A DNA stretch of 64,000 nt from a virus (IMGVR_UViG_3300027741_000024:82311-146310); one strand, 5' to 3'; counted from the stretch's first letter, positions 1 through 64,000 are shown. A program made the numbers and translations. Notes: generated by a model not told the origin, from the letters alone.

Positions 1-1
1 A

Positions 2-85
2 GCACCATCAAGATTAAAGTTGTGGAATAATAGAAAAACTGTTAGAATACATGAAGAACTTTTAGTTTTTAGGAGAGAAATGTGA
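2..85 (+). CDS. C-terminal end of an upstream gene (partial), possibly DNA methyltransferase-like
   Basis: Open frame from the window edge (APSRLKLWNNRKTVRIHEELLVFRREM*). HEELLVF resembles the HEYxLVF motif of N4/N6 DNA methyltransferases, but the fragment is too short to be sure. Confidence 0.3.
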   Translation, partial: APSRLKLWNNRKTVRIHEELLVFRREM

Positions 86-264
86 TTACAAATTATGAGA
101 AGTCTGTGTCAATTTATGAAACGGGAGGTCAATATGCTGTTTATAAAGCAGTGGAAAAAGGACACCTATACGCAGATTCATGGCAAAAGTGTTTGCCGTG
201 TGAAGATAAAACACCACATGAAGTAAATATATGTTTGGTTTGCGGAACACAACAGGAGAAATGA
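82..264 (+). CDS. small hypothetical protein with two Cys pairs (CxxC...CxxC)
   Basis: GTG start after AGGAG; CLPC and CLVC motifs; abuts uvsX. Confidence 0.55.
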   Translation: MITNYEKSVSIYETGGQYAVYKAVEKGHLYADSWQKCLPCEDKTPHEVNICLVCGTQQEK

Positions 265-1326
265 ATGAGCGTTCTTGATAAGTTGAAAAAGAGTTCAACG
301 ATTAAAGAGACTTCCATACTTGCGAAGTCTCAATTCTTTACTGAGAAAGATATGATTCAAACTGATGTGCCTATTGTAAACGTGGCACTATCAGGCAATC
401 TAGATGGTGGTCTGACACCAGGTCTGACTATGTTTGCAGGTCCATCAAAACACTTTAAGACGGCATTTGCTTTGTTGATGGCATCTGCTTATATGAAGAA
501 GTATCCGGATGCGGTAGTTCTATTTTATGATTCTGAGTTTGGCACACCACAGAAATACTTTGAAACATTTAATATTGACACTGACCGTGTTCTACACACA
601 CCGATCACTGACGTTGAACAATTGAAACATGATATCATGGTGCAGTTACAACAGATTGAAAAAGGTAATAAAGTTATTATTATTCTTGATTCAATTGGTA
701 ATCTAGCATCAAAGAAAGAAGTTGATGATGCAACAGAAGGTAAGACTGTTGCAGATATGAGTCGTGCAAAGCAAATGAAGTCGTTGTTCCGTATGGTCAC
801 ACCACACTTGACTATCAAAGATATTCCAATGATTGTGGTAAATCACACATACAAAGAGATTGGTTTGTATCCTAAAGACATCGTTGGTGGTGGCACAGGT
901 TCTTACTACTCAGCAGATACAATTTGGATTCTTGGTCGTCAGCAAGAAAAAACCGGCACCGAAATCACAGGATATAACTTCATCATCAACGTTGAGAAAT
1001 CACGTTTTGTTCGTGAGAAGTCTAAGATACCTGTAACAGTTTCATTTGATGGGGGCATCAATAAGTATTCTGGTCTACTTGATATTGCACTTGAAGGTAA
1101 CTTTGTACAAAAACCATCTAATGGTTGGTATGCAAAGGTCAACCAAGATACAGGTGAGATTGGTGACAAGAAACGATTAGATGATACACAGAATGCTGAA
1201 TTCTGGAATGATATTCTTGCTAATGAGAAATTTAAAGAATATGTAAGGAAGAGATATGAGATCACGTATAGTAGCATTCTTGGACAAGATACAGTTTTGG
1301 AAAAAGAAGATGTCTCAGAAGTATGA
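265..1326 (+). CDS. uvsX: UvsX RecA-like recombinase
   Basis: Walker A GPSKHFKT, YDSEFG, DSIGNLASKKE, GGGTG: T4 UvsX signature; AGGAG SD. Confidence 0.97.
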   Translation: MSVLDKLKKSSTIKETSILAKSQFFTEKDMIQTDVPIVNVALSGNLDGGLTPGLTMFAGPSKHFKTAFALLMASAYMKKYPDAVVLFYDSEFGTPQKYFETFNIDTDRVLHTPITDVEQLKHDIMVQLQQIEKGNKVIIILDSIGNLASKKEVDDATEGKTVADMSRAKQMKSLFRMVTPHLTIKDIPMIVVNHTYKEIGLYPKDIVGGGTGSYYSADTIWILGRQQEKTGTEITGYNFIINVEKSRFVREKSKIPVTVSFDGGINKYSGLLDIALEGNFVQKPSNGWYAKVNQDTGEIGDKKRLDDTQNAEFWNDILANEKFKEYVRKRYEITYSSILGQDTVLEKEDVSEV

Positions 1327-1627
1327 AGTAGATATTGATTATCAGTTTATACCATCTGATGATGAACAGATAACAGGCATCGGCATACTAAAAGGAAAGT
1401 ATGCCGGTGTTCTGTATCACTATGGTAAAGCAAAGGTAATAGAAGAAGGTGAGTTTGCCAGACTCTACTTTGATTATACCATTGAACATACACCCACTTT
1501 CAGCGTTCATGACTTGACAATTGATCAGGAATTTCATACAATGATAGGTGACATCTTAACAGAAATCTTAATGAAACAAACCAATGAAACGACTAGAGAC
1601 GACGATATTAAAGAATTTGATATTTAA
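1310..1627 (+). CDS. conserved hypothetical protein between uvsX and gp41
   Basis: Likely start at MSQKYEV; syntenic position of T4 gene 40 but homology not evident by eye. Confidence 0.6.
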   Translation: MSQKYEVDIDYQFIPSDDEQITGIGILKGKYAGVLYHYGKAKVIEEGEFARLYFDYTIEHTPTFSVHDLTIDQEFHTMIGDILTEILMKQTNETTRDDDIKEFDI

Positions 1628-2990
1628 TGAGGACTATGCTCGTAAGATTTTACCTTTCATAAAATCGGAATACTTTACCGACAATACCGAGAAAATACTT
1701 TTTGAAGAAGTCAATGAGTATATTAATCACTACAAGAATCTTCCAACCTATGAATCTTTGGTAATTAATTTTACAGAATCTAAAAAACTGACCGAACAAC
1801 AAGTTCGTGATTCAGTTGAAATGCTTCGTGAAATTAATGCAGAGAAAGAAGAGAAATCGGATAACGCATGGTTAATTGATAACACTGAAAAGTTCTGTCA
1901 AGATAAAGCAATCTATAATGCTATCATGAAGTCTGTACAAATTCTTGATAACAAATCCGAAAATGATAGTAAAGGTTCTATACCAAAGTTATTGAGTGAT
2001 GCACTTGGTGTATCATTTGATTCATCCGTTGGTCACGATTATGTTGAAGATGCGGATAATCGGTTTGACTTTTATCATAAACACGAAACAAAGATTCCAT
2101 TTGACCTAGACATCTTCAACAAGATTACCAAAGGTGGTTTGCCACAGAAAACGTTGAACATTGCTTTGGCCGGCACAGGCGTTGGTAAATCTTTGTTCAT
2201 GTGTCACGTTGCAGGTTCTTGTTTGTCTCAAGGTCTAAACGTATTGTACATCACGATGGAAATGGCTGAAGAACGAATCGCTGAACGTATCGATGCCAAT
2301 TTATTGAACATCGATATTGCAGACTTGAATTCTATCAGCAAACAAGATTATGACCGTAAGTTTTCTGCATTGAAAGTAAAGACACAAGGCAAGTTAATCA
2401 TCAAAGAATATCCAACTGCTGCAGCATCTGCACTGCACTTCCGTTCTTTGTTAAATGAATTGCAACTAAAAAAGAGTTTCAAACCTGATATCATTTTTAT
2501 TGATTATCTTAACATTTGTGCAAGTGCTAGAATCAAGGCTGGTGCGAATGTCAATAGTTATTCTTATATTAAGGCTATTGCGGAAGAACTCAGGGGTCTT
2601 GCGGTTGAGTTTTCGGTACCCATAGTATCTGCCACACAGACAACACGTTCCGGCTTCACCTCCAGTGATCCAGGTCTTGAGGATACTAGTGAATCCTTTG
2701 GTCTACCTGCAACTGCTGACTTTATGTTCGCTTTGATAAGTACCGAAGAGTTGCAACAATTGAATCAAATTATGGTCAAACAATTAAAGAACCGATATAA
2801 TGACCCGAATACATTCAAACGATTCATGGTGGGTATTGACAGATCAAAGATGAAACTGTATGATGTTGAACAGTCAGCACAAGAAGATTTGATTGATGCT
2901 GGTCAAGTTGATGATAAACCATTGAATTCGTTTGGTGATCGTGAAAGACTTAGTGGTATGAAAAATAAGTTTGGAGGATTTAAAGTATGA
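1584..2990 (+). CDS. gp41: replicative DNA helicase (T4 gp41-like, DnaB family)
   Basis: Walker A AGTGVGKS, TMEMAEERIAERIDAN, DYLNIC, ATQTTRSG, KNRY. Confidence 0.97.
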   Translation: MKRLETTILKNLIFNEDYARKILPFIKSEYFTDNTEKILFEEVNEYINHYKNLPTYESLVINFTESKKLTEQQVRDSVEMLREINAEKEEKSDNAWLIDNTEKFCQDKAIYNAIMKSVQILDNKSENDSKGSIPKLLSDALGVSFDSSVGHDYVEDADNRFDFYHKHETKIPFDLDIFNKITKGGLPQKTLNIALAGTGVGKSLFMCHVAGSCLSQGLNVLYITMEMAEERIAERIDANLLNIDIADLNSISKQDYDRKFSALKVKTQGKLIIKEYPTAAASALHFRSLLNELQLKKSFKPDIIFIDYLNICASARIKAGANVNSYSYIKAIAEELRGLAVEFSVPIVSATQTTRSGFTSSDPGLEDTSESFGLPATADFMFALISTEELQQLNQIMVKQLKNRYNDPNTFKRFMVGIDRSKMKLYDVEQSAQEDLIDAGQVDDKPLNSFGDRERLSGMKNKFGGFKV

Positions 2991-3550
2991 GTTACGTGAA
3001 ATATTATGATAATGTTTTGCCTAAGACATTTTGTGATTCTGTTATAAAGAAGTTTGAGAATCATCCAAAACAACACAGAGAAACCTTTTTAGAAGGGCAT
3101 CGTTCATTCACCGAATTAAATTTGAATGAGAACATTGTAAGTTGGAAATCTGAAATAGACTATCTAGTAAGCACGATGCAAACCTATATGGATGTGTATA
3201 AGAAGGATGTCGGTGTTGATTTGATGGCATGGCCAGAAAACTTTGGATTTGAACAATTAAGGATGAAACGATATCTACCAAACGATCAAGATGAGTTTAA
3301 GTTTCATGTAGATGTACAAGACTATGCCTCAGCACGTAGATTTTTGGTATTTTTTTGGTATCTGAATGATGTGGAAGAAGGTGGACAGACAGCATTTCAA
3401 CTCAACAGAAATCAACCGGTTAAAGTTAAAGTACAACCTAGAACAGGTCGCTTGCTAATGTTTCCACCATTGTGGACACACCCACATGTGGCATTCAAAC
3501 CAGTAGATGTACCAAAGTATATTGTTGGTGGTTACTTACATTACGTTTAA
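2987..3550 (+). CDS. 2OG-Fe(II) oxygenase (prolyl-hydroxylase-like)
   Basis: HVD...YLNDV..GG.T.F...LLMFPPLWTHPH...KY pattern. Confidence 0.9.
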   Translation: MSYVKYYDNVLPKTFCDSVIKKFENHPKQHRETFLEGHRSFTELNLNENIVSWKSEIDYLVSTMQTYMDVYKKDVGVDLMAWPENFGFEQLRMKRYLPNDQDEFKFHVDVQDYASARRFLVFFWYLNDVEEGGQTAFQLNRNQPVKVKVQPRTGRLLMFPPLWTHPHVAFKPVDVPKYIVGGYLHYV

Positions 3551-3555
3551 AAATT

Positions 3556-4671
3556 ATGAATCTAACTAGAGATCAAGCAGTATATTGTGCTAACATCTAT
3601 TCAAAATACTTTGATAAATTTCAGAGAATTGATGATTATATTCGTGATCAAAAACTAAATTCTTTATCTGAAAGACCTCCTACTTTGTTTGGTATGGGAC
3701 CAGAAGAAGATTTATTTTCAGACTTTGATATACACCCACAAGATATGGAGTTTGAACTTGTAGAACTACCACAAAATAATTGGGACATTTATTTGAACAT
3801 GATTTCTTCACATTCAAATATGACTAGTATTCCTGGTAGATGTTTTCGTTTGGCAGTACAAGAAAAGAATACAAAGAAGTGGGTTGGTTTCATTCGTTTG
3901 GGTTCTCCTGTTATTAACATGAAACCAAGAAATGAAATGTTGGGTGGTGTATTTTCTCAAACACCCGAATCTGCAAAGTCATTTAATCACACATCGATTA
4001 TGGGTTTTGTGATTGTACCTTCACAACCCTTTGGTTTTAATTACCTTGGTGGTAAACTACTTGCTGCAATCTGTTGTTCACATTGGGTCAAAGAAAAGTT
4101 AGATGCAAAGTATGACATGAATACCTGTTTGTTTGAAACGACAAGTCTTTATGGCAGTTCAAAGTCATCATCACAATATGATGGCATGAAACCATATTTA
4201 AGATTCAAAGGTTTGACTGACAGCAATTTCTTACCAATGATGCACGGTAAACCTTATGATGATTTAAAGAACTATGTTGAGAATGCGATTGGTGAATTCG
4301 TACCTGCTGATGCATCATCACGTAAACTGAAAGTCTCAAACGCAATCATTTCAATGACTAAAGTGGCATTGAAAGGTTCACCAGAAGGTGAGAAGTTTGC
4401 ACAGACTGTGGAGAATGCCTTGTCATTGACAGAAAAGAAACGATACTATGCCTCAAATTATGGTTACAGTAACTTTACAGATGTGGTCATGGGTAAAACG
4501 GACAAATTGATTCCAGACAAGGAGAACTATGATAAGTTTCATCTGGAGACGATCATAGACTGGTGGAAGAAGAAATCAACGACCAGATATGATACACTCA
4601 AGTCTGAGAATAGGCTACGCTCCGAGATAGAAGTATGGACAGGCGAAAAAGAACTTGACATTATCAGGTAA
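3556..4671 (+). CDS. DUF4338/DruA-related protein conserved in aquatic T4-like phages
   Basis: IVPSQPFGFNYLGGKLLA and FETTSLYG motifs resemble the DruA/DUF4338 family. Confidence 0.6.
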   Translation: MNLTRDQAVYCANIYSKYFDKFQRIDDYIRDQKLNSLSERPPTLFGMGPEEDLFSDFDIHPQDMEFELVELPQNNWDIYLNMISSHSNMTSIPGRCFRLAVQEKNTKKWVGFIRLGSPVINMKPRNEMLGGVFSQTPESAKSFNHTSIMGFVIVPSQPFGFNYLGGKLLAAICCSHWVKEKLDAKYDMNTCLFETTSLYGSSKSSSQYDGMKPYLRFKGLTDSNFLPMMHGKPYDDLKNYVENAIGEFVPADASSRKLKVSNAIISMTKVALKGSPEGEKFAQTVENALSLTEKKRYYASNYGYSNFTDVVMGKTDKLIPDKENYDKFHLETIIDWWKKKSTTRYDTLKSENRLRSEIEVWTGEKELDIIR

Positions 4672-4688
4672 TCCTGTTAGTATAAATA
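4655..4688 (+). promoter_or_regulatory. T4-type late promoter TATAAATA overlapping a possible sigma70 promoter
   Basis: TTGACA 4655-4660, 17 nt, TAGTAT 4678-4683; TATAAATA 4681-4688 upstream of ORF 4714. Confidence 0.7.
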
Positions 4689-4713
4689 CTTCATCAATCA
4701 TATGGAGTATTAA

Positions 4714-5835
4714 ATGGCAAAATCTTATTCAGCTGCAGAATTAACAAAGATGCAAGAACTCGGTTCTGCGTGGGTTTTTCGTAGAGTATTGAATGATAAT
4801 CAAATATACAACACTCCAGACGATATTGTAAAAGATAAAAAGTATAGTGAGTTGGTGAAAATTTATCCAGCAATAAATGCTGAATGGTTGAAAGCATTTC
4901 ATGCCCAACAAAAAACTATGTTTAAAGAATTCGCATCATCTAAGTTTACAGAGTTCACAAGAGATGGTGGATTTATGGATTACATTACAGAACTTGTTCG
5001 CACAAAATTTAAAATTTCTAAAAAAGATTCTTGGGATCCCGCTGATATTTGGTGTGTTCAGAATGAACAAAAAGTTATTGCGGATATTAAAAAGATAATT
5101 GAAGATGGTAAAGCATCCAGTCTTTTAGAGTTAAATGCTCTTATGAGAACAATGTATAAAGAAAGAAGGCTTGTTGGTGTTTCTCTAAAATTAATTTCTG
5201 GTAAAGAAGCAAAGTATGAAGAAGTTAATATAAATGAGGCTGATTTTCCTGATAAGAAAAATTATAATTTCAACATATCATCAATGAAGTGCCCTTTAAA
5301 TTTAAAAAATGGAACACAATTTGCAACGCAAGATACTAGAATTATTGTGGAAGGTGATGGCGTAAAATATGATTTTCAAATTAAAGCAAATAGCACATCT
5401 GGTTATAATAACTTAAAATTTGAACCAACTTCATCAGCAGGTACTAAAGCGAGATTAGGTAAAACACCACTTGACTTGTTAGCAAAACTACTGAAAGATT
5501 ATAAACTGCCATTTAAAAATAGTCATAAAGAATATCCAATGACTGGCGCAGAGTTCAATGATAAAACTTCTTTACAATATGCCAAGAATGTATACAATTC
5601 AATTGTTGCGGCAAAAGTTGATACTGGTGTGAAAAATGAAGAAGAGTTTATTGCAAATATGCAAAAAGTATTTACACTTGAACCACATACAGCGAATTCT
5701 AAATTAATGCAGTTAAACTTTTTATACAATATTTGTGAAATGGAAAAAGAAGAAAGAGATAATCTATTAACTGATATGTGCTTTCTTGCTCAGAAAAAAG
5801 GCCGCCAATTTGGTCCATTTGGAAAATTATACTAA
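4714..5835 (+). CDS. hypothetical protein, possible PD-(D/E)XK-like nuclease fold
   Basis: 373-aa ORF with GGAG SD; KDSWDPADIW...GVSLK motif. Confidence 0.55.
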   Translation: MAKSYSAAELTKMQELGSAWVFRRVLNDNQIYNTPDDIVKDKKYSELVKIYPAINAEWLKAFHAQQKTMFKEFASSKFTEFTRDGGFMDYITELVRTKFKISKKDSWDPADIWCVQNEQKVIADIKKIIEDGKASSLLELNALMRTMYKERRLVGVSLKLISGKEAKYEEVNINEADFPDKKNYNFNISSMKCPLNLKNGTQFATQDTRIIVEGDGVKYDFQIKANSTSGYNNLKFEPTSSAGTKARLGKTPLDLLAKLLKDYKLPFKNSHKEYPMTGAEFNDKTSLQYAKNVYNSIVAAKVDTGVKNEEEFIANMQKVFTLEPHTANSKLMQLNFLYNICEMEKEERDNLLTDMCFLAQKKGRQFGPFGKLY

Positions 5836-5836
5836 A

Positions 5837-7066
5837 ATGAAATTCAGAGAATATTTAACCGAAGCAAAAAAAGAAGGTAAGAACGTTCACCTAGAACATC
5901 TTGAAGATAATGTATTGAACAATGGTGTGTCTGGTGCAAGAGAAGCAATCAACTTTCTGCGTTCACTTCGCAATATGTTAGCAGGTCATTCCGATGTTAA
6001 AGTAAACGTGACAACAAAATGGGATGGTGCACCTGCAATATTTTGTGGCATTAATCCAGAAAACGGTAAGTTCTTTGTTGGTACAAAATCTGTGTTCAAC
6101 AAGAATGCCAAACTAAACTATACTGACGCAGACATTGATGAGAATCATCCATCAGAAGGACTGAATGATAAACTGAAGATTGCACTTGCATACTTACCAA
6201 AGTTAGGTATCAAGGGTATTCTGCAAGGTGATATGATGTTCACCAAAGATGATTTAAAACACGAAACGATTGATGGTGAAGAGTATTTAATATTTCAACC
6301 GAATACAATTGTGTATGCAGTACCAGCAAATACTAAACTGGCTAAGATGATGCAAGCCGCACAACTTGGTGTGGTATTTCATACATCATATGTTGGTAAA
6401 AATATTGAGAACATGAAAGCATCATTCAATATCGATATTGGTCATTTACAAACAACTAAAGATGTTTGGTTCCGTGATGCATCATTCACTGACGCATCTG
6501 GTTCTGCCACATTCACAGAAAAAGAAACTGCTGACCTCACATCAATTCTTTCACAAGCAGGAAGATTGTTCACTACAATACCTGCACTCATACTTAATAA
6601 GATTGCATCATCCGAAACTTATCTGATGCAAATTAAAACGTACAACAATACCAAAGTGCGTGAGGGTCAAGAGATTCGTGATACTAGGGCACATGTAACC
6701 GGTTTGATGAAGTGGGTAGAAGATAAACTGAACAAAGAAATCTCTGCTGCAAAGAAAGCAGATACGAAAGAGAAACGCATCAAAGAGAAAACAGAAGTCA
6801 TGCGATTCTATCGTACCAATGCTGCACAACTAAAAAACATATTTGATTTGATGAATATGATCATTGAGGCAAAACTTATGATCATTCGTAAGTTGGAAAC
6901 TATTCGTTCAATCGGCACATTTGTTCGTACTGATGATGGATTCAGAATCACAGCACCAGAAGGATTTGTAGCAGTAGATAAACTAAAAGGTAATGCATTG
7001 AAATTAGTTGATCGTTTAGAGTTCAGTCATCAGAATTTTAGTGCTGCTAAAAATTGGAGTAAATGA
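5837..7066 (+). CDS. DUF6267-like protein with KxDG (ligase/nucleotidyltransferase motif I) and capsid-targeting-like N-terminus
   Basis: TTKWDGAPA, QGDMMF, PEGFV, KLVDR resemble RNA-ligase-superfamily motifs; N-terminus MKFREYLTE. Confidence 0.65.
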   Translation: MKFREYLTEAKKEGKNVHLEHLEDNVLNNGVSGAREAINFLRSLRNMLAGHSDVKVNVTTKWDGAPAIFCGINPENGKFFVGTKSVFNKNAKLNYTDADIDENHPSEGLNDKLKIALAYLPKLGIKGILQGDMMFTKDDLKHETIDGEEYLIFQPNTIVYAVPANTKLAKMMQAAQLGVVFHTSYVGKNIENMKASFNIDIGHLQTTKDVWFRDASFTDASGSATFTEKETADLTSILSQAGRLFTTIPALILNKIASSETYLMQIKTYNNTKVREGQEIRDTRAHVTGLMKWVEDKLNKEISAAKKADTKEKRIKEKTEVMRFYRTNAAQLKNIFDLMNMIIEAKLMIIRKLETIRSIGTFVRTDDGFRITAPEGFVAVDKLKGNALKLVDRLEFSHQNFSAAKNWSK

Positions 7067-7338
7067 TGGAATACGATATCAATAAGATTATGGCAGAATA
7101 TGGAGATAAAGATTTTGGTTTCTCCACAGTTGACGAAGTTGAATATGAAGCAGTTATTGCAGAAAAAAATGATACAGTCCAAGAATACAAAGATCGTTTA
7201 ACTGAAGTAGAAAAAATTATCATGCCATTTTTGACCAATTTGCTCAAGTCAAAAGATCAACCATACATTCATTGGCCTAATCGTGGTCCAATCATTGAGA
7301 AACAAATACAGAAGATATTGACGTTGACGAGGAATTAG
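7063..7338 (+). CDS. hypothetical protein
   Basis: 91 aa; DFGFS...PFLTNLLK..YIHWPNR; GGAG SD. Confidence 0.75.
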   Translation: MMEYDINKIMAEYGDKDFGFSTVDEVEYEAVIAEKNDTVQEYKDRLTEVEKIIMPFLTNLLKSKDQPYIHWPNRGPIIEKQIQKILTLTRN

Positions 7339-7496
7339 TGAAATCGTTCAAAGAATATATTAAAGATTTAAAAGGTACACAAGAGTTTGTATCTAAGGCT
7401 GGTGCTGGTGAATGGGGTAGACCAGAAACGGTACAAAAATATGTAAAAGACACACCAGGACAAACTATAGAACTATATAAGAAATACACTAATTAA
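7338..7496 (+). CDS. small protein with capsid-targeting-like N-terminus (not in ORF track)
   Basis: GTG start after GAGGA; MKSFKEYIKDLKGTQEFVSKAGAGEWGRPETVQKYVKDTPGQTIELYKKYTN. Confidence 0.65.
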   Translation: MKSFKEYIKDLKGTQEFVSKAGAGEWGRPETVQKYVKDTPGQTIELYKKYTN

Positions 7497-7515
7497 TTTT
7501 TTACGTGAGGATATT

Positions 7516-8358
7516 ATGAAAGATTTGATCATTGGCTGCGCCACGAATTATAATTGGTCCAAATTAAAGTATTGGGTCAACTCTATCAATCAATCAGGCT
7601 TTGAAGGTGATAAATGCCTGATTCTTATGAATTGTGATAAAGAAACCGTAGATAAGATTTCTGATGCGGGTTTTGCTATCATAGCATTCAATCAAGATTC
7701 AAATGGTAATCTAACATACAACTCTAACATGATGGTGCATGTTGAGAGGTTCTTCCACATCTACAATGTTCTAAAAAATAATCTATATCGATATGTAATT
7801 ACCACTGATGTTAAAGATGTGATATTTCAAAAGAACCCATCTGAATGGTTAGAAAATAATTTATCAAAAGATGAAGATTTAGTATTTTCATCTGAGAGTA
7901 TGAAATATAAAGATGAGCCGTGGGGTAATCAAAATCTTATGGAAACATTTGGATCACAAATATATGAAGAGTTTAAGAATAATACTATCTTCAATGTAGG
8001 TGTTCTTGCTGGTCGTGGTTACGCCATGAAAGATTTGATGATGAATATCTTTACATCATGCGTTGGTCGTCCAATCAAAATTTGTGATCAGTCAACATTC
8101 AATTTCTTGATTTCACAACATCCATATCTAAAAACTTCCATGTATACCAAATCAGAAGATGGTTGGGCATGTCAGTTGGGCACAACTGCCGATCCAAGTA
8201 AGATAGATGAATTCCGTCCATTCTTACTTGAACCATCACCGAAATTAGATGGTGATAAGGTTGTAACTTCAGAAGGAATAGAGTATACTATAGTACATCA
8301 ATATGATCGTGTCCCAGAGTGGAAGAAAGTAATCGAGGAGAAATATAATGGTTTATGA
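7516..8358 (+). CDS. putative GT-A-type glycosyltransferase
   Basis: TTDVKDVIFQKNP (DxxD), NVGVLAG, DQSTFN, IVHQYDR. Confidence 0.7.
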   Translation: MKDLIIGCATNYNWSKLKYWVNSINQSGFEGDKCLILMNCDKETVDKISDAGFAIIAFNQDSNGNLTYNSNMMVHVERFFHIYNVLKNNLYRYVITTDVKDVIFQKNPSEWLENNLSKDEDLVFSSESMKYKDEPWGNQNLMETFGSQIYEEFKNNTIFNVGVLAGRGYAMKDLMMNIFTSCVGRPIKICDQSTFNFLISQHPYLKTSMYTKSEDGWACQLGTTADPSKIDEFRPFLLEPSPKLDGDKVVTSEGIEYTIVHQYDRVPEWKKVIEEKYNGL

Positions 8359-9070
8359 AAAAATGTATATTAATAGTGATAATGAAACATCACCTCAATC
8401 TAATCTAAAAGAAATATTCTGGAATTTGGACAAAGGTTGTACTAAATGGTCGGGTTACTTTGATGTGTATGAGAGACATCTGAGTAAATTCGTTGGTAAA
8501 TCACCACGAATTTTGGAAATTGGTGTTCTTGGTGGTGGATCAATTGAGATGTGGTTAAAATACTTTGGTGAAGGCACAGAAGTTGTTGGTGTTGACATTA
8601 ACGAAGAATGTAAAAATTATGTGTATGATGGTAAAGTAGAAATTGTAATGGGTGATCAAGGTGATCCACAATTTTGGGATCAATACCTATCAGACAAAAA
8701 AGGATTTGATATCGTCATTGATGATGGTTCGCATGTGATGCAACATCAAATTACTACACTCAATAGTGTATTTCCACATGTAAGACCTGGTGGTGTTTAT
8801 ATTTGTGAAGATACACATACAAGTTACTGGCCACAACCATGGGGTGGTTCATTCCGTGGCGCTGGCACGTTCTTGGAACATGCCAAACGCACGACAGACA
8901 TTTTAAATCAACAACACTTTCAGGGTGAACCAATAATGCCTGAAGTTTTATCAAAATATTCAGGTCTATACTCTGTAGCATTCTATAATAGTATGGTTGT
9001 ATATGAAAGAGAATCATTAAAAACATTTGGTATTGTAGATAACAAAGCAAATGTAGGACGTGATCTATGA
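8348..9070 (+). CDS. class I SAM-dependent O-methyltransferase (sugar/natural-product type)
   Basis: ILEIGVLGGGS, GVDI, GDQ, DIVIDDGSH, PGGVYICEDTHTSYW. Confidence 0.88.
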   Translation: MVYEKMYINSDNETSPQSNLKEIFWNLDKGCTKWSGYFDVYERHLSKFVGKSPRILEIGVLGGGSIEMWLKYFGEGTEVVGVDINEECKNYVYDGKVEIVMGDQGDPQFWDQYLSDKKGFDIVIDDGSHVMQHQITTLNSVFPHVRPGGVYICEDTHTSYWPQPWGGSFRGAGTFLEHAKRTTDILNQQHFQGEPIMPEVLSKYSGLYSVAFYNSMVVYERESLKTFGIVDNKANVGRDL

Positions 9071-9783
9071 AGATAGCATTATGTTTATCTGGTCAAGCAC
9101 GAAGTGTGGAAGCAGGATATGAATTTCATAAGAAAAATATTATAGAAGGTAATGATGTAACTGTATTCTTTCACACATGGACACAAGATGATATGAGTTT
9201 CTATCGGAAGATTATAGACTTGTATAATCCTGAATTATCGGTTGCTGAAGATCCGCTTGATGAAGATTTGTCAAAATACACAAGAACTCCACCACCATCA
9301 CCAAACTGGAAAGTAAAGGATGGTAGAATGTCAACATTTGCTCAACTGTATGCTATTCAAGGTTGCAATCAGTTGAAATCTGAATATGAACTTGAAAACA
9401 ATATGACATTTGATTGGGTGATTCGGTCACGATTTGATTTTGCCATCAACGCTAAGATACCGTTTGATGAATTGGATAACAGCAAACTGTACATTCCAAA
9501 TTGCCGTATGGTACCAACCAAAGATTTTGGTAATGATCAGTTCGCATTCTCATCATCTAAGAATATGGATAACTATGCAGAATGTTATAATCATATTGAC
9601 AAATTCTATGATTCTGGTGTACAATATATGTGTGAAGATTTTATGAGTGCTAACTGGAAGAAATACGGTATGGTTGGTGAGAATCTGGTATACTGTGATG
9701 TCAACCATCCATTTCCACCAGGTGAGTATAACGGAACACCACATTCTTTAATCAGGGAAGATTTTAAAAAATGGTTAACTTAG
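9067..9783 (+). CDS. putative glycosyltransferase (KIALCLSGQxR family)
   Basis: MKIALCLSGQARS, FFHTW, FDWVIRSRFD, NDQFAF. Confidence 0.65.
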   Translation: MKIALCLSGQARSVEAGYEFHKKNIIEGNDVTVFFHTWTQDDMSFYRKIIDLYNPELSVAEDPLDEDLSKYTRTPPPSPNWKVKDGRMSTFAQLYAIQGCNQLKSEYELENNMTFDWVIRSRFDFAINAKIPFDELDNSKLYIPNCRMVPTKDFGNDQFAFSSSKNMDNYAECYNHIDKFYDSGVQYMCEDFMSANWKKYGMVGENLVYCDVNHPFPPGEYNGTPHSLIREDFKKWLT

Positions 9784-10508
9784 TTATCTGTATGGCGGGT
9801 TATAATACCCGTTTTCATGATGTTGGTTTTGATATTCCAAAGTATCTGTTGCCTTGGAATAACACAACAATCATTCACGATATCTTAAATAATTTTGGTG
9901 AAACGTACCAAACAATTCTTGTTGCAAACAAGCGTGATGTTTATTTCAAAGATCAATTACTAGAAACCATCAAACCATTTGGATTAGATGAGAAGAACAT
10001 TCTATACATTGGTGATACTAAAGGTCAAGCACATACTGCTGCCATAGGTATTGATCAACTGTATGATGACAACATACCAACATTCATTCATAATGCAGAT
10101 ACAATTGTTACAGGTCGATCTTTAAATCTGATTGCTGATTCGATGAATAATCTGTATGATGCTTATATTGATGTGTTTGTTGGCAACTCACCAAAGTATT
10201 CATATGTTCGGGCATTTGAAGAAACTGTACTGGAAATTGTAGAGAAGAAACAAATCTCACCATATGCTTCATCAGGACTATATGGATTTTTGACGGGTAA
10301 TATGTACATGAGTTTTTTTAATTCACTTTGGGCGAAACAATATGAAGAAAAGAGTGAACTGTATGTAGCAGATGTGATTCAAAGTATGATTGCTGGAGGT
10401 AAACAAGTATTCATGAATGGTCTTGGAAATAACCAAGAAACGATTGTACTTGGCAGTCCACAAGAATATGGTATTGAGATAGCAAGACAAACATTAGGTG
10501 CAAGATGA
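9771..10508 (+). CDS. sugar-phosphate nucleotidyltransferase (NTP transferase family)
   Basis: MAGYNTRF...PKYLL, TKGQAHTA, HNADT, ELYVADV, LGSPQEY. Confidence 0.85.
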   Translation: MVNLVICMAGYNTRFHDVGFDIPKYLLPWNNTTIIHDILNNFGETYQTILVANKRDVYFKDQLLETIKPFGLDEKNILYIGDTKGQAHTAAIGIDQLYDDNIPTFIHNADTIVTGRSLNLIADSMNNLYDAYIDVFVGNSPKYSYVRAFEETVLEIVEKKQISPYASSGLYGFLTGNMYMSFFNSLWAKQYEEKSELYVADVIQSMIAGGKQVFMNGLGNNQETIVLGSPQEYGIEIARQTLGAR

Positions 10509-11473
10509 TATCCGCAGTAAAGAAACTTAAAGGTGGTTCCCTTAGTTCCACATACTATATTAAATCTTGTGAACAAGAATGTATCAGTAAAGAAATTGTT
10601 CGTGATCAAAATCGTGAATATGGTTTCGTTCGTTGGTATTCACAACTAAAGAAATTGCAACGATATAATACATTGTATCCTAATCTATTTCCACAAGTTA
10701 TTAATGTTGGTGTTGATCACAATAAAGCATTCTTCAAAATAGAATATATGAAAGGTTTTCGTGACATTAAAAATATTCTGACTAACGACACTCTGACTGA
10801 TGAACAAATCTTTCGTATGAGTCAAGCGGTGTGGAAAGGTCTGAATCAACTTCATTCAGTCACACATGATCCAATACCGGGAGCAGGTAATTTATATTTT
10901 GAAGAAGAAGTACAACAAAAGATAACCGATGCACTTGTTGTGCCAGAGTTTGCTGAGTTTTATTCTTATGGAACATATGAGTATCATGATACAATTGTTC
11001 AAGGTATAGGTGCTTCAATAAACGACTTAGAAAATTTCTTTTCCGAGTTAAAGTTGGTACAAGAGGAAAACATTCATGGTAATCCTACACTAGAAAACAT
11101 TTTATATTCATTTGAGGAAGATCGTGTGGTATTTATTGATGTATATGAAGAAAGTATGATTGATACTAGGTTTTTGGACTATGCACAAGTTTTACAATGC
11201 TCACGCAGTAATTATGGTTACATAAATGATAATCAGGTAGATATAGATGGTGTTTCTGTAACTCATAGGTTGCAGATACCAAAGAATTTTGAAACCTTTA
11301 ACTATCATTTTGAGTCAGGAATTACCGAAAAAAGAACTAAAGAGATTGTGAACATTTTTGAGGCAACTCAGTTCATTCGTATGCTTCCATTCAAAGTTCT
11401 GGCAGGTGATATAGATAAAGCAAAGTTCTTTTATATTCAGGCGTGTTATTTGTTAAGTAAGGTATTTAAATGA
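10505..11473 (+). CDS. APH/choline-kinase-fold phosphotransferase
   Basis: LKGGSLS, IEYM, IHGNPTLENILY...VFID. Confidence 0.7.
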   Translation: MISAVKKLKGGSLSSTYYIKSCEQECISKEIVRDQNREYGFVRWYSQLKKLQRYNTLYPNLFPQVINVGVDHNKAFFKIEYMKGFRDIKNILTNDTLTDEQIFRMSQAVWKGLNQLHSVTHDPIPGAGNLYFEEEVQQKITDALVVPEFAEFYSYGTYEYHDTIVQGIGASINDLENFFSELKLVQEENIHGNPTLENILYSFEEDRVVFIDVYEESMIDTRFLDYAQVLQCSRSNYGYINDNQVDIDGVSVTHRLQIPKNFETFNYHFESGITEKRTKEIVNIFEATQFIRMLPFKVLAGDIDKAKFFYIQACYLLSKVFK

Positions 11474-12609
11474 ATGATTTTATGATGGATTACGACAAGT
11501 TCAAACGGACTTGGACAGTCAAAACAGAATTACCAGTAGAGTTCAAACTAACATACTCTGCTGATATTTTCAATCCTTTGAACCATGACTTGGTATCGTA
11601 TAAGACTAACGATAGAGTGATGATTGTTATTGATCAGAATGTTCATAAGTTTTACACTGTAGAATTAATGAACTATTTCAATTCCCATAATGTTAAATAT
11701 TCTATGTTGGTTATTGATACTGACGAAGAAAGCAAGACATGGGAAGATGCAGACTATATTTTACAATTTTTTGAAGATGAAGGAGTGTTACGCCGTGAAC
11801 CGATTATCGCCATTGGTGGTGGTGTCTTGCTTGACATTGTTGGGTTTGCTTGCAGCATATATCGCCGTGGAATCCCTTACATCAAAGTCCCAACTACTTT
11901 ACTGGCCATTGTTGATGCTTCCGTAGGGTCGAAGGTAGCAGTTAATCATTTTGAAAGACGCAATCGTCTTGGTGCATACTATCCACCAATTGCCACATTG
12001 ATCGACAAGAAGTTCATTAAGACACAAAGTGAACGTGAAATCGTTAATGGTATTGCTGAGATATTCAAGTTAGCAGTTATCAAATCACCAGAACTATTCA
12101 CACTACTTGAAGAGAATGCTGAACTGTTGATTGAAGAGAAGTTTCAGCACGGCGCAGTACCAGTTCGTGTCATCAATCTTGCTATCACAGATATGATTGC
12201 TGAACTTGGTCCTAATCTATGGGAAAGAAAACTAGATCGATGTGTAGACTTTGGTCACACATTCAGTCCTGTGATTGAGATGACAAATATACCAGAATTA
12301 TTGCATGGGGAAGCAGTAGCACTTGATTGCTTGTATAGTTCATGTATTGCTTGTCTGCGTGGTTACATAGGTCAGAGTGTTCTCAACAGAATATTCAATC
12401 TAGCAAAACGATTAAAACTAAAAACATTTCATGAAGGTTTCACAAACATGGAATTACTTCAGAAAAGTTTATCGGACGCAACTAAACATCGTAATGGTAA
12501 TCAGTATGCACCGTTGCCAATATATGTGGGTAATTATAAAATTGTGAATGATATTACAAAATCGGAAATGGAATACGCTATCGCACTTTTTAGGACTTAT
12601 CATGATTAA
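11470..12609 (+). CDS. sedoheptulose 7-phosphate cyclase, 2-epi-5-epi-valiolone synthase (EEVS)-like
   Basis: GGGVLLD, PTTLLAIVDASVGSK, NRLGAY, ELGPNLWERKLDRCVDFGHTFSP, LLHGEAVA. The NLWE...VDFGH segment is EEVS-type, not DHQS (LNxGH) or DDGS (NLHE..IAYGH). Confidence 0.85.
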   Translation: MNDFMMDYDKFKRTWTVKTELPVEFKLTYSADIFNPLNHDLVSYKTNDRVMIVIDQNVHKFYTVELMNYFNSHNVKYSMLVIDTDEESKTWEDADYILQFFEDEGVLRREPIIAIGGGVLLDIVGFACSIYRRGIPYIKVPTTLLAIVDASVGSKVAVNHFERRNRLGAYYPPIATLIDKKFIKTQSEREIVNGIAEIFKLAVIKSPELFTLLEENAELLIEEKFQHGAVPVRVINLAITDMIAELGPNLWERKLDRCVDFGHTFSPVIEMTNIPELLHGEAVALDCLYSSCIACLRGYIGQSVLNRIFNLAKRLKLKTFHEGFTNMELLQKSLSDATKHRNGNQYAPLPIYVGNYKIVNDITKSEMEYAIALFRTYHD

Positions 12610-13279
12610 GAAAAATGCTGTGGTGACAGGTTGCAGTTATGGTTTGGGTGCAGAGATTTGTCGTAAATTAATTGACGATGGTTATCATGTCTATGGTCTA
12701 TCACGCAGTAAACCACCAGAAAGTTTCTTGAAATTTCCAGAAGATTTTACATGGGTTGAATGTGATATTTCAAGTTACGATGACGTTAGATTGGCATTCA
12801 AATATATGAACCAATATACCGATATCCTAGTCAATAATGCTGGTGTATTTACTGGTGGAAAGTTTGCAGCACAAAATCATGAAGCAATTGATAAAGTTAT
12901 TGATGTTAATGTCAAAGGTGCGATGTATGTTACCAACGAAGCATTGAAGTGGATGCCATCAGGATCACGCATATTCTTTATTAATTCAGTTTCTGGTTTG
13001 TATGAGATAGAGTATGAAGCAATCTATGGTGCATCTAAACATGCACTCACTGCATTTGCGGGTGTGTTAGGTAAAGAATTGCAAAGTCGTGGCATCTATG
13101 TAACTAGTATTCATCCTGGCAGTATTGAGACTCCGATGCAACGAAATAATCCGAACAATGCACCAGATAAGTTTTTGAAACCAGAAGAGATTGCTAATCT
13201 GATTTCATTTATTTGTAAGACCGAAAATGTAGAATATAAAACAATCAAACTATTTCCAAGGACAGAATGGCACCAATGA
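12602..13279 (+). CDS. short-chain dehydrogenase/reductase (SDR)
   Basis: TGCSYGLG, NNAG, NSVSG, YGASK, HPG. Confidence 0.92.
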   Translation: MIKKNAVVTGCSYGLGAEICRKLIDDGYHVYGLSRSKPPESFLKFPEDFTWVECDISSYDDVRLAFKYMNQYTDILVNNAGVFTGGKFAAQNHEAIDKVIDVNVKGAMYVTNEALKWMPSGSRIFFINSVSGLYEIEYEAIYGASKHALTAFAGVLGKELQSRGIYVTSIHPGSIETPMQRNNPNNAPDKFLKPEEIANLISFICKTENVEYKTIKLFPRTEWHQ

Positions 13280-13974
13280 AAGATAAAACATTATTCATCG
13301 TAACATCAGCTTTGAATGCTGATATGGGTGTGGTTAGTCGCACCGACAGGTTTGATCAGACTATGAAAGGTCTGATATCAATTCGTAAGTATGTACCTGA
13401 TGCCATTATTCTTTTAACAGATGGATCGCCTCATGAAATTGAAAAAGCAAAATTAAAAGCAATTTCACACTTTGCTAATTTTGCTGCCGATTTTTCTGGC
13501 GATGAACAAATAACTGAGTTGGCTATTAATCATCGTAAAAGTGAAGCAGAAAATCTTTTGATGTTGAAAACTTTAATGCTTTTACAACAAGATGAGGATA
13601 TGAAAGAAGTTATGAATAATGTTGAACGTATATTCAAGTTATCAGCACGAACTGATCTGACTGATGAATTTAACGTTGAAGAACATATGCATCAGGGTAA
13701 GTACGTATTTAAGAAAAGGATGCCAACTTGGTTGGAAGATTCTCGTAATGAGTTTGCTACAGACCTACTGATTACACGTATGTTTTCGTTCTGTCCAACA
13801 CTGATGAACGATTACATGAAAATGTGTGAAAATAATATTTCACTGATTCTTCAGACTAGAATTGATACGGAACACGCACATTTTGTCAATATTAACAAAG
13901 ATTTATTAGTAGAATTAGATGAAATTCACTGTACAGGCATCATGGCTGGCACTGGTGCAGTTGAAAATTACTAA
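13267..13974 (+). CDS. hypothetical protein, glycosyltransferase-like
   Basis: FIVTSAL...RFDQT..LISIRKYVPDAIILLTDGS, FKLSAR; coupled to the cluster. Confidence 0.55.
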   Translation: MAPMKDKTLFIVTSALNADMGVVSRTDRFDQTMKGLISIRKYVPDAIILLTDGSPHEIEKAKLKAISHFANFAADFSGDEQITELAINHRKSEAENLLMLKTLMLLQQDEDMKEVMNNVERIFKLSARTDLTDEFNVEEHMHQGKYVFKKRMPTWLEDSRNEFATDLLITRMFSFCPTLMNDYMKMCENNISLILQTRIDTEHAHFVNINKDLLVELDEIHCTGIMAGTGAVENY

Positions 13975-13977
13975 ATA
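13970..13977 (+). promoter_or_regulatory. late-promoter-like ACTAAATA
   Basis: TAAATA core about 35 nt upstream of ORF 14012. Confidence 0.45.
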
Positions 13978-14011
13978 GAAGAAAACGTAACCCTGCTGTA
14001 GAGGCGGATAA

Positions 14012-16126
14012 ATGAAATTTAGCGATTTTCTGCGTGAGCAGAAAGAAAAACATGCTGTACTGGCATTCGGGCGTATGAACCCGATAACTTCTGGTCACGA
14101 AAAATTAGTCAACAAAGTCAAAGATATTGCCGATAAAGTCGGTGGTTCTCATCACATCGTTCTGTCACATTCACAAGACTCTAAAAAGAATCCTCTTACA
14201 GCAGCACAAAAAGTCAAGCATGCCAAACGTGCATTTCCCAATACTAATTTTACTGCCGCAAATAAAGATGCACCAACATTCTTTCATCACGCAGAGAAAC
14301 TTCATAAACAAGGTGTAACTCACCTTCATATGGTAGGTGGTTCTGATCGTACAGACGAGTACCATAAACTCTTACACAAGTATAATGGTACACATGAAGG
14401 TGCTCGGTTTAACTTCAAATCAATCAAAGTCCATTCTGCTGGTGAACGTGATCCTGATGCTGAAGGCACAACTGGTATTTCCGCAAGTAAGATGCGTGAA
14501 CATGCCACTAAAGGCAACTTCAAAGAATTCAAAAAAGGTGTACCATCTTCAATGTCTCATGAACATGCTAAACACATGTACAATGATGTTCGTAAAGGCA
14601 TGAATCTGCATGAGTCTATTCTAGCAGAAGGTGTACACGATAAAGCAATATTCAAAGCCGTATTTTTAGCAGGTGGTCCAGGTTCTGGTAAAGATTATGT
14701 TCTGTCAAATACACTTGACGGACACGGCATGATTGAAATCAATTCAGATAAAGCATTAGAGTATCTGATGGATAAAGAAAATCTGGATAAGACTATGCCA
14801 GATAACGAAGCAGGACAACGTAATGCAGTTCGCAAAAAGGCTAAAGATATTACAGAAATTCGTAATCGTCTAGCACTTCATGGTCGTAATGGCTTAATCA
14901 TTAATGGCACTGGTGCTGATCCAAAAGAATATGAAGAAATCAAAAAGAAACTAGAGAAGTTAGGTTACGATACTTCAATGATCATGGTTAATACCGATGA
15001 TGAAGTATCAAAAGCCAGAAATGTAGAACGTGGTCAACGTGGTGGTCGTACAGTGCCAGAAGAGATTCGTAAGAAAAAATGGGAAGAAGTACAGGCAGCA
15101 CGTGCTCAGTTTTCTAAAATATTTCGCAACAACTATATTGAATTTGATAACTCTGAAGATTTACGTAATGCATCACCAGATGTTGTCAAAGCAAAAAAAG
15201 AAGAGATGCAACAAATTTTCAAACAGATTCAAAAGTTTGTTGATACGCCTCCAAAAAGTGAACAATCAAAACATTGGATAGCATCAGAGTTAGGTCAAAA
15301 AGACACAGCACCAATTAGCAAAACCGCACAACCTAATACAAATGCAAAAACAAACGATGAGATGAATGCGATGGGTCTTGAGTATTATGGATTCGGTCGT
15401 TACGGTAAAAATGGTAAAGTTACTCATCGTTCAGTGCATGATCATTTAGTGCCAGTTGAGAAAATTGCTAAAAAAGTCAACGAAGCATTTGAAGATTTGT
15501 TTGAAGAAGAAGAAAAAAAGAAAAAACAAAAACTTATGTCGGATACAAATGGAAAACCAAAAGTGTTTCATTTTCGTATGTCTGCTGCAAAGGAAGCACA
15601 TCGTAACAATGGTATAGTTCACAAAGTTGGAAAAACGTATGTTGTTAAAATCAGAGAGGACTTAAATGAAATATCTTCACCAGATAATAATGCTATTGAA
15701 GCAATTTATGGACAAAATATCTCCACCCCCAGTGCAAAACAACTTGGCAAAGTTGGAACCAACTTTAGACCAAAAGGAAAACCTGCCCTTGACAAACCAG
15801 TCAGTGAGTCGGACAACGGAAGCGGAAGTGAAACCCGCCCGAAAATCACCCTCAACAAAATCAAAGAAAACTGGAACAAGAAAACCCAAGAGTCCATCGA
15901 CAAAGGGATAGAACCAGGTCTTTCAATGGCAAGTTCAGGTGAATCACCTGCACGTGATACTGGTGAGAAGTTAAGTAAGAGAGGTAAAGCAACACAAGTT
16001 ATACCATCATCAATCACTGAGTTGACTGGTGATGAAACAACTGCATCTATTGGTGATCAAAAAGAAGATGAGTTGAAGAAAAAAGGTATCTCACTTACAA
16101 CATTTAAAAAGAGAAACTTTGTATGA
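14012..16126 (+). CDS. cytidylyltransferase-like (HxGH) domain fused to a P-loop kinase (zeta/AAA_33-like) domain
   Basis: FGRMNPITSGHEKL...VGGSDR...ISASKMR; second domain AVFLAGGPGSGKD...IINGTG...RNVER; N-terminus MKFSDFLRE. Confidence 0.8.
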   Translation: MKFSDFLREQKEKHAVLAFGRMNPITSGHEKLVNKVKDIADKVGGSHHIVLSHSQDSKKNPLTAAQKVKHAKRAFPNTNFTAANKDAPTFFHHAEKLHKQGVTHLHMVGGSDRTDEYHKLLHKYNGTHEGARFNFKSIKVHSAGERDPDAEGTTGISASKMREHATKGNFKEFKKGVPSSMSHEHAKHMYNDVRKGMNLHESILAEGVHDKAIFKAVFLAGGPGSGKDYVLSNTLDGHGMIEINSDKALEYLMDKENLDKTMPDNEAGQRNAVRKKAKDITEIRNRLALHGRNGLIINGTGADPKEYEEIKKKLEKLGYDTSMIMVNTDDEVSKARNVERGQRGGRTVPEEIRKKKWEEVQAARAQFSKIFRNNYIEFDNSEDLRNASPDVVKAKKEEMQQIFKQIQKFVDTPPKSEQSKHWIASELGQKDTAPISKTAQPNTNAKTNDEMNAMGLEYYGFGRYGKNGKVTHRSVHDHLVPVEKIAKKVNEAFEDLFEEEEKKKKQKLMSDTNGKPKVFHFRMSAAKEAHRNNGIVHKVGKTYVVKIREDLNEISSPDNNAIEAIYGQNISTPSAKQLGKVGTNFRPKGKPALDKPVSESDNGSGSETRPKITLNKIKENWNKKTQESIDKGIEPGLSMASSGESPARDTGEKLSKRGKATQVIPSSITELTGDETTASIGDQKEDELKKKGISLTTFKKRNFV
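15666..15911 (+). CDS. probable overprinted small basic protein in the +1 frame of ORF 14012
   Basis: GAGGA SD 5 nt before ATG; 81 aa with Lys/Pro/Ser/Thr-rich tail; local C-rich compositional shift. Confidence 0.45.
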   Translation: MKYLHQIIMLLKQFMDKISPPPVQNNLAKLEPTLDQKENLPLTNQSVSRTTEAEVKPARKSPSTKSKKTGTRKPKSPSTKG

Positions 16127-17304
16127 AAAAGTTTGAACAATTCGTAAAAGAAGAAAATAAATCTGGAGATTCTTCTTTGCATGATTGGTTTACTAAAAGT
16201 AAATCATCAGATGGTAAACCAGGATGGGTTCAGTTGGGTGGGCGATATGCAGGAAAATCGTGTGCCAAACAGCCAGGTCAAACTACTAAACCGAAATGCG
16301 GTAGTTCAAAGATGGCAGCATCAATGTCAGACAAAGAAGAGGATGCAGCCGCAAAAAGAAAAAGAGCACAGGATCCCAATCCAAATAGAAGTGGCGCACC
16401 AATAAATGTTCCAACAGAAGGAAAACGAAAGATGAAAGAAGAGTGGAGTCAAAAATATAAAAATTCAATTAACTGTTCACATCCTAAAGGATTCAGTCAA
16501 AAGGCACATTGCGCTGGCAAGAAAAAACAGAATGAATCTACTGATATGGAAATGGTATGCGAAGATTGCGGTATGTGCCAGACACATGGTAATCATTCAC
16601 ATGATACTTTAGGTGAAGCATGTTGGACAGGATATGAAAAAAAAGGAATGAAAACAATGTTTGGTAAGAAGTATCCTAACTGCGTTAAAAAAGAAAGTAT
16701 TGAAGAATATATAGCTAAGAGTGAATGTCCAGAATGTGGTGGACATATGGTTTCAGAAGATGAGTTGACAGAAGAAAAAGATGCCTGTTACCATAAAGTA
16801 AAATCACGATACTCAGTATTTCCAAGTGCATATGCATCGGGTGCATTGGTCAAGTGCCGTAAAGTGGGTGCTGCCAATTGGGGAAATAAAACAAAACAAG
16901 AAGCAACTCAATTAATACCGTTCAAGGCATTTATTAACGAAGCCGCCAATGCTGCACAACAGGCAGCGATTGCAATCAATATGAAAAAGAAAGGCATCAA
17001 GCCTAAGAATGAAGAAGTTGAATTGGATGAGACTGAAGCATGGACACGCAAAGAAGGACAGAATTCAGAAGGTGGTTTAAATCATAAAGGTATTGAATCA
17101 TATCGTGCTGCACATCCTGGCTCACACTTATCTATGGCTGTAACAACAAAGCCAAGTAAATTGAAAGCAGGTTCTAAGGCAGCAAACAGAAGAAAATCAT
17201 TTTGTGCTAGAATGGGTGGCATGAAGAAAAGATTAACATCAGCAAAGACCGCACGTGATCCAGATTCACGTATCAATAAGGCTTTGCGTAAATGGAATTG
17301 CTAA
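16123..17304 (+). CDS. modular basic/Cys-rich virion (internal head) protein candidate
   Basis: Concatenated short modules (CAKQPGQTTKPKC; INCSHPKGFSQKAHC; ACWTGY..PNCV; DACYHKVK..KCR; RRKSFCARM..RKWNC) separated by acidic xxE linkers. Confidence 0.7.
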   Translation: MKKFEQFVKEENKSGDSSLHDWFTKSKSSDGKPGWVQLGGRYAGKSCAKQPGQTTKPKCGSSKMAASMSDKEEDAAAKRKRAQDPNPNRSGAPINVPTEGKRKMKEEWSQKYKNSINCSHPKGFSQKAHCAGKKKQNESTDMEMVCEDCGMCQTHGNHSHDTLGEACWTGYEKKGMKTMFGKKYPNCVKKESIEEYIAKSECPECGGHMVSEDELTEEKDACYHKVKSRYSVFPSAYASGALVKCRKVGAANWGNKTKQEATQLIPFKAFINEAANAAQQAAIAINMKKKGIKPKNEEVELDETEAWTRKEGQNSEGGLNHKGIESYRAAHPGSHLSMAVTTKPSKLKAGSKAANRRKSFCARMGGMKKRLTSAKTARDPDSRINKALRKWNC

Positions 17305-17333
17305 AAAAATTAAAAATAAAATAGGAGACTTAG

Positions 17334-18905
17334 ATGTCAATTTTCAACGATAAAGCACTGAAAGGTGTAGCAGCAGCAGTATCAAAGATTATGGATGAAG
17401 AACTAAAAGGTAATCAAACTAAAATTGATGCCAATCATAATGGTAAAATTGATGCACAAGATTTTAAACTACTTCGTGCCAAAAAAACTATCAAAGAAGA
17501 TGATGTTGGTTATCAGCATCGCTATTCTGTTAAGAATGGTAAAGCAACTGTACACAATCCCGCAAAAGGTGAAAAGGATGAACCTCATCACGTTTATGCT
17601 GATAGTGAAGAACATGCGGTTCGTAAACATGCTGCCCAAAATAAACCAACAGTAAAAGAAGAAGTCAAAAAGAATGAATATCACATTGCAGGAAAACATA
17701 AATTTCCTACAAAAGATGAACATGCGGTAACAGTGAAGCACACCGAAAGTGGTCGTGAACATGTTCATAGTGGTAAAGGAAAGTATCTGTCAAAATTAAT
17801 TAAGTCGAGATATGACATCAATCATCATTTTGAAAGTGTTGAACTTGATGAGGCATTTCCAACTGTGGCTGATGCTAAAAAACGCATGGCTGCTGGTAAA
17901 ACTGCCACTGGTACAGTAACAAAAACAAAAACAGGTTTAGTTCATAATCGTGATTACAAAGACGATGATAATGATGCAGAAGATATGCAAAAGAAATCAA
18001 AAGGTTATGGTGCTCGTCAAAATTTCAAGCGTTCAACCCGTGTCAATGAACAGAAACTTTCTTTTACAGAAATGCTTGAATTGTACAATGAGGCAGGTGT
18101 AGAAGTTATTGCTAAGATTGCTCCACAAACAGTCAAGTTCGGTGACACTGAAGTTGAAGTATTTGATGCTGATAAAATCAACGGCGCTATTGAAACTACC
18201 GTTGTTGAAGAAGTAGATAACGAAACATTTACCAAAGAAGTTGAAGCACAGAAAGCAAAGAATGCTGGCGGTGGTAAGAAAGCAGATGTTGCTAAAGCAT
18301 CCGTACAAGCAGTGAAGCAAGAGGAAGTTGAACAGATTGATGAACTAAAGAAATCGACTGTATCCTCTTACATTCAGAAGAAATTTGGTAAGATGAGTGA
18401 TGAACCTGTTTCAAAAAATCAATATGGATATGCCAAAAAAGATGCAAAAGGTATTCAACGTGCTGGTTTGCGTATGAGTGGTATTAAAGCAACTCAAAAA
18501 GAAGAAGTAGAACACTTGGATGAATTGTCGAAGAACACTCTTGGTTCATACATCAAATCAGCATCACACGATGTTGCTGCTAAAGGTGCATTCACACGCC
18601 ATTTTGCTGATAAATCACGTGCTGAAACTGCGGAACAAAAACATGACTTAGCACGTAAAAGCATGAAACAAGCAGATAAAGTTCAAGATGCTGGCATGAA
18701 ACGCCGTGCGAATATGGCAAAAGCAGTTGATCGTTTGACCAAAGAAGAAACACAATTAGACGAAAAACTGCCAGCAAGTGCATCCGCTGGTGATTACATT
18801 CATGACTTTGTTCACTCTGACAATCCAAAGTTTGACGGTAAATCAACTAAAGAACGTCAAAAGATGGCATTAGGTGCATTCTACGCTAAGAACAAAGGTA
18901 AGTAA
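17334..18905 (+). CDS. modular internal-head-like protein with EF-hand-like loop
   Basis: DANHNGKIDAQDF; repeated EEVEQIDEL/EEVEHLDEL modules; AGGAG SD. Confidence 0.7.
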   Translation: MSIFNDKALKGVAAAVSKIMDEELKGNQTKIDANHNGKIDAQDFKLLRAKKTIKEDDVGYQHRYSVKNGKATVHNPAKGEKDEPHHVYADSEEHAVRKHAAQNKPTVKEEVKKNEYHIAGKHKFPTKDEHAVTVKHTESGREHVHSGKGKYLSKLIKSRYDINHHFESVELDEAFPTVADAKKRMAAGKTATGTVTKTKTGLVHNRDYKDDDNDAEDMQKKSKGYGARQNFKRSTRVNEQKLSFTEMLELYNEAGVEVIAKIAPQTVKFGDTEVEVFDADKINGAIETTVVEEVDNETFTKEVEAQKAKNAGGGKKADVAKASVQAVKQEEVEQIDELKKSTVSSYIQKKFGKMSDEPVSKNQYGYAKKDAKGIQRAGLRMSGIKATQKEEVEHLDELSKNTLGSYIKSASHDVAAKGAFTRHFADKSRAETAEQKHDLARKSMKQADKVQDAGMKRRANMAKAVDRLTKEETQLDEKLPASASAGDYIHDFVHSDNPKFDGKSTKERQKMALGAFYAKNKGK

Positions 18906-18906
18906 T

Positions 18907-20562
18907 ATGGCAACGAAGAAAATGAAAATAAATTTCAAGATGCCAACACCGACTGCTGCTGAGAGACTTCATGTTCAACAGCAAAAGAACAGGAAGGCCG
19001 CTGGTCTTCCTGATCCGTCCGAGTATAAAAAGAAACTTGATGCGATGAAGTCGGAAGAGGTTGAGCAGATTGATGAGATTTCTGCCGAACTCAAAGCATC
19101 GTATAAATCCAAAGCAAAAGATCAAATAAGACAAGCTAGACCTTTTACTAAAAAGGGTCACAGTGAGTATAGAGATATTGCAAAGAACTTTATTGCTAAA
19201 CGTCAAAAAGGTATTGCTAAAGCATCCAAAGTTGAAGAACAATTAGAGAAAAAAGGTCGCTTTGTGTCTGGACCAATAAAGCAACCATTTAAATCGGATA
19301 CTATTTTAACTTCGGTAAAAGAAGAACATTTGGTTCACGTTTCCGATGGTAGTAATTCACATTCTAAAGATGTAGAACATGTTAAGGCTGGTGCAAAAAT
19401 GCATGGTGGAGTATATCATGATGCTTCCGATAAAGGTGCATTTTTTAAATTTAATTCTCACAATGATGCCAAAAACTTTAAGCATCATGTAGACAAAGCA
19501 CCACACAAATCTGTTTATGCAGATTTGCATGAAGAAACTAAAGTTGAAGAAGGAGTTACAATTGGTGGCATGGTTGGTCGTGGAAACATTCATCAATACG
19601 ACAGAAATCCTGGTCCAAAAGATGGAAATGAATTAAAGAATGTACCATTTCATGCTAAGACAGAAAAACAAAAGAAGTTGCAGAATGCCTTAAACAATTT
19701 GGGGAAAAAGATGAAAGAGACACATCCAAAACTAAAAGAAGATTATGCGGATCCTATTACGATCATCAAAAAAGGTACAAACATAAAAAAGAAAATTAGT
19801 GCTAATGCATATGATATATTCAAGCATCATGGTTTTCGTAAAGAAGAAAAAGATTCTCATGAGTATGATTACGAAGGCGATATGGCAAAATCTGATTTGC
19901 GTTCAATTATGCATAATGCCAAAGAATTACATGACATGATTGAAGATGATACAAATCTAGCAGAATGGTGTCAAGCAAAGATTACACTTGCCGAAGATTA
20001 TTTGTCAACCGTTGCTAATTACATGCGTTCAGAAATGAATGAAGAAACGATGCAAGAAGATAAGAATGACTATCAGAGAAAGATTGAAAAGAATAATAAG
20101 AACTTTATTGCTGCATCCAAACGTCAAAAGAATCCCCTCACTAATGTTCATACAGCAAAACAAATAGAAAAAAACATGCAGCAGAAACCTGTAAAAGAAG
20201 AAGTAAAAGATGAATATGCACGTAAAGTTGACAAGTATTTAAAAAAGAAATATGGCAAAGATGATGTACCATTCAACAAACCATACAATAAAGATACTGG
20301 AACAACAACTGACAAATCTGGTGCTAAACACACTCCAATGTCCAAAGCAAGACATTTGGCACAACAAATGATGAAAAAAAATGCAGAGAAATCTGTTAAA
20401 GAATCTGCTGCTGAGCCAACAGAAGGTGAAATGAAAGATAAGCAACAAGGTTATTCACGCAAAGCACAGATTGTGAAAGATATTGCTAAAGGTAAGAAAT
20501 CCGACAATTCAGAAAAGTTTCAGAAAGATCCTGAGTTGTCAAGTGAAATTCATAAGACTTAA
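18907..20562 (+). CDS. modular Lys/Glu-rich internal-head-like protein
   Basis: EEVEQIDEIS module shared with ORF 17334; many V/L-K-E sites; EGDMAKSDL...EWCQAKITLAEDY module. Confidence 0.7.
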   Translation: MATKKMKINFKMPTPTAAERLHVQQQKNRKAAGLPDPSEYKKKLDAMKSEEVEQIDEISAELKASYKSKAKDQIRQARPFTKKGHSEYRDIAKNFIAKRQKGIAKASKVEEQLEKKGRFVSGPIKQPFKSDTILTSVKEEHLVHVSDGSNSHSKDVEHVKAGAKMHGGVYHDASDKGAFFKFNSHNDAKNFKHHVDKAPHKSVYADLHEETKVEEGVTIGGMVGRGNIHQYDRNPGPKDGNELKNVPFHAKTEKQKKLQNALNNLGKKMKETHPKLKEDYADPITIIKKGTNIKKKISANAYDIFKHHGFRKEEKDSHEYDYEGDMAKSDLRSIMHNAKELHDMIEDDTNLAEWCQAKITLAEDYLSTVANYMRSEMNEETMQEDKNDYQRKIEKNNKNFIAASKRQKNPLTNVHTAKQIEKNMQQKPVKEEVKDEYARKVDKYLKKKYGKDDVPFNKPYNKDTGTTTDKSGAKHTPMSKARHLAQQMMKKNAEKSVKESAAEPTEGEMKDKQQGYSRKAQIVKDIAKGKKSDNSEKFQKDPELSSEIHKT

Positions 20563-20569
20563 TCAATAA

Positions 20570-20577
20570 CATAAATA
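20570..20577 (+). promoter_or_regulatory. late-promoter-like CATAAATA
   Basis: Intergenic, upstream of the SD and ATG 20609. Confidence 0.55.
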
Positions 20578-20608
20578 ACAAACGAAATAGTTTTTTAGGA
20601 GAAAACAC

Positions 20609-21184
20609 ATGTCACTTTGGGGAAATTTAGATGCGTCAAATAACGCACCGTACTTCTCTGGTCTAACTGGTTACAAGACTTCAGTCAGTGTAGCCAATGC
20701 ACAGATAGATGCAGTATTCAATAACGTAACAATCAGTGCTACGGAAACAGCCGTAGCATTAGGTGTGTTTGCTGTTGATACCACAGAGATTCAAAATAAC
20801 ACTTCGGAAGATCACTCTGGCGCACATGCTGGTTGGATTGCTCGTCGTGCATTTACTGGTCCAATCACATCAATCACAGCAAATACAGGTGCTGTTGCCG
20901 TAAACAGTTATATCACGTTTACTGGTGGTTCTGCTGGTGCTGGTGCTGGATTGACTGGTAATACTGCTGCTAATGCTAGAATTTACGTAGATAGTAATAA
21001 TTTTATCGTAAATGTCACTCTGTTATCAGTTGGTTCATATGCTAACACACCCGTTGCCACTGCTAATCAAGGTAACGGTGTATTTACTATCACTATGGGT
21101 GGTCGTGCTAATCGTGTTCAGCAAGAGTGCCTGGTAGCGATGGGTTCTATGTCTGGCGATTCAGGTGGCGTTCCATATCCATAA
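20609..21184 (+). CDS. virion structural protein candidate
   Basis: MSLWG N-terminus, HAGW, GRANRVQQECLVAM; Ala/Gly/Thr/Asn-rich; late promoter. Confidence 0.65.
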   Translation: MSLWGNLDASNNAPYFSGLTGYKTSVSVANAQIDAVFNNVTISATETAVALGVFAVDTTEIQNNTSEDHSGAHAGWIARRAFTGPITSITANTGAVAVNSYITFTGGSAGAGAGLTGNTAANARIYVDSNNFIVNVTLLSVGSYANTPVATANQGNGVFTITMGGRANRVQQECLVAMGSMSGDSGGVPYP

Positions 21185-21189
21185 TCTGA

Positions 21190-21549
21190 ATGAACTTTAA
21201 AAGTTATCTCCAAGGACATGTAGAGGAATCTCCGTTCTCTGACCCACAAGTCAGAGCGGAGATTAATCATGCATTGGAAGCAGAGATAGATAGTACATTT
21301 ATGATGACACCAGAATCTGGTGTTCAACGAATGAGGAAAGTTCTATCACGTTATAGTATAGATTTTCCTGCATTCGAAGATTTAGATACAGATGGCGATG
21401 AAAGCATTTACGAATTAGATGCTAATGTTTATCTGTATTTCATTTATTATCTCACCGATGATGGTAATTACGAATTCCATGCTGAAATCACAGACGATGA
21501 AGGCATAGAAGAAATTCTGTCAGATGTGGAGGAAGATTCCGAAGAATAA
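21190..21549 (+). CDS. acidic hypothetical protein
   Basis: 119-aa ORF; N-terminus MNFKSYL. Confidence 0.7.
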   Translation: MNFKSYLQGHVEESPFSDPQVRAEINHALEAEIDSTFMMTPESGVQRMRKVLSRYSIDFPAFEDLDTDGDESIYELDANVYLYFIYYLTDDGNYEFHAEITDDEGIEEILSDVEEDSEE

Positions 21550-21941
21550 TGTCATTTGATAATTTAACTGATGAGAATGTCATACTCTATGCAGTAAAAG
21601 CATATGACACACCAAATTGTGTAATGAGTGAGTTTACTGAAGATATGAAGCGGTTGAATTATCTTAAACGTTTATTCCGAAGATATCGTAAACATGGTGA
21701 GATGCGTGAGCGTCTTATACTAAATCATATAGTAGTGTTAAACAATTTGTTTGGACCAGAAGTCACAACCAGATTGTTATTTTTTCGTATGTCAAAAGAC
21801 GATTATAGTGTAATGAAAACCTATTTGACCTTTTTGAATTTGATGCCAGAACGTGTCAAAGGAATAAATGGAAAAGATATTATATCATCAGATATTCAAA
21901 TTGACATGCCAGTAGCAGATGTACTTAGGACTCTAAAATGA
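21549..21941 (+). CDS. conserved T4-like phage hypothetical protein
   Basis: YLKRLFRRY...ERLILNHIVVLNNLFG. Confidence 0.75.
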   Translation: MSFDNLTDENVILYAVKAYDTPNCVMSEFTEDMKRLNYLKRLFRRYRKHGEMRERLILNHIVVLNNLFGPEVTTRLLFFRMSKDDYSVMKTYLTFLNLMPERVKGINGKDIISSDIQIDMPVADVLRTLK

Positions 21942-22687
21942 TAATTGGACCAGGAATAACAATTGGCGGTGGAATAAATGTGGACACTCAAATTCCATCA
22001 TACTCAATTGTTACAACTAATCTATTTGCCAACTACGATGCCGCTACAGGTATAAGTGGTAGCACATTTCTTGATAGTAGTGGTAATGGCCGTAATGCTA
22101 CCCTATTCAACACTCCTACAACTACAACGGTTAACGGAACAACAGTATTAATATTAACCAGTGCTTCAAGTCAATACTTTGGTTACACTACTGGTTATGG
22201 TACAAGTTTAGATTCTGCATTTACTTTTGATGTATGGTGTCGCAATTTATCAGGCAGCACGGCAGGAACATTAATTGGAGAGTGGAGTAACAACACATTT
22301 AGTAGTGGATGGACTGATGCACAGATGGGATTTAATGCCACACAAATTAATTGTGGAGTATATAATACTGGATATGCTACTGCACAGGCTAGTTGGAACA
22401 ATACAACGTGGTATAATATTGTAATGACTTATAATAGTGCTGCAGGTATTGCCACTTATGTTAATAACACAGCCGGTGCCACAAAAGCAGGAGCAAAACA
22501 AAATCCAAGTGGTACTGGCACATTCTTGAGTATGGGTAAACCTGATGGTGCCGGTGGTGGTTATCTAAACGGAGTCACTAATTATTTTAACGGATACATA
22601 GGCGTTTGGAAAATATACAATCGTGCTTTAACATCAATTGAAGTAACACAAAACTTTAACGCTTTGCGTGGAAGATACGGATTATAA
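21938..22687 (+). CDS. LamG/concanavalin A-like lectin-domain protein
   Basis: DSSGNGRNATL, FTFDVW, WYNIVMTY, YFNGYIG.WKIYNRALT..EV.QNFNA. Confidence 0.85.
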   Translation: MIIGPGITIGGGINVDTQIPSYSIVTTNLFANYDAATGISGSTFLDSSGNGRNATLFNTPTTTTVNGTTVLILTSASSQYFGYTTGYGTSLDSAFTFDVWCRNLSGSTAGTLIGEWSNNTFSSGWTDAQMGFNATQINCGVYNTGYATAQASWNNTTWYNIVMTYNSAAGIATYVNNTAGATKAGAKQNPSGTGTFLSMGKPDGAGGGYLNGVTNYFNGYIGVWKIYNRALTSIEVTQNFNALRGRYGL

Positions 22688-22690
22688 TCT

Positions 22691-22918
22691 ATGTCAAACG
22701 AATTCAAAAAACAATGTGGTGCTGGATATTATTGGTGCTCTACTGATAAAATTTGCAAACCACTTCAAGAAGATGGTATGGCTGGTGGTGCTCCTACCAA
22801 TGCTGTAGGCGGTGGTCAAGTTGCTGGTATCGGTGTCGGTCTACAAGGTGAACCTGGCCGCAAGAAAAATAAAATCGCAACATTCATTTCATACATGAGT
22901 AGAAAGATACCTAAATGA
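22691..22918 (+). CDS. small hypothetical protein
   Basis: CGAGYYWCSTDKICKP module plus PTNAVGGG. Confidence 0.65.
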   Translation: MSNEFKKQCGAGYYWCSTDKICKPLQEDGMAGGAPTNAVGGGQVAGIGVGLQGEPGRKKNKIATFISYMSRKIPK

Positions 22919-23355
22919 TGTGGATGATGCATCTGTTACCAGATTCATTTCTAATTTTCGTAATCAATGCACTATTGGTCACTGGACTAATTGGCATGGT
23001 GATAGGTTTTATTGGCGGTAAAATACCTTTTGTTGGAGCATATGCAACGATCATCAAGATAGTTTCAATTGTTCTTTTCTGTATTGGTTTGTACTGGAAA
23101 GGTGGTTACAGTGTAGAAGCAGATTGGCGTGAACGTGTTGCAGAGATGGAAGAAAAAGTAAAAATTGCAGAAGAGAAATCACGACAGACAAATGTGGTTA
23201 TTGAAACAAAATACCATGATAGAATCAAAAAGGTCACAGAAACTAGAGAGAGAATTGTCCAGACGATTAAAGAGAGGGAAAAAGTTATTGACGCAAAATG
23301 CGAACTTGATCCCGCAGTCATAAGCATCTTGAATGAGGCAGCAAAAAAACCATGA
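22915..23355 (+). CDS. inner-membrane spanin (Rz-like)
   Basis: N-terminal TM helices, periplasmic coiled coil, C-terminal Cys; precedes a lipoprotein and the endolysin. Confidence 0.7.
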   Translation: MMWMMHLLPDSFLIFVINALLVTGLIGMVIGFIGGKIPFVGAYATIIKIVSIVLFCIGLYWKGGYSVEADWRERVAEMEEKVKIAEEKSRQTNVVIETKYHDRIKKVTETRERIVQTIKEREKVIDAKCELDPAVISILNEAAKKP

Positions 23356-23612
23356 AAAAACTATTGATTCTTTTGTTGCTTGCAGGTTGCAGTACAACTG
23401 TGCCAGTGGCTCGTAAGTTTCCAGAAATACCTGATGTAATGATGGTACCTTGCCCGCCACTGTCACAGATCAAAGAAGGAACAACCAAGTTAAGTGAAGT
23501 AGTTGAGGTTGTTACGGATAATTATTTTGAATATCACAAGTGCAGTGATAAGAATGATTTGTGGATGGAATGGTTTAAAGCACAAAAAGAAATATTTGAT
23601 TCTGTAAAATAA
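23352..23612 (+). CDS. outer-membrane spanin lipoprotein (Rz1-like)
   Basis: Lipobox LLAGC; Pro-rich FPEIP..MVPCPPL; NY..YH.C. Confidence 0.8.
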   Translation: MKKLLILLLLAGCSTTVPVARKFPEIPDVMMVPCPPLSQIKEGTTKLSEVVEVVTDNYFEYHKCSDKNDLWMEWFKAQKEIFDSVK

Positions 23613-23624
23613 TAAGGATTAACA

Positions 23625-24239
23625 ATGGAATTAACAAAACAACAATTAAAACAATTACTTCCAAAAAATCCATACATTGATCAGTGGCATCATGCTCTGA
23701 GTCAATTGCTTCCGGATTATGAGATCAATACGCCAAAACGTATTGCATCATTCATGGCACAATGTGCTCATGAGTCGGGTGATTTTGTTTTTCTCTCTGA
23801 AAATTTAAATTACAAAGCAGAAAGTCTAGTTAAGATATTTGGAAAATACTTCAAAGATATTAACACGGCTAAAGCATACGAAAAGAAACCCGAAAAAATT
23901 GCCAACAAAATCTATGCAGATCGTATGGGTAATGGTAACGAAGCATCTGGTGATGGATTCAAATACCGAGGTCGTGGTCTAATTCAATTGACTGGTAAAA
24001 CAAACTATACATGGTTTGCAGCATCATTAGAAATTACACCAGAAGAAGCAGCAGAATACATGGGCACCTTTGAGGGTGCAGCACAATCAGCATGTTGGTT
24101 CTGGGAAACTAACAAACTGAATGAATGGGCAGATAAAGGTGACATTGAGAAGATGACTAAAATCATCAACGGTGGCACAATTGGACTTGAAGATCGTAAA
24201 AAACATTATGCACATGCACTTCACGTTTTAGGAGCATAA
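23625..24239 (+). CDS. GH19 (chitinase-like) endolysin
   Basis: AQCAHESG, ENLNY, YRGRGLIQLTGK.NY, SACWFW, INGG.IGLEDR. Confidence 0.93.
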   Translation: MELTKQQLKQLLPKNPYIDQWHHALSQLLPDYEINTPKRIASFMAQCAHESGDFVFLSENLNYKAESLVKIFGKYFKDINTAKAYEKKPEKIANKIYADRMGNGNEASGDGFKYRGRGLIQLTGKTNYTWFAASLEITPEEAAEYMGTFEGAAQSACWFWETNKLNEWADKGDIEKMTKIINGGTIGLEDRKKHYAHALHVLGA

Positions 24240-24243
24240 TACG

Positions 24244-24432
24244 ATGAGATATATACTACTTCTGTTGTTACCACTATCACTCTTTGCTTGCCAAGAACGA
24301 TATAGATATCCTTGTCAAGACCCTGAAAATTGGGAAACTAAACAGTGTCAAAAACCATATTGCACCGCAAATGGTACTTGTCCTGAAGATTTAAAACACT
24401 ATGTAAAAGATAAAATTGGAGAAATTAAATGA
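24244..24432 (+). CDS. small Cys-rich lipoprotein
   Basis: LFAC lipobox; RYPCQDP.NW...CQKPYC..NGTC. Confidence 0.7.
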   Translation: MRYILLLLLPLSLFACQERYRYPCQDPENWETKQCQKPYCTANGTCPEDLKHYVKDKIGEIK

Positions 24433-24875
24433 TATTTGCAAAAGAAAAATACACATCTGAAGAATTGAATGCTCGATTAAAGTTTTTCATCGGTATCATT
24501 CTCGGTTTAACACTTTTTGGTATTGTGTTCGTTGTTCTTTATAGTTTGATTTTTGTTACTCAACCTATGAATGGCATGAGTCCAGTGGATAATAAATTCT
24601 TTGAATTAATTATTCCTATTGCCACATTCTTGACTGGCACATTGTCGGGTATTATGTTAGCCGGTGATGACAAAGATTTGAGAGCAAAGGCAATTGATGC
24701 TGCTTCCAAACCTTATACACCACCACCTGAACCACAATCGGTTGCAAAATATGTACCTACTCCTGAACCTATGACACCACCTGCACCTTTTACTCCTGTA
24801 ATGGCAGTAGCAGAACCTGTTGTTGGATTTGGTGGTAAACCTGCACCTTTTCAACCCCCACATCCAGAGGTATAA
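24429..24875 (+). CDS. two-TM membrane protein with Pro-rich tail (holin candidate)
   Basis: Two hydrophobic segments; located in the lysis cassette. Confidence 0.55.
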   Translation: MIFAKEKYTSEELNARLKFFIGIILGLTLFGIVFVVLYSLIFVTQPMNGMSPVDNKFFELIIPIATFLTGTLSGIMLAGDDKDLRAKAIDAASKPYTPPPEPQSVAKYVPTPEPMTPPAPFTPVMAVAEPVVGFGGKPAPFQPPHPEV

Positions 24876-24876
24876 A

Positions 24877-25074
24877 ATGAAAAAAGAAATTTTAGTTGGT
24901 TCTATGATTTTGTTTTTACTCTTTGCACCTTTGACCAAAGCAGCCTTTGCTGCAGAAACAAAAAAGGTATGTGTTAAAGAGTTAGATAACAAAACCAAAA
25001 AACAAAAAGAAGTTTGTAAAACAATCAAAGTGCATAAAAAGTTAGAAGGCACTGAACTACCTACTAAAAAATAA
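24877..25074 (+). CDS. small secreted/basic protein
   Basis: GAGG SD; signal-peptide-like N-terminus; two Cys; Lys-rich. Confidence 0.65.
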   Translation: MKKEILVGSMILFLLFAPLTKAAFAAETKKVCVKELDNKTKKQKEVCKTIKVHKKLEGTELPTKK

Positions 25075-25505
25075 TGGAACAAATAGAAGTTGATCTAAAA
25101 GTGGATGTGAGTGTATTGAAAGAAAGAGTCAGTACACTCACTGAACTTTGTGCTAAAATGGACCGAGTTATTGAAAAACTTGCGGATAACCAATTGGATC
25201 TTGCTGGACAAATTTACCAAGACATGGATAAAAGAAAAGAGCAGACCGTGAGTGACATCAAAGAACTTCATTCCCGTATCACTACTACCGATAGAAATTT
25301 ATCCGATAAGATAGAACTTACCGAACGTAGGATTATGGATGAAATTAAATCTTTGCGTGAGTGTATAGATCAGCACAACGAAAAAGAAATATCTGACATG
25401 CAAAAACTATCACAATGGAAATGGATGATTGCTGGTGGTGTAATGGTATTTGCCTGGTTAGTTTCAAATGTTAAACTTGAGATGCTAGGTAAACTTTTTA
25501 ATTAA
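25074..25505 (+). CDS. coiled-coil protein with C-terminal TM anchor
   Basis: Heptad-rich body; WKWMIAGGVMVFAWLV. Confidence 0.7.
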   Translation: MEQIEVDLKVDVSVLKERVSTLTELCAKMDRVIEKLADNQLDLAGQIYQDMDKRKEQTVSDIKELHSRITTTDRNLSDKIELTERRIMDEIKSLRECIDQHNEKEISDMQKLSQWKWMIAGGVMVFAWLVSNVKLEMLGKLFN

Positions 25506-25506
25506 G

Positions 25507-25535
25507 TTGACTTTTGTGTGTGGTAGTGATATTAT
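25507..25535 (+). promoter_or_regulatory. sigma70-type promoter for primase (leaderless-like)
   Basis: TTGACT-17-TATTAT; ATG 6 nt downstream; no SD. Confidence 0.65.
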
Positions 25536-25541
25536 GAATGC

Positions 25542-26582
25542 ATGTCCCTTTCTACTGATTCAAAATACGTCCGTCTAATTTCTTCACGTTTGCGTAACTT
25601 CAAACAGAAGAATACTAATCTATGGAACTTTTCTTGTCCGTTCTGTGGAGATTCTCAAACAAACAAACTCAAAGCCCGTGGTTATGTTTTTGCCAGGGGC
25701 AATGATCTATTCTTTCGTTGTCACAACTGTGGAGCAGGTACGAATGTTGCCAATTTACTCAAGCAAGTCGATTCTTCATTACATGGAGAGTACATACTTG
25801 AAAGATACAAGTCGGGTGAATCCAATACATTCGTCCGCAAAAGTAACACTGCACCCACATTCAACATACCTGCACCAAGGTTCGGCAAACCAGAAAGACA
25901 AAGAGTATTTGAACACGCAGAGTGGGTATCAGACCTGCCAAGTGGACATTTTTGTCTAAACTATGTTGAGAATCGTTTATTACCAAAAGAAGTATACAAT
26001 CAATTACTATTCACTAGTAAGTATAAAGAGTTTTGTGATACACTGATACCAGATCATGGTAAGACTGTAATTGATGATGCACGATTGATTATACCATTCT
26101 TTGACAGAAACAATGAATTAGTTGCAGTCTCTGGTCGTGCATTAGAAACATCCGATAAGACTCTGAGGTATGTAACACTACGTACCAATGACAGTGATGA
26201 CAAACTTATCTATGGCATGGATAGAGTGAATTTGAATGAAACAGTGTACCTTGTTGAAGGTCCACTTGATTCTTTATTTCTAAAGAATTGTGTGGCATCT
26301 GGTGATGCAAACCTTTCATTAACAGCAAAAAATATTTCAGCAAAGAAATTGGTGCTGATTTTTGATAATGAACCAAGAAATAAAGAAGTATGTAAGATGA
26401 TTGAAAATGCCATTAAGTCCAATCATTATGTCGTTATCTGGCCTGACAACATGGATGGTAAAGATATCAATGAAATGATATTGAACGGGTTTTCAAATGG
26501 CGAAATCCAAGATATCATAGATAGTAATACATTTTATGGTTTGGAAGCAATAGCGAAGTTTACATTCTGGAAGAAATTATGA
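25542..26582 (+). CDS. gp61: DNA primase (T4 gp61-like)
   Basis: CPFCGDS...KARG...CHNCG zinc finger; VEGPLDSLF; FDNEPRN; KDIN. Confidence 0.96.
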   Translation: MSLSTDSKYVRLISSRLRNFKQKNTNLWNFSCPFCGDSQTNKLKARGYVFARGNDLFFRCHNCGAGTNVANLLKQVDSSLHGEYILERYKSGESNTFVRKSNTAPTFNIPAPRFGKPERQRVFEHAEWVSDLPSGHFCLNYVENRLLPKEVYNQLLFTSKYKEFCDTLIPDHGKTVIDDARLIIPFFDRNNELVAVSGRALETSDKTLRYVTLRTNDSDDKLIYGMDRVNLNETVYLVEGPLDSLFLKNCVASGDANLSLTAKNISAKKLVLIFDNEPRNKEVCKMIENAIKSNHYVVIWPDNMDGKDINEMILNGFSNGEIQDIIDSNTFYGLEAIAKFTFWKKL

Positions 26583-27244
26583 GCGTGAAATTAATTGGTA
26601 TTACTGCACCTTCTAATGACCATAAGTCAGCAGAAGATTTGATTGTTTACATGGCTAGGGTATCCAATCCCAGCAATCAAAACACTACACAGGGTAACGA
26701 CAAACTCATTCGTTATCTTATCAAAAATCAACATTGGTCTCCCATGGAGATGGTCAGTGTCGTAATGGAGATAAGCACAACCAGGGACATAGCAAGGCAA
26801 ATTTTGCGCCATCGTAGTTTTGCCTTTCAGGAGTTTAGTCAACGTTATGCAGAAGTTGATTTTGGTACTGCCGGTGACAATTGGGAACAACGTGAAGCAA
26901 GATTGCAAGACACAAAGAATCGTCAGAACTCTATTGAAGTCGATGATATTGGTTTACAAGAAACATGGAAAACACAACAAAGTTATGTAACATATGCAGC
27001 AGAGAAAGCATATCGATGGGCATTAAATAATGGTATTGCAAAGGAACAAGCAAGAGCAGTATTACCAGAAGGATTGACAAAATCAAAATTGTACATGAAT
27101 GGCACACTTCGTTCTTGGATTCACTACTGTCAATTACGTATAGAAAATGGAACACAGAAAGAACACATGGAAGTTGCAAAAGCATGTTGGAATATTATAG
27201 CAAAAGAATTTCCAAATGTGGCAGCAGCACTAGAACAACAATAA
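26579..27244 (+). CDS. thyX: flavin-dependent thymidylate synthase
   Basis: HWSPME, RQILRHRSFAFQEFSQRY, KEQARAVLP, TQKEH. Confidence 0.96.
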   Translation: MSVKLIGITAPSNDHKSAEDLIVYMARVSNPSNQNTTQGNDKLIRYLIKNQHWSPMEMVSVVMEISTTRDIARQILRHRSFAFQEFSQRYAEVDFGTAGDNWEQREARLQDTKNRQNSIEVDDIGLQETWKTQQSYVTYAAEKAYRWALNNGIAKEQARAVLPEGLTKSKLYMNGTLRSWIHYCQLRIENGTQKEHMEVAKACWNIIAKEFPNVAAALEQQ

Positions 27245-27257
27245 CAACGGAGATGAG

Positions 27258-29066
27258 ATGGTAGATATCAGCAGCATTAAGATAGACTTAGATCGTGATA
27301 AACTGTTTGACGAATTGGGAATTAAAAGACTACAAGAATCGTACATGAAAGAGGATGAGAAATCACCACAAGAAAGGTTTGCATATGTTTCAAAGGCATT
27401 TAGCAGTAATGATGGACACGCTCAAAGATTGTATGAGTATAGTAGCAATCACTGGTTATCTTATTCTACTCCTATTCTCTCTTTTGGTCGTTCTAAGCGT
27501 GGGTTGCCTATTTCTTGTTTTCTTCCTTATTTGGACGATTCCGCAGAGGGCTTGGTCAATACACTATCAGAAGTAAATTGGTTATCAATGCTAGGAGGAG
27601 GTGTTGGAATTGGTCTTGGGATTCGTTCGGCAGACGATAAATCAGTTGGAATCATGCCACATCTTCGCACATATGACGCATCATCTCTTGCTTATAGACA
27701 AGGTAGGACTCGTCGTGGTAGTTATGCTGCATACCTTGATATCAGTCACCCTGACATTATCAACTTTTTGGAAATGAGAAAGCCTACAGGCGATCCAAAT
27801 CTTCGTACATTAAATCTGCATCACGGTATCAATATCACTGATGACTTCATGTTATTGATTGAGAAGGCCATGCTTGATCCAGAGGCAGATGATTCGTGGG
27901 AGTTAAAAGACCCACATACACAAGAGGTACGTGAAACTGTATCGGCACGTGAATTATGGCAACGCATACTTGAAACACGTATGCTAACAGGTGAACCATA
28001 CATTCACTATATTGATACAAGTAATCGGTTGATGCCAGAGTTTCAAAAGAAATTAGGATTATCAATCAAACAGAGTAACCTTTGCTCAGAAATTATTTTA
28101 CCTACAGACAAACAACGAACAGCGGTGTGCTGTCTATCTTCAGTGAACTTGGAGTATTATGATGATTGGAAAAATGATAAACTTTTTCTGCGGGACGTTG
28201 CAGAGATGCTGGATAACGTACTTCAGCACTTTATTGACAATGCTCCTGATGCTATCAACAGAGCCAGGTTCTCTGCTATGCAGGAGCGCAGCATTGGTGT
28301 GGGCGCTCTTGGTTTTCATGCTCTTCTTCAGAAAAAGAATATCGCATTTGAATCGGCGTTAGCAAAATCAATCAACATGCAAGTGTTTAAACACATTAGA
28401 GGAAAACTAAACGATGCAAATCTTGAACTCGGTAATGAACGTGGTGAGGCACCAGATGCAAAAGGTACCGGACAGCGTTTTAGTCACCTTATGGCTATTG
28501 CTCCTAATGCTTCCTCTTCTATTATTATGGGCAACACCTCCCCATCTGTTGAGCCTTATAGAGCAAATGCATATCGCCAAGACACTCTTTCTGGTTCATA
28601 TCTAAACAAGAATAAGTTTTTAAATACAGTTATAGAAAGACATTTGAATCCTGATCCTGGTGGTACAATTGCTACAGAGGATTACAATGAAATCTGGTCA
28701 TCAATTATTGCAAATGATGGTTCAGTTCAACATTTAGATTGGATGCAACAATACACTAAAGATGTATTCAAAACATCTATGGAAATTGATCAACGATGGG
28801 TTATAGAACATGCAGCAGATAGGCAAAAATATATTGATCAAGCACAATCTATCAACTTATTTTTCAGACCTGATGTCAATGTGAAGTATCTTCATGCTTG
28901 TCATTTCTTGGCATGGAAGCAAGGGCTTAAAACTTTATATTATTGTCGTTCTGAAAAGTTAGCAAAGGCAGACAAAGTATCCAAAAAGATTGAACGTAAC
29001 ATTATTCAAGAGATTGATCTAAAATCTATAGCGGATGGAAATGAATGCCTTGCATGTGAAGGGTAG
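27258..29066 (+). CDS. nrdA: ribonucleotide reductase class Ia alpha subunit
   Basis: PISCF, SNLCSEI, VCCLSS, APNASS, DQAQS, KTLYY, C-terminal CLACEG. Confidence 0.96.
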   Translation: MVDISSIKIDLDRDKLFDELGIKRLQESYMKEDEKSPQERFAYVSKAFSSNDGHAQRLYEYSSNHWLSYSTPILSFGRSKRGLPISCFLPYLDDSAEGLVNTLSEVNWLSMLGGGVGIGLGIRSADDKSVGIMPHLRTYDASSLAYRQGRTRRGSYAAYLDISHPDIINFLEMRKPTGDPNLRTLNLHHGINITDDFMLLIEKAMLDPEADDSWELKDPHTQEVRETVSARELWQRILETRMLTGEPYIHYIDTSNRLMPEFQKKLGLSIKQSNLCSEIILPTDKQRTAVCCLSSVNLEYYDDWKNDKLFLRDVAEMLDNVLQHFIDNAPDAINRARFSAMQERSIGVGALGFHALLQKKNIAFESALAKSINMQVFKHIRGKLNDANLELGNERGEAPDAKGTGQRFSHLMAIAPNASSSIIMGNTSPSVEPYRANAYRQDTLSGSYLNKNKFLNTVIERHLNPDPGGTIATEDYNEIWSSIIANDGSVQHLDWMQQYTKDVFKTSMEIDQRWVIEHAADRQKYIDQAQSINLFFRPDVNVKYLHACHFLAWKQGLKTLYYCRSEKLAKADKVSKKIERNIIQEIDLKSIADGNECLACEG

Positions 29067-29697
29067 AATAGCCCTATTTTTACACCATCCACGATGTTCT
29101 ATTCAGTCGGTGAATGGTATCATCAAATCGTTGGAGCATCATTATGTTTTCAAAACTTTCACTAAACACGAAATTGAAGATGGCTTCTTTGACGATGTGG
29201 ATATCGTTTGCTTTTCTGGTGGCATTGGTGACTCCGATGCTTACGATTTTCTGTTTAGAGAAAACGGAGATACTATTCGCAAATACATTCAACGAGGTGG
29301 TAGATATCTTGGCATCTGTATGGGTGCTTATTGGGCTGATCACCATTATTTTAATTTGTTGGACGAAGTTACTTGCGAACAGTATATTAGACAGCGTAAT
29401 ACATGTACAAAACGATACTACAGTAAAGCAGTTGAATGTAACTGGAACGGAAAATGGATTAGACCATTTTTCTATGATGGACCAGCATTTATTGGAAATG
29501 AAAATACTTTTGAAACAGTTGGAAGATACAAGAACGGCAATCCAGCAGCAATTATTCAAGGACGTATAGGATTAGTTGGACCACATTTAGAAAGTCAAGA
29601 TTTTTGGTATGATAAACCATATTTGGAAAGATATTGGCATTTCAATTCACATGGTAAGTTATTATTAAATTTTGTAGACAGATTGATGGAGAAATGA
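29035..29697 (+). CDS. BPL-N / class I glutamine amidotransferase-like protein (start may be GTG 29056)
   Basis: FSGG, GGRYLGICMGAY nucleophile elbow, GPHLE. Confidence 0.75.
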   Translation: MEMNALHVKGRIALFLHHPRCSIQSVNGIIKSLEHHYVFKTFTKHEIEDGFFDDVDIVCFSGGIGDSDAYDFLFRENGDTIRKYIQRGGRYLGICMGAYWADHHYFNLLDEVTCEQYIRQRNTCTKRYYSKAVECNWNGKWIRPFFYDGPAFIGNENTFETVGRYKNGNPAAIIQGRIGLVGPHLESQDFWYDKPYLERYWHFNSHGKLLLNFVDRLMEK

Positions 29698-29988
29698 TAT
29701 GATAGTATTAGAATTGTTGATAGGCGGATTCTTTTCCGCACTTGGTTGGTGGGGTGCAAATCATTATGTTGTAGATGTATACCTGGAACCTAAAACAAAA
29801 ATAGAAAAAACGGAGAAAGAAATAAATGAAAAATAAAGATTATACAGATATTGCAGTACAAAAAGAGGTGTTATTGGATTATTTGCAAGTGATGGTTGTG
29901 ATGGGAGATTGGCATGGTGTATCTGATGTCGCAAACGACCTTCGTGAACTAGAAGCAAAAAACAATAACAACTATAAGAGCAAATAGA

Positions 29989-30981
29989 ATGATTAAAAAA
30001 CAGCAAGTAAGATTGACCGATGAACGAACAGCATTCAAACCATTTGCCTATCCATGGGCATACAACGCATGGCTACAACATGAACAGTCACACTGGATTC
30101 ACACTGAAGTACCGATGCTTGAGGATGTTAAGGATTGGAAAAATAAACTTACGAAAGACGAAAAGAATTTTCTTACTCATGTATTCAGATTTTTTACTCA
30201 GGGTGACATTGATGTTGCAGGTGGTTATGTTAATAATTATCTACCTTATTTCCCGCAACCTGAAGTAAGAATGATGTTGCTTGGTTTTGCTGCACGTGAG
30301 GCATTACACATTGCAGCATACTCACACTTGATTGAAACACTAGGTATGCCAGAAACAACCTACTCTGAGTTTATGGAGTATAAAGAAATGAAGGATAAAC
30401 ATGATTATGTTCTTAATATTAGCTCACAGAATAGCAATCGGTCTGCTACTGCTGCTCACATTGCAGTATTCTCTGCTTTCACCGAAGGGATGCAACTATT
30501 CAGTTCCTTTATCATGTTACTTAACTTCCCTCGACATGGTAAGATGAAAGGTATGGGGCAAATCATCACGTGGTCAATCGTAGATGAAACACAACATGCT
30601 GAGTCGATGATAAAACTGTTCCGCACATACATCGAAGAGAATAAAGATATATGGAATGATGACCTCAAATCGAGAATCTATTCTATTGCAGAGAAGATGG
30701 TAGAACTAGAAGATAACTTTATTGATTTGGCATTTGCTACAGGTGGTATTGAAGGATTGTCTGCGGAAGATGTTAAGAAATATATTCGTTATATTGCAGA
30801 TCGTAGGTTGATCAGTCTTGGACTCAAAGGCATATTCAAGGTCAAAAAGAATCCTTTGCCTTGGGTAGAAGAAATGATTAATGCACCAACTCATACAAAC
30901 TTTTTTGAGAATAGGGCGACCGACTATTCAAAGGGTGCGTTGTCTGGTTCATGGGAAAATGTATGGAGTAAAGCAGCATAA
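29989..30981 (+). CDS. nrdB: ribonucleotide reductase class Ia beta subunit
   Basis: FFTQGDIDV, EALHIAAY, EGMQLFSSF, DETQH, NFFENRATDY. Confidence 0.96.
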   Translation: MIKKQQVRLTDERTAFKPFAYPWAYNAWLQHEQSHWIHTEVPMLEDVKDWKNKLTKDEKNFLTHVFRFFTQGDIDVAGGYVNNYLPYFPQPEVRMMLLGFAAREALHIAAYSHLIETLGMPETTYSEFMEYKEMKDKHDYVLNISSQNSNRSATAAHIAVFSAFTEGMQLFSSFIMLLNFPRHGKMKGMGQIITWSIVDETQHAESMIKLFRTYIEENKDIWNDDLKSRIYSIAEKMVELEDNFIDLAFATGGIEGLSAEDVKKYIRYIADRRLISLGLKGIFKVKKNPLPWVEEMINAPTHTNFFENRATDYSKGALSGSWENVWSKAA

Positions 30982-30982
30982 T

Positions 30983-31004
30983 TGTTACAATTCTGTTTCA
31001 ATTC
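30983..31004 (+). promoter_or_regulatory. Pho-box-like 11-bp direct repeat
   Basis: TGTTACAATTC TGTTTCAATTC upstream of the PlcP-like gene. Confidence 0.45.
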
Positions 31005-31086
31005 TTGTTTTTGATAGATATACTATCTAAACGAACAAATCGGTCACAATGATATGGTGACTCTGGAACCGTAACCAGAAAGAATA

Positions 31087-31917
31087 ATGGATAAAACCTA
31101 CCGCACTATTTTTATATCAGATGTCCACCTTGGAACGAAAGATTGCAAGGCAGGACATCTGAATAATTTCCTCAAGCACAATACATGTGAAACATTATAT
31201 CTTGTTGGCGATATAATTGATGCATGGAAAATCAAAGAAAACAAATGGCGTTGGAAGCAATCACATACAAATGTGGTGCGTAGAATCCTTGGTCACTCCA
31301 AACGTGGTACAAAAGTTGTTTATGTTCTGGGCAATCACGATGAATTTCTCAGACCTTATCTACATTATGGATTAGGTTTTGGTATGATAGAAATTACAAA
31401 TCAATGCGAGCACATTGGTGCAGATGGTAAACATTATCTTGTTACGCATGGCGATCTATTTGATGGCATCACAAGATTAGCACCATGGTTGTCCATACTA
31501 GGAGACAAAGCATATGATTTCGTCCTTTCTCTCAATTCTAAATTCAATTGGATACGACATCGTTTTGGCTTTGGTTATTGGAGTTTGTCTCTATATCTTA
31601 AACAAAAGGTCAAACGAGCCGTAGATTTTATGTTTCACTTTGAAAAGAATCTTGCTGGTTACTGTAAGAAAAAAGGATATGATGGTGTGATCTGTGGTCA
31701 CATACACAAAGCAGAAATAAAAGAAATAGATGGCGTAACGTATATGAATGATGGTGATTGGGTTGAATCATGTACAGCATTGGTTGAGCATCACGATGGC
31801 CGATGGGAAATAATCACATGGACAGAGGAGAACGATGATGTGGTTGATGATATTGATAGCAATCCACCTAAACGATTCAAACGACATTCCAGCAAGAATG
31901 ACAATGGAGTTTCCTGA
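31087..31917 (+). CDS. metallophosphoesterase, PlcP/LpxH-like (phospholipase C of lipid remodelling)
   Basis: YRTIFISDVHLGT..CKA, LYLVGDIIDAW, GNHDE, HGDLFD, CGHIH, NDGDWVESCTALVE. Confidence 0.85.
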   Translation: MDKTYRTIFISDVHLGTKDCKAGHLNNFLKHNTCETLYLVGDIIDAWKIKENKWRWKQSHTNVVRRILGHSKRGTKVVYVLGNHDEFLRPYLHYGLGFGMIEITNQCEHIGADGKHYLVTHGDLFDGITRLAPWLSILGDKAYDFVLSLNSKFNWIRHRFGFGYWSLSLYLKQKVKRAVDFMFHFEKNLAGYCKKKGYDGVICGHIHKAEIKEIDGVTYMNDGDWVESCTALVEHHDGRWEIITWTEENDDVVDDIDSNPPKRFKRHSSKNDNGVS

Positions 31918-32008
31918 TCAGAAATCTTGCGAACATGCAAAATCCACATTGTCATATTCAGTGAAGTTTAAGAGTTATAAAATAGAGGCAATTTGCAAAT
32001 CTAAATAG
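31835..32008 (+). CDS. small secreted protein overlapping the 3' end of the phosphoesterase (not in ORF track)
   Basis: GAGGAG SD; MMWLMILIAIHLNDSNDIPARMTMEFPDQKSCEHAK...EAICKSK. Confidence 0.55.
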   Translation: MMWLMILIAIHLNDSNDIPARMTMEFPDQKSCEHAKSTLSYSVKFKSYKIEAICKSK

Positions 32009-32028
32009 GCGTTTAAGGGAGAGATTCC

Positions 32029-32493
32029 ATGAAACGTCTATTGTTCTTTGTAATTGCAACACTCATGGCAGTGGCAGCACACGCAGAATCATATCGTTTA
32101 CCTTTTGTAGAATTACAAAACGGCGTAGTTAAAATTCCTTTTGTTGAAAATGAATGGGTTCTTGGAGCGAAAAGAGCCGATTGGTTGTTGTACCTAGAAA
32201 AAGGAATGTTCTCTAAACAAAATCAACCAATGTATGAATTTCATGCTGTTACATTATACAAAAAACCACATCATAATGATGCGATTGATACCGATATAAG
32301 CAAGATATATACATACGGAGTTTTGAACTGTCAGGAAGCAAATTTGTATATTTTGTTTGAATGGTATGTGGATGTAGATGAAAACATGGTATTCAAAGGT
32401 TCACATGAATATGGCGCATATACAGTTGAAATGCTGACGCCGACAACCGCAAGAAATGATGTTTATAACCAAATATGTAAGGATTCAGTATGA
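32029..32493 (+). CDS. secreted/periplasmic protein
   Basis: Signal peptide ending AHA; two Cys. Confidence 0.75.
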   Translation: MKRLLFFVIATLMAVAAHAESYRLPFVELQNGVVKIPFVENEWVLGAKRADWLLYLEKGMFSKQNQPMYEFHAVTLYKKPHHNDAIDTDISKIYTYGVLNCQEANLYILFEWYVDVDENMVFKGSHEYGAYTVEMLTPTTARNDVYNQICKDSV

Positions 32494-33308
32494 AAAAGAT
32501 TATCAGTTTAGTTTTATTATTCGTAGCGCAGCATGTATTAGCATGGGATCAAAAACCACCACTACCAATTGACCAGTGTGCAGTTCATGCACCATATGGT
32601 ATTCCAACAGTAAATAAACCAGATGCAACAGTAATTTGTCGGAGTGGTTATGTTACAATGCATGACAACGTAGCAAAAATCCCAGTGTGGTCATCCTATT
32701 CAATTGATGCAACAACTGGTCTTGGTTGTGTGGCACGAACAAATGCATTTGTTGCAGATAATTCATTGCCATTAGGTAAGAAGGCATCACCAACTGATTA
32801 TGCTGGTACTGGATACGATCAAGGACATTTGGTGCCTGATGGTGATCAATCATATAATCAGCAAGTAGAATGGGAATCTTTTCTCATGTCCAACATGTCA
32901 CCACAATTGCCTAATCTTAATCGTGGTGTATGGAAACAATTAGAATCAAATGTTCGTGCATGGGCAGTTCAACGCAATCATAAACTCATTGTAATACCAG
33001 GAGACATTTATGATACTGCTTCAGCTAAAAAGATTGGTAAGAATAATGTAGTTGTACCTTCGGCTCTATTTAAAATTGTGATTGACACGCAAACAAATGA
33101 AGCACTAGCATTCATCTATGAGCATAAAGAATCACAACCGACTGATATTACATTAGGTCAAGTATCTATTGCAGAAGTAGAGAAGCGCACAGGTATTACA
33201 TTTCCTATGCCTAAAGGTATAGATAAGAATGCTAAACCAAAAATCTGGACTGCCGACTTAGGTGCATTAGGCAAATCCAAGAAAGCAAAGTGTGGCAAAG
33301 ATGATTAG
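32490..33308 (+). CDS. secreted DNA/RNA non-specific endonuclease (NucA/EndoG family)
   Basis: Signal peptide; YDQGHLVP, SNMSPQ..LNRGVWKQLE, VPSALFKIV. Confidence 0.9.
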   Translation: MKKIISLVLLFVAQHVLAWDQKPPLPIDQCAVHAPYGIPTVNKPDATVICRSGYVTMHDNVAKIPVWSSYSIDATTGLGCVARTNAFVADNSLPLGKKASPTDYAGTGYDQGHLVPDGDQSYNQQVEWESFLMSNMSPQLPNLNRGVWKQLESNVRAWAVQRNHKLIVIPGDIYDTASAKKIGKNNVVVPSALFKIVIDTQTNEALAFIYEHKESQPTDITLGQVSIAEVEKRTGITFPMPKGIDKNAKPKIWTADLGALGKSKKAKCGKDD

Positions 33309-33468
33309 ACTTCAGCACGAATGTTCCGCATGTGGTACAGATTTTACGATTCAATATGATGAGATGAATACTGAATCGGATCCAGCACATTGTCCATTTT
33401 GTGGTGAATTCTTAGTATTAGATCCAGATGATTTTGGTGATATTGAAGATGATGAGGATGATGAATAA
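33301..33468 (+). CDS. small zinc-ribbon protein with acidic tail (not in ORF track)
   Basis: CSACG...HCPFCGE...DDEDDE. Confidence 0.75.
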   Translation: MIRLQHECSACGTDFTIQYDEMNTESDPAHCPFCGEFLVLDPDDFGDIEDDEDDE

Positions 33469-33470
33469 TT

Positions 33471-33887
33471 ATGAAATGGTTATTATGTGACAGTGAATAT
33501 ATTGATGATGGGTTGAATTTTGGTTTTGTGTACATGATAGAAAACACCATCACAGGACGAAAATATATTGGAAGAAAGTATTTTACCGCAGCTGCGTATA
33601 AACAAGTTAATGGTAAAAGAAAAAAGATCCGAAAACCTTCTGACTGGCAAACATATTATGGTTCTAATGAAACACTCAAAGAGGATGTCTCAATCTTAGG
33701 TGAGGATAAGTTCGTAAGGACTATCCTTCACCTCTGTAAGACTAAATCGGAAGCATCATATCTTGAAACAAAAGAGATATTTGCCAGAGATGCTCTATTA
33801 TCTCCACAATATTATAATGATTGGTGCCAATGCAAGATACGCCGTGCCCATTTGACCAATCTCCAAATATCAGATATCACTAAATAA
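33471..33887 (+). CDS. GIY-YIG endonuclease (T4 EndoII/DenA-like)
   Basis: GFVYMIEN..GRKYIGRK, WQTYYGS, E...I, YYN. Confidence 0.85.
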   Translation: MKWLLCDSEYIDDGLNFGFVYMIENTITGRKYIGRKYFTAAAYKQVNGKRKKIRKPSDWQTYYGSNETLKEDVSILGEDKFVRTILHLCKTKSEASYLETKEIFARDALLSPQYYNDWCQCKIRRAHLTNLQISDITK

Positions 33888-33890
33888 AAT

Positions 33891-33905
33891 ACTGCAACGC
33901 AACAT
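33891..33905 (+). promoter_or_regulatory. PhaR-box-like TGC-N3-GCA element
   Basis: ACTGCAACGCAACAT between TAAATA and TATAAT upstream of ORF 33941. Confidence 0.35.
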
Positions 33906-33940
33906 TTCTCTACTATATAATATCATAGGAGGGTTGCACA

Positions 33941-34087
33941 ATGTTAAACAAACTGATACAATGGTTCATAAGACCACAAATAACCGAAATAGAACAATAT
34001 ATTTCGGCACACAATCCAAAGAATACAGCGGACGTGGAAATGTTAATTAATGAATTCAACTACAAAAGGAAACTACAATGTTTTTAA
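33941..34087 (+). CDS. small protein, DUF3563-like (not in ORF track)
   Basis: AGGAGG SD; MLNKLIQWFIRPQITEIEQYISAHNPKNTADVEMLINEFNYKRKLQCF. Confidence 0.6.
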   Translation: MLNKLIQWFIRPQITEIEQYISAHNPKNTADVEMLINEFNYKRKLQCF

Positions 34088-34332
34088 ATCAACCACAATT
34101 TCCAGTGTTTTATACTTTTAATGATCTTAACCGCAAGGCAGAGGAAGCAGCCGTGAAAACTATTGACTTTAACAAGCAATTCATAGATAATACTCTAGCG
34201 TATTTTGATTCTATCACAGATAATCAGTTTACTACATACACAAAGAAGATGGTAACTTTTAATCAGAATACGGCAGAAGATGCAAAGAAAATCCTCAAAA
34301 GTGAGTCAACCAAAACTAAGGCTGGAAATTGA
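34078..34332 (+). CDS. amphipathic helical protein, phasin-like candidate
   Basis: 84 aa with helical amphipathic pattern; AGGA SD; function inferred from context. Confidence 0.45.
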   Translation: MFLNQPQFPVFYTFNDLNRKAEEAAVKTIDFNKQFIDNTLAYFDSITDNQFTTYTKKMVTFNQNTAEDAKKILKSESTKTKAGN

Positions 34333-34540
34333 ATCTAAGACTAAATTTTGGTACCCAGTGAGTCGCAATGGGTGGTGGATTAAGTTCTCCACCTATCGTG
34401 ACCACTACATTTTATTAATGATAGTTTCCAAATATACCGCACAAACAATTATTAGATATTATGAGAATGAAGATGAGGCTGTAACATTTATCAACTTTAT
34501 TACCACATGTAACGCACAAGACGTACTTGAATCAATCTAG
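34280..34540 (+). CDS. hypothetical protein
   Basis: 86-aa ORF; start uncertain. Confidence 0.55.
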   Translation: MQRKSSKVSQPKLRLEIESKTKFWYPVSRNGWWIKFSTYRDHYILLMIVSKYTAQTIIRYYENEDEAVTFINFITTCNAQDVLESI

Positions 34541-34610
34541 GAGTTATTATGAATTTTGTGGACAAACTGGTCAACACCCAGCGAATATTTTGAATGATAG
34601 CTTCTAATAT

Positions 34611-34925
34611 ATGCCTGTTCAAAAAACTTGCCCAACATGTAACATAACTCACACTAAACGTGGACCGTATTGTTCACGTTCATGTGGTAACATTAGGGTA
34701 CACAGTGAAGAAGATAAGGCCATACGTTCACAAAAACTCACCGAGTATCATCAAACACCAGAAGGTGCAGCAACACGTGAGAAATCATCCCGTATTATGA
34801 CGGCCAAAAGAAAAGGTGAAGATTGGGAAGAAATCAGTTCGGATGAATTTGCGGTAAATATTCCAGATGTTACCGATTATGTGGCAGACTATGATAATAC
34901 ATGGGAACGTGCCGAAAAATGGTGA
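34611..34925 (+). CDS. Zn-finger/NUMOD-like hypothetical protein
   Basis: CPTC...YCSRSC; HSEEDKAIRS. Confidence 0.65.
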   Translation: MPVQKTCPTCNITHTKRGPYCSRSCGNIRVHSEEDKAIRSQKLTEYHQTPEGAATREKSSRIMTAKRKGEDWEEISSDEFAVNIPDVTDYVADYDNTWERAEKW

Positions 34926-34926
34926 C

Positions 34927-34955
34927 TTGACAATCCAAATATTGTATCATATAAT
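34927..34955 (+). promoter_or_regulatory. sigma70 consensus promoter
   Basis: TTGACA-17-TATAAT. Confidence 0.75.
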
Positions 34956-34958
34956 AAA

Positions 34959-35165
34959 ATGACAGACGATTCAGAAGATGAACTTAGCATTCTTGAAAAG
35001 ATTGATGCTGCAATAGAGTTCTTTACCCATGTAAAACAATTCAAAACATTGTGTTACATACTTAAAGAAATAAGGCAAGAACTTTTAGAGTCGTATGGTG
35101 AAACTGAATACTATGAAGAGCTCTGCGAAGGGTATGAAAAAATGATTCAAGATTTAATAAAGTAA
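34959..35165 (+). CDS. hypothetical protein
   Basis: 68-aa ORF downstream of the promoter. Confidence 0.5.
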   Translation: MTDDSEDELSILEKIDAAIEFFTHVKQFKTLCYILKEIRQELLESYGETEYYEELCEGYEKMIQDLIK

Positions 35166-35169
35166 TCTT

Positions 35170-36084
35170 ATGAACATAAAAGAAAAACTGCTGGACATAC
35201 AATACGCCATAGAAAATTGGTACAATGCAAGACAAATGACCGTTGTTGAGATGCTGGTCTTTGTTTTTTTATTAGGTTTATTACTTGTTGGTTCAGTAGA
35301 AGCCAAAACAATAAAACATAAACATAATATTCCAACTAATACTATGTCTATCATTCATGTGGATTTAAAACAAGATATTATTATCAAAGGCCAGAATATT
35401 GATCAGGTTCGTGCATTGGCAAGCATCACCAAACTAATGACGGCAATTGTGGCACTGGATTATACCACAGATATGGACAAAGTATTGACACTGAGCAACA
35501 AAGCAGGTTCTAAATTACCTCATCGTGAATATACCCGTGATGAATTATTTCACGCTATGTTGATCAAATCGGATAACGCAGCAACAGAAACAATAGCAGC
35601 AGATTATCCAGGTGGTCGTGAGAAGTTCATAACTGATATGAACATTCGTGCTATGATGATGGGATTAAAGAATACGCATTTTAATGATCCTACGGGTCTG
35701 AGTAACGGTAATGTAAGCACAGCAGAGGATGTATCGCATCTAGTGGCAGGTGCAGCATTCTATCCAATGATTAGAAATATATCTACAAAAAAAGAATCCA
35801 CTATTCTATTTCAAGTCAAACACAAAAATAGGTCAGTTGTAATCAATAATACAAACAAAGTCCTATTGCATGAGTTTGATTCTATACGGTTAAGTAAAAC
35901 AGGTTTCACTAATCCAGCAGGATTTTGTGTTGCCATACTAGTAGAACATTCAGTAAAGAATGAAATGCATCATCGGGTAATAGTGATCATGGGTGCTAAG
36001 AATACCACTCAAAGAGTTGACATAGTAAAACGAATGATGTATCATGTAACGTATGGAGGCACAGAGTATGACGAAAGAGTTTGA
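35170..36084 (+). CDS. D-alanyl-D-alanine carboxy/endopeptidase (peptidase S11, PBP7-like)
   Basis: SxxK (ASITK), SxN (SDN), KTG motifs; N-terminal TM/signal. Confidence 0.9.
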   Translation: MNIKEKLLDIQYAIENWYNARQMTVVEMLVFVFLLGLLLVGSVEAKTIKHKHNIPTNTMSIIHVDLKQDIIIKGQNIDQVRALASITKLMTAIVALDYTTDMDKVLTLSNKAGSKLPHREYTRDELFHAMLIKSDNAATETIAADYPGGREKFITDMNIRAMMMGLKNTHFNDPTGLSNGNVSTAEDVSHLVAGAAFYPMIRNISTKKESTILFQVKHKNRSVVINNTNKVLLHEFDSIRLSKTGFTNPAGFCVAILVEHSVKNEMHHRVIVIMGAKNTTQRVDIVKRMMYHVTYGGTEYDERV

Positions 36085-36280
36085 TAAGATTATGGATCGC
36101 ATCAAGAATCTTACTGAGTATGAGGTAATGGTGCCATTTCCTAAAGAGTTTGAGTTTGGTGGTCCTGTACCGTATGATATGAGTATATCTGGTGATAAAG
36201 CATTTGTAAAAGTTATTGCAGAATCAATAGAAGAGGCAACGTTTAAAGCAAATGAATATTTTGAAAGCAAATACAAATAA
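36068..36280 (+). CDS. hypothetical protein
   Basis: GGAGG SD; ORF MTKEFDKI... Confidence 0.65.
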   Translation: MTKEFDKIMDRIKNLTEYEVMVPFPKEFEFGGPVPYDMSISGDKAFVKVIAESIEEATFKANEYFESKYK

Positions 36281-36396
36281 ACCTTGGATGTCCAATGAGT
36301 ATGAAACACCCATTCCTGAGAACGAGGAAATGTGGTCGCAACGGATAATTGATGAAGTTATAGAAGATTTGTTTAATGAAATGGATGAGGAAAATA

Positions 36397-37152
36397 ATGG
36401 CAACAAAAAAGAAAAAGATTGACAAATTAATTGAAGTACCAAAAAATAGTACCATCACAGTGTATCCGGAACCAATTATTAATCAGGTATTTCCTACGCC
36501 AGTATCTTTCAGCAAATTACATCGTAAATTTACTGATGATGAAATTGCTTTCATTCAAAAATGTTCACAGAATGTAACAAAAAATACTGGCAATACTACT
36601 AGCGTAGATCGATACGTGCTGGAAGATCCTGTAATGTCGGGAATAAAATCATTCATTCAATTCTATGTGAATCATTATATGACCAACATAGAATCGCCAT
36701 ATAATCCTGTTGAAGCATATATTACACAATCATGGTTGAACTATACAAAACCAGGTGAGTTTCATCATAAGCATGAGCATCCGAATAGTTATATTTCAGG
36801 TGTATTGTATATCAATGCTGATCCAGAGAAAGATAAAATCTATTTCTACAAGAGTGGATACAAACGCATTTCATTACCCACAAATAATTTTAATCCATTC
36901 AATTCTGACTCATGGTGGTTCTCTGTTGGTACATGTGATATGGTACTATTTCCTTCATATCTAACCCATATGGTAGAACAAACAGAAAGTGCCGACACCA
37001 GAATCAGTCTATCATTCAATACATTCCTCAAAGGTTATATTGGTGAAGAGAATAGTTTAACATCATTACATACCGGTCAACCTGTTGATACTTCACAATG
37101 GCGTAAGACCGAAGTTGATAAACCAAGAGATGGATTAGGTGGTTCAATCTAA
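36397..37152 (+). CDS. 2OG-Fe(II) oxygenase (TIGR02466-like)
   Basis: FPTPV, QSWLN, HHKHEHPNSYISGVLY, LFPSYLTHMV, RISLSFN. Confidence 0.88.
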   Translation: MATKKKKIDKLIEVPKNSTITVYPEPIINQVFPTPVSFSKLHRKFTDDEIAFIQKCSQNVTKNTGNTTSVDRYVLEDPVMSGIKSFIQFYVNHYMTNIESPYNPVEAYITQSWLNYTKPGEFHHKHEHPNSYISGVLYINADPEKDKIYFYKSGYKRISLPTNNFNPFNSDSWWFSVGTCDMVLFPSYLTHMVEQTESADTRISLSFNTFLKGYIGEENSLTSLHTGQPVDTSQWRKTEVDKPRDGLGGSI

Positions 37153-37227
37153 CTGGCGTTAGTATAATGGATAATACAGAGGATTTCTACTCCTTTAATG
37201 TGGGTTCGATTCCTACACGCCGGACCA
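37153..37227 (+). tRNA. tRNA-Arg(UCU)
   Basis: Acceptor CTGGCGT/ACGCCGG, anticodon loop TTTCTAC, TTCGATT T-loop, encoded CCA. Confidence 0.9.
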
Positions 37228-37246
37228 AATATATTATAGGGTTATA

Positions 37247-37648
37247 ATGGCTAAAAATTCAATATTCTCAGTACCATCAAATTCAACAGGAATTTATAGT
37301 ATACCAGTTGGTGTTGGTGGCGGTGGTGGTACCAGTATGGGTGATTTAAATAGAATACCACCATATATGATTCAAGATGTTGTTGACCATCAAATTACAG
37401 GTCAAACATTATATGTTGAGCACACATATACAGGAGATGTTGGTGATGGTCGTTATACAGAGGATAACATAAAACAATTATTGATGGATAAATTGGTAGT
37501 TGAAATGTACAAAGCAAATCACATAGAGTTCACACGTATGGAAAGGCATGAAACAAATGAGATGGTATTTCGTGCTAGAATTCATGTGGTGCCAGATACC
37601 CAAGTCCGTATTATTAGGGAGATAAAAGATGCAAGAAAAACAACGTAA
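37247..37648 (+). CDS. hypothetical protein
   Basis: 133-aa ORF. Confidence 0.65.
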   Translation: MAKNSIFSVPSNSTGIYSIPVGVGGGGGTSMGDLNRIPPYMIQDVVDHQITGQTLYVEHTYTGDVGDGRYTEDNIKQLLMDKLVVEMYKANHIEFTRMERHETNEMVFRARIHVVPDTQVRIIREIKDARKTT

Positions 37649-37686
37649 ATCACTATGGAGGAAGCGAAAGTTTCCAAATAGATAAC

Positions 37687-37715
37687 AAAAAACGACACTC
37701 CGGTGTCGTTTTTTT
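37687..37715 (+). terminator. intrinsic terminator (potentially bidirectional)
   Basis: AAAAAACGACAC-TCCG-GTGTCGTTTTTTT. Confidence 0.75.
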
Positions 37716-37734
37716 ACAACAATGCCACTATTTC

Positions 37735-37763
37735 TTGACAATCTTGCCGATATCTGTCATAAT
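37735..37763 (+). promoter_or_regulatory. sigma70-type early promoter
   Basis: TTGACA-17-CATAAT. Confidence 0.75.
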
Positions 37764-37799
37764 AAGAACATAGAAGATTAGATAGAAAGTGAGTTTGAT

Positions 37800-38069
37800 A
37801 TGAGAATAAAAACAGATTTTGATTTGACCGAATTGTGCGGTTGGATCGGTATGGTGTTGATACATGCAGCAACCTTACCAACAAGTATTGGTGTGATTCT
37901 AGGTTATAATGATAGACTTCCACCTGTTAGTATGGTGTTGATGGTCTGGGCAGGTTTGTTTCTGTTTTTGATTCGTGCATTAGGTAGGAATGACAGACTG
38001 TATATTATAAGTAATGCAGTTGGATTTTTCTTCAATAGTGTATTGTTAGCATTGATAGTTTTTAGATAG
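37800..38069 (+). CDS. three-TM membrane protein, PQ-loop/SemiSWEET-like
   Basis: GWIGMVLIHAATLP / MVLMVWAGLFLFLI / IISNAVGFFFNSVLL helix pattern. Confidence 0.55.
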   Translation: MRIKTDFDLTELCGWIGMVLIHAATLPTSIGVILGYNDRLPPVSMVLMVWAGLFLFLIRALGRNDRLYIISNAVGFFFNSVLLALIVFR

Positions 38070-38077
38070 GAGATTAT

Positions 38078-38347
38078 ATGAGTAAAGAAATGTTTGGTAT
38101 GTCCGAGAGTGACATCCGTGAGCAGTATATGGAAAGCATTACCGCAAGATTTAGTGGGTTAGAGATGGTGGTTGCAGGTATCCTGAGTGATTGTCAGGAA
38201 ATGATATCAATGAAGAATCCTACAATCCCTGCTCCTAACACCGATGAGTTTATTCGCAAGCAGTTAAATGTAGCTAAGTTTATCTTGTTTGAGATGATGG
38301 ATGCTAAGCGTGCTAATGAGTCGAAGTACATTGGGGAGGCAGCGTAA
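38078..38347 (+). CDS. hypothetical early protein
   Basis: AGGAG SD; IRKQLNVAKFIL. Confidence 0.7.
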   Translation: MSKEMFGMSESDIREQYMESITARFSGLEMVVAGILSDCQEMISMKNPTIPAPNTDEFIRKQLNVAKFILFEMMDAKRANESKYIGEAA

Positions 38348-38538
38348 TGAGTTTGAGAAAATGGGATGAGATGTCCCTTTTGGAGCAGTATGCCTGCATC
38401 TATTCAGACAGGTTCAAAGATGCCTATGGTTTTCGTCCACGTGGCAATGAAACACAGGATTGGAATGAGATACAGTACCTTGCCGAGTTTGCAAGATTGA
38501 ATGAAATAGTTGCCAGACAGATTGCAGAGGAGTATTAA
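38347..38538 (+). CDS. hypothetical early protein
   Basis: YSDRFKDAYGFRPR motif; GGAGG SD. Confidence 0.7.
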   Translation: MSLRKWDEMSLLEQYACIYSDRFKDAYGFRPRGNETQDWNEIQYLAEFARLNEIVARQIAEEY

Positions 38539-38792
38539 TGTCAAGATTGAAACTTTTTGTTGTTGCTGGTAACTATAAAGAGTTCCAAGACTTTGTTATC
38601 AAAAAGAGAATGAAAGGTTTTAGTTATGATTTTATATACATTTCTGGTGCCGAGATGCTACGTGGATTGAGTACCATACGGGGGTTCTATATCGGTACGT
38701 ACAGGAACCGTCCAGACTGGCCAGAGATACGGGATGCTATAGCCATTATCAAAGTGAAAGAAAACCACGTGGAAGAGTCTCTGGATGATTAA
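38538..38792 (+). CDS. hypothetical early protein
   Basis: GAGGAG SD; coupled start. Confidence 0.65.
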   Translation: MSRLKLFVVAGNYKEFQDFVIKKRMKGFSYDFIYISGAEMLRGLSTIRGFYIGTYRNRPDWPEIRDAIAIIKVKENHVEESLDD

Positions 38793-38806
38793 TAATTTGA
38801 CAATGG

Positions 38807-38835
38807 TTGACAAACCGAACGGGTTAGATTACAAT
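38807..38835 (+). promoter_or_regulatory. sigma70-type early promoter
   Basis: TTGACA-17-TACAAT. Confidence 0.7.
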
Positions 38836-38868
38836 CCTTATTGTGATGATTTTATTGGAGATGTTGAA

Positions 38869-39054
38869 ATGATAACTGTTAGCGAAGATGAAATTAATGC
38901 ATTGGCTGCCGATTTGGCGGCCATGAGTATTGAAGATGAAATTGATGATGAATATGAAGCTTTGATGGATGCATTATATGCCGAGCATGAGGCAAGAATG
39001 CACGCCGCCAATAGTTATGATAATGATGCAATCGCCTACGGAGAGATGATATGA
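38869..39054 (+). CDS. acidic hypothetical early protein
   Basis: GGAG SD; start reassigned downstream of the promoter. Confidence 0.6.
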   Translation: MITVSEDEINALAADLAAMSIEDEIDDEYEALMDALYAEHEARMHAANSYDNDAIAYGEMI

Positions 39055-39371
39055 ATGTAAGCAATGAATTGGCTACGGCCTTGATCGGTTTGAAAGATGT
39101 AATCGTGGCAGACTATGCCAAGTTCCTTAGTGATTTAAATTGCTTGGAAAAAGATAAGTTCGGAATTGAGTTTGAGGCAGGTAGCAAGTATGTAAAGGTT
39201 GTCAGTATTTCTGCTGGTGGTAGCCGCTCGGTACACTGCTTTGTTGAGAAAGCAAACGGTAATATATTGAGAGCCGCAAGTTGGAAATCACCAGCACGTA
39301 ATTTTATACGTGGTAATGTGTTTGACCAATCATCCTACATTAACCGTGTTCGTTGGACTGGTGTATCATGA
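39051..39371 (+). CDS. conserved phage hypothetical protein
   Basis: GSKYVKV...SVHCFV...GNILRAASWKSPA...RGN. Confidence 0.75.
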   Translation: MNVSNELATALIGLKDVIVADYAKFLSDLNCLEKDKFGIEFEAGSKYVKVVSISAGGSRSVHCFVEKANGNILRAASWKSPARNFIRGNVFDQSSYINRVRWTGVS

Positions 39372-39582
39372 AGTTGTGTAAAGATTGTGCCTTTTTTAGT
39401 GCAGAAAATGAGGAGTGTAATAACTCCTTATCCATACAAAGTCATGACCTTTTATATGGCAATCATTCGAAAAAGAGTGCTAAAGCCATGCGTGAAGATA
39501 TTGACCGATGTGGTTTCAGTGGTAAACTATTTGCAGAAAAAATTATATTGAAAAACCAATCCAATTTTGTTGAAGGATTAGT

Positions 39583-39720
39583 ATGAAAATCGTATTAACA
39601 ATAATGCTCCTATCATTGGCAGCATGTAATACCGCATCTGGTGTATTGTCAGGTGCAGGTAAAGACCTACAAGCCGCAGGTTCATGGATGAGTCCAAAAG
39701 AATCGGTGCCCTTGAAATAA
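39583..39720 (+). CDS. entericidin A/B-like lipoprotein (not in ORF track)
   Basis: MKIVLTIMLLSLAACNTASGVLSGAGKDLQAAG: lipobox plus CNT..G.GKD.Q.AG. Confidence 0.7.
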   Translation: MKIVLTIMLLSLAACNTASGVLSGAGKDLQAAGSWMSPKESVPLK

Positions 39721-39730
39721 ATAAGGCACT

Positions 39731-39934
39731 ATGACCGATGATGCTGACGACCTCAAGAAAAAACTAGAAAAACACAAACCCAAGAAAAAACTGGATATTG
39801 CAGCCGGTTTACTTGAAGGTGCCAAATCCTATGAGGGTAAGTTGGAAGCGGTCAAAATTATTGCAGAGCGTGAAAAAGATCGTACCTTGTTATTGATTAA
39901 AGGATTGATCAATAGTGAAGAAAAGAAAAAATGA
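39731..39934 (+). CDS. hypothetical protein
   Basis: 67-aa ORF. Confidence 0.6.
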   Translation: MTDDADDLKKKLEKHKPKKKLDIAAGLLEGAKSYEGKLEAVKIIAEREKDRTLLLIKGLINSEEKKK

Positions 39935-40179
39935 AAGACCTGCTAAACCTATTGCCTAAGTTATTAGAGATGATGCCAGGGGTTGTGAAATTCCTGAAGT
40001 ATATTCCTATTTTGATGGTATTGGCAGGCATAGGTTACGGTGTATTCTATTGGTCACAAAATTACAAAGATCCATTTAAATGCGTTAATAATGAGATATA
40101 TCAGCAAGTCCGTGTAGATTCTAATGTGTATCAATTTGTGGGTGGTTATTGTGTTGAGGGTGTTGATGAGCGAAAATAA
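39931..40179 (+). CDS. single-TM hypothetical protein
   Basis: Hydrophobic segment, two Cys; coupled start. Confidence 0.6.
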   Translation: MKDLLNLLPKLLEMMPGVVKFLKYIPILMVLAGIGYGVFYWSQNYKDPFKCVNNEIYQQVRVDSNVYQFVGGYCVEGVDERK

Positions 40180-40483
40180 AATAATGATTATATTATGGTC
40201 TGGATTGATTTGCCTTGTTCCTATACTGGTGTTTGGTCTATATCATGAGCGAACTGAGCATGCCAAACAATGTACCGAGGCCAATGGTACACTTATCTCC
40301 ACCAAAACCGATTATATTTGCATCAAAACAAAGGCAATAATTCCTCTCAAATGACATGGTTTTTAGTTGTCATTTTTCAAATAACCCTCACCCTTCTAGG
40401 TATTGTCATTACTGCAATGTCCTACGAACTACCTTTTGTCATTCCGACAACGTTGCCTCCTAACAACACTCCTTCCATACCTC

Positions 40484-40512
40484 TTGACAATCTGCCCGAA
40501 ATCAGCGATAAT
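40484..40512 (+). promoter_or_regulatory. sigma70-type early promoter
   Basis: TTGACA-17-GATAAT. Confidence 0.7.
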
Positions 40513-40546
40513 AGACCTATTGATGATGAAGATTGGGAGTAATTAA

Positions 40547-40765
40547 ATGAGAGAAAAAGTCCGAGTTATTGTGAATGGTGTATCGTTCTATACAACCAAG
40601 GCACAAATCAAGCGTGGCGTTGGTGACAATGCATCCATTAACTATTTTGTCCAGTTGGCACTAGAAGAGTGCATCCGTGACGGTATCAAAGGTCTAGGTC
40701 GTACTTATCGCCAGTATGATGCGAAGATGAAGTTCACACCGCTTAACCTGCAAATTAACCTATAA
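40547..40765 (+). CDS. hypothetical early protein
   Basis: GGGAG SD. Confidence 0.65.
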   Translation: MREKVRVIVNGVSFYTTKAQIKRGVGDNASINYFVQLALEECIRDGIKGLGRTYRQYDAKMKFTPLNLQINL

Positions 40766-40779
40766 TTCTGGAGTTTATT

Positions 40780-41157
40780 ATGGCATACGTATCCCAAGAG
40801 TTGAAAGCGAAAATCGCACCGAAGGTCAAGGCGATTCTGAAAAAATACAAAGTCAAAGGTTCACTAGCCGTTAATCACCACTCCACATTGGTGCTGAATA
40901 TCAAAGAAGGTGCCTTGGACATGTATCAGGATTTTGCTAAGTCCGAAGATGCCGAGAAATTCGGTATTCAAGTGAACCCATACTGGTACAAAGAGCACTT
41001 TTCTGGCAAGACCAAGGCATTCTTAAGCGAAGTGATTCCTGCTATGAATGACGGCAATTGGGACAAGTCAGATATCCAATCCGACTATTTCAACGTGGGT
41101 TGGTATATCTCCGTGAATATTGGTAAGTGGAACAAACCGTACCAGTTGTCAAAATAA
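40780..41157 (+). CDS. conserved phage hypothetical early protein
   Basis: MAYVSQE.K...DIQSDYFNVGWYISVNIGKWNKPY. Confidence 0.8.
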   Translation: MAYVSQELKAKIAPKVKAILKKYKVKGSLAVNHHSTLVLNIKEGALDMYQDFAKSEDAEKFGIQVNPYWYKEHFSGKTKAFLSEVIPAMNDGNWDKSDIQSDYFNVGWYISVNIGKWNKPYQLSK

Positions 41158-41162
41158 CATGG

Positions 41163-41191
41163 TTGACAAAGTACCGACAATCGGTTATAAT
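41163..41191 (+). promoter_or_regulatory. sigma70 consensus promoter
   Basis: TTGACA-17-TATAAT. Confidence 0.8.
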
Positions 41192-42139
41192 AGAGTCTGA
41201 ATTGATTAATACGGAGAAGCAAATGATCCAATATATTACTGATGGCCGCAACGGCAAAAATGAACGTGTAGTCCTCTGGCGCACCGGCGAGTACACCTAT
41301 GAGTTGGAAATTGCCGGTAAGAACCTGAAATTCTATGAGACCGAGTTTGGTGATGCCATAGGGTACTTTGATGCCGCTGTAGCCAACTACCAAGATTTGG
41401 AGGCAGTATAATATGACCAAAGTATTCATTGTGGTAGAGCGGAAAACATATGATGCCTACCGAGGAAGTGATACTATAATGCGTGTATTTGCCAATTACA
41501 AAGATGCCGTGGCCTATGCTGATGAATTGACCGCACAACAAAATGGATTTGATTATGACGTACTTGAGCGTGAGGTATATTAATGGAAACCTATAATTTT
41601 TGGTATGAAACAAAGGGCGGTTACACCTTTGAAGAAAAACGATTAACCAAGAGGCAGGCAGTGATCCGTTACAATAGACTGGAAAAGAACTACAATCCCA
41701 ATATCAAATCCTTTGGATGGGGTGTAGAACAAAAACCAATAGACCTGAATAAACTGATGGAAGATTATGCCCAAGTTTAACACAAAAACCTATACAGAAT
41801 CCATTGAGTTCATAGGTAAGATGGCAACCATACCTAATGCCAATGTGGACTCTGAGATAGCGACCATTGCCTTTATATTCAACCAAGACCTGTTTAAGGT
41901 AGGCAAGGACGTGATACGATTCGCACGAAAATGGCAGAGACTATTGGATAAAGATTACATAGCCAATGAAGGATAACCACCAATTTGTGTAGAATCGTGC
42001 AATAATCCCATAGGACGTATACTGCTGAGTCACAAAATATACTCTGCAATCGCACTAGTCTGGATGGTGTGAAAAAGTGGGATAAAGTGTAAATTAGTGT
42101 CACCGCATAATCCCATGTTGTCAACTGAACAACGCCGCA

Positions 42140-42163
42140 CATACCCGCATACCCGCATACCCG
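42140..42163. repeat. 3x tandem 8-mer CATACCCG in a non-coding gap
   Basis: catacccg catacccg catacccg. Confidence 0.85.
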
Positions 42164-42205
42164 CACTGCATCACCGTTGCGTCCTTACAACACTCCACAA
42201 ACTGG

Positions 42206-42234
42206 TTGACAATCTTTGCCTAATCCACTATAAT
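42206..42234 (+). promoter_or_regulatory. sigma70 consensus promoter
   Basis: TTGACA-17-TATAAT. Confidence 0.8.
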
Positions 42235-42264
42235 GAAGTCTGATTGATTGAAAGAGGTAAGAAA

Positions 42265-42336
42265 ATGTTAGTTCTAGAGTGTATTGCGTTTTTAGTAACA
42301 GTGGCGATTTTGATAACCCCTGCGACCGGAGAGTAA
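42265..42336 (+). CDS. 23-aa hydrophobic micropeptide
   Basis: GAGGT SD; MLVLECIAFLVTVAILITPATGE. Confidence 0.5.
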   Translation: MLVLECIAFLVTVAILITPATGE

Positions 42337-42337
42337 A

Positions 42338-42418
42338 ATGGAAACGATTGAGATTATTTTCGTTATTGCAACTATTTTTGGTGGTGCCTACATTGTCTGG
42401 GACGCTCTGTATGTTTAA
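42338..42418 (+). CDS. 26-aa hydrophobic micropeptide
   Basis: GGAG SD; METIEIIFVIATIFGGAYIVWDALYV. Confidence 0.55.
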   Translation: METIEIIFVIATIFGGAYIVWDALYV

Positions 42419-42519
42419 TGTTCTTTTTGCAAGTGGTCGGATCATGGAGTTCGGTACCGTTGACATTGCGACAATATACGCTACTGCCTATAACGGAACA
42501 CTATTACCGACTATGGGGC

Positions 42520-42548
42520 TTGACAATGCCGTGGATAACGACTATAAT
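42520..42548 (+). promoter_or_regulatory. sigma70 consensus promoter
   Basis: TTGACA-17-TATAAT. Confidence 0.8.
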
Positions 42549-42738
42549 GCTTGTGTGGTGAATGATATGGAGAAAATATGATTACCAGAAAAGAAACACT
42601 GAATGAGATAGCCACTCTAAAGGCCAAGTTTAATCCTGGTGTGTACGCTAATTGGGACTTGATTGTAATTGATTCGATTGCCAAGACACTGAACCTTGCT
42701 GCTGCTGATGTGGCTGCTGCTATTAAGGCGTTTAAATT

Positions 42739-42945
42739 ATGAATGATTGGATATTAGAAGGTCAGAGAGTCAGAGCCGAGTACCATGGCTTATTCCCAGT
42801 AGAGGGTACAGTGACAGAATCCAGAGTAACGTATGGTGGCGCAGTGAAGCACACCGTTGTATTACCAGAGCCTGTGATGATCTATGGTGCACTCCGTGAT
42901 ACCCTTTTGTTTTATGCTGAGGATGTGGAGGTAGTAAATGGCTAA
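42739..42945 (+). CDS. hypothetical early protein (SH3-like beta pattern)
   Basis: W.LEGQRV...Y.G...V.G.V.ESRV.YGG.VKHTV.L. Confidence 0.7.
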   Translation: MNDWILEGQRVRAEYHGLFPVEGTVTESRVTYGGAVKHTVVLPEPVMIYGALRDTLLFYAEDVEVVNG

Positions 42946-43580
42946 AGCCAAGTTTACACAAGAGCAATTGAATGCAGCTGTTGCTGAGTTCTTTGCTGAT
43001 GAAAATTTGAGTATTGAATGGGGTTTGCGGCCCGCTGTGGGACTGCATGGAGCAATAACTGTTTACAATAAGGTAGAACAAAATGGCACGGATGAAAGAC
43101 CAAGTAATTGAGATATTAGAGCTCTGGATGGAGGGTTACACCTTCGCCAGAATTGCAGGAGCTACAGGCCTTACACCTGAAGTGGTTCAGTATGTCATTG
43201 AGCAATACGGTGAGGACGTGATAGCATAGTGTAGCAATGCTGTGATGGCTGTGGTCAAAACAGCATTGCCACTATAAAAAGGAGTCCTCTAGAAGTATAC
43301 TGCTTTATCCAAAGAGAACTCTTACGCACGACTTAGCACGTTTCAAAATTTTTTTCCTGGCCAAAAACGCTGTCCAGAATTTTTTTCGGAGGAAATCCAA
43401 TGATAAAGTTCATTCTAAGTAAAAATGAGATAGCACTGCTCTATGATGCGTTAGAGGCCTATAAGATGCCGGATGATAAGGATAATCACTGTCAGATGGA
43501 TTTCAATAGCAAACTTGATATGTTGATGGATTTTACCACATCATTCGAATTGGCACTGTATCCCGAAGAGTACGCATAAT

Positions 43581-43868
43581 ATGACAACTTTCACACAACC
43601 ACTGCACCGTGCTGAGCCATTCTCTGTGGATCAGACTGCACCGGATCCAGAATATACACTGTGCATTTCAAAGCCTCTGACCTACGACCAGTTGGGTGAT
43701 ATGTACCAGAAGGCCACTGGGAATTCTGCACGGTCAAAGTCACTGGATTTTGTTCGTGAATGGGCAGAAAAACATGACCAATGGTTCTATGTCTGCCCTA
43801 TAGATACAACCATTCACAAGAAAGGGTATGCTAAACCCTTACCTACTGGTGGTACTGGATCTGCTTGA
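43581..43868 (+). CDS. hypothetical protein
   Basis: 95-aa ORF. Confidence 0.55.
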   Translation: MTTFTQPLHRAEPFSVDQTAPDPEYTLCISKPLTYDQLGDMYQKATGNSARSKSLDFVREWAEKHDQWFYVCPIDTTIHKKGYAKPLPTGGTGSA

Positions 43869-44147
43869 CAAACTACTGAGAATATACTATGATTGATTAT
43901 TATACACTGAGGCGTATAGCACGGTTCAAATCATCCGGGAATGAATGGAAGATAGAAAGACTGGCTGAGATTGCTGCTGATCGTGTGAAGTCTCGGGAAA
44001 ATGGTACCTACGACACTCGCAAATTTAATATTGTGTTTGCGGCGATGATTATAGATATCTGTATTGATCTTGTGGAAGATGGAGTGGAATATCGTGAACC
44101 GGCATCCCACTATGGAAATAAAATTCGTGAACACTTTGAAATGAAAA

Positions 44148-44444
44148 TTGAAGATGAGTGATTATAAACCGCAGAATTCGCTGTTGTGTAAACTAGGTAC
44201 CGATGCAGGTCTGCTGAATTATATTGAGCATGAAACGCCTCGGGAATATTTTATGTCATCATGGGCAACCGAAGAGGATGTCTTTACATTCGCTGAGACA
44301 ATTATTCGTATCTGCGCTGATATCGCTCTGAAAGAGAATCATGATCCGTATGAGTGTATACTGAAACATTTTGATTTGGGTCCGACTGAGACTGTTGATG
44401 AAACTCTACGGAGGCGGTCTACTTACTATGGAAGCAATCCATGA
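44148..44444 (+). CDS. hypothetical protein
   Basis: FAETIIRICA motif, similar to neighbouring small ORFs (43889, 44931). Confidence 0.6.
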   Translation: MKMSDYKPQNSLLCKLGTDAGLLNYIEHETPREYFMSSWATEEDVFTFAETIIRICADIALKENHDPYECILKHFDLGPTETVDETLRRRSTYYGSNP

Positions 44445-44824
44445 AACCAGAACTACAAAAAAAATTAATTGAAAAATATCCCAAACTCTACAACCAAGAA
44501 TACTTTTGGGGTTTTGAGTGTGGTGACGGATGGTATGATTTGATTGACCATCTCTCCAGTGCGATTGATACATACACGAATCCGATATCCGAGTTTAATG
44601 TTTTTAACGTTGGGGTATCTCAAGTCAAAGAGAAATTCGGTACGCTGCGATTCTATGCTGACAATACAGACAGAGTGATTGATGGTATGATTTGGCTCGC
44701 TGAACATATGTCGGCGCATACCTGCGAAACTTGTGGTAATCGTGGTGAAACACGGAATGGTTCGTGGTTGGTAACACTTTGCGATCTCCATCATGATATG
44801 AGATTGGAAAAGGAAGCAGAATGA
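44441..44824 (+). CDS. conserved phage protein (QVKEKFG family)
   Basis: ECGDGW...QVKEKFGTLRFY...TCETCG...TLC..H. Confidence 0.8.
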   Translation: MKPELQKKLIEKYPKLYNQEYFWGFECGDGWYDLIDHLSSAIDTYTNPISEFNVFNVGVSQVKEKFGTLRFYADNTDRVIDGMIWLAEHMSAHTCETCGNRGETRNGSWLVTLCDLHHDMRLEKEAE

Positions 44825-45935
44825 TAGTTCTAATATTGGTGCTGGTATTTCTATTTGCTGGTGAACCTGACCTATGGGACAATCTCCATGAATGGGCTAT
44901 GCACGTAACTATGGTAAATAAGGATTGTAAATGAATAATCGATGGAATGAAATAGCATACAAATGTTGGAATGAACGAAAATCCGGCAGACAGTTCGACC
45001 AAGAGATGTTTGCCAAGTTGATCATTGACAAATGCCTACAACAATGTTATAATCGTGGTATGAATGATGAATTGTATGAAGGTCAGTTGCAAGCAGCTGC
45101 ATATATTGAAGAATACTTTGGAATACAAAATGAAGCATAGGTACACGGATACACAAAATCGTACACTAATTGAGGGATAAAAAATGAACTTTGCATTAAT
45201 GATTTATACCGTGGTTGCTATGTCCGGTCAAAACGCATCATTGGTACAAGCACATGACTGGCGTCCTCTAACCACACACTATACATTAGAGAGTTGCTTA
45301 AATGCCGCAAAAATTATGGGTATTTCATCTGAACGTTTTCGTTGTGTTCCATCAAAATGATAATTCTCGTTAGTATATTAATTGGTATTATTCTATGGGC
45401 AATGTCTGATGTTGCATGGGAAGAAGGTCGTCCAAAAATGGCATGGACGTATTTGTTTTTATCAGCACTGAATGGTGCTTTGGTATTGAATGCAATATTA
45501 TAGGAGAACATATGATTAAAAATCTAATTAAATTTATGGATAATTTGATTCAGTATCGTCCATTTCTGGATGTGGCACTTCAGATGTTTTTTTGGCTACT
45601 GTTAGCAGCAGCAACATGGACTAAGAATTATGAGGACATGGCAATTGCAGCATGGTGGATTATTCTACTAGAATTGGTACAGGTGAACGATAATCTGAAA
45701 GCACTTAAAAAGGACAAAGATGAATCCTGGTTTAATGAATAAACTAGCACTTGCGGCAGGCGGTGCTAACTTTCCTGAGGTATTCAAACAAAATCAGGAA
45801 CAGTACACCAAAAAAGTGTTGCAAGAATGCTACAAATTATTTCAAAATTCGCAACATTTGTCAAATGACTATCTGGCCATGGATTTACTTTTTGATATCC
45901 AAATGCATTTTGATATTGATTTGACAACTAAGTAA

Positions 45936-45987
45936 GTGTTGCCAAAATACAACACTGGTTGACAAAGCAAGCGTAAACAACTATAAT
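45936..45987 (+). promoter_or_regulatory. sigma70 consensus promoter of the tRNA/ncRNA cluster with upstream palindrome
   Basis: GTGTTGCCAAAATACAACAC, 3 nt, TTGACA (45959)-17-TATAAT. Confidence 0.8.
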
Positions 45988-46182
45988 TAGTTCTGTTGAG
46001 TTGATGAAGAAAAAAACGGAAATAAACGATCCGTCTCTGAAAAGAGTTTAGCAAGGGTTTGGTGTGGTAATGACTTCGGCACCATGTAACAGTCAGTTCT
46101 TTGTTAGTTTTAGATCAGATGGTAGACAACTACCCAATGGTTGTAGGTGACGATGGGCTTTATAGGAACCTTCACTTTTTAT

Positions 46183-46257
46183 GCACCGTTCGTCTATCGG
46201 CTAGGACACCGCCCTTTCACGGCGGGAAGAGGAGTTCAATTCTTCTATCCCCTGCCA
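46183..46257 (+). pseudogene. chimeric/pseudo tRNA-Glu(UUC) with a non-pairing acceptor stem
   Basis: Intact D, anticodon (CTTTCAC) and T arms and CCA, but 5' GCACCGT cannot pair with 3' ATCCCCT. Confidence 0.7.
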
Positions 46258-46270
46258 ATTATGGTATCAC

Positions 46271-46358
46271 GGAGGATTGGCCGACCGGTTAAGGCAGCGG
46301 GTTGCTAACCCGTCATTCAGAAATGGGTGAGTAGGTTCAATTCCTACATCCTCCGCCA
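46271..46358 (+). tRNA. tRNA-Ser(GCU)
   Basis: GGAGGAT/ATCCTCC acceptor, TTGCTAA loop, long variable arm, G discriminator, CCA. Confidence 0.92.
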
Positions 46359-46364
46359 GAATAA

Positions 46365-46519
46365 CTTGAGTTGTGGCAAGTATAGTCCACAAACAGGAGT
46401 GTAACCTGATGAATACAGAACATAAGTATTCAACGTGATGAGCCTTGTTTGACCGGTGAGTTTAGGCAGGAAACACATAACGAAACGGCAAGCGTAAAAC
46501 GTGACCACAATCGCTTAGG
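46365..46519 (+). ncRNA. candidate structured non-coding RNA inside the tRNA cluster
   Basis: Several hairpins (CAGG/CCTG; TGAATAC/GTATTCA; GCCT/AGGC) and a possible closing stem TTGTGG/CCACAA; no convincing ORF. Confidence 0.35.
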
Positions 46520-46559
46520 TGGTTTTAAGTTTACAGTGTAGTAGTTTTAAGTTTACAGT

Positions 46560-46634
46560 CTCGGTGTGGTGTAATTGGTAGCACGTAAATCTCCAAAATT
46601 TGTAGTTGCGGTTCAAATCCGTACATCGAGGCCA
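46560..46634 (+). tRNA. tRNA-Trp(CCA)
   Basis: CTCGGTG/CATCGAG acceptor, CTCCAAA loop, G discriminator, CCA. Confidence 0.88.
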
Positions 46635-46669
46635 CTTGACAATTCAAAAATTCTATGCAATCATATATT

Positions 46670-46876
46670 ATGAATACAAAAATGTGGATTGACCCACCAG
46701 CGGGTTGGAAGTATGGCTTCCCAAAAGTGTATGATAAGTCGGTTGACGGCGATTGCACTGCATGGATGCTAAAAAACGGTTATCCGCAGAGAGAAATTGA
46801 CTCTTGCGGTAATCATTTTCATGTACGAATGTGGGATTATACCGATGAAAACGAAAAAACTGAAAAAACCTCGTAA
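46670..46876 (+). CDS. hypothetical protein
   Basis: IDPPAGWKYGFPK...WM..NGYP. Confidence 0.7.
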   Translation: MNTKMWIDPPAGWKYGFPKVYDKSVDGDCTAWMLKNGYPQREIDSCGNHFHVRMWDYTDENEKTEKTS

Positions 46877-46997
46877 TTTTGTTGCTAAAGACCTCTTTAC
46901 AGCAAAATATTCCATGAAAGTTGAAAAATCCGATGCGATTTTTTATAAACGTGCAGCAGAAAAACAGAAAATAGAGAAAATTTATGGGTTTTTTTAA
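46845..46997 (+). CDS. small basic protein, possibly ArfA-like
   Basis: MKTKKLKKPRNFVAKDLFTAKYSMKVEKSDAIFYKR... Confidence 0.5.
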   Translation: MKTKKLKKPRNFVAKDLFTAKYSMKVEKSDAIFYKRAAEKQKIEKIYGFF

Positions 46998-47418
46998 GAA
47001 AAAAGAAGTTCCTGAAGTAGAAATTGAAAATCCTCATGTCAGTGAAGAAAAATATGACGGTTTTTACTTTGTTCCTGACTATGAGGACTTTGAAGATAAC
47101 ATGAAACTAGCATTTTTCTCATTTAAAGATGAAATGAAAGATGCAAAACCGATAGAATCATCATCCGTAGGCGATAAATTTCATTTAGCGTTCTTTACGT
47201 CAGATGAAGATGGTGCTCCTACATTTCAAGATTCATTTGAAGCAATTTTAGCGGATCCAGTTGTGTATGTCAAGAATATGGTCGGCACTGGAATGTCAGG
47301 ATGTATATTACGTAAGACAGAAAAGTCGGATGAGTGGTGGACTGACTATTTGGATTATGTAACAGGCGGTGTTTTTAAAGAAAAAGTGAAAGCAGCATTT
47401 TCTAATCTAGCGGAGTAA
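46984..47418 (+). CDS. acidic hypothetical protein
   Basis: 144-aa ORF. Confidence 0.65.
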   Translation: MGFFKKKEVPEVEIENPHVSEEKYDGFYFVPDYEDFEDNMKLAFFSFKDEMKDAKPIESSSVGDKFHLAFFTSDEDGAPTFQDSFEAILADPVVYVKNMVGTGMSGCILRKTEKSDEWWTDYLDYVTGGVFKEKVKAAFSNLAE

Positions 47419-47421
47419 ATT

Positions 47422-47715
47422 ATGAGTGAAAATAATTTTGTAGGTGAGTCAAAAGAAGCAAAGAAAAGCCGTAAATGGTTAACCAATCTTTTAAATGAAT
47501 ATGTCGTTGAAGTTACATTCACGAAAAAAGATGGAACCGAGCGTGTAATGAATTGCACACTGCTGGAAGACTATTTGCCCGAAACTACAGGTGTAGGTCG
47601 TTCGGCAAGTTTTGATGCTGTATCAGTTTATGATGTTGACAAAGAAGATTGGCGTTCATTCCGCTGGGATTCTATCAAAGCAGTAAAAGTTGTCGTGGAG
47701 TCCGAAAATGCCTAA
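47422..47715 (+). CDS. WYL_2/Sm-like SH3 beta-barrel protein
   Basis: VTFTKKDGTERVMNCTL...VYDVDKEDWRSFRWDSI. Confidence 0.8.
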   Translation: MSENNFVGESKEAKKSRKWLTNLLNEYVVEVTFTKKDGTERVMNCTLLEDYLPETTGVGRSASFDAVSVYDVDKEDWRSFRWDSIKAVKVVVESENA

Positions 47716-47998
47716 GTATATTGTCGAGCAGTTGATGACATACCGTAATGTATATGTTGTTGAAGCGGATAATGAAGCAGAAGCGACTAAAGTTGCGGAA
47801 CATGCCGATGATAACTGGCAGAAGTTCCTTGGCACAACGAATATTGATATCAATGAATATACCGAAGAACGAATTGCATACTTTAAAGGAAAAGATTATT
47901 TCTGGAACGGTTGTTCATATGTTGATTCTGATGGATTTATCGCATATAGATATCCAAACGGTGATACAAATGAACCGAAAGAAATATTAGTTAAATAA
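47708..47998 (+). CDS. hypothetical protein
   Basis: GGAG SD; YVVEADNEAEA. Confidence 0.65.
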   Translation: MPKYIVEQLMTYRNVYVVEADNEAEATKVAEHADDNWQKFLGTTNIDINEYTEERIAYFKGKDYFWNGCSYVDSDGFIAYRYPNGDTNEPKEILVK

Positions 47999-48003
47999 AA
48001 AAT

Positions 48004-48077
48004 GCGGGATTAGTTTAATGGTAAAACTTGAGATTTCCAATCTTACGTTGTCAGTTCGATTCTGGCATCCCGCTCCA
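48004..48077 (+). tRNA. tRNA-Gly(UCC)
   Basis: GCGGGAT/ATCCCGC acceptor, TTTCCAA loop, U discriminator, CCA. Confidence 0.92.
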
Positions 48078-48088
48078 AATTCTATATT

Positions 48089-48283
48089 ATGACAAAAACT
48101 TGGACATTAGAAGTCAAAAAAATGATGGTGACTGATGACTATTACGTTGAGTTTCCAGAAGAGGTATTAGAAGAAGCAGGATGGAAACCTGGTGATACTT
48201 TGAAGTGGACAGATAAAGGTGATGGTTCATGGTCATTAACAAAGATTAATGAAAATACTGAGGACAATCCCGATGAGAAATGA
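48089..48283 (+). CDS. AbrB/MazE-like DNA-binding protein
   Basis: VEFPEEVLEEAGWKPGDTLKW...DGSWSLTK. Confidence 0.75.
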   Translation: MTKTWTLEVKKMMVTDDYYVEFPEEVLEEAGWKPGDTLKWTDKGDGSWSLTKINENTEDNPDEK

Positions 48284-48319
48284 TTAAATAGAGTAGCAGT
48301 ACAAACTTAGGAGAAAACT

Positions 48320-48394
48320 ATGAAGTGGACTACACCATCAGCACAAGATATGCGTTTTGGTTTTGAAATCACAATGTACATCGCAAATCGTTAA
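48320..48394 (+). CDS. pqqA: pyrroloquinoline quinone precursor peptide PqqA (not in ORF track)
   Basis: AGGAG SD; MKWTTPSAQDMRFGFEITMYIANR with W..P...D.RFGFE.TMY (ExxxY) signature. Confidence 0.92.
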   Translation: MKWTTPSAQDMRFGFEITMYIANR

Positions 48395-48396
48395 AC

Positions 48397-48420
48397 AAAA
48401 GAGACCTTAGGGTCTCTTTT
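48397..48420. terminator. bidirectional intrinsic terminator
   Basis: AAAAGAGACC-TTAG-GGTCTCTTTT between the convergent pqqA and ORF 48407-49186. Confidence 0.85.
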
Positions 48421-49186
48421 CAATTTCACAGTCAATCCATTTTAAATTATTGTACTTTTCATATAACCAACCACCTTTAGGCAATAAGCAGCGACCTAAT
48501 TCTGGCGAATGTTCTATTCGTACCTGAACAACTGCCCAAACTAACCAAACGAAATAAATTATAAAAGTTGCACCTATTCCGTATTTCCATGCTTCACATT
48601 TTATTTTATTAATTCTTTTTCTTTTTAGTATTGTTGCTTCTCTTTCCTTTTGCATTTTAATACGAATAGCAACACTTTGTTCTTCTTGAATTTTTTCCAT
48701 CATTGCTTCAACTTTGGTATACAAAGCACCTAATTCTGGAGGACATTGATATACCATAATTTCACGAAGTTCTGCTTGCATAGCCTGAAGTTTAGTTTGC
48801 ATCAAAACTCTAGATAAGGCACGTTTACCTACGCTATGTGGTCCATCATAAACTTCATATGCATGACTTTCTTCTTCTTCAAAGATAGCCATGCAAGTAG
48901 CCATATTTTCAAAGTAAGCACCTAAACTTTCACCGATTGCTGTATATACATCATCAGGTTGTTTTTTGCTTAGTTCTATTACACGATTTTTTTCTTGTAT
49001 GTACTGATTATGTTCAGCAACGGTAGGAGGACGATCTTTGTGGGCAGAATGGAATTGTGACTCAAGGTCGCCAAGAATACCCTTAACATCACTTGCTGCG
49101 GATGCTATTTCTTTGTAAAGTTTACACCCTTGCTTTACGGCAGCAACTGCACCATTTGCAAGGGCAAAGAGGGTAATTGGATCCAT
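48407..49186 (-). CDS. MDPIT-type coiled-coil membrane-anchored protein (only convincing minus-strand gene)
   Basis: 259 aa; AAGGA SD; C-terminal TM; CATAAATA on the minus strand at 49260-49267. Confidence 0.8.
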   Translation of the reverse strand: MDPITLFALANGAVAAVKQGCKLYKEIASAASDVKGILGDLESQFHSAHKDRPPTVAEHNQYIQEKNRVIELSKKQPDDVYTAIGESLGAYFENMATCMAIFEEEESHAYEVYDGPHSVGKRALSRVLMQTKLQAMQAELREIMVYQCPPELGALYTKVEAMMEKIQEEQSVAIRIKMQKEREATILKRKRINKIKCEAWKYGIGATFIIYFVWLVWAVVQVRIEHSPELGRCLLPKGGWLYEKYNNLKWIDCEIEKRP

Positions 49187-49244
49187 TTATCCTTTTAGTA
49201 ATCTTTCGTATGAGAAACATAAAAAAATTCAAAAAAGACAATAC

Positions 49245-49274
49245 TTGACAATCACGGTCTATTTATGTTATGAT
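49245..49274 (+). promoter_or_regulatory. sigma70-type promoter with a nested divergent late-promoter-like motif
   Basis: TTGACA-18-TATGAT with TGn; reverse-strand CATAAATA inside the spacer. Confidence 0.55.
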
Positions 49275-49310
49275 GCTGGATCCTGAACTAAATATGTGCC
49301 TGAGGGTATT

Positions 49311-50387
49311 ATGAGTAAATCAATTGACATTAAAGCAATCTTATCAAATAACAAAGAACCCAAGTTTTCGGGTGAGTTGTCACAAACAGAACTAACTCAA
49401 ACGCTGAGTTGGTACGCTCAAAATCGTGATAGTAAAGATGCAACAAAATATGCTATCGAATACTTCAAAAAGAAACTCAAAATCCAAGCGCCTGACGGTT
49501 TAAAATCACAAGCTCCTACCTTCGGGTACATCTGTCGGATTGTCAGTCTAGGAGGCGTCCTAAACGATTCCAACACCAAGTGGTTTGAAGATACTATTGA
49601 GGAACTGAAAAATGCAAAACAACCTGTTGCAAAAGTTGTCAAAGTTGCAAATGTTGTATCAATTCAAGATCATATCAAACGGAAAGCAGGTGAGTGTATC
49701 GCAGAATTAGAAGGCCAAATTGACGAATTAATAATTACTAAGTTTTCTGCTGATGTTTCACCTTATGCAATGATGAATACTTTGGAAATAAAAGGTGCTC
49801 ATACTAAATTTGTAATTGATCACTTTAAAACACGCCGAGCAGAATACGATGAAGTTTTGACAACTATAGATTCGGTTATGAAAGAAGGATATTCCAACTT
49901 TACAAAAGTGCAACTAAAGAAATTAGTGGCATATTGTGATCAAGTAATCGTTGACGGTATGAAACTTGCTGGTGAAGCGGTGAAGTCTCGTAAGCCAAGA
50001 AAGCGCAAAGTAAAATCGGCAGAACAGTTGGTAAGCAAAATGAATTATGCCAAAGATTTTGCTGAACTGAAATTAGTATCTGTTGATCCTAAAACAATTG
50101 TCGGTGCAAATCAATTGTGGGTGTACAATACCAAAACACGTAAACTTGGTGTATACATTGCTCTTGATGCTGCTGGACTAAGTATCAAAGGTTCAACGAT
50201 ACAAAATTTTGCTGAAAGTAAATCAATTTGTAAAACGATTCGTGTACCAACAACGACAAGAATGAATGAAGTGCTAAATGCAGGTAAAGTTGCATTACGT
50301 AATATATTAACTGATATTCGTGCCGCTGAAGGAAGGTTGACAGGCCGAATTAATAATGATACAATTTTATTGAGAACAGTGAAATGA
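49311..50387 (+). CDS. conserved T4-like phage hypothetical protein
   Basis: LWVYNTKTRKLGVY...SIKGSTI...GRINNDTILL. Confidence 0.8.
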   Translation: MSKSIDIKAILSNNKEPKFSGELSQTELTQTLSWYAQNRDSKDATKYAIEYFKKKLKIQAPDGLKSQAPTFGYICRIVSLGGVLNDSNTKWFEDTIEELKNAKQPVAKVVKVANVVSIQDHIKRKAGECIAELEGQIDELIITKFSADVSPYAMMNTLEIKGAHTKFVIDHFKTRRAEYDEVLTTIDSVMKEGYSNFTKVQLKKLVAYCDQVIVDGMKLAGEAVKSRKPRKRKVKSAEQLVSKMNYAKDFAELKLVSVDPKTIVGANQLWVYNTKTRKLGVYIALDAAGLSIKGSTIQNFAESKSICKTIRVPTTTRMNEVLNAGKVALRNILTDIRAAEGRLTGRINNDTILLRTVK

Positions 50388-51232
50388 TAATCTTTGACTT
50401 TAATCAAGTGGCAATCTCGTCACTTATGGAACAGATCGGTTCTTCCAAGAAACCTGTGGAAGAAAATTTGGTACGTCACATGATTTTAAATGTGATTCGT
50501 ACCTACGTGAAGAAATTCAAAGAGACACACGGACCGGAAGTTGTGATTGCTTGTGATAATCGGAATTACTGGCGCCGTGACTTTTTTCCACAGTATAAAG
50601 CATCCCGCAAGAAAAGTCGTGATGCATCTGGTCACGATTGGAATTCTATCTTTGAGTGCCTACATAAAATCAAAGAAGAATTGAAACTATATTCACCTTA
50701 TAAAGTGATTGATATTGACACCGCAGAGGCAGATGATATAATTGCAGTATTGACGATGAAATATGCAGCTCACGGTAAAGTGATGATACTTTCGTCAGAT
50801 AAAGACTTTGCACAATTACAAAAGTTTCCTAATGTTGAACAATTCTCACCAATACTGAAAAAGTTTATCAAAGAACCTCTGCCACATGTACAGTTGAAAC
50901 AGATGATCATTCGTGGTGACAAAGGCGATGGTATTCCAAATATTATGTCACCTGATGGTGTATTCGTTGATGGTGGTCGTCAGAAACCTATTACAGAAGC
51001 AAAGATCATTGTTTGGCTAAATCAAGAACCAAAAGAATTCTGCAATGAAGATATGCTACGCAATTACAAACGAAATGAATTACTAATTGACCTAACACAA
51101 ATACCTGAATTATTGCAGAAAACTATCATAGATACATATGAAAGCACCACTGTTAAAACAAGGCAGATTTTTATGAACTATATGATTGCTAACCGCTTAA
51201 AAAATCTATTGGAAATTATTGATGAGTTCTGA
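50384..51232 (+). CDS. rnh: T4-like RNase H (5'-3' exonuclease, FEN family)
   Basis: DFNQV, YWRRDFFPQYKASR, EADDII, SSDKDF.QL, GDKGDGIPN. Confidence 0.95.
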   Translation: MIIFDFNQVAISSLMEQIGSSKKPVEENLVRHMILNVIRTYVKKFKETHGPEVVIACDNRNYWRRDFFPQYKASRKKSRDASGHDWNSIFECLHKIKEELKLYSPYKVIDIDTAEADDIIAVLTMKYAAHGKVMILSSDKDFAQLQKFPNVEQFSPILKKFIKEPLPHVQLKQMIIRGDKGDGIPNIMSPDGVFVDGGRQKPITEAKIIVWLNQEPKEFCNEDMLRNYKRNELLIDLTQIPELLQKTIIDTYESTTVKTRQIFMNYMIANRLKNLLEIIDEF

Positions 51233-51653
51233 ACTATTATATTCCGAAATATTGGAACAATTTACAAATGCACCAACAAAAGAGGAGAAATTAAATGTTC
51301 TCCGTAGAAATGATGATCCAAGATTTCGATTCTTCTTGGAACTAGCATTGAATCCTAATGTTGAATGGGATATTCAATTACCATACAAGTACCGACCGGC
51401 AGTAGAACCTGCCGGTTTAAATTATGCATATCTAGATACAGAAATGCCTAAAATGTATCGGTTCATGAAAAATCATCCTAATCGTCCAAAAGAATTTACG
51501 GCCGAAAAAACAACACCACAACTTCAAGTTATTTTAGAAGCACTTCACAAAGATGAAGCGGCTATTCTTGCTGATTTAATTCGTAATAAATTTAAAGTAA
51601 AAGGTCTAACTGCGACTTTAGTCAAAGAAGCGTTTCCTGGTATAAACATATGA
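51219..51653 (+). CDS. conserved T4-like hypothetical protein (DUF6433-like)
   Basis: LEALHKDEA...KGLTATLVKEAFP. Confidence 0.75.
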   Translation: MMSSELLYSEILEQFTNAPTKEEKLNVLRRNDDPRFRFFLELALNPNVEWDIQLPYKYRPAVEPAGLNYAYLDTEMPKMYRFMKNHPNRPKEFTAEKTTPQLQVILEALHKDEAAILADLIRNKFKVKGLTATLVKEAFPGINI

Positions 51654-51740
51654 GTAAAGGATCGAAACCAAGACCAATAGAAGTGCCAATGAAAAAATTT
51701 GATGATAACTGGGATGCAATTTTTAAGAAAAAGGTGAAAC

Positions 51741-52493
51741 ATGAAAGTAGCAGTAGTGACTCCAACAATCGCATCAAGCACACTAAAGAAGTGCATTGAA
51801 TCGGTTGACAATCAAACTTATGAAGATTTAGTACATTACATTTATGTTGATGGTGAACAATATTTCGACACTGTTGATAAAGAAATTGTAGGCGCATCTA
51901 GAATTAGAACCGTTCATCTTGAAGAGAACGTTGGCAAAGGATGGTATGGTCATCGTGTATATGCAGCATGTGGTTTTCTTGTCAATGCTGATGTTATTTG
52001 TTATCTTGATGAGGACAACTGGCTTGAACCTAATCATGTTGAGACACTGGTTGAGAAAATCAAAGGCGGTGCTGATTGGTCATATTCACTAAGAAAGATT
52101 GTTGACAAAGACGGCGAATTTGTTTGTGAAGATAATTGTGAATCGCTAGGTAAATGGCCAGTATACTTTAAAAATGATCAGTATCACATAGACACATCAT
52201 CATTTATGGTGAAGCGTGATGTTGCTATTCGTGTAGGTCAAACATGGTATGGTCAATGGGGTGCAGATCGCCAATTCTTTGGTGCATTGAAACAATACTT
52301 TCCAAACTTTGCATGTTCTAAAGAATATTCATTGAACTATCGATTAGATGGTAATGAGAATTCAGTCAACAAGGAATTTTTTGATAAAGGTAATGCGGAG
52401 AATGAGAAACAGTATCCGAATGGTTTTCCTTGGAAACAAAAAGGTGGAACAGAATATATTGTTGGTCCTGGCATAACAATTGTAGGAGCATAA
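51741..52493 (+). CDS. family 2 glycosyltransferase
   Basis: VAVVTPT, CIESVDNQTY, YLDEDNW. Confidence 0.88.
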   Translation: MKVAVVTPTIASSTLKKCIESVDNQTYEDLVHYIYVDGEQYFDTVDKEIVGASRIRTVHLEENVGKGWYGHRVYAACGFLVNADVICYLDEDNWLEPNHVETLVEKIKGGADWSYSLRKIVDKDGEFVCEDNCESLGKWPVYFKNDQYHIDTSSFMVKRDVAIRVGQTWYGQWGADRQFFGALKQYFPNFACSKEYSLNYRLDGNENSVNKEFFDKGNAENEKQYPNGFPWKQKGGTEYIVGPGITIVGA

Positions 52494-52494
52494 T

Positions 52495-52992
52495 ATGAGA
52501 ATTCTTGATACAGCACTTGAAGGTGTAAGATTAGTTCAACCTGTTGTATATGAAGATTATCATGGCACAAACTTTGAAACATATAATGAAACAAAATTTC
52601 GTGATGAGATTATATTCAACAATTTTGTAGTGGACAGCATTTTTACATCACGTAAACATACCCTTCGTGGTATTCACGGAGATAACAAAACCAGCAAATT
52701 GGTATCGTGTTTGTATGGTACGATTCATATGGTTATTATCAATCGTGATCCTGATTCGAAACAATACAATCAGTGGTTCACTACTACATTATCTGACCGT
52801 AATAAGTATCAATTGTTGATACCACCAAAGTTTGGTAATGGTTATTTGGTTATGTCAGATGAAGCAGTGTTCAGTTACAAGTTAAGTGAATACTATGACC
52901 GTGATTCACAGTTTACAATCAAGTGGAATGATCCGATGCATAATTTCTTTTGGCCTATTAAAAATCCTATTCTATCGGAAAGAGATGCATGA
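52495..52992 (+). CDS. rmlC: dTDP-4-dehydrorhamnose 3,5-epimerase-like
   Basis: TLRGIH, KLVSCLYG, LLIPPKFGNG, YK...Y, IKWNDP, PILSERD. Confidence 0.88.
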   Translation: MRILDTALEGVRLVQPVVYEDYHGTNFETYNETKFRDEIIFNNFVVDSIFTSRKHTLRGIHGDNKTSKLVSCLYGTIHMVIINRDPDSKQYNQWFTTTLSDRNKYQLLIPPKFGNGYLVMSDEAVFSYKLSEYYDRDSQFTIKWNDPMHNFFWPIKNPILSERDA

Positions 52993-53942
52993 GAACAGCA
53001 TTGGTGACAGGTGGTGCAGGTTATCTTGGTAGTCATTTAGCAAAAGCATTAAAGAAAGCAGGTTATAAAACAATTTGCTTTGATATAAAATCTCCACGCA
53101 ACATGATCTATTGGGATCATGCAATACTTGGTGATATTCGTGATTTGATTTTAGAACGACCATTTAAAAGTGAAACGATTGATGTAGTATTTCATCTAGC
53201 GGGTCGAATTGAAGTTGGAGAATCTGTAGAACATCCAGAATTGTTCTGGGATGTTAATGTGGGTGGTACAACAAATCTTCTACAACTAATGAAAGAATAC
53301 AATGTTAGGAATATTGTTTATTCTTCTACTGCCGGTCTTTATCGTTCTACTGGGACGACACTCTCAGAAAAAGATCCAATAGATGATAACAATCCGTATG
53401 CTAATAGTAAGTATGCTGCGGAATGTGCAATTCGTAATTCAACAATGAATCATATCATCTTTAGGTTCTTCAATCTTGCTGGTGCTGATCCAGAGGGTGA
53501 AATGGGTGAAATGCATAATCCAGAAACTCATCTGATTCCAGTAATGTTTGAAAATCTAAATAACTTCGTTATCAATGGTTCAGATTACAGAACACCAGAC
53601 GGTACTTGCATTCGGGATTATGTACATGTATCTGATGTTGCTGATGCTCATGTTTCTGCTGACGAATATATGCAGACACGAATGGCAAATCAACCAACTT
53701 TATTCAATCTAGGAACTGGCAAAGGACATTCAGTATTAGAAGTAATTCAGGCAGCAATTGAAGAACTCAAAATACCTATTAATTATACATTTGGTCAAAA
53801 ACGTGAAGGTGATCCACCACGCCTTGTTGCTATCACCGACCTTGCCAAAAAATACCTTAAATTCAAACCTAAACACAACTTAAAATCTATATTGAGAACA
53901 GCATATGATTGGCATGAAAAACAAAGACGAAATAACATTTGA
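52989..53942 (+). CDS. galE: UDP-glucose 4-epimerase-like extended SDR
   Basis: TGGAGYLGSH, YANSK, PETHLIP, DGTCIRDYVHV.DVA.AH, NLGTG. Confidence 0.9.
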   Translation: MRTALVTGGAGYLGSHLAKALKKAGYKTICFDIKSPRNMIYWDHAILGDIRDLILERPFKSETIDVVFHLAGRIEVGESVEHPELFWDVNVGGTTNLLQLMKEYNVRNIVYSSTAGLYRSTGTTLSEKDPIDDNNPYANSKYAAECAIRNSTMNHIIFRFFNLAGADPEGEMGEMHNPETHLIPVMFENLNNFVINGSDYRTPDGTCIRDYVHVSDVADAHVSADEYMQTRMANQPTLFNLGTGKGHSVLEVIQAAIEELKIPINYTFGQKREGDPPRLVAITDLAKKYLKFKPKHNLKSILRTAYDWHEKQRRNNI

Positions 53943-54447
53943 TGACCACAATCACTTTCTTACTGGTGAAGTAACCGGTGAAAGTGTAGAAAAAACAATT
54001 CGTTGGATAATGATGGGATCACAAAATCCATCACCAGAACATCCTATGAAATTGTATATCAATTCAGAAGGCGGTAGTCTAAACGATGCATTTGCCTTGT
54101 TAGATGTAATGCGTACTTCTCCTGTACCTATCGCTACTGTCGGCATGGGTAATTTAATGAGTTCGGCATTTATGATATTTGCTGCTGGTACATTAGGTAG
54201 ACGAGCAATCGCCAGAAACACTAGCATTATGATTCATCAATATTCTTCCGATTATATTGGTAAATATCATGACATGAAAGCATATGTTGAAGAAATTGAT
54301 ACTATCAATCAACGAATGGTGGCAGAGTTGACACGAACTGGCAATTTGAGTGAATTAGAAGTAACAACCAAACTATTAAAACCGAGTGATGTTTGGATGT
54401 CTGCGGAGCAGTTGACAAAACTTGGATTTGCAGATATCGTTTTCTAG
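53914..54447 (+). CDS. clpP: ClpP-like protease subunit
   Basis: LYINSEGG, MSSAF (Ser), IMIHQ (His), D.WMSA...LGFAD. Confidence 0.85.
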   Translation: MKNKDEITFDDHNHFLTGEVTGESVEKTIRWIMMGSQNPSPEHPMKLYINSEGGSLNDAFALLDVMRTSPVPIATVGMGNLMSSAFMIFAAGTLGRRAIARNTSIMIHQYSSDYIGKYHDMKAYVEEIDTINQRMVAELTRTGNLSELEVTTKLLKPSDVWMSAEQLTKLGFADIVF

Positions 54448-54799
54448 GAGAGTAATAAATATGTTGTCTGGTGGCAAGAAGTTTCAAAAACCTGAAAAAA
54501 CCAAGTTTCGCAAAAATCGTGAAGCGAATGAATATTTACATAATGGTAAACAAAAACATCATGACAAGAGTCTATATCGACTTTTGAAACAGGAAAAAGA
54601 CCATGTTTAAAGACCTATTACTTAAACGGATTGCGGTTTTAGAAGCAAAGATGGCCGCATCCGAATATGACAAAATTGAGTTAGAAAATCTCCGAAAAGA
54701 ACTCGTCAAACTATCCGTACAGGACTTCGATGAAAGTCAACAGAACGAATCTACACAACAACTCCTCAAAGGATAGTGGTTTAATTGATCTCCTGTTTG

Positions 54800-54807
54800 T
54801 ATAAATA
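54800..54807 (+). promoter_or_regulatory. T4-type late promoter
   Basis: TATAAATA upstream of AGGAG and ATG 54827. Confidence 0.75.
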
Positions 54808-54826
54808 ACGAAATAGGAGATCAATT

Positions 54827-55519
54827 ATGCCATTAACAAAAATAACTACAGATTCTATCCAAAATAGTACAATTATTGCGGATGACTTAGCAAATGCGTC
54901 CGTTAATGGCGCCAAACTAGATATAACTTCGGTTAGTGGTAATACCTTAGGAATCAAGTCTGTTTCTGGTAACAATATTGGTCTTGGTGCCGTTTCTGGT
55001 AACAATATTGGTCTTGGTGCCATCACATCAAATGTGTTGGCATCAAATCTAGCATTTTCAACTATCCGAGTAAATGAGACTGCTAATGTAAACACATCCA
55101 GTTCTGGTCCAAGCGGAACGATTAATATTGATGTTGCAAACAGCACTGTTTATGTTTTTGGTGCAAACTCTACGGCAAATCTCTCATTCAATCTTCGTGC
55201 AAATACAAGAAATACATTTGACTCAGTTATTCAAACGGGACAGAGTATTTCTGTAGCAATATTAGTTAAACATGGACTTAATCGTCATACGGCTAATCTT
55301 TTTATTGATGGCACTTTGCTTTCTGGTTACACAGTGCTGACTAATCAAGCTGGTTCATTTACAGGTAACAATATAATCTATGCAGGAAACACTCAACCCG
55401 CTTATGCGTCTTTGACTGGATCATATCCAGAAGTGCAACTTTTCAATTACTCAGTATTCAAAACTGCGGCAAACCAATACACTGTGGTTGCCAGTAACAC
55501 TATATTTGGAATCGGATAA
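54827..55519 (+). CDS. tail-fibre-associated structural protein candidate
   Basis: MPLTKIT, IIADDLANASV..AKL repeats, C-terminal YSVFKTAANQYTV. Confidence 0.65.
   Translation: MPLTKITTDSIQNSTIIADDLANASVNGAKLDITSVSGNTLGIKSVSGNNIGLGAVSGNNIGLGAITSNVLASNLAFSTIRVNETANVNTSSSGPSGTINIDVANSTVYVFGANSTANLSFNLRANTRNTFDSVIQTGQSISVAILVKHGLNRHTANLFIDGTLLSGYTVLTNQAGSFTGNNIIYAGNTQPAYASLTGSYPEVQLFNYSVFKTAANQYTVVASNTIFGIG
54962..55021 (+). repeat. perfect 30-bp in-frame tandem duplication
   Basis: GTTTCTGGTAACAATATTGGTCTTGGTGCC x2 (VSGNNIGLGA). Confidence 0.9.
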
Positions 55520-55522
55520 ACT

Positions 55523-58336
55523 ATGCCAATTTTAGCATCAATAGGTGCAGGCTCACTTGCATCATATGGATTTAGAAAAAGACTGTTAGGACAAACACCA
55601 CTCACTATATTTAATGTAGTAGAAACTTTTAAATATACTAGAGACTGGACAGTACCTGATGGAGTTACTTCCGCAGACTATCTTGTTGTGGGCGGTGGTG
55701 GTAGTGGCGCTTACGGTGGCGGCGGTGCAGGAGGTTTTTTATCTGGAACGGGTACCGCATTAACTCCAGGCACACCGTATACGGTCACTGTCGGTGCAGG
55801 TGGTGCGCTTGCTGCTAATGGTACTAGTACAACTTTTGGCGCATATACTGCATTAGGCGGTGGAGGAGGAGGTACAAATGCTCCTGCTGGTGGGTCCAAT
55901 GGAAAATCTGGTGGATCTGGTGGAGGAGGAGGAACGCAAGGGACTGCCGGTGCTTTTTTAGGAGGTTTGGGAACTCCGGGTCAAGGTAATGATGGTGGTG
56001 CTGGAACCTTTTTTGGTGCATCTTATGGTGGTGGTGCTGGTGGTGGAGGTGGTGCAGGTACAGCAGGCGGTAGTGCATATTCAATTGCACCTGCACCTCA
56101 ACCTACACCAGGAATAATTTATGGTGGAAATGGTGGTGATGGATTAGCATCATCAATAACTAGCACACCAACATATTATGCTGGCGGTGGCGGCGGTCAT
56201 ACACGGGCTGGTGCAGGTGGTTCTGGTGGTTTAGGTGGTGGTGGTGCTGGTGTTTCACAATCACCAGCGCCTGCGTCTGCTGCTCTCTCTGGAACTCCAA
56301 ACACTGGAGGTGGCGGAGGCGGCAGCGCAAGTTATACCAATGGGGGTTCTGGCATTGTCATACTAAGATATCAACGACCAAGTAATACAACATTGTTTTT
56401 TGCAAACTCAGGTTCATTTACTGTAGATTCACTTGTTGCTGGTATATCATGGTTAGTTGTCGGTGGTGGTGGTGGCGGTGGTGGAGGTCGTGCAGGTGGT
56501 GGGGGTGCTGGTGGTATAGCATATACTCCGTATGCTTCTTTTTCTTCATTTCCTACAGGATATAATCCATCACTAACAGGCACTGTTATTGTTGGTGCGG
56601 GTGGTGCTGGATCATCTTCTCCAACAACCGCAGGTGCGAATGGTGGTACAAGTTCCGTTTCTTTTGGTCCAGCAAGTCCTGGACCATATTTGTTTGATTT
56701 ACCAGTAAGTGGACAAAGTTTGGGTACAATATTAGGATATGGTGGTGGAGGAGGAGGTGCCACTGGTCCTTCAGTTGCAGCATCGGCTGGAAGATCAGGA
56801 GGTTCTGGTGGAGGAAGCGGATCACTATCAATAGCAAATCCAGCAAATCCAGGTTTTGCAGGAAATGCAGGACTAGCATTGACTCAAGGTGAGGATGCTG
56901 GTGTGGCACCATACACTTCTCCTGCATTAGGAGTCAGTCCTGTAAATCCTGGAGTTCAAGGTTATTCTGGTGGTCTTGGTATATCAGCTGCATCACCATA
57001 TGGATTATTGAGTGCAGGTGGTGGCGGCGGTGCTGGTGGTGCAGGTCAAAATGGAAACGTTCCTGCACCTGGAGTGGGAGGTGATGGTGGTATTGGAATT
57101 ACAACTACGATGGCAGGTTTTGGTTTAAACTTGGCAGGTGGCGGTGGTGGAGGAGGTTACTCTCCTGTTGCTGGCGGTAGAGGAAGTACAACACCAAATT
57201 CTTATGGTGGAGGAATTGGTATTACAGATAGCACATTTACTCCACTTCAAATTGGTACGATCAATACTGGCGGTGGTGGTGGCGGTGGCGGACAAGTTTC
57301 TCCTACTATACTATCGGCTGGCGGCACCGGTGGTTCAGGTCTTGTGATTGTAAAGATATTCCGTCCACTTGAAGGTGTACAATTAAGTACATTTAATAGT
57401 GCAAATACAATTGTCATACCATCAGGTATAACTAAGATGGATTATCTTGTTGTTGCTGGTGGTGGTGGCAGTGGTGGTCAGTCTGCAAGTGGACCAGGAA
57501 GTCCATTTAATTCTGGTACTGGTGGCGGTGGTGCAGGTGGATTTAGAATAGGCACAGGACTTACTGTATCAACAGGTCAAGAATTTACTTTTTCTGTCGG
57601 TGCTGGTGGCGGCGGCGGTGGTAACGGAAGTAATAGTGGAATTTGGAATTCATCTCCAGGAAACGGTTTTTCTATATGGTCATCTGGAGGAGGTGCGGGT
57701 GGCGCTGGACAAACTAGTCCGACAAATCGTAATGGATACTTCGGTCAGTCTGGTGGTTCTGGTGGTGGCGGTGGCGGCGGTGGTGCTAGTCCGGTCGCCG
57801 CTCCTTCGCCGGCAGCAGGCGCATGGAATGGTGAGATAGGTGGATTAGGTAACTATGATCCTGCATCGCAATCCACAACACCGTTCAATCAAGGTAACGG
57901 AGGTGGTTACGGTGCTAATGCTTGGAGTGATCCGTTTTCTCCTGGAGCAGGAATTTCTAGTGGCGGTGGAGGTGGTGGAGCAGGCGCTGCTGGTGGCAAC
58001 GGATATTCTTTTAACTTTCTTGACGTTTCATCAGGATATGGTGGAAATGGTGGAGATGGAGTATCTTCAGCAATAAGCGGCAATACTGTTTTCTATGCTG
58101 GCGGCGGTGGTGGTGGTATGTACTCACTTTCTCCATTTCCTGTTACTGGAGCATATCAAAATGGATTTTTTGCTGTTGGTGTTGGTGGTGCAGGTGGTGG
58201 TGGTAATGGTGGTGGAAGAGCTCCGTCTACTGGTATTTCTGGAAGTCTAAACACTGGCGGTGGTGGAGGTGGTGTTGCCAGAACTACTCTTACAGGAGGA
58301 GGTTCAGGAGTTATCATAGTCAAACTGTACAATTAA
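55523..58336 (+). CDS. glycine-rich repeat virion/fibre protein
   Basis: Three modules YLVVGGGG...GAGG...NTGGGGGG...GSGIVI. Confidence 0.8.
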   Translation: MPILASIGAGSLASYGFRKRLLGQTPLTIFNVVETFKYTRDWTVPDGVTSADYLVVGGGGSGAYGGGGAGGFLSGTGTALTPGTPYTVTVGAGGALAANGTSTTFGAYTALGGGGGGTNAPAGGSNGKSGGSGGGGGTQGTAGAFLGGLGTPGQGNDGGAGTFFGASYGGGAGGGGGAGTAGGSAYSIAPAPQPTPGIIYGGNGGDGLASSITSTPTYYAGGGGGHTRAGAGGSGGLGGGGAGVSQSPAPASAALSGTPNTGGGGGGSASYTNGGSGIVILRYQRPSNTTLFFANSGSFTVDSLVAGISWLVVGGGGGGGGGRAGGGGAGGIAYTPYASFSSFPTGYNPSLTGTVIVGAGGAGSSSPTTAGANGGTSSVSFGPASPGPYLFDLPVSGQSLGTILGYGGGGGGATGPSVAASAGRSGGSGGGSGSLSIANPANPGFAGNAGLALTQGEDAGVAPYTSPALGVSPVNPGVQGYSGGLGISAASPYGLLSAGGGGGAGGAGQNGNVPAPGVGGDGGIGITTTMAGFGLNLAGGGGGGGYSPVAGGRGSTTPNSYGGGIGITDSTFTPLQIGTINTGGGGGGGGQVSPTILSAGGTGGSGLVIVKIFRPLEGVQLSTFNSANTIVIPSGITKMDYLVVAGGGGSGGQSASGPGSPFNSGTGGGGAGGFRIGTGLTVSTGQEFTFSVGAGGGGGGNGSNSGIWNSSPGNGFSIWSSGGGAGGAGQTSPTNRNGYFGQSGGSGGGGGGGGASPVAAPSPAAGAWNGEIGGLGNYDPASQSTTPFNQGNGGGYGANAWSDPFSPGAGISSGGGGGGAGAAGGNGYSFNFLDVSSGYGGNGGDGVSSAISGNTVFYAGGGGGGMYSLSPFPVTGAYQNGFFAVGVGGAGGGGNGGGRAPSTGISGSLNTGGGGGGVARTTLTGGGSGVIIVKLYN

Positions 58337-58338
58337 TA

Positions 58339-58390
58339 GTGTTGTAAAAAAACAACACCACTTGACAATAGGCAGGGTTTTTAGTATAAT
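58339..58390 (+). promoter_or_regulatory. sigma70 consensus promoter with upstream perfect palindrome
   Basis: GTGTTGT-AAAAAA-ACAACAC, 3 nt, TTGACA (58362)-17-TATAAT. Confidence 0.85.
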
Positions 58391-58399
58391 GGTAATACT

Positions 58400-58759
58400 A
58401 TGAAAACTTTGCCTATTGTCGGTTCAACAATTTCCATAAATTGTCAATATTACACTGGTTCCGTCAAGTTTGATGGTGTCGTGGTCAATCCATACCGTTG
58501 GTTATCTGCTGACGAATTCTGTTTACAAACTGACAACAAGACCTTTCCTGTGTCAGTTATCAATCTTGCAAATGTTGTTGATTTGAAAATACTTAACGGT
58601 TCAACAACAACCATCCGCAAGTTCAAGGTCAAGGGTTCTAAGAATGATGAATATTTGGTAACATTGTCAGGAGAACACTATTCCTGTTCTTGCATCGGTT
58701 TCAAATATTACAGTAAATGCAAGCATATTACAAAGGTAAAAGATAAACTTGCCTCTTGA
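58400..58759 (+). CDS. SWIM zinc-finger protein
   Basis: Y.VT....YSCSCIGFKYYSKCKHI. Confidence 0.8.
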   Translation: MKTLPIVGSTISINCQYYTGSVKFDGVVVNPYRWLSADEFCLQTDNKTFPVSVINLANVVDLKILNGSTTTIRKFKVKGSKNDEYLVTLSGEHYSCSCIGFKYYSKCKHITKVKDKLAS

Positions 58760-58784
58760 CAAAGGTATCACTACCTGATAGAAT
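58756..58784 (+). promoter_or_regulatory. sigma70-type promoter
   Basis: TTGACA-17-TAGAAT. Confidence 0.7.
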
Positions 58785-58793
58785 GATTATATT

Positions 58794-59183
58794 ATGATGA
58801 TTCACACATACCACAAATCAAAGAAAAAGAAAGTAACAAAAAAACAATTGCAAGACCGACAAGATTTTGAACGGTCTATCAATTCAATACCGTTACCTTC
58901 TGGTGCCAAGTTCCTTCCTACCAAGGTCAAGGTTCAGAAAAAGGCCTTGTTCACGTATCGTGTACCACGTGACATTGTACGAGCAGAATCTTTACCTGAC
59001 ACGGTTAAGGGCGCTCTGACAAAGACTGGCATCATGAAAGATTACCACAAACTCAGTAAATCTGACCGTGAGATTGTGGCTGATGTAGCGTCCTGCACGG
59101 CTCCATTGCATAAAGGTAACTATACCTATGTTACCGAAGGCATGAATCCTGCAAGTTTCGGTCGGAAAAATGAGGTGTTATGA
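58794..59183 (+). CDS. basic conserved phage hypothetical protein
   Basis: TAPLHKGNYTYV. Confidence 0.7.
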   Translation: MMIHTYHKSKKKKVTKKQLQDRQDFERSINSIPLPSGAKFLPTKVKVQKKALFTYRVPRDIVRAESLPDTVKGALTKTGIMKDYHKLSKSDREIVADVASCTAPLHKGNYTYVTEGMNPASFGRKNEVL

Positions 59184-59189
59184 GAGGGC

Positions 59190-59218
59190 TTGACAAATGG
59201 CAACCTTCATGTTACACT
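59190..59218 (+). promoter_or_regulatory. sigma70-type promoter
   Basis: TTGACA-17-TACACT. Confidence 0.7.
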
Positions 59219-59250
59219 ATTATTTCTATTGTTAATTAGGAGTTTATATT

Positions 59251-59694
59251 ATGGCACGTACTAAATCAGGCAATCTGCCTCCTTTTGTTAAACTTTTGAC
59301 ACTGTTACAAACAGGCGAAGTTGTTACTAAAGATGAAATCGAATCAAAACTCGGTAATGATATTTACACTTACCGATTGTCAACATACATTTGGCATATC
59401 AAGACCAACACGAAAGGTGTTGTGAAAGTTATCAAAGATGGTCGTATTGTCTCTGGTTATCAGTTGACTAATCCGGATGCAATCAAACAGTTTCTAATTG
59501 ATGCTGGCGCAGGTAATTTTGTACCAGGTCAAACAACACTAAAACCTTCAACGGCAAAACTTGCTGCAGCATCTGTGAAATCACTCAGTGGTTTGAAAGC
59601 AAAACCTGCCAAAGCTGTAAAGCCAACTAAAGTTGCTGCACCAGTTGAAATTGTTGCACCTGTGATTGACGAGGTCGTTGAAATCACTGAATGA
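59251..59694 (+). CDS. winged-helix-like DNA-binding protein with Lys/Ala/Pro tail
   Basis: LLTLLQTGEVVTKDEI...LSTYIWHIK...GYQL; KAKPAKAVKP tail. Confidence 0.55.
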   Translation: MARTKSGNLPPFVKLLTLLQTGEVVTKDEIESKLGNDIYTYRLSTYIWHIKTNTKGVVKVIKDGRIVSGYQLTNPDAIKQFLIDAGAGNFVPGQTTLKPSTAKLAAASVKSLSGLKAKPAKAVKPTKVAAPVEIVAPVIDEVVEITE

Positions 59695-59704
59695 TAAAAG
59701 TTTC

Positions 59705-59776
59705 GGGGGTGATGGCCATTCTACGCCTATATTTCATTAAACAACAATGACTGTCGTGAGACAGACACGTGCCCCC
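59705..59776 (+). ncRNA. candidate four-way-junction structured RNA
   Basis: GGGGGTG/TGCCCCC closing stem; inner hairpins GGC/GCC, TCATT/AATGA, CTGTC-GTGA-GACAG. Confidence 0.35.
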
Positions 59777-59790
59777 ATTTTCTTTCTAAG

Positions 59791-60030
59791 GTGATCATGT
59801 CAAAATTTACAAATTGGGTTTCAAAGAAGTGGTCAGAGATTGAAGATCGTTCACTTAAAGCAATTGACTCTGCAAATTTTTACAGTGCATTATTTACTGA
59901 ACGACAAAAGTTTTACATGGTAGTGATTGTTATGGCATTTCTTGCCATGGTTGGTGCAAGAGGTGCTGTTGAGTTTATTGGTTTTGTTTATATTATGAAT
60001 AAGTTTACACCTGATGAGGATCAGAAATGA
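59791..60030 (+). CDS. membrane protein
   Basis: C-terminal hydrophobic segment. Confidence 0.55.
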   Translation: MIMSKFTNWVSKKWSEIEDRSLKAIDSANFYSALFTERQKFYMVVIVMAFLAMVGARGAVEFIGFVYIMNKFTPDEDQK

Positions 60031-60296
60031 AAACGATTATCCCTTTATTATTATTGAGTATGCTTACGGCATGTTCAACTGCTACACTAAAAGATCCTGT
60101 GGCTAATCCACAAGGTCTGACTAATCCAGATTTGATTAAAGTTCAACTTGAACAAATTGCAAAACTTGAACGTGAGATGGAAAAACGTGAACAGGAATTG
60201 AAGTATCAGCATTTGAAAGAACTAACACAAATGCAGATACAACAAAAACAAGCAGTATCTTCTGGTCACACTAATTGCAAATTACTTTGCTTCTAG
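60027..60296 (+). CDS. lipoprotein with coiled coil
   Basis: LTAC lipobox; GAGGA SD. Confidence 0.7.
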   Translation: MKTIIPLLLLSMLTACSTATLKDPVANPQGLTNPDLIKVQLEQIAKLEREMEKREQELKYQHLKELTQMQIQQKQAVSSGHTNCKLLCF

Positions 60297-60297
60297 A

Positions 60298-60837
60298 ATG
60301 AATATTTTTTACTTACACCATGATGTGCGAAAATGTGCAGAAATGCATGTGGATCGGCATTGTGTTAAAATGATACTTGAATATGCTCAACTTCTATCTA
60401 CTGCTCACCGTATTCTTGACGGTGTTCTTTCTACTGGCGTCAGTCAATCTGGTCGGAAGAAAACTATATATGTTCTTGCCGATGACCGTGATACCGTTTT
60501 GTACTCTGCTACTCACGCTAACCATCCGAGCGCTGTATGGGTAAGGCAATCAGATAAAAATTATGATTGGTTGTTTGCTTTGTTTCAAGCATTGATGGAT
60601 GAATACACTTATCGTTATGATAAAGTTCATGCATGTTCTAAGTTGGAAATGCATTTGGCTAAAATACCTAACAATATTCCATGGAAACCTTTTACTGAAC
60701 CAACGCCTGCTATGCCTGATGATGTGAAGGTATTAAATGATTCAATTCTATCATACAGAAATTACTATATACAGAATAAGACACATTTAGCCAACTGGAA
60801 AAAACGTGATGTTCCAGAATGGTATATTACTAAATAA
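60298..60837 (+). CDS. pyrimidine-dimer DNA glycosylase (DenV-related) family protein
   Basis: MNIFYL...HVDRHCVKMILEYAQLLSTAH, THANHPSAVW, EYTYRY.KVH, YRNYY. Confidence 0.8.
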   Translation: MNIFYLHHDVRKCAEMHVDRHCVKMILEYAQLLSTAHRILDGVLSTGVSQSGRKKTIYVLADDRDTVLYSATHANHPSAVWVRQSDKNYDWLFALFQALMDEYTYRYDKVHACSKLEMHLAKIPNNIPWKPFTEPTPAMPDDVKVLNDSILSYRNYYIQNKTHLANWKKRDVPEWYITK

Positions 60838-60841
60838 AATT

Positions 60842-61144
60842 ATGCCAACCTACGATTTCGTAAACACTGAAACAGGCGAAGAATTTGAGGAGTTCATGAG
60901 CATTTCCGCACGTGAGCAATACCTCAAAGATAACCCAAAAATTCAACAAATGCTAGGAGCCACATCAACGGTTTCTGGCGTATCAATTACTGGTAAAATA
61001 CCAGACGGTTTTAAAGAAGTTCTATCCAAAGTTGCCGAAAACCATAAAACATCTGCTGTTGCAAATGCACATGGTCGCAAGTCTATGAAAGAAATCAAAA
61101 CACAAAACTTAGTCAATAAACATATCGGAAAATTTGGGCACTAA
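60842..61144 (+). CDS. FmdB-like small regulatory protein (Cys-less)
   Basis: MPTYDFVNTETGEEFEEFMSIS; PDGFKEVLSK. Confidence 0.65.
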   Translation: MPTYDFVNTETGEEFEEFMSISAREQYLKDNPKIQQMLGATSTVSGVSITGKIPDGFKEVLSKVAENHKTSAVANAHGRKSMKEIKTQNLVNKHIGKFGH

Positions 61145-61184
61145 TTATATAATGCTAACTTGCTGTTGTATATAAGGAGCATTT

Positions 61185-61946
61185 ATGGCACGTAAAGCGG
61201 CACTAAAACAGGTCTATAGTAGTGAAGAATCGTTGGACTTTTCAAAACCAACTAATCGTTTGAAGTTAAGATTAGATGATATGAAAACATTTCAACCACT
61301 AACTGATAACCAGAATAAATTTTTTCAAGCATACAAACAAGGAGATTACTTTATAGCATTACATGGTGTTGCTGGAACAGGTAAAACATTTTCAGCATTA
61401 TATAAAGCTATTGAAGAAGTATTGGATAAAAGTAATACGTTTGAGAAAATTATAGTTGTGCGCTCAGCAGTGCAATCAAGAGAGATAGGACATCTACCGG
61501 GTTCTATAGATGAGAAGATGGATATCTATCAGCAACCATATCGTCAAATATGCGAAACACTTTTTGGTCGCAAAGATGCATGGGATAGATTAGAGGAACA
61601 AGGTCATATTGAATTCATTTCAACATCATTTATTCGTGGTATGTCATTTGATAATGCCATTATTATTGTTGATGAAATGCAGAATATGACCTTTGAAGAA
61701 ATTGATACTGTAATGACTAGGGTAGGTAATCAATCAAAGATTATCTGGTGTGGTGATTACAGGCAGACTGATTTGAACAAGAAGAAAAACGATGTATCGG
61801 GTCTATTGAAATTCTTTGACATTGCATACCATATGGGTGCATTCACTAGAATTGAATTTACACCAGATGATATCGTTCGTTCAAGTTTAGTTAAAGATTA
61901 CATTTTAGCAAAATTGAAGTTTGAGGATTTAGCAGAAAAGGCATAA
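61185..61946 (+). CDS. phoH: PhoH-like ATPase
   Basis: GVAGTGKT, RSAV, GHLPG, FIRGMSF, DEMQN, GDYRQTD, IVRS. Confidence 0.95.
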   Translation: MARKAALKQVYSSEESLDFSKPTNRLKLRLDDMKTFQPLTDNQNKFFQAYKQGDYFIALHGVAGTGKTFSALYKAIEEVLDKSNTFEKIIVVRSAVQSREIGHLPGSIDEKMDIYQQPYRQICETLFGRKDAWDRLEEQGHIEFISTSFIRGMSFDNAIIIVDEMQNMTFEEIDTVMTRVGNQSKIIWCGDYRQTDLNKKKNDVSGLLKFFDIAYHMGAFTRIEFTPDDIVRSSLVKDYILAKLKFEDLAEKA

Positions 61947-62611
61947 TGAAAATATTTAATCATGTGAAGTTGCCGCAACTTGACTTTGACTTGAAAGCAG
62001 AAACAACCGAAAGTGGTAGACTCTATGCTACTCCCACAGGAGAAAAGTATAAGTCTATCACTACGGTACTTTCAAATCATAGCAAGCAAGCAATCATGGA
62101 ATGGCGTGATCGTGTTGGTGCTGAAGAGGCAAACAAGATATCAACCAAAGCGGCAAATCGTGGTACCAAAATTCACAAAATCTGCGAAGATTATATCAAC
62201 AACGAAATCTCTGAGATGAAGATGAAAACGTTGATGCCGAATTTAAAGGAACTATTCTTTAAGATCAAACCAATTATTGATGAGAAACTTGGTGATGTAT
62301 ATTCTCAAGAACAGGCATTATATTCACACCAATTGAGAGTTGCCGGCAGAGTAGACTTGATCGGTATGTGGAATGGTAAGTTATCGGTAATTGACTTTAA
62401 GACTTCTACCAAACAAAAAGAGGAATCGTACATTCAAAATTACTTCATGCAATGTACCGCATACGCTTTAATGTTTTCAGAGTTGACAGGAATGTGGATT
62501 GATGATATAGTAGTATTAATTGCTACTGAAGAAGGTGAATCGCAGGTATTTGAACGCCAGATCCATGACTATCGGAAACCTCTAATGAATTATATTGATA
62601 AATATGCCTAA
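61946..62611 (+). CDS. PD-(D/E)XK exonuclease
   Basis: SITTVL, RGT.IH, AGRVDLI, IDFKTS, YFMQCTAYA. Confidence 0.88.
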   Translation: MKIFNHVKLPQLDFDLKAETTESGRLYATPTGEKYKSITTVLSNHSKQAIMEWRDRVGAEEANKISTKAANRGTKIHKICEDYINNEISEMKMKTLMPNLKELFFKIKPIIDEKLGDVYSQEQALYSHQLRVAGRVDLIGMWNGKLSVIDFKTSTKQKEESYIQNYFMQCTAYALMFSELTGMWIDDIVVLIATEEGESQVFERQIHDYRKPLMNYIDKYA

Positions 62612-62624
62612 AATAGGAGGTATT

Positions 62625-63149
62625 ATGTTATCACTCAAACAATATATGGTGGAAGGTAATCCACTGGCAAGACTACATAAACACGCACAAGAAGGACGCC
62701 ATTATGCTGTATTATCAGCACATCGTCCAGAAGGTGAAGCAACACCAGAACAGAACAAAATAAGGCACAACGAATTGAAGGATAAACTTACTTCGCTAGG
62801 TTATGCTCACAAAGAAGTAGAAGGACACTATGAGGGTGGTAAAGAAAAATCAATTATGGTACATGCTAGAGGTACAGGTGATGAACATGGTAAAACATTG
62901 TTGCATGATGTCAAGAAACTGGGAAAGCATTATAACCAAGATTCCATCTTCCATCATGACACAAAATCTGCTAAATTACATGGAACAAATGCGACAGGTT
63001 TTCCAGGTAAAGACAAAGAAGAGGGCGTTGGTAAAACCAAGTTCAATAAACCTCATGCGCCATTTCAGACTGAGACTAAACCAAAGTCTGATAAACCATT
63101 GAAAGCAGGAAGAACTAGCAAAGGGTCGGCAAGATTTACGACAGAGTGA
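62625..63149 (+). CDS. DUF3293-like protein with capsid-targeting-like N-terminus
   Basis: AGGAGG SD; MLSLKQYMVE; LSAHR...N..R...L...GY...EG.Y..EKS, YNQDSI. Confidence 0.65.
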   Translation: MLSLKQYMVEGNPLARLHKHAQEGRHYAVLSAHRPEGEATPEQNKIRHNELKDKLTSLGYAHKEVEGHYEGGKEKSIMVHARGTGDEHGKTLLHDVKKLGKHYNQDSIFHHDTKSAKLHGTNATGFPGKDKEEGVGKTKFNKPHAPFQTETKPKSDKPLKAGRTSKGSARFTTE

Positions 63150-63152
63150 TAT

Positions 63153-63323
63153 ATGAATAAAAAAGAATATGATGAAAAGTTTAAAGAATACTTAAAAGAA
63201 AAGGGACCAAATCCAGGTACAACGTTTTTCGGTGCTTGGGGTTGGTATGCAATGATGAAAAATAAATTTAATGATGAATTGAAAGAACAAAATGGACAAA
63301 ATGGAACAGAAGAAAGAGTATAA
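63153..63323 (+). CDS. small hypothetical protein (not in ORF track)
   Basis: 56-aa ORF MNKKEYDEKFKEYL... Confidence 0.5.
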   Translation: MNKKEYDEKFKEYLKEKGPNPGTTFFGAWGWYAMMKNKFNDELKEQNGQNGTEERV

Positions 63324-63430
63324 AACAACACTCGATCATTTTGAACGTTGGTTTGATATAGCGTTACGATTTGGTTGGGCATTGTTTATCTATGTTGTGG
63401 TTACTGGCCATTACATTAGATAGTAAAGAA

Positions 63431-63695
63431 TTGTTGTAATTCCTTCAAAGTAAAGGCATTCTGGACGAGGGTTCGATTCCCTCCATCTCCACCAAAAGCA
63501 TATTGTATAGTGTGTTTCTGATGGGGATGACCTGGTTTCGACAGGGTGAAATAGCAGAGAAGGCAACACGATAGGCGATGATCGTTAATCAAGCAAAACT
63601 ACAAATGCAAATGACGCATTTTATGGTGAAGATCGCCTAGCAGCGTAACTCACTTGGGGTTTAGGGAGTGTCCTTATTAACCAATCACTCCCACC
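63431..63695 (+). ncRNA. ssrA: circularly permuted (two-piece) tmRNA
   Basis: Acceptor piece ends GGTTCGATTCCCTCCATCTCCACCA (63494); coding piece starts GGGGATG (63523) giving a G3-U70 acceptor stem; tag frame 63607-63648 ANDAFYGEDRLAA*. Outer ends are approximate. Confidence 0.9.
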
Positions 63696-63709
63696 AAATT
63701 CTATACATT

Positions 63710-64000
63710 ATGAAAATCTATAAGTCAAATTATCGTAGTCATTGGATTTCTCCATATGTTATATTGGAGAAAGTTTTCTTTTGGCGTGAGATTGATTATG
63801 ATGAACCACTCATTGAAAAACTTTCCAACTTCCTCAATCCTTTTTCTGTAGCATGGATGAATTTTCTTGACTTTGTGCATCCACAAATCAATTACATAAA
63901 GATTGATCGTTGGGATACATGGTCAATGGATCATACATTAGCCGATATTATTCTACCAATGTTGAAGCAAATGCGTGATACCAAACATGGTTCACCTCTT
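63710..64000 (+). CDS. conserved phage hypothetical protein (partial, runs off the window)
   Basis: IKIDRWDTWSMDHTLA.IILPMLKQ..TKHGSP. Confidence 0.7.
   Translation, partial: MKIYKSNYRSHWISPYVILEKVFFWREIDYDEPLIEKLSNFLNPFSVAWMNFLDFVHPQINYIKIDRWDTWSMDHTLADIILPMLKQMRDTKHGSPL

Follow-up and report, generated by a model that had tools for sequence, protein, structure and literature searches.

Four adjacent genes of an uncultured T4-like phage form a modular donor-supply core within an island of eight genes, and we think it probable that they make an activated C7 cyclitol from sedoheptulose 7-phosphate (S7P), which is used by the GT-A-like transferases of the same glycan island. The island was found in a window of 64,000 nucleotides (IMGVR_UViG_3300027741_000024:82311-146310), the whole stretch of DNA that was analysed. 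The eight genes, named here G1 to G8, had been described in a sequence-only reading of this window as joined by overlapping stop/start junctions. All eight were found at the same coordinates, on the + strand from 7516 to 13974, and neighbouring reading frames overlap by 4-13 nt, given a start of the SDR gene G7 at ATG 12602. The listed reading frame of G7 starts at 12548; however, ATG 12602, which gives an overlap of 8 nt with the end of the cyclase gene, is its likely start. These short overlaps suggest translational coupling.

Synteny holds among phages: the gene order is kept in 37 phage loci covering the slot, and dN/dS of the island genes is 0.05-0.17, which corresponds to purifying selection; the arrangement is therefore not due to chance. 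The island is inserted in the region of replication and nucleotide metabolism located between uvsX/gp41 helicase and primase/thyX/nrdAB, where a DUF6267 gene adjoins it on one side and a cytidylyltransferase-like gene on the other. The sequence-only reading had placed it among late virion genes, which is not the case, and virion decoration thus cannot be argued from its position.

The core gene G6 (11470-12609) encodes a predicted EEVS-type S7P cyclase, and its sequence points away from a 3-dehydroquinate synthase (DHQS) or a DDGS. G6 shows the two-domain architecture of the DHQS superfamily, with DHQ_synthase (PF01761, E 1.5e-35) and DHQS_C (PF24621, E 1.8e-19) domains. According to the PDB ranking, its closest relative of solved structure is ValA (4p53, 291.9 bits, E 4.5e-86), followed by DDGS (5tpr, 223.9 bits, E 2e-65), the best DHQS (145.8 bits, E 1e-41) and DOIS (85 bits, E 3.5e-23). 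The signature PNLWE...RCVDFGHTFSP, previously read as EEVS-type, is present with both its PNLWE and VDFGH parts. NLWE and VDFGH are identical in ValA in the alignment, whereas DDGS shows PNLHE and IAYGH at these two compared sites, and they are the majority signature among 184 EEVS-clade sequences. The same site reads NLGH in Salmonella AroB and AYGH in one DDGS-like sequence. Furthermore, residues R133, K155, N165, E197, R257, H263 and H279 of G6 are invariant in 20 members of the clade. Kean et al. reportedly defined, in 2014, a 14-residue fingerprint for EEVS.

In a tree rooted on AroB, the phage cyclases form one clade (support 0.945) deep within the EEVS clade. It is nested in a 34-leaf clade (support 0.983) that takes in 15 of the 16 bacterial cyclases found in a comparable cassette, and actinomycete natural-product EEVS without the cassette fall outside of it. 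Among the sequences of the tree, this cassette clade has no characterised member; it stands apart from every characterised EEVS, and the stereochemistry of the G6 product is therefore not secured. The alternative that G6 is an ordinary DHQS or a DDGS, whose neighbours handle ordinary sugars only, is scarcely credible. It is true that aroB is the best NCBIfam model for G6 and that JGI labels most G6 homologs as 3-dehydroquinate synthase; however, the aroB score of 214 bits is far under the model cut-off of 305 bits, the score with ValA doubles that of the best DHQS (292 and 146 bits), the G6 fingerprint is D-F-G-H instead of N-x-G-H (DHQS) or A-Y-G-H (DDGS), and the position of the phage clade in the AroB-rooted tree also stands against it. 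No EEVS-type cyclase was found in 50,697 phage records searched, where the matches were aroB at 26-33% identity, mostly in bacterial-looking records.

The core gene G7 (12602-13279) encodes a classical SDR (adh_short, E 2.6e-40), whose translation contains the TGxxxGxG, NNAG and YxxxK motifs and which is presumed to be the cyclitol ketoreductase. In two bacterial loci, L047 and L061, an aldo/keto reductase takes the place of the SDR, a non-orthologous displacement which argues that the reduction step is required. G4 (9771-10508), also a core gene, encodes a short nucleotidyltransferase of 245 aa of the NDP-sugar pyrophosphorylase type, with matches to PDB 4evw (E 2.8e-18), TIGR01208 rmlA_long (E 3.4e-10) and Arch_glmU (E 5e-10).

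The remaining core gene, G5 (10505-11473), encodes a kinase-like protein of the APH/choline-kinase fold. Its AlphaFold model (pLDDT 90.3) matched APH(2''), MTR kinase (MtnK), NahK, LicA and fructosamine-3-kinase in a Foldseek search against PDB, with probability 1.0, E of about 1e-7 and TM of 0.45-0.59. The ATP/Mg residues are invariant in 19 homologs: the KGGSL loop, K29, E38, N198 and D212, assigned by motif position to the Gly-rich loop, beta3 Lys, alphaC Glu, Brenner-motif Asn and Mg-binding Asp, respectively. The APH-fold kinase previously proposed is thus borne out in its fold and ATP/Mg motifs, but not in the canonical catalytic Asp. At the catalytic-base position of HxDxxxxN, G5 has N193, all 19 homologs show HGNxTLEN, and BLASTP pairs HGNPTLEN of G5 with HGDLTLEN of a sister-phage kinase. 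Because Asn replaces the catalytic Asp in every one of these homologs, G5 may transfer phosphate in an unusual way or may catalyse another reaction. In the Atlas, the structural neighbours of G5 (TM 0.84) are naturally fused to NTP_transferase domains, which would count in favour of kinase-to-nucleotidyltransferase coupling.

The order of G4 to G7 is identical in every phage locus with enough flank. Outside phages, 16 bacterial loci representing at least eight phyla or classes combine a G5-like gene, an EEVS gene, a reductase gene and a nucleotidyltransferase gene, and G4 is found with G5 and G6 in 14. The co-conservation of reductase, kinase-like protein and nucleotidyltransferase with the cyclase, in phages and in these 16 loci, agrees with what had been foreseen and is compatible with an NDP-activated C7 cyclitol. 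The bacterial cassette, found in Polynucleobacter sp. 80A-SIGWE and in MAGs of Myxococcales, Fibrobacteria, Balneolaceae and Desulfobulbaceae, is of the same true family as the phage core: it comprises the same four gene families, shares the HGNxTLEN motif and has its cyclases in one clade with those of the phages. The two differ in gene order, which is kinase-cyclase-reductase-nucleotidyltransferase in most bacteria, whereas in the phages and in loci L045-L048 and L061 the nucleotidyltransferase is first. They also differ in their partners: GT2, GT9, GT47, GT61 and sulfotransferases in bacteria, and G1, G3 and G8 in the phage. In the isolate Polynucleobacter sp. 80A-SIGWE the cassette lies in an O-antigen-like locus, together with ManC, GT2, Wzz, an ABC-like gene, GT9, GMD and DegT. 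No published function for the bacterial four-gene cassette was found in the literature.

Sister phages, whose DUF6267 protein is 92-94% identical, keep G1, G2, G3 and G8 and fill the slot of G4 to G7 with an APH kinase (HGD) and an NTase-HAD, in some cases together with an NDP-sugar epimerase; in more distant phages the island is wholly absent. The glycosyltransferase-like genes and the methyltransferase, which had been read as part of the cyclitol system, therefore persist where the cyclase core is missing, and constitute a general glycan scaffold that is not cyclitol-specific. Label changes on the trees number 4-6 for the glycosyltransferase-like genes and 3-5 for flanking genes, and because of this similarity G1, G3 and G8 are not tied to the cyclase core.

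The scaffold gene G1 (7516-8358) encodes a soluble glycosyltransferase-like protein of 280 aa. It is kept in sister phages without EEVS and its D98 and D101 are conserved without exception in 12 homologs; however, the glycosyltransferase evidence is weak (phrog_1579, E 8e-6), no match was found by sequence in PDB, and PF03407 Nucleotid_trans, present in 10% of the members of its language-model neighbour cluster (Atlas), is a lead only. G2 (8348-9070) encodes a SAM-dependent methyltransferase (Methyltransf_24, E 2.7e-7; phrog_21658, E 6e-24; and a weak CmcI/rhamnosyl O-MT match, E 9e-4). This optional decoration gene is dispensable: it is missing in loci L002, L003, L021 and L028-L037, and has moved to a position after G8 in L025-L027. 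The scaffold gene adjoining the donor-supply slot, G3 (9067-9783), encodes a DUF7796 protein (PF25072, E 6.8e-9; phrog_13607, E 9e-26) which is probably a GT-A-like transferase; distant homologs are found in cyanophage glycan islands, such as the S-SM2 "capsular polysaccharide biosynthesis protein". The last scaffold gene, G8 (13267-13974), encodes a glycosyltransferase-like protein predicted to adopt a GT-A fold. Its model (pLDDT 93.3) matched alpha-1,3-galactosyltransferase (GT6), glycogenin (GT8) and Kre2 (GT15) in PDB by Foldseek, with probability 1.0, E 2e-7 and TM of about 0.5. The model also matches a Sylvanvirus DUF7796 protein, of the family of G3, and its BFVD matches include cyanophage and giant-virus glycosyltransferases; the Atlas gives WavE at 0.91 as a lead. 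Across the G8 sequences D200, E202 and H203 never vary and D52 hardly does, and no canonical DxD could be placed from sequence conservation. One "Stealth protein" is among the weaker viral matches of G8.

We infer the chemical steps of the following route, as well as their order, the nucleotide, the transfer reaction, the product and its acceptor, for which virion, DNA and host surface had been suggested. G6 would cyclise host S7P into a C7 keto-cyclitol, most likely 2-epi-5-epi-valiolone, whose ketone would be reduced by G7 to give a saturated cyclitol; G5 would phosphorylate the cyclitol with ATP, and G4 would convert the cyclitol phosphate into NDP-cyclitol. The soluble GT-A-like G1, G3 and G8, together with the optional G2, would form the glycan-building scaffold that takes NDP-cyclitol as donor, probably in addition to host NDP-sugars. 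Since no dehydratase or epimerase is found among the eight proteins, the product would be saturated. To our knowledge, there is no precedent for a GT-A enzyme that transfers a saturated carbasugar directly, and a paper on a viral pathway of this kind was not found in the literature, as the sequence-only reading had supposed. More tentatively, C7 carbasugars could be genuine glycoconjugate building blocks, which GT-A-type enzymes put from NDP-cyclitol into bacterial surface polysaccharides and, in phages, onto the virion or the surface of the infected cell, with a donor cassette that includes a new protein-kinase-like family with Asn for the catalytic Asp. If so, the cyclitol linkage would withstand glycosidases, phage depolymerases included, and the cassette would be a donor module that phages exchange as a unit within the glycan island.

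The activated cyclitol might instead be used in the manner of a CDP-alcohol (CDP-glycerol, CDP-ribitol or CDP-6-glucitol), the cyclitol phosphate being transferred to leave a phosphodiester link on the glycan and no pseudo-glycosidic bond. This is chemically attractive: a saturated carbasugar cannot pass through an oxocarbenium-like transition state, known pseudoglycosyltransferases require allylic GDP-valienol and amine acceptors, with C-N links in all natural pseudo-oligosaccharides described so far (PMC9200736), Pfam and NCBIfam show neither a dehydratase nor an epimerase in the cluster, and capsules are known to be built from CDP-alditol donors. We regard it as unlikely, however, as G4 resembles sugar-1-phosphate nucleotidyltransferases (4evw, RmlA/GlmU models) and matches, in Pfam and NCBIfam, neither the IspD/TarI nor the TagD families, which make CDP-alditols, and the predicted GT-A fold of G8 is closest to retaining glycosyltransferases.

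Two further explanations dispense with transfer of the cyclitol. That the product is a free small molecule, for example a compound like gadusol that acts as UV screen or antioxidant, or a cyclitol that inhibits glycosidases, seems quite improbable: the methyltransferase is missing or displaced in many loci, while the kinase-like protein and the nucleotidyltransferase are always linked to the cyclase, and gadusol requires neither phosphorylation nor nucleotidylation. The O-antigen-like locus of the bacterial counterpart, and the ordinary sugar kinase and nucleotidyltransferase put by sister phages into the slot of the core, also speak against it, even though vertebrates make gadusol with an EEVS and a methyltransferase-oxidoreductase (PMC4426668), G2 and G7 belong to these two classes of activity, surface-water-type metagenomes are the source of the phage, which is related to cyanomyoviruses, and some relatives (L035, for example) also carry a 4,6-dehydratase and a DegT aminotransferase, which recalls acarviosine logic. 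We give still less credence to NDP-cyclitol as the end product itself, a carbocyclic mimic of NDP-heptose or another NDP-sugar that blocks host LPS-core or surface-glycan transferases, for instance in receptor change or superinfection exclusion. S7P is also the substrate of GmhA for NDP-heptose, whose established route has a parallel kinase-plus-nucleotidyltransferase logic, and a carbasugar nucleotide would resist glycosyltransferase turnover; but the same core is found within bacterial surface-glycan loci, where self-poisoning is unlikely, and in phages it is always flanked by transferase-like genes.

The route preferred here, from S7P to an NDP-cyclitol used by GT-A-like transferases, resembles the GDP-valienol branch of acarbose and validamycin biosynthesis (AcbC/ValA, AcbM/ValC, AcbO, AcbL, AcbN, AcbU, AcbJ, AcbR/ValB and AcbS/VldE) in its S7P start and EEVS-type cyclase, as well as in its logic, by which a cyclitol is reduced, phosphorylated, joined to a nucleotide and passed on to a transferase (PMC9200736). 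The parallel drawn by the sequence-only reading stands in this logic and fails in the individual enzymes. Pfam and NCBIfam scans of the eight proteins found no AcbM/ValC-type cyclitol 7-kinase, AcbO epimerase or AcbL/AcbN dehydratase/reductase, and no GT-B family match. The phage thus has no counterpart of the epimerase, dehydratase, second kinase and phosphatase of that pathway; its kinase-like protein has Asn in the catalytic position of an APH fold instead of being of the AcbM/ValC type, and its nucleotidyltransferase is short. The one transferase folded, G8, is modelled as GT-A, with GT-A-type leads only for G1 and G3, while known pseudoglycosyltransferases of the AcbS/VldE type are GT-B. 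The expected phage product is saturated and not allylic, the genes lie in a phage or in a surface-glycan locus instead of an actinomycete antibiotic cluster, and the cyclases fall in separate clades.

The vertebrate gadusol pathway likewise shows an EEVS-type cyclase near a SAM methyltransferase and a NAD(P) oxidoreductase (PMC4426668); however, MT-Ox is one fused protein that is always linked to EEVS, whereas the phage has two separate genes, G2 and G7, from other families, and G2 is missing from many loci. Furthermore, the gadusol pathway has no kinase or nucleotidyltransferase, in contrast to the phage core. The "LPS/capsule-like" islands of T4-like cyanophages (for example Synechococcus phages B23, S-SM2 and S-SRM01) are hyperplastic regions of related phages in which G3, G4 and G8 have distant homologs in the company of glycosyltransferases, but without an EEVS-type cyclase in the phage records searched. 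Finally, the salvage modules of an anomeric sugar kinase and a pyrophosphorylase (NahK/MtnK-fold kinase and sugar-1-P nucleotidyltransferase) share with the phage core the fold of G5 and its pairing with a nucleotidyltransferase, and such a module occupies the same slot in the sister phages. Their kinases keep the catalytic Asp (HGD) where G5 has HGN, and their substrate is salvaged, whereas that of the phage core would be made de novo by the cyclase.

Positions 7516-13974 contain eight ORFs, all on the + strand, which confirms the eight-gene cluster noticed in the sequence-only reading. They encode a glycosyltransferase (GT)-like protein (G1, 7516-8358), a SAM methyltransferase (G2, 8348-9070), a DUF7796 protein (G3, 9067-9783), a nucleotidyltransferase (NTase; G4, 9771-10508), an APH-fold kinase-like protein (G5, 10505-11473), an EEVS-type cyclase (G6, 11470-12609), an SDR (G7, 12602-13279) and a GT-A-like protein (G8, 13267-13974). 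The start of G7 was reset to the ATG at 12602, and each junction of the cluster thus shows an overlap of 4-13 nt. No hydrophobic segments typical of a membrane span were found in any of the eight proteins, and dN/dS of the cluster, in comparison with two relatives, ranges between 0.05 and 0.17. The IMG/VR phage record is 146 kb long, with an estimated completeness of 85%, and the window is its final 64 kb; the cluster had no megablast match among 50,697 phage records. A scan for promoters and terminators gave no useful signal, with 29 sites where 40 were expected and three terminators where four were expected; the T4 late motif TATAAATA has two copies in the window, none of them ahead of the cluster. 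A putative 52-codon frame with a GTG start (7338-7496, +), below the threshold of the ORF list, is located between a 91-aa ORF (7063-7338) and G1 and resembles coding sequence (…AGAGEWGRPETVQKYVKDTPGQ…).

At the Pfam level, G2 was assigned to the SAM methyltransferases, G3 to DUF7796, G6 to the DHQS-superfamily cyclases and G7 to the classical SDRs, and no family was found for G1, G5 and G8. G4 falls among the short NDP-sugar pyrophosphorylases (PDB 4evw, E 2.8e-18; RmlA and GlmU models, about 1e-10), and G1 shows weak glycosyltransferase leads. The structural model of G5 (pLDDT 90) matches APH(2''), 5-methylthioribose kinase, N-acetylhexosamine 1-kinase, LicA and fructosamine-3-kinase with a Foldseek probability of 1.0, and the model of G8 (pLDDT 93) matches the retaining GT-A transferases alpha-1,3-GalT, glycogenin and Kre2, as well as viral glycosyltransferases, one of them a DUF7796 protein. 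Profiles of G1, G3, G5 and G8 gave nothing significant against PDB sequences, the best for G5 being protein-kinase matches with E about 0.1, and no relationship among G1, G3 and G8 was detected by hhalign.

The closest solved relative of G6 is ValA, the EEVS of the validamycin pathway (291.9 bits), followed by DDGS (223.9), the best DHQS (145.8) and DOIS (85). G6 shows PNLWE and VDFGH, the same as ValA, the DDGS counterparts being PNLHE and IAYGH, and its score with the NCBIfam aroB model (214 bits) is far under the cut-off of 305. On this ranking, fingerprint and sub-cut-off score, the assignment of G6 as an EEVS-type cyclase is sound at the sequence level. Cyclases were aligned using the best 150 library representatives, the phage and bacterial loci and Salmonella AroB as outgroup (n=184); nearly all of them have Asp at the fingerprint site, AroB showing NLGH and one DDGS-like sequence AYGH. 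In the resulting tree, phage cyclases are monophyletic (support 0.945), with the enzyme of a low-GC gammaproteobacterial MAG as sister, and they nest inside a clade (support 0.983) that contains 15 of the 16 cyclases from bacterial loci with a G5-like gene beside the cyclase. Actinomycete EEVS without this cassette fall outside the clade; the actinomycete group was named by organism and cassette absence, and no sequence in the tree had the short ValA motif. The simplest reading is that the phages would have taken the cassette from bacteria. We infer the exact product of G6, since none of the enzymes in its clade has been characterized. A tblastn search with G6 against the 50,697 phage records found only aroB-like matches, with 26-33% identity.

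Of the 82 EEVS-like loci in the bacterial survey, two came from metagenome contigs and the other 80 from species-representative genomes. The 16 loci with a G5-like gene beside the cyclase also have a G4-like NTase in 14 cases, and an SDR in most. Carriers include Myxococcales, Fibrobacteria, Balneolaceae, Desulfobulbaceae, Holophagaceae, Saccharibacteria, Magnetovibrionaceae, the low-GC gammaproteobacterial MAG, a Prochlorococcus single-cell assembly and the isolate Polynucleobacter sp. 80A-SIGWE, which is the sole cultured carrier found in the survey and would serve as a practical system for chemical work. At two loci an aldo/keto reductase follows the cyclase in place of the SDR: in the Magnetovibrionaceae MAG (L047:9212-10264), where a GT61 and an inositol-monophosphatase-family gene are close by, and in the Prochlorococcus assembly (L061:5496-6575), which has a sulfotransferase and TPR proteins. 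The low-GC Polynucleobacter locus (L076:3493-17131) contains ManC, GT2, Wzz-like, ABC-like, GT9, GDP-mannose dehydratase (GMD) and DegT genes as neighbors of the cassette, and by gene content appears to be a typical O-antigen-type locus. In the gammaproteobacterial MAG (L045) the cassette lies on the chromosome, close to the genes for citrate synthase and a permease, and local GC at the cassette is 30-38%, near that of the phage. This MAG carries the closest bacterial cassette and offers a lead as host candidate. The closest cultured relatives of the phage are T4-like cyanophages (cyanomyoviruses; gp41 with 62-66% identity). Neither psbA nor transaldolase was found in the 85%-complete record, which therefore shows neither the cyanophage hallmark nor a phage-encoded supply of sedoheptulose 7-phosphate (S7P).

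Related phages are represented by more than 120 metagenome clusters (90% identity level; 83-100% identical to the query, contigs up to 188 kb) and by 41 IMG/VR loci with 65-96% identity. At every phage locus with enough flank, G1, G3, G4, G5, G6, G7 and G8 are found in unchanged order, in an island bounded by the gp41 helicase and DUF6267 genes and by a cytidylyltransferase-like gene; G2 is missing or moved elsewhere at many loci. The flanking DUF6267 protein was used as query to survey this slot, which gave 69 loci. Sister phages, whose DUF6267 protein is 92-94% identical, keep G1, G2, G3 and G8 and lack G4-G7. Between G3 and G8 they show a canonical HGD APH-type kinase and an NTase-HAD fusion, sometimes with an NDP-sugar epimerase/dehydratase (replacements at L127:9515-11271, L131:14135-16901 and L160:12216-16692, the content of L160 differing in a GT4 and a HAD-NTase fusion). 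In more distant phages, the DUF6267 gene adjoins the cytidylyltransferase-like gene directly and there is no island. The island thus comprises a scaffold of transferases around a donor-supply slot of exchangeable content, and G4-G7 is one of the modules that fit this slot. Changes of the module-type label on gene trees (four for G3, six each for G1 and G8, five for the DUF6267 gene and three for the gene at 14012) are not decisive on co-evolution of the glycosyltransferases with the cyclase core, and tie none of them to the cyclase. In divergent EEVS-bearing relatives (L035:6495-7622 and 12482-16226; L025:12466-13278), additional genes encode an NDP-sugar 4,6-dehydratase, a DegT/EryC1 aminotransferase and 2OG-Fe(II) oxygenases, and there is a second epimerase-like gene; their cyclitol core and added genes recall the two halves of acarviosine.

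Upstream of the island are genes for UvsX, gp41 helicase, a 2OG oxygenase, a DruA-like protein and the DUF6267 protein. The first genes downstream encode a cytidylyltransferase/P-loop kinase fusion and three mosaic proteins; next come those for a protein whose C-terminus is virion-structural-like and for an endolysin, followed by primase, thymidylate synthase and ribonucleotide reductase. The island thus sits in a replication and nucleotide-metabolism region, from UvsX/gp41 to primase/ribonucleotide reductase, and not among late virion genes as the sequence-only reading had placed it; its proposal of a cyclitol system is partly supported, in that the EEVS-type cyclase stands and this setting does not. 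The DruA-like protein (3472-4671, +; 399 aa; Pfam Druantia protein DruA, E 9e-9; phrog_19197) is found only in some relatives. The 704-aa fusion (14012-16126, +) contains cytidylyltransferase-like and Zeta-toxin/AAA_33 P-loop kinase domains and about 340 further, unassigned residues, and could act on nucleotides or nucleotide-sugars. Its gene occurs in phages with and without the island and adjoins the DUF6267 gene in distant relatives; phrog_455 spans parts of both proteins. In the three large proteins at 16123-20562 (+), one of which ends in a DUF6321 domain, relatives conserve only short stretches (10-50% coverage at 45-88% identity). Such mosaic conservation is typical of fiber or receptor-binding proteins, which makes the three possible candidate glycan acceptors. 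On the hmC/hmU route to DNA glycosylation, no ThyA or dCMP-hydroxymethylase family match was found in the 146-kb record; even so, DNA may be the acceptor. No PF00303 (ThyA-type) match was obtained for the thymidylate synthase at 26579, which is thus presumably ThyX-type.

We infer all of the pathway chemistry, in which G6 would cyclize S7P, G7 would reduce the ketone, G5 would phosphorylate the cyclitol, G4 would nucleotidylate the phosphorylated cyclitol and the scaffold transferases would use the activated product. Phosphorylation by G5 is a working assumption and the weakest enzymatic link. The glycine-rich loop KGGSL, Lys29, Glu38, Asn198 and Asp212 are invariant in G5, and all 19 homologs, from phages and bacteria alike and with identities as low as 30%, read HGNxTLEN, with Asn where the HxDxxxxN motif has its catalytic base; the replacement kinase of sister phages shows HGDLTLEN, which BLASTP pairs directly with the motif of G5. 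Judged from these homologs, the Asn is characteristic of the family and goes with the cyclase; it may mean another way of activating the cyclitol hydroxyl, or another reaction. ESM Atlas structural neighbors of G5 (TM 0.84) are fused to NTP_transferase domains, which supports a predicted hand-over from kinase to NTase.

A gadusol-type product or an inhibitor is less likely as outcome, because the kinase-like protein and the NTase are always there and the methyltransferase is not. Transfer of a cyclitol-phosphate, in the manner of CDP-alditols, is improbable but carries real weight: the phage cluster has no dehydratase and the donor would therefore be saturated, whereas known pseudoglycosyltransferases use an allylic donor, those of acarbose and validamycin require an amine acceptor (PMC9200736), and every natural pseudo-oligosaccharide known so far is C-N linked (PMC9200736). 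Against it, G4 belongs to the sugar-1-phosphate NTase type.

If activation of a cyclitol by G4-G7 is true, a hydrolysis-resistant pseudo-sugar joins the microbial and viral glycan repertoire, a widespread uncharacterized bacterial cassette with a testable product is defined, and a kinase-like family with an altered catalytic center is indicated. Furthermore, T4-like phages exchange entire donor-supply modules within a fixed transferase scaffold, a point of relevance to phage-host recognition and to the reprogramming of metabolism through a diverted pentose-phosphate intermediate. No paper tying EEVS or C7 cyclitols to phages, auxiliary metabolic genes, O-antigens or capsules came up in full-text searches, and viruses are absent from a 2026 review of cyclitols.

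C7 cyclitols are the cores of antibiotics (validamycin, acarbose), plant-symbiont toxins and sunscreens; to our knowledge, they are not known as nucleotide-activated units from surface-glycan loci or viruses. The phage cassette resembles the acarbose and validamycin pathways in logic only, as these reach allylic valienol by way of an epimerase, a dehydratase and kinases of other families. The cluster would instead represent a form of EEVS-based cyclitol activation that relies on different enzyme families, is located in a modular phage glycan island and is common to bacterial surface-glycan loci.
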